A stretch of DNA of 26,769 bases from a virus (taxonomy: Duplodnaviria; Caudoviricetes). The stretch lies in the IMG/VR virus record IMGVR_UViG_3300031248_000009, positions 1-26,769 of that record; one strand, written 5' to 3'. The first letter of the stretch is position 1; every line of letters begins with the position of its first letter. A program made the translations under genes and the position numbers. Shown one piece after another: positions 1 through 26,769 of the stretch. The notes under the pieces are model-generated. The model searched no databases and was not told the origin of the DNA. It saw only the letters and a program-made list of their open reading frames with translations.

Positions 1-643
1 CGGCCTTGTCCGCACCGAGAAGTGCCGCCCCTTCGCCCTTGAAGAGCGCCTCGGCCTGCATCATTGCCGACGAGCGATCCGTGAGCGCGAGACGCTGGTA
101 GCCTTCGACGGCGCTCTGGAAAGCATCAATCCGATCTTTCCGTGCGCTGTTGCGCAGCTCCTGCTGCAGCTTCGCGCGCGCGTGGCCGTCGTACAGGATC
201 AGGTTGTCCGCGAGCGTCGCCTGGCTCGCGGGGTCGAGCGGATCGAGATGTGTCTTGCGCAGCTTTCCAAGCGCGGCGTCGAGTTCCTTCGGAGCATCCT
301 CGCGCTTCAGTTGCCCTTCGGTGAGGCGGTTGCCGATGTCGGAAGCGAGGTTGTCGGACTCGACCCGGTAGGTCGCGAACGCAGCCACTGCACGGTTCCT
401 GCGCGCTTGCTCTTCATCGTGCTTTCGCTGGGCCTCGGCCTGCAGCGCAAGGCGCTTCGCCTCGTGCTCGGCTTCCTTGGCGGCTTGGCGCTCGCCCGCG
501 AGCAGATGGCCGGCAGCAGCGGTCGCTGAATCCGCGAGCCCGCCTTCCGGTGTGACGAACGCTTCCCGCATCCCGCGGCGCTGGTTGAACGGAACGGGCG
601 GCGCAATCGCAGCCCCGAAGTCCCCGAGTCGGATTCGCGCCAT
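1..643 (-). CDS. Putative internal virion/ejection protein, truncated at the window edge
   Basis: Not in the ORF track. My translation from ATG 643-641 (TAATG overlap with the upstream stop) gives MARIRLGDFGAAIAPPVPFNQRRG... and stays open to base 1. Ala/Glu/Gln-rich and helical; position after tail tube B, GNAT and a small ejection protein. Confidence 0.7.
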   Translation of the reverse strand, partial: MARIRLGDFGAAIAPPVPFNQRRGMREAFVTPEGGLADSATAAAGHLLAGERQAAKEAEHEAKRLALQAEAQRKHDEEQARRNRAVAAFATYRVESDNLASDIGNRLTEGQLKREDAPKELDAALGKLRKTHLDPLDPASQATLADNLILYDGHARAKLQQELRNSARKDRIDAFQSAVEGYQRLALTDRSSAMMQAEALFKGEGAALLGADKA

Positions 644-1155
644 TAGCCGATCCTGATCACGCGGTCTTCAACCGGAGCCGGCGCCTGTTCGGCGCGCACG
701 GTCTTCCAGCCAGGCCCCATCAGATTCGCGCCGCCGCGAAGCACCGAGCCGATCGCGCCACGGTACCCGCCGGCTTCGGCACGATCTCCTGCGATGCGCT
801 GAGAGGCCGCCTCCTGCTCCAGGCGCGTGCCCTTCCTAGTTCCGTAGAGAATCTGCTGCAGCGCGTCTTCCTCAGCCCTTCGGTCGATCTCCTGGTAGAT
901 TCGCACCGGTGTTCCTGAATCGACTTCGACCCCGCCCGCAGCGAGCGCCGCTCGTGCCTCCGATTGCTGAGAGCGACCCGCTCGGCGCGTCTTATCGGCC
1001 TGGATCTGGCCCAGTTCGCGTTCGGCCTGTGCATCGGCTTCTGCCTGCTGCGCCTGCCACTCGTTGAAGCGCTTTTGCTGCTGGCCTTGGCTGATCTGGG
1101 ACACTGCGCTGAAGGCTGTGGACGCGATCATGAAAATTTCGACACCTGTGCACAT
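643..1155 (-). CDS. Small internal virion/ejection protein (T7 gp14-like position), 170 aa
   Basis: Start re-placed at ATG 1155 (TGATG coupling to the GNAT stop). MCTGVEIFMIASTAFSAVSQ hydrophobic N-terminus, then a Gln/Ala-rich coiled coil and a AAGGVEVDSGTP motif typical of podovirus ejection proteins. Confidence 0.7.
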   Translation of the reverse strand: MCTGVEIFMIASTAFSAVSQISQGQQQKRFNEWQAQQAEADAQAERELGQIQADKTRRAGRSQQSEARAALAAGGVEVDSGTPVRIYQEIDRRAEEDALQQILYGTRKGTRLEQEAASQRIAGDRAEAGGYRGAIGSVLRGGANLMGPGWKTVRAEQAPAPVEDRVIRIG

Positions 1156-1613
1156 CAGAACGCCTCCAGTTCGTAGATGCCGCCGACGCACTTGAACCCA
1201 AGCGATTCGTACAGCCGCCCGGTCTGCTCGGGGTGAATGCCGGTCGAGACGCCGATCTGCACGTCGCGGGGTTTCAGGCCCTTCGCCTGGCACCAGTCCA
1301 GCGCCTCGCGGATCAGCCGGTAGGCGGTCAGCCCGCCGCGGGTATCGGGCCGCACGAAAAGCGCGAGATCCGTAAAGATAAGGTCCGGCGAGTACCAGCG
1401 CTCGGTGAGAACGCCGGCAAAGCCCCCGTCGATCGCACCCTCCGTCCCCTCGTGGACGATCACCACCCCGGAGCGCATCGCGTGCTCCAGGACTCGACGC
1501 ACTTTGTCCCCGTCAAAATGCGTGTAATGCATTCTGGGAGCTTCGGCGTGCATGACCCTACCCAGGGCCACAAGCGCGGGGAGGTCGGCTGGGAGAGCGT
1601 GTCTGGGCTTCAT
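1155..1613 (-). CDS. GNAT-family acetyltransferase-like protein
   Basis: RHALPADLPALVAL start, LFVRPDTRGG acetyl-CoA motif A and LYESLGFK motif B; usual slot between tail tube B and ejection proteins. Confidence 0.85.
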   Translation of the reverse strand: MKPRHALPADLPALVALGRVMHAEAPRMHYTHFDGDKVRRVLEHAMRSGVVIVHEGTEGAIDGGFAGVLTERWYSPDLIFTDLALFVRPDTRGGLTAYRLIREALDWCQAKGLKPRDVQIGVSTGIHPEQTGRLYESLGFKCVGGIYELEAF

Positions 1614-1616
1614 GGT

Positions 1617-4265
1617 CTAGCCGTCGTTGACCGTCAACCGGGTGATCACCGCGAGCACCTGCATGGGGAGAGGCTGGTCTTGCGTGATCGTGACTGAGCC
1701 GTCCGAGTCCCCTCCCCCGGCCCGGCCCCAGCCGAGGTTCTCGATCCGCTTGTCGCCGGTGAATTCCGGCACGGGTTGATCGAGCACGGGGCCAGATCCA
1801 AAGGAGCGCGTTGGGATCGGCTGGCCGTTCACCGTCCCGCCCTTCGTTTCATGGAAGCGGACGATGATCTCGTGGATCGAAATAGCGTTACCCTGTGCAG
1901 TCCCCTGTCCGGTCCCGAGTTCCGGCGGAAGCGTCTCGATCACAGAGTCGTAATGCAGGCCGATCTCGACCGAGTAGGCGGCCCGCGATAGCGTCACCGC
2001 GCCGGCCGACACGGTCTTTTGTGCGGAGACGTTTCCGTCCGCGACGATGTCAACGGTTTCGCCCTCCAGGTGCATGAGCCCAGACCAGGCGGTCGTCGCC
2101 TTGGCGGCCGTACCGACTACCGTCGTCGCTCCTGGATCAGCGGCGAGCGCAAACGTGTAGGTGTTCGTCCCCGTGTTCGTGATCTCCCACTCGCCGTTGT
2201 AGGCGGCCGGCGCAAAGTCCGAGAGCCTGATCGTGTTGCCCGTCGAGTACCCGTGCCCGGTCTGAGTCACCGTCACCACGCCAGCGGACCAGGTGGCCGA
2301 AGTGACCGCGCTCTCCGTCACGTCCCCGGTGATGCAGGCATCCGTCTGACAGCCATCTTCGATGTGCTCGATGTAGCGCACTGTTTCCCCGTTGATCGTG
2401 CGCACGACCACCGCCCAGAGCTGGTCCGCGTCGTTGTAGGGCATGACGGCCACGCTCTCGAAGACGCCGTCCGTGTTGTGCCTGGCGAAGCCGACGACAT
2501 CCTGGTCGCGGTCGATCGACATGGACACGAGGTAGCCGTCCGCGCGGACCATCCACACCACCTGATCTGGTTCCTGCTGGAACGCAAGTTCGAGGATCCC
2601 GTCGCCAGTGATGTGTTCGGAGAGGATCGACACGTCGGGCGCATTGAAGGCGTCCGATTCGACCCGGTAGCCCAGGGCCCTGATCTTCTTTCCGCCGCGC
2701 TGCACGAAGATGATCTCGTTCGCAACCCGCACGGGACGCGCCACGTCGCAGCCATAGACCGTCTGCAGCCTAGCCTGTACGTTCGTCGGCGTGATCGGCT
2801 TTTCAACACCGCCTGCCATTGAGAACTCGCCGCCGTACGTGAGCGGAAGGAGAATCCGAGTCGAGGCCAGGTGCTCGATCGGGTTCACCTGGTCGGAGGC
2901 AAGCGCGAACGCAAAGCCGTCCGAGTCGTCCACGCCGTCCGCGAAGTTGAAATACTCGCCGGATCGCGATCCCCAGACTTCGTTCGGATAGCCGGGTGAT
3001 CCGCCCGCCACGAGGCGCTGCTCGTAGAGCGTCACCGCCCGCGGATACCCGTCGATCGAGTTCCACTGCACCTGGCGCAGTGCCCACGAACCCGAAGGGG
3101 CCGCCGTGGTCGCCGCGAGCACCGTGCGGATAGTCCCGGAAACAATCGTCGTGCTGGTGTAGCCCGTGATCTCGACCAAGCCACCATTGATCTCGACGTA
3201 ACTCCCGACGTGAACATTGGCCGCCAAGTTCTTCCATCCAGCCGCGCCCAGCGTCAGGGTGACGGATGCGCCCTCGGGGTCTTTCGCACTCGGCGTGCAG
3301 GTGGTCTTCGGGCTCTCGGTGATCTTCCACGAGCCGGAGGCGATCGGCCCGGTCGATGCGAACGCATCTGCAGCAGCGATATTGACCGTCACCACCGTGG
3401 ACGACGTGTAACCGGTGATCTGCCCGCGGCCGGCGCCGGATTCGAGGTAGCGGCCCACGTCCGAAGCCTCGAAGGAAGCTGCGCCAGCGGTCGCAGTCAC
3501 CGCGGCCCCTGAGGTAGCCGACAGCGACAGCGTCGTCGTCGGACGCTCGCCGATCTCGTCGTTCGGCGGCACTTCCCACGTCACCGTCGAGAGTTTCCAA
3601 TTGGTGTTTCCGTAGCGCACGAGCTTTCGCATTGGGTAGCTCGTGTGCGACAAAAACATCGTGTCCGCGCCCTGGACGTAGTGCAGATCGTCAAGCTCGG
3701 TGTCGTCCCACGGTGAAGCGATCTCGTAGATTTCGGCGACCGTGCCGCCGGAGGCGTACGTCGTGTACCCGGCGCTATTCACGCCCGAAAGTTCGAACGT
3801 GTTCGCCCCGGTGTTCACGTTCGCGACGGTGAACTCGCGGTTGTTGACCTCCGTCATCCCGAGCACGTTCTGGATGATCACGCGGTCGCCGTTCGCGAAG
3901 GTGTCCGCCCCGGAGTAGGTGACTACCGCAGGGTTCGCTTTCGTGATGTTCGTAATCGCCTGCGCGGTGAGCGTGACGATCCCGGTGCCCGTGTTGAACC
4001 GGATGTAGGTCTCGCCGAACTCGAGCATGAACGCCTGGTCGCGGCTGAAGATGAAGGGCACCAGACGAGTCTGCTTCGTGGCGTTCTTCGCGCGCGCGGA
4101 GAATTTCAACCCGAAGCGGCGCTTCGCCCCCCCGTGCACGAGCGGGTAGGCGTTCAGCAACGTCCTCGCCCCGTTCGCGTAGCGCGCGACATCCACGCGA
4201 CCGAGCAGCCGAGGGGAAAGCTCCCCGGCCGTGAAGTTCGTTTTGATCACGCTCACGCGCGGCAT
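1617..4265 (-). CDS. Tail tubular protein B / nozzle (T7 gp12-like), 882 aa
   Basis: TNFTAGELSPRLLGRVD N-terminus, GGAKRRFG, YVQGADTMF, GYPRAVTLYEQRL, HLEGETVDIVADG, QDQPLPMQVLA C-terminus; follows tube A. Confidence 0.9.
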   Translation of the reverse strand: MPRVSVIKTNFTAGELSPRLLGRVDVARYANGARTLLNAYPLVHGGAKRRFGLKFSARAKNATKQTRLVPFIFSRDQAFMLEFGETYIRFNTGTGIVTLTAQAITNITKANPAVVTYSGADTFANGDRVIIQNVLGMTEVNNREFTVANVNTGANTFELSGVNSAGYTTYASGGTVAEIYEIASPWDDTELDDLHYVQGADTMFLSHTSYPMRKLVRYGNTNWKLSTVTWEVPPNDEIGERPTTTLSLSATSGAAVTATAGAASFEASDVGRYLESGAGRGQITGYTSSTVVTVNIAAADAFASTGPIASGSWKITESPKTTCTPSAKDPEGASVTLTLGAAGWKNLAANVHVGSYVEINGGLVEITGYTSTTIVSGTIRTVLAATTAAPSGSWALRQVQWNSIDGYPRAVTLYEQRLVAGGSPGYPNEVWGSRSGEYFNFADGVDDSDGFAFALASDQVNPIEHLASTRILLPLTYGGEFSMAGGVEKPITPTNVQARLQTVYGCDVARPVRVANEIIFVQRGGKKIRALGYRVESDAFNAPDVSILSEHITGDGILELAFQQEPDQVVWMVRADGYLVSMSIDRDQDVVGFARHNTDGVFESVAVMPYNDADQLWAVVVRTINGETVRYIEHIEDGCQTDACITGDVTESAVTSATWSAGVVTVTQTGHGYSTGNTIRLSDFAPAAYNGEWEITNTGTNTYTFALAADPGATTVVGTAAKATTAWSGLMHLEGETVDIVADGNVSAQKTVSAGAVTLSRAAYSVEIGLHYDSVIETLPPELGTGQGTAQGNAISIHEIIVRFHETKGGTVNGQPIPTRSFGSGPVLDQPVPEFTGDKRIENLGWGRAGGGDSDGSVTITQDQPLPMQVLAVITRLTVNDG

Positions 4266-4268
4266 GGT

Positions 4269-4838
4269 CTAGCCTCGCCGGGCATTGAGCAGTGGAAAGT
4301 CTCCCAGCGTGTCCGGCGGGTTTTCCATGCCGTCCACCGAACGCGCCTCGCGCAATTTCAGCTTCCAGAGGTTCGCCATCGCATCGAACATCGACGCGGA
4401 CTTCGTGATCGGATACGCGCAAGTCATCGCGATGTAGGCTTCCGCGGCCTGCACGAGCAGCGCGTCCCAACTCGGGATGTCGGCGTTGCGGTAGACGTAG
4501 CGCAGCTTCAAGGCCGATTCGTCGAAGAGGATCTTGCGGCCCTCGATCGCATACTCCGGGTTCTCGCCTTCCTCGCCGATCGTGAGCACGCGCAGACAGT
4601 CCCCCGGCAGCGAGAACTGATACGCCCACTCGAAAGCAGGGGCCGCTGCGTCCGGGGCGAGCTGCACGCGCTTGACCGCGCAATTCCACGGGTGCGCCCG
4701 CAGCACCGCGTCGAGCGTGTTCGGCCAGAGGTTCGCTACCAGAGTAGCGCGGTCTGATGAATCGCTGAACGAGTTGATGGTCTGCGCCCCCAGAAGGAGG
4801 AGCGCATTACTGCAGATTTGCACTTCACTGGTTGCCAT
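4269..4838 (-). CDS. Tail tubular protein A / adaptor (T7 gp11-like)
   Basis: SEVQICSNALLLLGA, HPWNCAVKR and YQFSLPGDCLRV motifs; synteny. Confidence 0.9.
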   Translation of the reverse strand: MATSEVQICSNALLLLGAQTINSFSDSSDRATLVANLWPNTLDAVLRAHPWNCAVKRVQLAPDAAAPAFEWAYQFSLPGDCLRVLTIGEEGENPEYAIEGRKILFDESALKLRYVYRNADIPSWDALLVQAAEAYIAMTCAYPITKSASMFDAMANLWKLKLREARSVDGMENPPDTLGDFPLLNARRG

Positions 4839-4923
4839 TGCGGCTCGTCGATTCGAGCCGTCCGGGAAGCGTGTTCACGCTAGGAGGAGCGAGGCCGTCC
4901 GCCTCCCGGAGGCCCGAAGCCGA

Positions 4924-5430
4924 TCAGCTACCGTCAACGTATGTAATACGCCCGGCGATCGTCCCCGCCGCATCGCCAGCCGTAGTCGCGGTGAGCGCGA
5001 TGTCGTACCAGCGCTTTGAATCGGCCGTCAGTCCAATGCGCTCCCACAGCGGCTGCTCGATCTTGTCGATCTCGGTGGCCACCGCTTCGTAGGTGACATC
5101 GGTCATAACGGTAGCGCCCACCAACGACACGGCGGATGCAAACTCGTCGGCATCCACTACCGCGCCGCCGTTTTCCGCCGTCTGGTACACGCCGACCTCA
5201 TAGGCTGCGGCCGTTCCAAGGGCGTCGGAGCCGATCTCGATTTTCTCGATTCTCCATCCAGACCACACGCGAAACAGGCGAAAGACGCTCGCGTTGTCGT
5301 CGGCCACAGCGACTTCGACCTTCGCAACCTGCGAGCGCAGGCGCCCGTGACTGACGTACGCCGGAGTCAGATCGACCGGAGCCGCGTCGGCGTTAGTGAC
5401 AATCGTGGACTTCGTGTTGACTACAGCCAT
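4924..5430 (-). CDS. Putative capsid decoration/virion protein
   Basis: 168 aa, beta-rich, directly after the major capsid gene; SD AAAGGAG upstream (plus strand ctccttt at about 5438-5444). Function inferred from position. Confidence 0.6.
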   Translation of the reverse strand: MAVVNTKSTIVTNADAAPVDLTPAYVSHGRLRSQVAKVEVAVADDNASVFRLFRVWSGWRIEKIEIGSDALGTAAAYEVGVYQTAENGGAVVDADEFASAVSLVGATVMTDVTYEAVATEIDKIEQPLWERIGLTADSKRWYDIALTATTAGDAAGTIAGRITYVDGS

Positions 5431-5470
5431 TGTGGTACTCCTTTCAAAGTGGGCCTCATACCCAGCCCGG

Positions 5471-5495
5471 AAAATGCGGGGCGGTTAAGCCCCGC
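5471..5495 (-). terminator. Probable intrinsic terminator after the major capsid gene
   Basis: Minus strand GCGGGGC-TTAACC-GCCCCGC followed by ATTTT; the short U tract suggests partial read-through. Confidence 0.7.
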
Positions 5496-5520
5496 GGTTC
5501 GTTACACCTTCACGTCAAGA

Positions 5521-6384
5521 TCAGTTGCACGCGATCTCGACGACCTTCGCCTCTTCGACCCGGACTGCGCCGATCGACATGCGCGCATAAGGCTGCATCG
5601 CGTAGCTCTTGTCGGGGCGTTCCGTCAGCCGCGTCATGATCTCGGCGCCGATTCCGAGCGCGACGCCAGACTTCGCCCAAGCGACGATGAAGTCGCTCGT
5701 GGCGTCGTTGTAGACGCGCTCGAATGGAATCGGCTTGAAGCCCACGAGGCGACGGCCGGCGGGCAGCGTTCCGTCCGCAAGCGACATCACGGTGTTGTAG
5801 TCGAGGTTCGTGATCGTCGTGTCGTTGAGCAGATCCTCCAACTGACCGGAAGCGATGACGAGCGACAGTTCTTCGCCGTTCTCCTCATCCGCTTCGTTCG
5901 AACGGAAGAGCTTCCGCGCGGTGACGAGCTTCGCCTTGGTGAGCGCAGCCGAGCCATGCGCGATCTTCTGCCCGGAAGGCAAGGCCGTCGTGCCCGAGGA
6001 TGTGCGAGCCGCACCGCGCATCGCGGCGTAGATCACATCGTCTTTCGAGCGGTTCATCGCCGCGACCCCGGCCTTCAGGTAGTCGCTCGAGGGCTCGGCG
6101 AGCATCTTCTTCTTGTCGAGTTCGTCGACCAGATCGGCCCACTCGTAGTCGTCCAGGTCGATCCACCGCGTGGAGTGCGGCGTCTCGATCAGGGGCGTGT
6201 CGCCGTGGCGCGTGGTCTTCTTCTGCGCCGAGGTCGAGCCGATGCGATTGATCTTCTTCGAATCGCCGACAATGCCCGGCTCGATCCGGACACGCGACTG
6301 GAGGCGCGATTCTTGCTGCTGCGCAAGATGGTAAAAGTTCGCGCTGAACTGCTGCACGAATGCTTCGGTGACTTGGAAACTCAT
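5521..6384 (-). CDS. Major capsid protein, 287 aa
   Basis: Start re-placed at ATG 6384 (SD GGAG 6397-6394). MSFQVTEAFVQQFSANF...QQQESRL, AAMNRSKDDVI, MSIGAVRVEEAKVVEIAC; follows the scaffold. Confidence 0.9.
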   Translation of the reverse strand: MSFQVTEAFVQQFSANFYHLAQQQESRLQSRVRIEPGIVGDSKKINRIGSTSAQKKTTRHGDTPLIETPHSTRWIDLDDYEWADLVDELDKKKMLAEPSSDYLKAGVAAMNRSKDDVIYAAMRGAARTSSGTTALPSGQKIAHGSAALTKAKLVTARKLFRSNEADEENGEELSLVIASGQLEDLLNDTTITNLDYNTVMSLADGTLPAGRRLVGFKPIPFERVYNDATSDFIVAWAKSGVALGIGAEIMTRLTERPDKSYAMQPYARMSIGAVRVEEAKVVEIACN

Positions 6385-6606
6385 GGCGGCTATCTCCGCA
6401 AAAAAGTTGAACATCAACCATTTGCGGGTTGTGCCGCCATTTAGCCGAGGACCTGACGATCCCCAGGGGCCGGCGGGCCCGTCTTACCGTGCGACGTGCT
6501 GTTTTACGCCCTGCGCTTCGCCTTCGGGCGGGGGACCGGTCTCCCGGTTGTGCCCCAGTGCTAGTGCCTCTGGCGCGCGGCCCCTACTACGGGTTGTGCG
6601 CGCGCC
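6383..6606 (-). promoter_or_regulatory. Structured 5' leader of the capsid gene with three ACAA-bulged hairpins
   Basis: Three GCACAACC copies (plus-strand GGTTGTGC at 6427-6434, 6546-6553, 6592-6599), each inside an inverted repeat; the last one pairs the capsid start codon. Confidence 0.65.
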
Positions 6607-6618
6607 TTGGGCGGGATT

Positions 6619-7593
6619 CTACGCCGCTTTTCGCTTTTGTGAAGCGGCCCGTGCTTCGTGGTGCCGCTGCACCTTCGCCACGGTCGCCTTGTGGCGTGGA
6701 TCTTCCTTGTTCCAATAGGGCGAGTCTTCCTTGCCCGGTGCCCCGCGCATGAGCTGGTCGAGCGACTCCGAATCGAGGATCGCATCGGGGTGCACGCCGG
6801 GATCTTCCTGCAGCTCGGCGCCGACTTTGGCGAGGATGCGGACCACCGCCGGGATGTTGCCGATCCGGTCGATTAGGTCCATGTCGTTCTGGTCCGCATA
6901 GGCCGAGAACGCCTGGTAGGCGAGCTTCACATGCCGCTGCAGCTCAGGCTCGGACTTGTAGTAGCCGAGCAGCTCGATCTTCGCCTTCTCGGTCGAGAAC
7001 GCCTGCGTTTGGTTCGCGAGCGAAGCCATGTGCTCGAAATACAGGTTCATCGCCCCTTCGTACTGCTTCTGGGTGAAACCGAGTTCGAGCGCCTTCGTGC
7101 GGAATGCCTTGTTGAGGCCCGGATCAAGGTCGATGCCGGCTTCCTTCATCTCCTTCGGAACCTCGAACTTGTAGGCGTCCGCCGTCTCAGGCGGCAGACC
7201 CACGTCGCGCATGCGCTGCTCAAGCGCCTGAGTAGACTTCGCCCAGGCGTCCACGTTGATCTCGCCTTTTTCCGCGTTCCAGTACTTCGCCGGGATGTTC
7301 TTGGGCCGGCGCGTATCCTTCTCGGCCGCCTGCAGCGCGCGCGCATCGGGCGAAAGGTTGTCGGTCCCTTGGCTGCCCTTCGTCGTGTCGTCACCACCAC
7401 CGCCAGCCGCGGTGTCCTGGCCGCCGCCTTTGCCGATGTCTTCGAGCAGCGTCTTGCCAGCGCCGCCCTTGTCAGCGCCCGCGACCGTATCTTGGTCTTT
7501 GCCGCCGGCTGTGGTGTCCGCTCCACCGCCTACCGCCGCTGTGTCGCCAGCCTCGACCTGATACCCGGTACCCAAGAGCTTCTCAATTCTCAT
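6619..7593 (-). CDS. Capsid scaffolding/assembly protein
   Basis: Low-complexity G/D/T N-terminus, PPETADAYKFEVP motif, ELGFTQKQYEG, PYWNKEDPRHKATVAKV C-terminus; directly upstream of the capsid gene. Confidence 0.8.
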   Translation of the reverse strand: MRIEKLLGTGYQVEAGDTAAVGGGADTTAGGKDQDTVAGADKGGAGKTLLEDIGKGGGQDTAAGGGGDDTTKGSQGTDNLSPDARALQAAEKDTRRPKNIPAKYWNAEKGEINVDAWAKSTQALEQRMRDVGLPPETADAYKFEVPKEMKEAGIDLDPGLNKAFRTKALELGFTQKQYEGAMNLYFEHMASLANQTQAFSTEKAKIELLGYYKSEPELQRHVKLAYQAFSAYADQNDMDLIDRIGNIPAVVRILAKVGAELQEDPGVHPDAILDSESLDQLMRGAPGKEDSPYWNKEDPRHKATVAKVQRHHEARAASQKRKAA

Positions 7594-7822
7594 CGCCGCC
7601 TCCTATTTGCTGGCCGATCCGGGCCAGGATGAACTCGATGACTTCCTTTTGCGCCGCCCTGCGTTCGGTCTCGCGTTGGCCCTCGACCCCGCCGGGCTTG
7701 TAGACGTGCCGGTCGTGAAAGCGCGCCGCCAGGTCTTCGAGCACGGCCTGCCCCGGTTTGAAGCCCTCGAAGGTGGCCACGTAGTCCTCTGGCGTCGCGA
7801 GCGGCTTCGCTTTCTCAGGCAT
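7583..7822 (-). CDS. Small Bbp19-like phage protein
   Basis: YVATFEGFKPGQAVLEDLAARF...AAQKEVIEFILARI pattern; this family normally sits between portal and scaffold. Confidence 0.7.
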   Translation of the reverse strand: MPEKAKPLATPEDYVATFEGFKPGQAVLEDLAARFHDRHVYKPGGVEGQRETERRAAQKEVIEFILARIGQQIGGGDEN

Positions 7823-8294
7823 GCGCGGCCACCATCACCTTTGGGACATACGGGTCGCCTTGGGCCTCGCGCACCACGATGTAGAGACACTTAACCAGCT
7901 CGTCCAGCCGGCAGAACCAGTTATCCCAGCGGTTTCCTGCTATTGAGCAATGCATGTAATGCGTTGTGAGCAGCCGCCCGGTCACGTCGCATACCTGGGT
8001 AGCCTCGACAGGCGCTTCGCCCAGGGCGCCATCGTAGAGCGACACGTCGCCCACGAAGAACTTGTCCGGTTCGAGCGCCTTGCGGTTCCTGATCGCCGGC
8101 CGGAACTTGGGGGTGAGCAGTTTGCCGGTGAGCTTGAGCATCACCATCTCGACGGCCTGCACCACGTCGAGCACGTCGTCGTAGACCACGTAGAAGATTT
8201 TCCCGTTCGCCTGGATCTCGCCGCGGCCGTGTGCCAGTCGCATCGATTCGATGATGCGGCGGTGCGCAATCTCCAGCGACGTGAGCGGCTCCAT
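7815..8294 (-). CDS. Hypothetical protein, 159 aa
   Basis: Start re-placed at ATG 8294 (TGATG coupling), MEPLTSLEIAHRRII...; protein-like composition, no recognised family. Confidence 0.6.
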   Translation of the reverse strand: MEPLTSLEIAHRRIIESMRLAHGRGEIQANGKIFYVVYDDVLDVVQAVEMVMLKLTGKLLTPKFRPAIRNRKALEPDKFFVGDVSLYDGALGEAPVEATQVCDVTGRLLTTHYMHCSIAGNRWDNWFCRLDELVKCLYIVVREAQGDPYVPKVMVAAHA

Positions 8295-8557
8295 CAGTGC
8301 ACTCTTGGCCTGACCGCTGCCCGCGCCTTTGTCGCTCGCTTCTTGAAGATCCGCAAAGCAATGAGTGCGTGCCGCTCGTCGCGCTTGGCGATCTGACGAA
8401 TGCGCCGAAGTTGCCGCCACTCGTGCGGCTCAAGGCGAATCGGGCTCTGGTCGTGGGAGAACGCTTTCGAGATGTCGGTGAGTTCGATGACGATTGCAGG
8501 GGGAGGCGGTGCCCCTGCCCCCGAGCCCTGCCACCAGCTGAAAAGCGCCGTGCTCAT
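8294..8557 (-). CDS. Hypothetical protein, 87 aa, basic C-terminus
   Basis: Coupled to both neighbours (ATGA and TGATG overlaps). Confidence 0.55.
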   Translation of the reverse strand: MSTALFSWWQGSGAGAPPPPAIVIELTDISKAFSHDQSPIRLEPHEWRQLRRIRQIAKRDERHALIALRIFKKRATKARAAVRPRVH

Positions 8558-9543
8558 GCCGGGTCCATCGAGGCAATCGCGTCGCGCGAGACGGTCGTCA
8601 CCGCGCCAGTCCAGGCTGGCGTCACGTCGTCTTCGGCGTAGACCGTGATCGTGTACGGCGAGGCTGCGCCCGTAATCTCGACCTTGTTGCGGCTGTAGCG
8701 CAGGGCGTCTTTCACGGTGCGTCCGCCATCGGCAGTTCCGGCGATCGAGCGCCCGAGGAGTTTGTCAGCGACGGCAGCGTGCTCAGCAACCGTGAGCGCG
8801 TAACCCGTCTTACTGCCAGCGGCCACCACTACGCCAGAAGTCCCGGTGTCGTCGAGAATCGCAGCAATGCTAGCGTTGTCGGGGGCGGTGTAGGCTGCGC
8901 TCGACAGGCGCGTCGAAACGGCCACATCAAGGTTCCCAAGATCGCCAACGACCGCCACATCGCCGCCGAACGTACCGCCAGTGACGTGCCCGGCGACAGC
9001 TTCATCCCATACCGCGTCGGCTATTTCCGCTGCGGCATCGGCTGCCAGCGCGTCGGCGTCGATCGCGCCGGTCGCAATTGCGGCAGCGTCAATGGCCCCG
9101 GCAGCAAACGTGGCTGCATCAATTGCTCCGTCCGCAATGGCAGCGGCATTGATTGCCCCGGCCCCGAACGTCCCGGCAACAATCAGCCCTGCAGTGATCT
9201 CGTTCGTATGCACCTGAAGCGCGTCCGACCCTGAGACCAGCGCGTCGTAGACGTTCGCTGGCAGCACCGTGAAGTGCATCCAGACTGGAAGGTGGGTCGC
9301 TGCGTCGTGAACCTTGACCGTCAGATCGCCGAGCGTGTTCGTGTGGGTCGTCGTCAGCGCGATCGGATACCAGCCGTCTGAATCAAGCGTCCCGAGTACA
9401 GGCCCGGCGCCGAACGCAGCGCCCGCCTTGCTGATTTCCGTTCCGGCCCCTGCGAGTCCCGCTTCCTCGGTCACGCCATCGGTCTTGTCGAGGAACGGCC
9501 CGAGCAGCACCGTAACTGCCGTCGATTGCTTCAGGACTCTCAT
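8554..9543 (-). CDS. Putative virion structural/fibre protein with Ala-rich 10-aa repeats
   Basis: Repeats AGAINAAAIA/DGAIDAATFA/AGAIDAAAIA/TGAIDADALA followed by EIADAVWDE; ATGA-coupled. Confidence 0.65.
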   Translation of the reverse strand: MRVLKQSTAVTVLLGPFLDKTDGVTEEAGLAGAGTEISKAGAAFGAGPVLGTLDSDGWYPIALTTTHTNTLGDLTVKVHDAATHLPVWMHFTVLPANVYDALVSGSDALQVHTNEITAGLIVAGTFGAGAINAAAIADGAIDAATFAAGAIDAAAIATGAIDADALAADAAAEIADAVWDEAVAGHVTGGTFGGDVAVVGDLGNLDVAVSTRLSSAAYTAPDNASIAAILDDTGTSGVVVAAGSKTGYALTVAEHAAVADKLLGRSIAGTADGGRTVKDALRYSRNKVEITGAASPYTITVYAEDDVTPAWTGAVTTVSRDAIASMDPA

Positions 9544-10472
9544 GTCCTACGCCTCGCGTAAGTGGGCATCAATACGGGAACACTTGTCGCGGGCGTGTAA
9601 ATGATGATGATGACTCCGGCTCCGCCGCCTCCGCCCACGTTGCCGCCACCACCGCCACCACCGCCGACCGCCCCTGCGCCGCCAGTGTCGCCAGCGTCAG
9701 TATCGCCACCACCACCGCCACCGCCAGGGCCGCCAACGGCGCCGCCCACCGTAGCGGTGTATTGGTCCCAGCTCGCGCCTGCGCCACCGTTAGCGCCTGT
9801 TGCAGCCGCACCAGCACCGCCGCCACCGGTGCCGGCGACGCCGGCGGCCCCAGCCGTAGCACCGCCACCTGTTCCGTTGTTACCTGCGCCGCCTGGGCCG
9901 AAGGTCGTCGTGCCAGCGCCGCCGTTGGTGGACGAGCCGCCTGCCGCGCCGCCGCCCCCGCCCTGCGCGTCAGCACCCGCCGCGGTGTGGTCGCCGTCGC
10001 CGCCTGTTCTACTGACGAGCGCAGTTCCATCAGAGGCATACGACGAAGCACTCCCACCGCCCGCGTTGGTCAGGATCGTGGTGTCGCCGGTGCCGCCGTT
10101 GCCGCCGACTTGCTGCGTGCCCGAGCCGCCCGTGGCGATGCCGCCCGCGCCCCCGGTAACGCTGGTTGCGCCAGAGCCGCCTTTCGCGCCAGCCGAGGCC
10201 GCGCCGACGCTTGCACCGTTGAAGTAAGTGTCCCCGCCGTTGCCGCCTACCGCACCGGCTGCGCCGACTGCGAATGTGATGTTCCCGGAGAGCGTGATGT
10301 TCGCTGCGGTAGCAGAACCACCGCCACCACCACCACCAGCTCCGGCCGCAGCGCCGCCCGATCTGCCGCCCCCACCGCCGCCGATGCAGATCACGCGATT
10401 GTTCGCGTTATTCCAGTCAGCCGGGGTCGGCCAGGGCGAACTGTCGGCTACCTTGAGGATGACAATCGTCAT
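9540..10472 (-). CDS. Glycine-rich fibre/adhesin-like protein, 310 aa
   Basis: Start re-placed at ATG 10472 (ATGA overlap with the portal stop). VICIGGGGGG...VGAAGA...GGDTYF...GAGVIIIIY is the pattern of phage glycine-rich domains. Confidence 0.75.
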   Translation of the reverse strand: MTIVILKVADSSPWPTPADWNNANNRVICIGGGGGGRSGGAAAGAGGGGGGGSATAANITLSGNITFAVGAAGAVGGNGGDTYFNGASVGAASAGAKGGSGATSVTGGAGGIATGGSGTQQVGGNGGTGDTTILTNAGGGSASSYASDGTALVSRTGGDGDHTAAGADAQGGGGGAAGGSSTNGGAGTTTFGPGGAGNNGTGGGATAGAAGVAGTGGGGAGAAATGANGGAGASWDQYTATVGGAVGGPGGGGGGGDTDAGDTGGAGAVGGGGGGGGNVGGGGGAGVIIIIYTPATSVPVLMPTYARRRT

Positions 10473-12082
10473 GCCGGCAGAGCAGCAGCGACACCTGCTG
10501 GCGCACCAGCGGCCTGAGCAGCCATGCTGGCGATCTGCATCGCCTGCGCCTGCTGGCCGCGCTTCTCGCGAAGCGTCTCGATGTCGTCTTTGTCCGGGAT
10601 CAGCTTCGCGGGGACTCCGAGCAGCTCCGCGCGCATCCGTGCAGCTTCGTCCCAATCGTAGTTATCGAGCACCGACTCACCGAGGATCGCGGCTTCCTGC
10701 GCAAGCGAAGCCTCAAACCGATCCATCGCCGCAACATCGACCGCCTTCTGCGCCCGCGCAATCGGCGAGACGTACCGGACGGACAGCACCCGCGTCATGA
10801 GCGAGCGCGGCGGCGGCGAGAACACGCCTGCACGGTAGGCAATCCCGAAGCAGCGCGTCACGAGCCACTGCAGGAATTCCGACTGCATGCGGCCATACAC
10901 GGGCCCGAGGAGCTGTCGGATCATCTCGACGCGCACCACGATCTCGGTTGCAGTGGGCGGCTCTCCGGCTTTCTTCTGCGGCTCGAGCTGGTCGGCCATC
11001 AGCACCTTGCGGATCGAGCGCTGCAGCCGGTCGATCTCAAGAAGCGCCGCCTTGAAGTCCCCGCCTGGCGTGAGCGGCCAGAAGTTTTCCTTCTCGGCCA
11101 TCACGATCACCTTGCGCGGGCCGATCTTGATCGAGCGCGCGTTGAGCACCCCATCGTCAACCGCGCCCCACATCCCGGCTACGGCCAGATCCATGTTCGC
11201 GAGGTCGTACTTCACAACTTCGTTCAGCGTCTTCAGATCCGGTAGCGCCTCCTTCACCGGCCCGAAGGCGTACACCGACCCTGGCACCGGGCTCCACCGC
11301 GGGACACCGACCGGCAGCTCGTGGTAGCCCGACTCACGCACAACCTTCTTCGTCTGGCATTCGATGTGCGTCGAGGCGAACGGAAGGTTCTTCGAGAAGC
11401 GCCCAGGTGTTCCTGAGCGCGGATAGACGCAGCGGACGAACTGCACCACTTCGTCGGGCTTCTCGGACGCCTGCTTTCGCACCTGCTCGGAGAGCATTTC
11501 TTCACCGTAGTCGTGCACGGCCTGCTCGGCCGAGAGCGGGAACTCGTTGAAGACCGTATCGACCGGGCCGCCTGGCATCGAAGCGGCGAAGTAGGTATTC
11601 GCGAGCGACCACGATTCGAACCGGAAGCCCCCGCCTTCGGCTTCCTCGACGAACATCGGGAACATGCCAGCGGCAGCCATGTCGAGCATGCACTCGAAAC
11701 CCACCGCGTCGTAGTTCGAGGCGTGGATGTTCTCCCACAGCATCTGCGCGGACTCGTCCAGCCAGCGTTTTTCCTCGTCCGTTTCGTTCCCGGCGTCCAG
11801 ACCGAACCAGCGGGAGTTGGCCGGCGTCAGACCAGACATGAGAGCCGATGCGAGGATGCGTACGCTATCGGTGCCGGTTGAGTCGAGCAGCTCGTCCTGC
11901 TTCGTGGTGCCGCTTGAGACGTGCTGCTGCGTTGGATCAGGTGAAGGCGAACCGAGCGATTCGAACGCTGCGCCCCTCAAGGGGTACGTGTAGTTGAAGC
12001 ACTGGCGCCACTCTTCCTCGACGACGGAGCGCCGCGCCCGGAGCTGCTCCAGGCGCTTCAGGAGCTTCGCGCCGTCGATCAT
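10469..12082 (-). CDS. Portal protein (head-tail connector, T7 gp8-like), 537 aa
   Basis: LLDSTGTDSVRILASALMSGLTPANSRWF, ESGYHELP..VPRW, TATEIVVR...LGPVYGRMQSEFL, YVSPIARAQ. Confidence 0.95.
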   Translation of the reverse strand: MIDGAKLLKRLEQLRARRSVVEEEWRQCFNYTYPLRGAAFESLGSPSPDPTQQHVSSGTTKQDELLDSTGTDSVRILASALMSGLTPANSRWFGLDAGNETDEEKRWLDESAQMLWENIHASNYDAVGFECMLDMAAAGMFPMFVEEAEGGGFRFESWSLANTYFAASMPGGPVDTVFNEFPLSAEQAVHDYGEEMLSEQVRKQASEKPDEVVQFVRCVYPRSGTPGRFSKNLPFASTHIECQTKKVVRESGYHELPVGVPRWSPVPGSVYAFGPVKEALPDLKTLNEVVKYDLANMDLAVAGMWGAVDDGVLNARSIKIGPRKVIVMAEKENFWPLTPGGDFKAALLEIDRLQRSIRKVLMADQLEPQKKAGEPPTATEIVVRVEMIRQLLGPVYGRMQSEFLQWLVTRCFGIAYRAGVFSPPPRSLMTRVLSVRYVSPIARAQKAVDVAAMDRFEASLAQEAAILGESVLDNYDWDEAARMRAELLGVPAKLIPDKDDIETLREKRGQQAQAMQIASMAAQAAGAPAGVAAALPA

Positions 12083-12085
12083 CGA

Positions 12086-12310
12086 TCAGCCGCCGAGGGT
12101 CTGCTTCGCGGCAGGGGCGGCCGTGGAGGCGGTGCTCGCATCGCCCTGGCCGCCAGTAGCCAACAGCGACGACGCACGCAACCTGCGCCTACGCGAGGTC
12201 GCCTTCTGCGCGGCCTCGGCCTCGATCTTCGACTGGTCGTCTTTCGGTGACTCGCGCACGATCGGGGGCGTGTCTTTTGATCCGAACAGCGCATCGATGA
12301 ATCCGCACAT
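12086..12310 (-). CDS. Small pre-portal virion protein
   Basis: MCG... start, basic middle, SLLATGGQG...KQTLGG end, typical of the gene before podovirus portals; SD GGAG upstream. Confidence 0.7.
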   Translation of the reverse strand: MCGFIDALFGSKDTPPIVRESPKDDQSKIEAEAAQKATSRRRRLRASSLLATGGQGDASTASTAAPAAKQTLGG

Positions 12311-12319
12311 GACTGTCTC

Positions 12320-12946
12320 CTATTCCCCTGTTCGAAAGCTCTGCTGCGCACGCTCGACTTCAGCCTTGGTCTCGTTGCGCGTTACCCAGCCCAGTTCCGT
12401 GAGCACGCTTTTCGTGAGCTTGCCGGCGTTGCGCAGCTTCATCGCCTCGTCGTAGCTCATCTCCTTCTTCGCGTTCACCGGCATGGTCCTCGGGCGCTCT
12501 GGATCGCCACTGATCGGAGACGGCGCCACCGGCGCGCGCGGCTTGGCGATCTTTCTCATCTGCCCACGTTGGGCGGCGGCGATGGCTTCTTCCACGTTCG
12601 ACTCGGCAGCCTCCGGTTCGGGCGCGGCGGCCTCCTGGCCGGGTTGTCTCAGCGTCTTCGGTGCAGCAGCAGCTCGCATCGGTCTCTCCTGTGGCGTGGG
12701 TTGTACATCGGGCGCGGCGGCCGAACCGTCGCTATTGCGTTTTTCTCGTTCCTGGGCGTGGAACTTGAGAAGCAGCCGGCCGTGCTCGAAACGCGGCTCC
12801 TTGCCGTCGTTGAGCCAGCCCATGAGGGTCGAAGTCGGCACATTGATCGCCGCCGCAACCCGGTACATGGTCCAGCCCCAGCGACGGAATTCGAGCAGGA
12901 TCTCCTGCCACTTGACGGGCGGGTCAAGATCAACCTGCGGCTGCAT
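12320..12946 (-). CDS. HTH protein in frame with a probable separately initiated 119-aa protein (internal ATG 12679)
   Basis: N-terminal WTMYRVAAAINVPTSTLMGW..GKEPRFEHG is an XRE-like HTH; strong SD AGGAGAG at 12690-12684 precedes the in-frame MRAAAAPK. Confidence 0.65.
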   Translation of the reverse strand: MQPQVDLDPPVKWQEILLEFRRWGWTMYRVAAAINVPTSTLMGWLNDGKEPRFEHGRLLLKFHAQEREKRNSDGSAAAPDVQPTPQERPMRAAAAPKTLRQPGQEAAAPEPEAAESNVEEAIAAAQRGQMRKIAKPRAPVAPSPISGDPERPRTMPVNAKKEMSYDEAMKLRNAGKLTKSVLTELGWVTRNETKAEVERAQQSFRTGE

Positions 12947-13148
12947 GCTTGCCGTCAGGCTTCACCCACCGCAGGCGCTTGGTCTCGTAGCGCACCAGCA
13001 CGCGCTGCGGGATGCGTGAGCCGAAGAGCTGCCGGATCGCGCGGTCGATCTCGCTGATGGGCTTGGGCTCGGCGTACACCGGCTCGTCCACGTAGGGCTG
13101 GCCGACGCGGGTGATGCGCGTCCTGAGCGGCGGCATCTTGTGGTTCAC
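12930..13148 (-). CDS. Hypothetical protein, 72 aa
   Basis: GTGA-coupled to the RusA stop; fills the operon. Confidence 0.5.
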   Translation of the reverse strand: MNHKMPPLRTRITRVGQPYVDEPVYAEPKPISEIDRAIRQLFGSRIPQRVLVRYETKRLRWVKPDGKHAAAG

Positions 13149-13543
13149 GCTGCAGCCTCAGCAAAGAGCGGCGCCGCGGCCGGCACGAACTCGGACACGT
13201 CCACGATGAGCGCGCCCTTGCCGTCCGGCTCGCCGTACTCGATGGCAATCGAGCGCACTTGCTTGTCGTTCTCGTAGACGATGCCTTGCAGCGCGTCCTC
13301 GGCGATCTTCAGGCAGTTGCCGAGGTCCATCACCACGCCGTTGCGTGGCACCAGCGTTAGGTGCAGCGCGATCGGGCGCCTGGTCGGCTGGTGATAGCCT
13401 GCCTGTTTCGCGAGCCAGCCCACGTCGCGCTTGTAGCGCTTGGCTTCGTCTGACAGGTGGACCACGGCGCGCGTCCAACCCTTCGGGACGAACGAGCGCC
13501 AGTACCTGTTCGCGCTCACCGGATAGGGTAGCTCGAGCTTCAT
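13145..13543 (-). CDS. rusA: RusA-family Holliday junction resolvase
   Basis: Start ATG 13543. LPYPVSANRYWR and DLGNCLKIAEDALQGIVYENDKQV match the RusA D-x-D-N-x-x-K-x-x-x-D-x-L...D-D pattern, with substitutions. Confidence 0.85.
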   Translation of the reverse strand: MKLELPYPVSANRYWRSFVPKGWTRAVVHLSDEAKRYKRDVGWLAKQAGYHQPTRRPIALHLTLVPRNGVVMDLGNCLKIAEDALQGIVYENDKQVRSIAIEYGEPDGKGALIVDVSEFVPAAAPLFAEAAA

Positions 13544-13662
13544 GTCGCGATGGTCCAGAAGCCGTAGCCGATCGTCAGCAGGACGATGCCGACGATGCAC
13601 CAGTAGGCCGCGTCCGCGCTCATCTCCTTGCGAGCCTGGCACTCGCGCAGCTCGTCGTTCAT
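13540..13662 (-). CDS. 40-aa single-pass membrane peptide
   Basis: My translation: MNDELRECQARKEMSADAAYWCIVGIVLLTIGYGFWTIAT; ATGA overlaps at both ends. Confidence 0.6.
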   Translation of the reverse strand: MNDELRECQARKEMSADAAYWCIVGIVLLTIGYGFWTIAT

Positions 13663-14033
13663 GCGGCAACGTCTTCAGGATCGCGTAGTACGACGCCCTG
13701 ATCGATCGCCCAGGCTCGCGCGAAATGCTTGAGTTCTCCGCCCTGCCCGATCGTCAGGCGAGACTGTTTCTGCCGCGTCGTCATCACGGCACCGCTTCCG
13801 GTGAGCGCCGGGAGCATCTGCGGCTTCCAGCCCTTTTCCTCTGCGAAGGCGGCGAGCATGAGCTGGTGCCACTCCCACGGCGTTCGCTTCAGCCCCGAGC
13901 CGCGCGGCCAGTCGAGCTGCTCGGCGATGTCGGCGTAGACGGCCTCGACCGCGGCATGCTGATCCGGCAGCATCGGGCGCAGCAGCGCACTGCACCGCTC
14001 GCATCGATCGACGAGTGAGCCACGCGCGCTCAT
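13659..14033 (-). CDS. NinB/Orf-family recombination protein
   Basis: DIAEQLDW..G.KRTPWEWHQL...MLPALTGSG.V...QSRLT...EL...AWAIDQGV resembles NinB; adjacent to rusA. Confidence 0.7.
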   Translation of the reverse strand: MSARGSLVDRCERCSALLRPMLPDQHAAVEAVYADIAEQLDWPRGSGLKRTPWEWHQLMLAAFAEEKGWKPQMLPALTGSGAVMTTRQKQSRLTIGQGGELKHFARAWAIDQGVVLRDPEDVAA

Positions 14034-14088
14034 TGCGGGAAAGGCCAGCCGGTCGCAGGATCGTAGTGCGTCATCACCGTCTGGCCCT

Positions 14089-14391
14089 TCACTCCCCCAC
14101 TTCTTCGAAGAGGAGCGAGAGCTGCTCGCACTCGCGTTTCTTCTCCTCGAATTTCTCGCCGGCGCGCGCCACCACGAACCGGCGCACCACCGACGCGAGC
14201 AGGCCCGAGTCCTCGGCCGCTTTCTTGATCGCGTCAGCGAAGCTCTCAGCCGCTTCGTCAGCCGCGGTCTTCAGGTGGACCAGCTCGTCCACGCGCTCGT
14301 CGATCACCTGCGGGCGCTGCACCTGCTCCTGCTTGTCAGGGCTCACGCGGCCTTTACCGCGCTTCGTCGTGCCTTCCGTTCGCATCTCCAT
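14089..14391 (-). CDS. Small helical protein, possibly GapR/DUF2312-like DNA-binding
   Basis: Start ATG 14391 with SD AAGGAG; ERVDELVHLK...FADAIKKAAEDSGL..SVVRRFV pattern. The family call is tentative. Confidence 0.5.
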   Translation of the reverse strand: MEMRTEGTTKRGKGRVSPDKQEQVQRPQVIDERVDELVHLKTAADEAAESFADAIKKAAEDSGLLASVVRRFVVARAGEKFEEKKRECEQLSLLFEEVGE

Positions 14392-14575
14392 CGTCGCTCT
14401 CCTTGGGTTGACTTCGCTTGCGCTCACGCTTCACGTCCTCGACGAGTTGCCGAGCTGCGGCCTCGCCGCGTGCTTTCTCCACGCCCTCGTAGTACGCCTG
14501 GCGCCAGTCCGCGTCGTGCTGCAATACCCAGCGCGCCTCGCACTCTCGCCGCCACTCTTCGCTCGTCGTGTCCAT
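14354..14575 (-). CDS. Hypothetical phage protein, 73 aa
   Basis: SEEWRRECEARWVL...YYEGVEKARGEAAARQL, a plausible phage protein in the operon. Confidence 0.6.
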   Translation of the reverse strand: MDTTSEEWRRECEARWVLQHDADWRQAYYEGVEKARGEAAARQLVEDVKRERKRSQPKESDDGDANGRHDEAR

Positions 14576-14599
14576 CTCTCGAAATGCGCGCGCGCGAGG

Positions 14600-14977
14600 T
14601 CATGCCGCGAGCGCTTCTTCGTCGTCCTGTCCGGGTTCACGGACGAAACGCTTTGCAGACTCGACGCCGCGTTCACGCACCAGCCGCATGTAGTTGCTGC
14701 GCTGGAATGCCTTGCGGATCTCGGCGCAGACGTGGTTGTCCTCCTGCTTCGCGCGAGCTGCGATTCGCTCGGGCGTGAACCATGTCGGGTAGTGCGTGGT
14801 GCACAGATTCACCCAGGCATTTCCGTCGCCTCGAACACGCACGAGGGCAGCATTGGTGCAGCCCATGAACGCGCACTCCGGGCCGCGCGGAGCCTCGATA
14901 TCGGTTGCTGCGCGCCAGCCGCAGAGACAGGAGATCGCTTCGACTTTCAGCCTTCGCTGGCAGCGCGGGCATTTCAT
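14600..14977 (-). CDS. Cys-rich putative Zn-binding protein
   Basis: CPRC...CLC, CAFMGC...CTTH; ATGA-coupled to the initiator gene. Confidence 0.6.
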   Translation of the reverse strand: MKCPRCQRRLKVEAISCLCGWRAATDIEAPRGPECAFMGCTNAALVRVRGDGNAWVNLCTTHYPTWFTPERIAARAKQEDNHVCAEIRKAFQRSNYMRLVRERGVESAKRFVREPGQDDEEALAA

Positions 14978-15762
14978 ATCGCCACCCGTTTCGGAAATTC
15001 ACGCTGCTGCGGTTGCTGCTGTGCAACGCGGCCGGCCCGGTCCTGCGTCCTCGAAAACCAGTTGACCAGGAATCGCTCCCAGTTCGACTTCCGGTTCGCG
15101 GGGTTCGCCGCGGCCCAGGCGGCTGCGCGCTCGATTTCAGGTGGGATCGGAACGGCCGGGTAAGCCTCCTGCCAGCGCAGCTCGTCTGCCTCGGTGATGC
15201 CTGAGAATTTCCCTGCCTCGAAGTCGAATCGAATCCGCTTTGCGGGCACCTTCGACGGCCCACGGCGCGAAGCGTCGGGGGCAAGTGAAGTTGAATCAGG
15301 ATTCAGAGAATCAGGATTCAGAGAATCAGGGGGTTGCGACCCCCTCTTTATGACACCATCTTTCTCGGAATTCGGCCTTGATGCTGATGCGATCTTCTCT
15401 GGGAAAGACAGAACAGCATCAACAGAGTTTTCTTGGAGTGGCGGCGGCTTTATGACGCTAGGTTTCTCGGAATAGTGCGGTGTTTGATGGGTTGAAAACT
15501 TGGAAATCTGGATGAATGATCCGTCCGAATTCTTGTAGCGCACCAAGAATCCGCGCGCTTGAAGCTCATCCAGCAACGGGTCAACGTCCTGCGAATCGAA
15601 TGGCAGGAGTTCGCCCTTGATGCGCTTCGGACGATCCTCGAGACGCCCTTCCCTGTCGGCTAGCATCCAGAGCCCAGGGAAGATGAGCCGCGCCCAGACC
15701 GAGCACTCGGCCAGATCCTCGTTCTTGTAGAACCCAGGCTTGATGTTCCTGGCTCTAGCCAT
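14974..15762 (-). CDS. Phage replication initiator (lambda O-like role)
   Basis: MARARNIKPGFYKNEDL...GLWMLADREGRLEDRP N-terminal domain, low-complexity linker with DNA repeats, C-terminal WAAANP..RKSNWERFLVNW domain. Confidence 0.8.
   Translation of the reverse strand: MARARNIKPGFYKNEDLAECSVWARLIFPGLWMLADREGRLEDRPKRIKGELLPFDSQDVDPLLDELQARGFLVRYKNSDGSFIQISKFSTHQTPHYSEKPSVIKPPPLQENSVDAVLSFPEKIASASRPNSEKDGVIKRGSQPPDSLNPDSLNPDSTSLAPDASRRGPSKVPAKRIRFDFEAGKFSGITEADELRWQEAYPAVPIPPEIERAAAWAAANPANRKSNWERFLVNWFSRTQDRAGRVAQQQPQQREFPKRVAI
15293..15473. repeat. Repeats within the initiator gene, candidate origin
   Basis: 15-bp GAATCAGGATTCAGA x2.5 (15293-15330); 26-bp CTTTATGAC-N6-TTTCTCGGAAT at 15346-15371 and 15448-15473; locally lower GC. 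Confidence 0.6.
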
Positions 15763-17441
15763 CAGGCCGCGACCTCCAGCGATGCCTGTTCGAACTGCGC
15801 CCGCGCAATGGCCGCTGCGAGTGGCGGGCAGACGGAGTTGCCGACCATCCTCACCTGAGCGTCCTTCGCCAGGCGCTTGCCTTCGACGATGATGTCGATC
15901 AGGTAACTGTCGGGGAACCCTTGCGCTCGGAACAACTCGCGCGGCGCGAGCATCCGCATGCCGATGTCGGCAATGACATAAGGCGTGCCATGCACCGTCA
16001 CCACGCCGCAGCGATCTACCGTCGAGAGCGTTGGCACCGGCTCATCGCAGCGGCTGCCCTGGCCGCCTGATCGCACGCCGGAGTAGTACCCAAGCAGAAA
16101 GGCGCGCACCTCGGCGTAGTGATTGCCGCCCGCCTGAACGGTGTGCAGCGGCAGGCCGAGCTGTTGGCCGTCGCGCGCCGTGCCCTTGAGCTTCACCAGG
16201 CTCGATGCGACGAGCGCATGGTGGTCGCGCGTGGTGACAGTGTCGAAGGCCGTGCAGATAGGAGAGCCCGGCGTCTCGTGCCCGCCGTAGTGCTTGGCGA
16301 GGAACGCGGCGACGAGGGCGTGCTTCTGCCCGCCACCGACCACGGTCCCGAGGGGCTTGTCGAGCCCCGGCACGCGCGGCGCCTGGCCCGGCCGCTCGCC
16401 ATAGCCGGTGGTGATGAGCGTGGGCGCGATGAGCGCGAAGTCCTTTGAAGCCGGTACGGTAGGCACCGGCTCTGAGATCGAATGCTCGCCGTGACCCCAG
16501 CGCTTTGAGCCGTTCAGGCCGCTATCGGCATGCGCGGTGCGCGCAAGGTATGGTGTGACGAGCGAGTATTTAGGATCTGCCGTCAGCGTGCGCAGGGGCT
16601 CCTGCGTGCTATGCGCGCGGTCGCGACCGCCACCCCAGTACGGCATGATGAACGGCTGCGGGTTGTCGATGACGAACTTCTTCAGCCCGCGCGCGATGCG
16701 CCTCTCGGTGTTCTCGGCAAGCGGACGCTTGACGCGATGCTGCCGCGCTTCGTCCTTCGTCAGGAAGATCGAATAGGTCGGCAGGCTCCATTCGATGCAC
16801 TCCGCCGCCGCGCGCCACGGCTCGCGGCCCTTGCCGTGTGTCGGTTTCGGCCAGACGATCGGCAGGCCGTCGCGCCGCGCGACGAGGAACAGGCGCTTGC
16901 GCGTGGTCGGAGCGCCGTAGTCCGCGGCAATCAGCTCGCGCCACTCGACCGCATAGCCGAGCGCGCGGAGTTTGCCGACCCAGATGCGGAACGTGAGCCC
17001 GACGCGCTGCGGGCACGGCCGGTTGTTCTCCAGCAGCGGACCCCAGTCCTCGAACTCCTCGACGTTCTCCAGGCAGATGACGCGCGGGCGGACGAGCTTC
17101 GCCCACCGGACCACCACCCAGGCGAGCGCGCGGATCTTCTTCTCGACAGGCTTGCCGCCCTTCGCCTTGCTGAAGTGTTTGCAGTCCGGGCTAAACCACG
17201 CGAGCCCGATCGGGCGCCCGCGGCAGGCTTCGCGCGGATCGACCTTCCACACGTCCTCGCAGTAGTGCCGCGTCGCCGGATGGTTCGCCTGGTGCATGGC
17301 GATCGCCTCGGCGTCGTGGTTGATCGCCACGTCGGGCGAGCGGCCGAGTGCCAGTTCGATGCCGAGGGACGCGCCTCCGCCGCCAGCGAAATTGTCGACA
17401 ATCAGTTCGTCGGCGTAGATGCGAAGCGCCGGCGCCCTCAC
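15762..17441 (-). CDS. C5 cytosine DNA methyltransferase, 559 aa
   Basis: Motif I DNFAGGGG, motif IV FSPDCKHFS, motif VI LENVEEF, motif VIII YGAPTTRKRLF, motifs IX/X RELFRAQGFP...GNSVCP. Confidence 0.95.
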   Translation of the reverse strand: MRAPALRIYADELIVDNFAGGGGASLGIELALGRSPDVAINHDAEAIAMHQANHPATRHYCEDVWKVDPREACRGRPIGLAWFSPDCKHFSKAKGGKPVEKKIRALAWVVVRWAKLVRPRVICLENVEEFEDWGPLLENNRPCPQRVGLTFRIWVGKLRALGYAVEWRELIAADYGAPTTRKRLFLVARRDGLPIVWPKPTHGKGREPWRAAAECIEWSLPTYSIFLTKDEARQHRVKRPLAENTERRIARGLKKFVIDNPQPFIMPYWGGGRDRAHSTQEPLRTLTADPKYSLVTPYLARTAHADSGLNGSKRWGHGEHSISEPVPTVPASKDFALIAPTLITTGYGERPGQAPRVPGLDKPLGTVVGGGQKHALVAAFLAKHYGGHETPGSPICTAFDTVTTRDHHALVASSLVKLKGTARDGQQLGLPLHTVQAGGNHYAEVRAFLLGYYSGVRSGGQGSRCDEPVPTLSTVDRCGVVTVHGTPYVIADIGMRMLAPRELFRAQGFPDSYLIDIIVEGKRLAKDAQVRMVGNSVCPPLAAAIARAQFEQASLEVAA

Positions 17442-17647
17442 GCAGCTTTCCCTTTCGGAAGCCCGTACCTCGCACCACGCTTCGATCCGACCATCACGAT
17501 CTCGCCCTTGTCGCGCATGCGTCTGAGGAGCGCATCGAAGTCGCCCTTGTAGGCGTAGTGCTTCGCGAGGCCCTCGAGCACGAGGCGCTTGCGCGGCCCT
17601 CCGAATTCAGGCTGCAGGATGTTCAAGATGCGAGCGCGAAGGCCCAC
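17438..17647 (-). CDS. Small basic protein, possibly winged HTH
   Basis: 69 aa, GTG start, coupled to the methyltransferase gene. Confidence 0.55.
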   Translation of the reverse strand: MGLRARILNILQPEFGGPRKRLVLEGLAKHYAYKGDFDALLRRMRDKGEIVMVGSKRGARYGLPKGKAA

Positions 17648-17648
17648 G

Positions 17649-17870
17649 TCAGGCGACCGCTTCTTCCTCGACGCCCTGCTTGCCGAGGGCGAAGGCTTCG
17701 TCCGCAGTCGCGCGCCTGATTTCGTAGTCCTGCAGGACGTAGCTTTGCACTTGGGTTACTCGATCGGCTCTCGCCAGTCTTTCGGCATCCGAGCCGTGCT
17801 TGATGATGAACAGCGGCTTTTTCTTCGCCTCGACTGGCGGTGTTGCTGGTGCTGCCGGTGTTTCGTACAC
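17649..17870 (-). CDS. Hypothetical protein, 73 aa
   Basis: GTG 17870 preceded by SD AGGAGG (17880-17875). Confidence 0.65.
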   Translation of the reverse strand: MYETPAAPATPPVEAKKKPLFIIKHGSDAERLARADRVTQVQSYVLQDYEIRRATADEAFALGKQGVEEEAVA

Positions 17871-17878
17871 GTTGCCTC

Positions 17879-18301
17879 CTATTTGCTCTTGAGAATTCCG
17901 GTGAGCAGCTCGACCTTCTTTTCGGCCTCGACGCGCGCATCGCGCTCTTGCTCGAGCTGGCGCTCCGCTTCTGACTGCAGCATGTGCAGGCCCTTGCCAC
18001 GGCGGTGCGCGAGCCACGCGAGCGGGACTTCGTTACCGACCAGCTCCATGAACTCGCAGAGCTTGTCGATCGGGAAGTGCGCCTGTCCGTTCAGAATTCG
18101 CGTCCAGTGGCCGGCGTCGATCTTGAGCGGGAGGTAGATTTCCTTTTCCTCGAGCCCCGAGACGTTCGCCGCCAGTTTCACAGCCGCGCTCATCGTCGGC
18201 TGCGCGTGTATCACCCCCTCCTCGACTGGTTGTGAGGAGGCGGGTCTTGTGAGGGGCAATTCGCCCTGATCGTCAACTGCGCGCAAAGATGTTGACCGCA
18301 T
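17879..18301 (-). CDS. CII-like HTH regulator
   Basis: SGLEEKEIYLPLKIDAGHWTRILNG HTH plus C-terminal coiled coil; position downstream of cro. Start uncertain. Confidence 0.65.
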   Translation of the reverse strand: MRSTSLRAVDDQGELPLTRPASSQPVEEGVIHAQPTMSAAVKLAANVSGLEEKEIYLPLKIDAGHWTRILNGQAHFPIDKLCEFMELVGNEVPLAWLAHRRGKGLHMLQSEAERQLEQERDARVEAEKKVELLTGILKSK

Positions 18302-18405
18302 TTGACTGTCGGCTCAGGCGAAAAAAAGAGAACCTGCGGACATGAACACGGAGACCCCCCTGCTACGATTGAGGTCCAACCCATCAACTTTCACAGGGGG
18401 ACTCC

Positions 18406-18627
18406 GTGAACGAAAGACTCGAACGACTGAATGCCGATGTCCTGGTTGCGCAGGCGGTGCTGCTCGTGATGCTGCGCGCATCGAACGACAAGCCAGCGCT
18501 CAGGGCAAAGCTAGTGGAACAGTTCGCCCGCGGGCAACTGTCCGGCGCGTATCTGGACAGTGCAGGCATGGCGTTCAAGGACGAAGCCCGCCATTCGATG
18601 AAGATGATGCTGGACGCCACGGACTGA
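18406..18627 (+). CDS. Hypothetical 73-aa protein, antisense to the lytic operon
   Basis: GTG start with AGGGGGA upstream; amphipathic helical sequence, more protein-like than the overlapping minus-strand ORFs. Confidence 0.5.
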   Translation: MNERLERLNADVLVAQAVLLVMLRASNDKPALRAKLVEQFARGQLSGAYLDSAGMAFKDEARHSMKMMLDATD

Positions 18628-18765
18628 GCTGCTCGCGCGCGTGGATCGTGCCCAGGCATTCGAGCCTGAGCCCGTCAGTGCTCCACCGCATGAACGTCGA
18701 GCGCCTCAACTCGCGATCCCGCGCGAGCCGCGTTCCCGGCAATGGACGTGGCCGCCCGGTCGATC

Positions 18766-18966
18766 TCATGCCGCAGCTCGCGCCTCGCGCAAGGAGTCTG
18801 GAAGATCGGCCCTCAGAACACCCGAGGACGCGACCTCGTACAGCACCTGCTGGTCCAGCGGGATAACCCGGCCCTTCCAGCGATGCACGGTCTGTCTCGG
18901 AACGCCAATCGCAACCCCTGCCTTCGGCTCATTGCCGTAGTGGGAGATCAGTTCGTCGTAGGTCAC
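18766..18966 (-). CDS. cro: Cro-like repressor
   Basis: ELISHYG...GVAIGVPRQTVHRW..VIP..QQ..YEVASSGVLRAD; divergent from the repressor gene. Confidence 0.85.
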   Translation of the reverse strand: MTYDELISHYGNEPKAGVAIGVPRQTVHRWKGRVIPLDQQVLYEVASSGVLRADLPDSLREARAAA

Positions 18967-18973
18967 GGGCCGA

Positions 18974-19015
18974 ATCGTAAATGAGTATTTACGGTTCTGT
19001 CAATCCCTGTTTACG
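18974..19015 (-). promoter_or_regulatory. PR-like promoter with two 18-bp operators
   Basis: Minus strand TTGACA (19003-18998)-18 nt-TACGAT (18979-18974). Operators CGTAAATACTCATTTACG (18976-18993) and CGTAAACAGGGATTGACA (18998-19015), read on the minus strand. Confidence 0.8.
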
Positions 19016-19037
19016 GCACCAAGGCTACCGTGCGGCG

Positions 19038-19487
19038 ATGCCTACGCGCAAGAAGCCTGGGTCGAAGAAGGGCCAGCCGAAGCCGCTGAAAAGAACTCTG
19101 GACGCTGGCTTCCCGAAGCGATTGGACGCTGCCATGCAGGGTTTAGGCGTCGATGCACCAGCGCTCGCTCGTCGACTGAAGTGCTCCCGAGCGGTAATCC
19201 ACAAATACCTCAACGGCAAGAGCAAGCAGATCGAGGCGCTGCTTCTTTTCGAAATGGCCGACGAGCTCGACGTGTCCGCGCGGTGGTTGCTGCTGCCAGA
19301 TCAGCCGACAATGAACAAAGAGCGATCCCTTGGCCCAGACGAGAATCTTGCGCTGAACATCTTCGCGCAGCTAAGTCCGGATGCGCGTGGCGCCTGGTTC
19401 CGGCAAGGCGAGGATCTGATTCGCCTGCAACCGCCTTTGATCGCTACTCCGGCGACTCCATTCCCGAACGCGAAGGTGAAGCAGTGA
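19038..19487 (+). CDS. CI-like XRE HTH repressor without an S24 peptidase domain
   Basis: FPKRLDAAMQGLG..APALARRLKCSRAVIHKYLNG...MADELDVSARWLL. ATG 19038 preferred because ATG 18981 lies inside the operator. Confidence 0.85.
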   Translation: MPTRKKPGSKKGQPKPLKRTLDAGFPKRLDAAMQGLGVDAPALARRLKCSRAVIHKYLNGKSKQIEALLLFEMADELDVSARWLLLPDQPTMNKERSLGPDENLALNIFAQLSPDARGAWFRQGEDLIRLQPPLIATPATPFPNAKVKQ

Positions 19488-19504
19488 AGTGAAAGGGTGA
19501 GGCG

Positions 19505-19729
19505 ATGAGCTGGCTCGAAAGGTACGAAGCGCTAATTCGGCTCGTGTTCCGCGGCTCCGTCATCAGCCTGCTCGCGCTGTGCTGGTGGGAATTGCACGAG
19601 ATCGAGCGCCAGACACATCCAGTTTCTCTGCGCACTGTCGAGCAGGAACTAGATCGCATTCAGCGCGACGTAGAGAAAATCAAGGAGTCATCTGAATCGA
19701 CCGCATACTTCGTTCGTCGGCCGCGCTGA
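19505..19729 (+). CDS. Small membrane-anchored coiled-coil protein in the immunity region
   Basis: Hydrophobic LVFRGSVISLLALCWW then a heptad-like segment; SD GAGG upstream. Confidence 0.6.
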   Translation: MSWLERYEALIRLVFRGSVISLLALCWWELHEIERQTHPVSLRTVEQELDRIQRDVEKIKESSESTAYFVRRPR

Positions 19730-19995
19730 TCCTCCTTGCCATCGTCGCTTCATTTTTCGCGGAAGCTGGAACCGAACGCACACGCCAAGTGCGCGCAGCG
19801 TTCGTGAAATTACACCCCTGCCCCACCACCAACAAGCCCCGCGGCGCCTGCCCTGGCTACGTCGTCGACCACGTCGTGCCGCTGTGTGCCGGCGGCGCTG
19901 ATCACCCATCGAACCTGCAATGGCAGACGGTTGCCGACGCCAAGGTGAAGGACCGCGCCGAGCGCGCGCAGTGCCGCAGTAAGCCCATCAGGTAG
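19696..19995 (+). CDS. HNH endonuclease-like protein, start uncertain (ATC 19696 or GTG 19789)
   Basis: HPCP....GACPGYVVDHVVPLCAGGADHPSNLQWQT..DAKVKD; the frame is open upstream to a TGA at 19693. Confidence 0.75.
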   Translation: MDRILRSSAALILLAIVASFFAEAGTERTRQVRAAFVKLHPCPTTNKPRGACPGYVVDHVVPLCAGGADHPSNLQWQTVADAKVKDRAERAQCRSKPIR

Positions 19996-20039
19996 TTAGG
20001 CCCGGCAACCTCACGCCGTACGACAGCTTTCGCTGTGGT

Positions 20040-20080
20040 CGTAAATACTCGTTGACAATACGTAAACACTCGTTTACGCT
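20040..20080 (+). promoter_or_regulatory. PL-like early promoter with two 18-bp operators
   Basis: TTGACA (20052-20057)-17 nt-TACGCT (20075-20080), overlapped by CGTAAATACTCGTTGACA (20040-20057) and CGTAAACACTCGTTTACG (20061-20078). Confidence 0.85.
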
Positions 20081-20115
20081 ACTCCAACGCTCACGGTGAG
20101 CGACGGAGGAAGCAG

Positions 20116-20529
20116 ATGGCAAAAGCAGCGACGAAGGCGAAGCAACCCGAAGTCACCACGATCACCCTGCCCGAGCTTGCGAATGGCGAGGTCTACGCAG
20201 GGATCATCCTCGAGAACGGTAAGCCCTCGCACCACCTGATTCTGCTGCCGGGTGAGGCCGAGCGCGTCACCTGGTCGCAGGCGAAGGAGTGGGCGACCAA
20301 GCAGGGCGGTGAGCTTCCGAGCCGTCGCGAGCAGTCGCTTCTCTTCGCGAACGCGAAGGACGAATTCAATCCCGAGTGGTACTGGAGCGCAGAGCATCCC
20401 TCCGTTAGCAGCGTCTATGCCTGGTTTCAGTTCTTCACCAACGGCTACCAGACCTGGGGCCACAAGCGCAGCAACTACCGGGCGCGCGCGGTCCGCAGAT
20501 CAGTAATTCAGTCATTTGATCCGTCATGA
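20116..20529 (+). CDS. DGR target protein 1 (DUF1566/C-type-lectin-like), 137 aa
   Basis: SD GGAGG; TW..AKEWA...GGELPSRRE, WYWS, AW, RARAVRR motifs; contains VR1. Confidence 0.9.
   Translation: MAKAATKAKQPEVTTITLPELANGEVYAGIILENGKPSHHLILLPGEAERVTWSQAKEWATKQGGELPSRREQSLLFANAKDEFNPEWYWSAEHPSVSSVYAWFQFFTNGYQTWGHKRSNYRARAVRRSVIQSFDPS
20394..20500 (+). repeat. DGR variable repeat VR1
   Basis: Ungapped 107-bp match to the TR with 17 mismatches by manual count: 16 at TR adenines and one G>T at 20405. Confidence 0.95.
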
Positions 20530-20810
20530 GCGACGCCATGATGGCTACGTTCGACGCCGCGCTGGATCGCATCGTCGGCATCAAGGGGCCGGAAGCACTG
20601 TCCGACTACCGCAAGCAGCGCGCCGAGCAGGACGCGCACCGGGCGAAGCTGATCGAGGAGATCAGGCGCCGCGGCCTCGACGCGATGGATCACGTCGTCG
20701 AGATCGTGCGCGCGCCGCTCATCTCGCGCTGGGACATCGAGCAGGCGATCAAGGAACTGCAGAAAGCCCTGCCTGCCGCCACCGAACTCGACCCTCCGGA
20801 GGCAGCGTGA
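20526..20810 (+). CDS. Hypothetical protein, 94 aa
   Basis: ATGA-coupled to target 1. Confidence 0.65.
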   Translation: MSDAMMATFDAALDRIVGIKGPEALSDYRKQRAEQDAHRAKLIEEIRRRGLDAMDHVVEIVRAPLISRWDIEQAIKELQKALPAATELDPPEAA

Positions 20811-21193
20811 ACCCGCGCGACATACCAGGTCCCGGTGACTACGAGCGCTTCCCAGTGACTGACTCACGCGACCCGCGCTACGTGCCAACGCCAGCGAGCG
20901 AGGACGAGGTTTCCGAATTCGCGGCCGAGCTTCAGTTCGATGCGTTCCTCGCGTCGCAGGATAAGTTCGACGAGTCCATGATCTGCAACGGTGAGGTCGA
21001 GGACGTGTACCCGCACCTTCGGAAAGCGCTGCTCTCCGTGAACAACAAGGGACGCTGGGCGAACTCAGGCTGGATTCACGAGGCTGTCGGCCACCTGGAG
21101 CGCGCACTGAAGGCGCTGAAGAAGCGCAACACCGACATGCTCGACGCCGAGTACGTCGACGCGGCCAGAGCAGAACTGGACGCAGACCTATGA
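20807..21193 (+). CDS. Hypothetical acidic protein, 128 aa
   Basis: GTG 20807 (GTGA overlap, GGAGG upstream): MNPRDIPGPGD... Confidence 0.65.
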   Translation: MNPRDIPGPGDYERFPVTDSRDPRYVPTPASEDEVSEFAAELQFDAFLASQDKFDESMICNGEVEDVYPHLRKALLSVNNKGRWANSGWIHEAVGHLERALKALKKRNTDMLDAEYVDAARAELDADL

Positions 21194-21378
21194 CGCGCGA
21201 TCCCTACACCGGGCAGCAGTTGCGCTTCCTGCGCACCCTGCCGCGCCACGAGCCGATCTCGGGGCCGTGGATTGGCGAGTCCAAGACGCACCGCGGCGAC
21301 CTGTGGGTTGCGATTGGTGCCATCGTCGCGACCTTTCTGATCGCCACGTCCGAATGGCTCGGCTGGCCGATGCCATGA
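21190..21378 (+). CDS. 62-aa protein with a C-terminal transmembrane segment
   Basis: LWVAIGAIVATFLIA; ATGA overlaps on both sides. Confidence 0.6.
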   Translation: MTRDPYTGQQLRFLRTLPRHEPISGPWIGESKTHRGDLWVAIGAIVATFLIATSEWLGWPMP

Positions 21379-22397
21379 ACGCGCCCGAGAGAATCATCGA
21401 CCGGCGCACCTTCCTCGGCGGCTCCGACGTGGCGGCCGTGTTGGGCCTGTCGCCGTGGGCCACTCCCCTGGACATCTACCTGCGGAAGACCGGGCAGATG
21501 CCGGAGACGGGGCGCGAGTCCGATCCGCAGCGCGAGCGGGTGCTCAAGCGCGGCAAGCGCTTGGAACCCATCGTCGTGGACATGCTGATCGAGGAGCACG
21601 GCATCCAGGTCACGAAGCGAAGCCTCCCCGAAGCACCGAACCGCTACGTGGACCCGGAGTATGGGTTCCTCGCGGCCGAGATCGATTTTGAGTGGAAGGT
21701 CACGCCCGAGGTTGCCGACGCCTTCAACCTGGACGCGGATCTCATCGGCACGATCCAGAACGGGGAAGTGAAGACCGTCCATCCGTTCGCCGCCGGCAAG
21801 TTCGGAGAAGCGGACACCGACGAGATCCCTATCGAGTACGCAGCGCAAGCTATGCACGGCCTCATGGTGTCCGGGCGTCAGCTCACGATGTTCGGCGTGC
21901 TCGTGGGCGCCGACAACCTAAACGTCTACTGGATCAAGCGCGACGAGGAAACGATTACCGGAATGCGCGATAAGTCCGTGCGCTTCTGGCTCGATCACGT
22001 CGAGGCGGGTGTGCCGCCGGCGCCAGCGAACCTGCCGGACGTGATGCACCTGTTCAATCGCAAGGCCGAGACGCGCATCGAAGCCAACGCCGTGGTCAAG
22101 GATCTGGTCGAGCAGCTCGTCGGCTTGAGCGCAGCGCAGGCAACGGCTGCGCAAGGGATCGAGGAAGTCAAGTTCCAGATCGGCACCTACATGCTTGGCG
22201 CAGAGCAGATGGCCGCTCCGTCGAAGCCAGGCCGGCACTTGCTGACCTACCAGGGCAAGGAGCTGCTGACGGTAGCGCTCCAGTCGCAGTCGCGGCTCGA
22301 TCAGAAGGCGCTGAAGGAAAAGCACCCAGAGATCGCCGCCGAGTGCATGAAGACCGCGTCGTTTTTCGCATTCCGACCGAAGAGAGGAAAGCAATGA
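21375..22397 (+). CDS. YqaJ/lambda-exonuclease family recombination nuclease
   Basis: Start ATG 21375. RRTFLGGSDVAAVLGLSPW.TPLDIYLRKTG, RGKRLEP, AEID, EVKT, IPIEYAAQ. Confidence 0.9.
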   Translation: MNAPERIIDRRTFLGGSDVAAVLGLSPWATPLDIYLRKTGQMPETGRESDPQRERVLKRGKRLEPIVVDMLIEEHGIQVTKRSLPEAPNRYVDPEYGFLAAEIDFEWKVTPEVADAFNLDADLIGTIQNGEVKTVHPFAAGKFGEADTDEIPIEYAAQAMHGLMVSGRQLTMFGVLVGADNLNVYWIKRDEETITGMRDKSVRFWLDHVEAGVPPAPANLPDVMHLFNRKAETRIEANAVVKDLVEQLVGLSAAQATAAQGIEEVKFQIGTYMLGAEQMAAPSKPGRHLLTYQGKELLTVALQSQSRLDQKALKEKHPEIAAECMKTASFFAFRPKRGKQ

Positions 22398-23407
22398 ACC
22401 AGCAAGCCGAATCGACCGTAATTGAACGCGAGATCCCGATGTCGCAGACCGACATGGGCGTGCTCGCGGTGATCTCGAAAGCCGAGATTGACGTGCAGAT
22501 CGCCACCGCGCACCGCTTCCCGAGGTCCGTGAAGGGTTTCAGGGACGAGGCGCTCGCGATGGTGACGTTGACCGAAGAGATCGCCGAGGAGTGCATCTAC
22601 GCACTTCCGCGGGACGGCAAGACCATCGAGGGGCCGAGCGCGCGCTTTGCCGAAGTGGTGGCCTCGGCCTGGGGGAACTCCAGGGCCGGCGCGCGCGTGG
22701 TGGACGAGTCGGGCGACTTCGTGACCGCGCAAGGGATCTTCCACGATCTGCAGAAGAACGTTGCCATCACCTACGAGGTCAAGCGCCGCATCGTGGACTC
22801 GAAAGGCCGGCGCTACAAGCCCGACATGATCGGCGTGACGGCGAATGCGGCCTGCTCGATTGCGCTGCGTAACGCCATCCTGAAGGGCGTACCGAAGGCG
22901 TTTTGGTCCGACATCTACGAAGCGGCCAGGAAGACCGTCATGGGCGACTACCAGACGCTCGCCAATCGGCGCGCCGCGGCACTCGCCATGTTCCAGAAGT
23001 ACGGCGTGCTGCCCGAGCGCGTATTCGAGAAGCTCGGCGTGCGCGGTGAAGAGGACATCACGCTCGAGCACCTGGTCGTGCTGCGGGGGCTGCTGACGGC
23101 GCTGAAGGAAGGCGACACTACGGTCGAGGAGTCTTTCCCCACGCCGCAGCAGCCGACCGATCGCAGTGCCTCGGCCAACCTGAAAAGCGCCGTGACTGGC
23201 GCGAAGCCTGCATCGGAGAAGCAACCGCCTGCAGATCCAGCGCCGCAATCCTCCACCACGGTGATCGACCACATCGCGAAGCTCGACGAGCTGGCGACGC
23301 TGGAAGAGATCGAGGAATACGCGGCCGGCCTGCACGAAACCGTTCGCGCCGATGAGCGCTTCGCGAAGGCGGTCAAGCGCAGGCTCGATTCGTTCAAGAA
23401 GAAGTGA
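22394..23407 (+). CDS. Putative single-strand annealing/recombination protein
   Basis: Start ATG 22394. AEIDVQIATAHRFPRS...IYALPR.GKTIEGPSARFAE...WGN; coupled to the exonuclease. Function inferred from synteny. Confidence 0.6.
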   Translation: MNQQAESTVIEREIPMSQTDMGVLAVISKAEIDVQIATAHRFPRSVKGFRDEALAMVTLTEEIAEECIYALPRDGKTIEGPSARFAEVVASAWGNSRAGARVVDESGDFVTAQGIFHDLQKNVAITYEVKRRIVDSKGRRYKPDMIGVTANAACSIALRNAILKGVPKAFWSDIYEAARKTVMGDYQTLANRRAAALAMFQKYGVLPERVFEKLGVRGEEDITLEHLVVLRGLLTALKEGDTTVEESFPTPQQPTDRSASANLKSAVTGAKPASEKQPPADPAPQSSTTVIDHIAKLDELATLEEIEEYAAGLHETVRADERFAKAVKRRLDSFKKK

Positions 23408-23423
23408 CCACGAGGAGACAACC

Positions 23424-23804
23424 ATGAATGCACCTGTAGAGAGTATCGCTGTGCCGGCCATCGGCGCCGAGTGGGAAGGCGGCATCTACGCCGGGCTCAC
23501 GTTGCACGACAACACGCCGATGCACCTGATCCTGTTGCCGGGTGACGAAGGCGGCCTGACGTGGAAGAAGGCGATGGCGTGGGCTGAGAAGAAGGGCGGT
23601 GTCCTGCCGTCTCGGATCGACCAGCTCGTGTTGTGGCAGAACCAGCGCGACCAGTTCAAGGACTCCTGGTACTGGAGCGGTGAGCATCGCTCCGGTGGCA
23701 GCGCCTGTGCCTGGTTTCAGGACTTCAGCTACGGCTACCAGACCTGGCTCCGCAAGCTCAGCAGCTACCGGGCGCGCGCGGTCCGCAGATTGCCTATTCA
23801 GTAA
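23424..23804 (+). CDS. DGR target protein 2 (DUF1566/C-type-lectin-like), 126 aa
   Basis: ATG 23424 with SD GAGGAG; paralogue of target 1 (YAG, HLILLPG, TW..A..WA...GG.LPSR, WYWS, RARAVRR); contains VR2. Confidence 0.9.
   Translation: MNAPVESIAVPAIGAEWEGGIYAGLTLHDNTPMHLILLPGDEGGLTWKKAMAWAEKKGGVLPSRIDQLVLWQNQRDQFKDSWYWSGEHRSGGSACAWFQDFSYGYQTWLRKLSSYRARAVRRLPIQ
23684..23790 (+). repeat. DGR variable repeat VR2
   Basis: Ungapped 107-bp match to the TR with 20 mismatches by manual count, all at TR adenines. Confidence 0.95.
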
Positions 23805-23818
23805 TTCGGTGATTTGAA

Positions 23819-24175
23819 GTGGCCTTGCATCAAGAGCTGCCGATCTACAAGGTCGCCTACGACCTTCTGGCGCTCGTCACGAACGCGCGGCGGAACATGC
23901 CGCGCGACGTGAAGCAGGATCTCGGCAAGGCCATTTCGAAGGAATGCGTGCGCGTCGTGGTGCTGATCTTCCGGGCCAACGTCGCGCACGAGAAGGCCCC
24001 GCATCTTCTTGAGATCGTGGAGCGGATCGAGGTCGTGAACCTGCTCCTGCGCCTTTCTCGCGACCTTCGATTTATTCCGACCAAGCAGTACGGCGCCGCC
24101 ATCGCCCTGACGACCTCCATCGGGAAGCAGGCGAACGGCTGGCGCAGACACTCCGCATCGACGCCTGCTACATGA
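23819..24175 (+). CDS. avd: DGR accessory variability determinant (four-helix bundle)
   Basis: HQELPIYKVAYDL...MPRDVKQDLG...LRLSRDLRFI...IGKQANGW; basic, 118 aa, between target and TR/RT. Confidence 0.9.
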   Translation: MALHQELPIYKVAYDLLALVTNARRNMPRDVKQDLGKAISKECVRVVVLIFRANVAHEKAPHLLEIVERIEVVNLLLRLSRDLRFIPTKQYGAAIALTTSIGKQANGWRRHSASTPAT

Positions 24176-24339
24176 CGGTCAAGGCCGCCCTGTCCGTGCG
24201 TAATTTCATCTGGTCGTGCCGCTCGCTCACGAGGCGACCGCCATGCGCGTAACGGATACCGCTCGGCAAGCCGAGGAACGGTCCGGCGCAGTTTCCCCGC
24301 TGAGGATTCGGCGGGGTGACGTGGATAGCTCGATTGACC
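24176..24339 (+). ncRNA. Structured 5' part of the DGR template RNA (avd-TR spacer)
   Basis: Hairpins at about 24212-24239, 24253-24285 and 24295-24316 (CCCCGCTGA-GGAT-TCGGCGGGG). Confidence 0.6.
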
Positions 24340-25550
24340 GCATCACTCCGGTAACAGCGACTATGCCTGGAATCAGAACTTCAACAACGGCAACCAGACC
24401 TGGAACCACAAGAACAACAACAACCGGGCGCGCGCGGTCCGCAAATGGAAACGATGCAGGGTTCACCTTTCAGGATCTCGTCGTAGCGTATTTCGATTGC
24501 CGGCGCACGAAGAGGAACACCGCAAGCGCCCTCGCCTTCGAACAGGATCTGGAGCGCAACCTCGCCGAGCTGCACGAAAGTATCGAGGACCGCAGCTACC
24601 AGCCTGGACGCTCGATCTGCTTCGTCATCACCAGGCCCAAGCCTCGGGAGGTCTGGGCGGCCGGATTCCGCGACCGCGTGGTCCACCATCTGCTCTACAA
24701 CCGCATCGGCCCGATATTCGAACGATCGTTCGTTGCGGACTCCTGCGCCTGCATCAAGGGGCGCGGGACGCTCTACGCGGCGACTCGAATGGAAGCGAAG
24801 ATCCGCTCGATCACCCAGAACTGGTCGCGGCGCGCGTTCTACCTCAAGTGCGACCTGGCGAACTTCTTCGTCAGCATCGATAAGCGCATCCTCTTCGACC
24901 TGATCACGCGCAAGGTGAGTGACCCCGCGTCGCTGTGGCTTGCCGAGACGATCCTCTTTCACGACCCGCGACCTGGTGCGCAGGTTCAGGGGTCGCCTTC
25001 GAAGTTCGCGCTGATCCCGCCGCACAAGAGCCTCTTCAACCAGTCCCCGGACTTCGGGCTTCCGATCGGGAACCTCGGCTCGCAGTTCTTCGCGAACGTG
25101 TATCTCGACGAGTTGGACCAGTTCGTCAAGCACCGGCTCGGCTGCCGGCATTACGTCCGGTACGTCGATGACTTCATCCTCCTGCACGAGTCGCAGCAGC
25201 AGTTGAGCGCCTGGCTGTCCGAGATCCGCAACTTCCTGCCGGCTCGCCTCGGGTTGAAGTTGAACGACTCGAAAACGATCCTGCAGCCGATCGACCGTGG
25301 CGTCGATGTCGTCGGCCAGGTGGTGAAGCCCTGGCGCCGGACGCTACGCCGCAGGACATTCAACGATGCGATGCGCAGGATGGGCGTGGTGCCGGACGAA
25401 GAGACGTTCACGTCCGCCAACAGCTACTTTGGCCTCTTGCGCCAGACGAGCAGGAGCCACGCGGACAGGGCGCAGCTCGCGAAGGTCGTGATGCACCGCG
25501 GGCACGTCGTCGATGGCCGCTTCACGAAGGCATTCCGGAGATCAGCATGA
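24216..25550 (+). CDS. DGR reverse transcriptase (true start uncertain)
   Basis: KPREVWAAGFRDRVVHH, LKCDLANFFVSI, GLPIGNLGSQFFANVYLD (the SQ motif characteristic of DGR RTs), YVRYVDDF catalytic motif. Confidence 0.95.
   Translation: MPLAHEATAMRVTDTARQAEERSGAVSPLRIRRGDVDSSIDRITPVTATMPGIRTSTTATRPGTTRTTTTGRARSANGNDAGFTFQDLVVAYFDCRRTKRNTASALAFEQDLERNLAELHESIEDRSYQPGRSICFVITRPKPREVWAAGFRDRVVHHLLYNRIGPIFERSFVADSCACIKGRGTLYAATRMEAKIRSITQNWSRRAFYLKCDLANFFVSIDKRILFDLITRKVSDPASLWLAETILFHDPRPGAQVQGSPSKFALIPPHKSLFNQSPDFGLPIGNLGSQFFANVYLDELDQFVKHRLGCRHYVRYVDDFILLHESQQQLSAWLSEIRNFLPARLGLKLNDSKTILQPIDRGVDVVGQVVKPWRRTLRRRTFNDAMRRMGVVPDEETFTSANSYFGLLRQTSRSHADRAQLAKVVMHRGHVVDGRFTKAFRRSA
24340..24446 (+). repeat. 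DGR template repeat (TR)
   Basis: 36 adenines, with 10 AAC and 1 AAT codons in the target reading frame; ends in the G/C-only 14-mer CCGGGCGCGCGCGG (24424-24437) shared with both VRs. Confidence 0.95.
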
Positions 25551-25750
25551 GCATCGAGATCGAGAAGCAGATCGCCTGCATCGAACGCGAGATCGGGTTC
25601 CGGGAGCGGGTCTATCCGCGCTGGGTCGCGGCCGGCAAAATGAAGCAGGAGAAGGCCGACTACGAGATCGCGGCCATGCGGGCGGTGCTGGAGACCCTGA
25701 AGGCCATTCCAGCACGTCAGCCCGATCTGCTTGGAGGAAAGGCAGCGTGA
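25547..25750 (+). CDS. Hypothetical phage protein, 67 aa
   Basis: QIACIEREIGFRERVYPRWV..GKM; ATGA-coupled to the RT. Confidence 0.7.
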   Translation: MSIEIEKQIACIEREIGFRERVYPRWVAAGKMKQEKADYEIAAMRAVLETLKAIPARQPDLLGGKAA

Positions 25751-25953
25751 ACGCCCCTGTAATGCATGGAAACGCATTACGGGCGACGCAGCGGTCCTGC
25801 CAGTACTGCGGAGCTGCCTTCGTACCGAAGCGCGTCTGGGCGCGATTCTGTAGCCCATCCTGCCGGAACCGTTTTCACTCCAGCAAGGGTGAGTCCAAGC
25901 GGCTGGACGACCTTGAGCGCCGCGTCAGGGCGCTGGAGGAGCGGCCGGCGTGA
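25747..25953 (+). CDS. Small Zn-finger protein, 68 aa
   Basis: GTG 25747 with GGAGG upstream; CQYCG..F........FCSPSCR and a C-terminal coiled coil. Confidence 0.65.
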   Translation: MNAPVMHGNALRATQRSCQYCGAAFVPKRVWARFCSPSCRNRFHSSKGESKRLDDLERRVRALEERPA

Positions 25954-26150
25954 GTCTCACCCTGACGCGGGACGAACTGCGGGACCTGTCAGGGCGTCTG
26001 CGGCGTTCCGCCGTCATTCGGTGGCTCGATTCGCAACGCATCCCGTACCTGCTCGACGCGGACGGCTGGCCGAAGGTCTTACGCGCTGCCGTTCTTGACC
26101 AGCGAATCGAAAGACCGCAATCTTCCGAGCCTCGCCTCCGGCTCGCCTGA
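25950..26150 (+). CDS. DUF4224-like putative excisionase
   Basis: LTRDELRDLSG......IRWL....IPY...ADGWPKVLR, directly before the integrase. Confidence 0.75.
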   Translation: MSLTLTRDELRDLSGRLRRSAVIRWLDSQRIPYLLDADGWPKVLRAAVLDQRIERPQSSEPRLRLA

Positions 26151-26769
26151 TGAACCGTCCCCGCAAGAAAGACCGGCACTTGCCGGCGAAGATGTATTTC
26201 AAGCACGGCCGTCACTGGTTCGTCGAGGCCGGGAAGTGGCGCCCACTGCCGAAGGATCTCGGCCCGGCGCTCATCGAGTACGCGCGGATCGTGGACCAGC
26301 CCAAAGGCGGCGGTATGCCGGCCCTGATCGACCGTGTGCTGGGTCACATCGGTCCGACGCTGGCACCGAGTACGCTGAGCCAGTACCAGCTAGCAGCCAA
26401 GAAGCTGAAGGCTGCACTCCTCGAATTCTCCCCTGACCAAGTGAAGCCGAAGCACGTTGCTGCGATCAAGGTGCACTACGCGAAGACGCCGAACATGACG
26501 AACCGGATGTTGTCGGTGCTGCGCACGGTGTTCGCTCATGCCGTCGAGTGGCAGCTCGTCGAATCGAACCCCTGCATAGGCATCCGGCGCCATGAGGAAC
26601 AGAAGCGCACGCGCTACCTCAGCGATGACGAGTTCACCGCGATCAAGCGGTGCGCGAATCCGCGGCTCGCGGGGATCATGGACGTGGCCTATTTCACCGG
26701 CCAGCGCATCAGCGACGTGCTCGCGATCCGGTACGCCGACATTTCCGAGACAGGTATCCAGTTCAAACA
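26150..26769 (+). CDS. int: Tyrosine integrase, truncated at the window edge
   Basis: Not in the ORF track. From ATG 26150: MNRPRKKDRHLPAKMYFKHG...NRMLSVLRTVF.HAVEW..VESNPC...RTRYLSDDEF...AYFTGQRISDVL (first catalytic Arg). Confidence 0.92.
   Translation, partial: MNRPRKKDRHLPAKMYFKHGRHWFVEAGKWRPLPKDLGPALIEYARIVDQPKGGGMPALIDRVLGHIGPTLAPSTLSQYQLAAKKLKAALLEFSPDQVKPKHVAAIKVHYAKTPNMTNRMLSVLRTVFAHAVEWQLVESNPCIGIRRHEEQKRTRYLSDDEFTAIKRCANPRLAGIMDVAYFTGQRISDVLAIRYADISETGIQFK

Follow-up and report, generated by a model that had tools for sequence, protein, structure and literature searches.

One of the questions raised by this locus is why a temperate phage should direct targeted mutagenesis at two small proteins made early in infection. 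The usual reading of phage DGRs is that they switch receptors; what use, then, is a variable surface that carries no anchor and is encoded away from the virion genes? The window (the whole stretch of 26,769 nucleotides that was analysed) comes from a soil temperate phage with an intact DGR, whose single template rewrites adenine positions at the tips of two small lectin-fold proteins. These two targets probably have an intracellular role, in which they would bind, in an adaptable way, quickly changing proteins of the host or of rival prophages early in lytic growth. A broader reading is put forward more tentatively, namely that proteobacterial temperate phages carry a distinct, compact DGR lineage which serves as an intracellular antibody-like library, in which several independently varied CLec domains, the first proteins made upon infection, bind and neutralise defence or regulatory proteins of the host, and with a permuted BPP-1-spacer RNA that primes 5' of the template and encodes the N-terminus of the RT. 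The DGR consists of the following parts.

20116..20529, plus strand: target 1, 137 aa, one C-type-lectin-fold domain; heads the early operon
20394..20500, plus strand: VR1, including its IMH core
23424..23804, plus strand: target 2, 126 aa, a single C-type-lectin-fold domain
23684..23790, plus strand: VR2, including its IMH core
23819..24175, plus strand: avd, 118 aa
24340..24450, plus strand: template repeat (TR) with IMH* (TR proper 24340-24446)
24243..25550, plus strand: DGR RT, 435 aa, with its ATG inside the RT-15 RNA

The avd gene is recognised by PF22296 (E=4e-12, 47 bits against a cut-off of 40) and phrog_3206 (E=4e-32), and scores 56.9 bits against NF033474, under the 80-bit cut-off of that model. 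The RT matches phrog_1423 (E=8e-114) and contains YVDD together with IGNLGSQ, which we take to correspond to the GxxxSQ motif. The TR is 107 bp long with 36 A, and its 22 adenine-containing codons allow about 6e20 possible protein variants. Ungapped comparison with the TR gives 17 mismatches in VR1, 16 of them at a template A (binomial P=3e-7), and 20 in VR2, all at a template A (binomial P=3e-10), in agreement with the original prediction of a 107-bp TR and two gap-free VRs. A mismatch at TR 24444, where the window has A and 129 of 132 relatives have G at the equivalent position, is better read as a probable change on the TR side.

Evidence that the element has been active comes from an independent run of a separate study (X6, 2025), which contains a strain about 92% identical to the window phage. 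This strain has its own non-adenine TR changes, which are present in both of its VRs, and all 12 visible VR-TR differences (five in VR1, seven in VR2) face adenines in a by-eye comparison of the 82 visible nt (30 of VR1, 52 of VR2). The pattern shows that both VRs were re-templated by retrohoming after the two strains split, and it speaks against the inactivity that a lack of VR variation in related genomes had been proposed to indicate. Runs X1-X4 may be the source of the window itself, no RNA run being listed among the carriers of this DNA; X1 and X4 show no differences in either VR, as read from contigs, which drop rare variants and hide within-population VR variation.

The class to which this element belongs is common and already catalogued, and its rarity had been overstated. 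The family amounts to 1,593 clusters at E<=1e-10. Among RT relatives 69 of 80 have two to four VRs of the same kind, and the 171 VRs found in 77 of the 80 loci all lie on the RT strand, upstream of the RT, with 2042 of 2067 mismatches at A. No third VR is found on either strand of the window, which comes from an IMG/VR record that is about 66% complete, and a tail-fibre VR may lie in the third or so of the genome, about 12.5 kb, that is absent from it.

What kind of protein is being varied? The two targets are 51% identical, target 2 being a different, old subtype. The structure model of target 1 has a pLDDT of 92, and the Foldseek and VIA matches of the target model are CLec folds. The CTD of Legionella Lcl is both the top Foldseek match (E=7e-4) and the top profile match, and the closest structures are this domain (Z 12.9, rmsd 3.9, 113 aligned) and the Bdellovibrio fibre tip Bd2740 (Z 13.2, rmsd 2.2, 101 aligned). 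Because the Lcl_C/DUF1566 (PF07603) scores of 22.1 and 18 bits are below the Pfam gathering threshold of 34.9, the assignment of the fold rests on the model. On this model the VR lies at the C-terminus of a C-type-lectin-fold target. The profile and structure searches that had been suggested yielded a fold, through Lcl and Bd2740, and not a function: no homologue of studied function came out of the Mtd, Foldseek-viral and Atlas searches, similarity to Mtd itself not being significant (E at least 0.016), and NCBIfam gave no match to the targets. Searches for fusions among longer relatives gave five and two matches, and the best 150 representatives add an SNF2-like fusion and others. Fusion to cytoplasmic-looking domains was rejected as a functional clue, as six of the eight checked are singletons and one has two members, and these may be artefacts; the only well-attested fusion is a tandem two-domain protein of Janthinobacterium (23 members).

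The variable surfaces could also be of no use at all. On this view the cassette would ride along in a permissive accessory region, mostly selfish or neutral, with surfaces that have no selected ligand. The view is very improbable, even if 23 of the 105 loci with at least 5 kb downstream have a lost or broken RT, some targets are frameshifted within the VR and the targets have no known function. Against it, the target scaffold is, judged from its codons, under purifying selection, with a median dN/dS of 0.21 and values below 1 in 50 of 50 disjoint pairs. At the AAC codons of the VRs Tyr occurs 250 times against 147 expected and Cys 8 times against 87, a tenfold depletion, which could partly reflect misincorporation by the RT. 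Full-length targets are kept after the RT has gone, in Medea1, in Aurca01 and in 15 of those 105 loci, and remote target copies are separated from the repressor by 0.6-2.1 kb in all 12 loci that show both. A literature search, with little coverage of subscription journals, turned up no study of what these targets do; a term search of papers on Medea1, Cruim01/Aurca01 and Haboob gave no mention of the DGR, nor, for Medea1, of virion proteomics.

Fundamental to the argument for an intracellular role is the setting of the genes, for which three further features are needed.

18766-18966, minus strand: cro (Cro PF14549)
18976..19015, no strand assigned: two 18-bp palindromic operator copies between cro and the cI-like repressor
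20040..20080, plus strand: two more operator copies, overlapping a pL-like promoter

The cI-like repressor, identified by repressor PHROGs, is on the plus strand, and the operators beside it overlap a leftward promoter (TTGACA-18-TACGAT). The pL-like promoter, 37 bp ahead of target 1, has TTGACA at 20052, a 17-nt spacer and TACGCT at 20075; a sigma-70 scan overlooked it, its -10 matching at only three of six positions. With a pattern drawn from one of the sites itself, the operator scan finds four sites with at most two mismatches, or six strand matches against 0.19 expected. Neighbouring plus-strand genes touch or overlap all the way from 20116 to int, and a scan of the window found no terminator on that strand, which carries both targets, avd, the RT, a YqaJ/RecE exonuclease, the excisionase and the integrase. 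The portal, capsid and tail genes, of podo type by annotation, are on the minus strand. Since target 1 stands first behind a promoter with the same operator as the cI/cro switch, the early placement of the targets, opposite in strand to the virion genes as originally predicted, is well supported. The position of a target as first gene holds for the window and, by annotation, for Burkholderia phage Magia; a promoter scan of the 160 nt ahead of every target start flagged only the window and one other locus (L063).

The same placement recurs across the family in the neighbourhood survey that had been called for. Early markers with the orientation expected of them occur at 48 of 66 and 93 of 154 loci, as judged with a marker set built from six phages which leaves 18 of the 66 without an early marker, and virion markers are on the strand of the cassette in 0 of 66 and 0 of 154. 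In five annotated phages, with myo- and sipho-type virions, 12 of 12 VRs are in early genes and none in virion genes, so that early, non-virion placement is now seen with myo-, sipho- and podo-type phages. These observations bear on the idea that the targets are made early and afterwards either travel with the virion or leave the cell at lysis, binding surface glycans or receptors and altering host range or adsorption in the manner of Mtd. Such an extracellular role is rather improbable, given the same genes and position in phages of three virion types, the absence of same-strand virion markers and the place of target 1 as first gene of a repressed early promoter. The targets are moreover small and without stalk or anchor, as had been proposed: 190 family targets have a median length of 152 aa, none has a lipobox and 176 are net acidic. 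Even so, gene position does not prove that the targets are absent from virions, and the intracellular reading is weakened by the closest structures and the longer Lcl_C relatives, which are surface proteins, as is most of the fold family. The authors of the Magia paper suggest a role in host range (PMC7883833), and Roux et al., in the available text, expect unannotated viral targets to be structural (10.1101/2020.04.01.020958).

If the targets do act inside the cell, what might they bind? An intracellular role is what the data suggest, and a counter-defence function is hypothesised; counting against the latter, a gut-virome survey records, in its available text, no DGR on known anti-defence genes (10.64898/2026.03.05.709809). 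The partner may instead belong to another phage, the targets binding proteins (repressors, exclusion, prophage-borne defence) that come from co-resident prophages or from superinfecting phages, or acting as sensors, and not as binders of core host proteins. The early, signal-less and fast-evolving profile of the targets suits this equally, several old subtypes coexist (the nearest neighbour is in the same locus for only 6 of 174 targets), the annotated terminator just ahead of the DGR cassette of Magia permits separate control, and cytoplasmic CLec DGR targets have been proposed as antigen sensors in bacteria in the available text of PMC10907252. It is unlikely nonetheless, for target 1 of the window is under a CI-type operator and would be expected to stay unexpressed in the lysogen, the state in which exclusion is required, and an effector domain is neither attached nor adjacent, PADLOC, a collection of defence systems, matching neither the targets nor their neighbours.

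How the targets are varied brings in an RNA that lies before the template.

24159..24340, plus strand: RT-15 structured RNA (Rfam RF03018), directly 5' of the TR, from a covariance model
24204..24212, plus strand: single-stranded linker of RT-15, pairing with TR 24442-24450; predicted primer strand

The RT-15 match is full length (model positions 1-192 of 192; 159.3 bits against a gathering threshold of 82), recurs in nine of nine related loci tested and has a closing stem that ends 6 nt ahead of the TR. Comparison across 132 loci indicates that the linker pairs with the 3' end of the TR, with compensatory changes: there are 1073 Watson-Crick pairs against 936+-10 in shuffles, and pair 7 is paired in 91% of loci with three pair types, against 36% when shuffled, with 25 joint changes against 40 summed on the RT tree. 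Pairs 6 and 10 are poorly conserved, and pair 3 of the window copy is a C-A mismatch. The site was picked from the data, as the commonest (9/108) in an unanchored search of RT-15 against downstream sequence; that search itself did not outscore shuffles (22 vs 23), and the site was afterwards examined in register. The duplex is not formed in single-sequence folding (pair probabilities <=0.04) and is absent from the consensus fold. By analogy with BPP-1 the linker would be the primer strand and G24212 the priming base. The RNA element stands before the template and likely primes it from that side, opposite to the order given in textbooks.

The same RNA appears to encode the start of the RT, which is more likely ATG 24243 than GTG 24216; from this ATG the N-terminus is encoded by RT-15 and the TR in the +1 frame. 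The distance from the IMH* anchor to the RT core is 10-37 nt in 159 loci and takes 10 lengths, all 159 in one phase, and this conserved phase points to genuine read-through that begins within the structured RNA. An open frame alone would prove nothing, as the BPP-1 brt frame is likewise open for 233 codons upstream despite its own ATG. What is new here is this RNA anatomy, RT-15 lying 5' of the TR with its linker paired to the TR 3' end. The original prediction mentions neither RT-15, nor this pairing, nor an RT frame that passes through the TR. The same literature search returned nothing on a 5' priming RNA; the supplement of PMC5737381 or Fig. S18/Table S3 of Handa et al. could already contain some of this anatomy.

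Each VR is followed, after its IMH, by a candidate target-marking element.

20501..20518, plus strand: two-unit 8-nt ATTY repeat after VR1, no hairpin
23796..23815, plus strand: three-unit 8-nt ATTY repeat after VR2, the only three-unit match in the window

A hairpin at this position was rejected (z 0.21 and -0.03 in the window), a signal of z<-2 being seen in only 5 of 142 VR flanks.

Taken together, the proposed sequence of events would be as follows. In the lysogen CI would repress the pL-like promoter, and upon infection or induction the targets, avd, RT-15/TR and RT would be made as one transcript, target 1 first. The RT would be translated from the ATG within RT-15 and through the TR, and the RT-Avd complex would bind RT-15, whose linker, paired with IMH*, would prime cDNA at or near G24212 with G24441 as the first templated base, until the closing stem of RT-15 halts synthesis. 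The cDNA would then replace either VR, marked by the IMH and the ATTY repeat, and the resulting Tyr/Gly/Ser/Asp-rich variable face would bind a protein. The most plausible partner is one involved in defence or regulation, which the phage has to neutralise at an early stage.

If the targets act in this way, a lineage that mutates early, anchor-less proteins extends targeted hypermutation to the intracellular arms race, and it does so in a large family, such DGRs being carried by cultured phages. If the RNA acts as predicted, the DGR ribonucleoprotein can work in circularly permuted form, a point of interest both for how it functions and for the design of compact cassettes that mutate several targets; the permuted RNA is an exact proposal and cheap to test through a single duplex, the priming base predicted for it and compensatory mutants.

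Among known systems the closest published example of a DGR with short early targets is that of Magia (MT701587; PMC7883833), whose RT, Avd and targets are 62%, 57% and 38-53% identical to those of the window, whose short lectin-fold targets lie between repressor and integrase with one remote near the operon start, and whose RT is annotated from the same ATG. It differs in being a myophage with three VRs as counted here, of which its paper names two; that paper suggests adaptation or host range and reports no RNA structure, operator, activity or function (PMC7883833). Category 'd'/CLec2 of Wu et al. 2018 (PMC5758913), with a DUF1566-type VR and with about half of its members short DUF1566-only proteins, and clade 3/PC_00009 of Roux et al. 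(10.1101/2020.04.01.020958), whose references include proteobacterial prophages with uncharacterised targets, are alike as judged from their text descriptions. Their exemplar, Legionella LdtA, is a surface lipoprotein, and multi-target DGRs and non-adjacent targets are known; the available text of neither describes early-operon placement or a 5' RNA. Multi-VR DGRs of Burkholderia, Ralstonia, Collimonas, Sideroxydans and Pseudomonas were listed with DiGReF, in which a TR overlapping an annotated RT ORF is a named group, group 3 (Schillinger et al. 2012, PMC3521204); in DiGReF this overlap serves as a class of annotation, whereas phase conservation indicates real read-through here. Weinberg et al. 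2017, who described the RT-15 motif, tie only RT-10 to a DGR in the available main text, with speculation on others (PMC5737381); the present analysis links RT-15 with TR-VR pairs and assigns to its unpaired linker a partner that lies beyond the model.

From BPP-1 (mtd-avd-TR-Sp-brt) the window differs in its RT, which is only 31% identical to brt, and in the three features associated with tropism switching of that type. In place of a virion receptor-binding target, the 381-aa tail-fibre tip Mtd, there are targets in the early operon; the noncoding spacer between TR and RT is absent from the window family; and the GC-rich inverted repeat that BPP-1 needs after the IMH has an AT-rich 8-nt repeat in its place. 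The structured RNA, which in BPP-1 is the 144-nt Sp 3' of the TR, is 5' of it in the window, such that RT-15 would, by analogy, be the permuted equivalent of the BPP-1 spacer. The two share the order target-avd-TR-RT, adenine-specific mutagenesis, the CLec fold and a duplex of about 9 bp beside the template G followed by a stop duplex, and the TR:Sp duplex of BPP-1 has the same length, the same order of elements and, like that of the window, a mismatch at position 3.

The two variable repeats (VR1, VR2) of the diversity-generating retroelement (DGR) align to its template repeat (TR) without gaps and differ from it almost wholly at template adenines (16 of 17 mismatches in VR1, P=3e-7; 20 of 20 in VR2, P=3e-10), which confirms the original prediction of a DGR with two VRs. 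That the element is real and active is close to certain. The cassette is ordered target 2, avd, TR and reverse transcriptase (RT), with target 1 lying 3.3 kb upstream; scanning both strands of the window, from a record about 66% complete, gave no further VR. Across 22 codons the TR can encode around 6e20 protein variants.

Features of the DGR and its control region
18976 and 18998: two copies of an 18-bp palindromic operator, between cro and repressor
20040 and 20061: two further copies, 37 bp upstream of target 1
20116-20529 (+): target 1
20394-20500 (+): VR1
23424-23804 (+): target 2
23684-23790 (+): VR2
23819-24175 (+): avd, accessory gene between target 2 and TR
24159-24340 (+): RT-15 (Rfam RF03018), 159 bits, its 3' end meeting the TR start
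24204-24212 (+): unpaired linker of RT-15, complementary to 24442-24450, beside G24441
24340-24446 (+): TR, 107 bp, 36 A
to 25550 (+): RT, with IGNLGSQ and YVDD motifs

Four 2019 soil runs are possibly the source of the window DNA, and the two compared with it have no VR differences. A strain about 92% identical to the window, from a run of a separate 2025 study (X6), carries 246 differences across 3.2 kb; it is divergent over VR1, and its contigs end at VR2. Its TR differs from the window's at the non-adenine positions 24343, 24385, 24388 and 24399, of which 24385 and 24388 are shared by its VR1 and 24343 and 24399 by its VR2, and the other visible VR-TR differences all lie opposite adenines (12 of 12; 5 in 30 nt, 7 in 52 nt) in a comparison made by eye, with two differences per template contig outside the listing. 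Since adenine mutagenesis of the old template is unable to yield the non-adenine changes, at least one lineage has re-templated both VRs after the split. No hairpin lies 3' of the mutagenic-homing element (IMH) at VR1 or VR2. Of 142 VR flanks, 78 contain an 8-nt ATTY repeat in three units, in most cases 8-9 nt past the IMH core, against 0 of 68 TR flanks (at most 1 in shuffles); the repeat is a candidate target mark.

The claim that the targets are early rather than virion proteins is supported by the regulatory architecture. With the DGR, the + strand carries YqaJ/RecE exonuclease, excisionase and integrase genes, and the - strand the podovirus-type head-tail connector, capsid, tail-tubular and internal virion genes. 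The operator pattern, derived from one of the sites, gives six strand matches in the window (at most 2 mismatches) against 0.19 expected, and both operator pairs overlap a promoter, TTGACA/TACG.T. As these pairs cover promoters both at cro/repressor and before target 1, target 1 leads what is likely a CI-repressed operon, the genes of which adjoin or overlap up to int. With a marker set drawn from 6 phages only, early markers take the expected orientation in 48 of 66 RT-first loci with at least 6 kb upstream and in 93 of 154 target-first loci, and same-strand virion markers are found in none of either (0/66; 0/154). All 12 VRs of five annotated phages (three covered to 50 kb) lie in early genes, in phages spanning myo-type (Magia, vB_E192a) and sipho-type (Haboob, Cruim01) virions. 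It is highly probable that the targets are early and non-virion; that they bind proteins of the host or of rival phages inside the cell is the best explanation, which we favour with some reserve.

Between the repressor and the operators of pL, the pL-like promoter before target 1, lie two small ORFs (19505-19995), one of 74 aa and hydrophobic, the other of 68 aa and HNH-like, which, sitting ahead of these operators, are probably not pL-controlled and are possibly lysogen-expressed accessory genes. The podovirus-type virion module (1617-12082, -) includes a Bbp19-like protein (PF25181; 7583-7822, -), of which phage BPP-1 is the namesake, although the window's DGR is of another lineage and lies in the early arm. 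Two Ala/Gly-rich ORFs of 329 and 310 aa (8554-10472, -) adjoin the head-tail connector; the pair has a single weak PHROG match (virion structural protein), lacks TR similarity and possibly encodes fibres or decoration proteins. A GNAT acetyltransferase (1155-1613, -) lies amid the virion genes; the replication arm has a C5 cytosine methyltransferase of 559 aa (15762-17441, -).

In an AlphaFold model built from 113 sequences (pLDDT 92) the target is a single C-type-lectin fold, with the variable codons in its final strands and loops. The top Foldseek match is the Legionella Lcl C-terminal domain (E=7e-4; Z 12.9, rmsd 3.9, 113 aligned); the other best match is the fibre tip of a Bdellovibrio (Z 13.2, rmsd 2.2, 101 aligned). 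Of the proposed C-type-lectin/DUF1566-like character the lectin fold holds in the model; Pfam Lcl_C scores fall under the cut-off. The 190 targets compared (81 loci and 5 phages) have a median length of 152 aa and no lipobox; 176 are net acidic, and 5 contain a hydrophobic 19-mer, which belongs to an internal strand or to a wrongly called start. Purifying selection acts on the scaffolds (median dN/dS 0.21; below 1 in 50 of 50 disjoint pairs). At template AAC codons the VRs are enriched in Tyr (250 vs 147 expected) and depleted in Cys (8 vs 87), a skew to which RT bias may contribute in part. Targets 1 and 2 are separate, old subtypes, and just 6 of 174 targets have their nearest neighbour in the same locus. 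An avd-proximal subtype (L003:9125-9589 and many relatives) has a conserved amphipathic N-terminal helix of about 30 aa, which may act in oligomerisation, and another, of about 204 aa, a large insertion; both are missing from the window targets. A cluster of 23 members (P0127), from many Janthinobacterium strains, is a conserved protein of 243-250 aa made of a tandem pair of target-like domains, possibly a host-domesticated form.

Multi-target early DGRs are an already known and common class. RT relatives are encoded by 488 of 504 candidate IMG/VR stretches, with matches in named genomes mainly from Burkholderiales and relatives. In the best 80 loci, a redundant set with RT identity of 58-66%, 77 have VRs, 69 have 2-4, and 2042 of 2067 VR-TR mismatches lie at A. 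Magia gene 46 (L084 32316-32780), annotated as hypothetical, is a third target (11/11 mismatches at A). The 154 target-first loci divide into 115 with a full, 14 with a partial and 25 with no RT; where at least 5 kb follows (105 loci), the RT is absent in 15 and partial in 8. Within the stretches covered, Medea1 and Aurca01 retain both targets without an RT and are natural DGR-minus controls. Their target pairs (L089 8581-9889; L090 11581-12889) are located as in Cruim01 and are followed by other genes (RecB-like annotated in Aurca01), not avd-TR-RT.

The available text on BPP-1 (10.1101/2023.10.23.563531) describes a 140-nt spacer 3' of the TR that gives the primer strand, Sp53-56 on TR118-121, with G117 as first template base and then a stop duplex with RNA directly 5' of the TR. 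In the window's DGR lineage just 10-37 nt separate the anchor of IMH*, the element at the TR end, from the RT core, and RT-15 adjoins the TR start in 9 of 9 relatives tested as well. Over 132 dereplicated loci the linker:TR-end duplex, its site chosen from the data before the in-register test, forms 1073 pairs vs 936+-10 shuffled; the Watson-Crick share is 94-100% at pairs 1-5, pairing at pair 7 is 91% (T-A 51, C-G 48, G-C 19; shuffled 36%, maximum 49%), and sliding the register takes pairing from 0.90 to 0.29-0.42. Pairs 6 and 10 are weak, pairs 7-9 are lost in VR flanks, and a tree of 160 RT sequences gives pair 7 21 and 19 changes separately and 25 jointly. Single-sequence folding did not form this duplex. 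The RT-15 closing stem follows the linker, its second strand stopping 6 nt short of the TR, so that linker duplex and closing/stop stem come in the same order as in BPP-1, where, however, the spacer RNA lies 3' of the TR and not 5'. From the duplex and this order we infer a circularly permuted spacer, RT-15 being predicted, with fair assurance, to be a permuted primer RNA. TR position 24444 is A in the window and G in 129 of 132 relatives and in both VRs, so that in the predicted primer duplex pair 3 is mismatched (C-A); the duplex of BPP-1 is likewise mismatched at position 3. The X6 strain, shown active, has no change listed there.

In the window no in-frame start codon lies between TR and RT core. 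ATG 24243, inside RT-15, has GAGG 8 nt upstream; 155 of 167 unique loci have this position in frame (ATG in 151), the IMH*-to-core linker keeps one phase in 159 of 159 across 10 different lengths, and the annotated RT start of Magia is the same codon. The TR therefore likely encodes the N-terminus, rich in Thr, of the RT that copies it. Overlap of TR and RT is a recognised category, DiGReF group 3, in the portion available of PMC3521204, and in BPP-1 (L246 2743-3407) the frame of its RT, brt, stays open over the 233 codons before the ATG, across spacer, TR and avd.

We found no study of the function of these targets or of a 5' primer RNA, and the accessible parts of PMC10053308, PMC8632793 and 10.1101/2024.11.15.621889 hold nothing further on this DGR class. 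The Magia announcement describes this DGR and its short targets, for which it proposes a part in adaptation or host range (PMC7883833). In the excerpts available, short proteins account for half of DUF1566 targets and multi-target DGRs make up about 15% (Wu et al., PMC5758913), RT-10 is the sole motif tied to a DGR (Weinberg et al., PMC5737381), and in a gut survey no DGR acted on known anti-defence genes (10.64898/2026.03.05.709809). As far as their available text goes, Roux et al. regard viral targets as mostly structural and assign to clade 3 references from proteobacterial prophages whose targets are uncharacterised (10.1101/2020.04.01.020958), and Dore et al. propose cytoplasmic CLec sensors in bacteria (PMC10907252).
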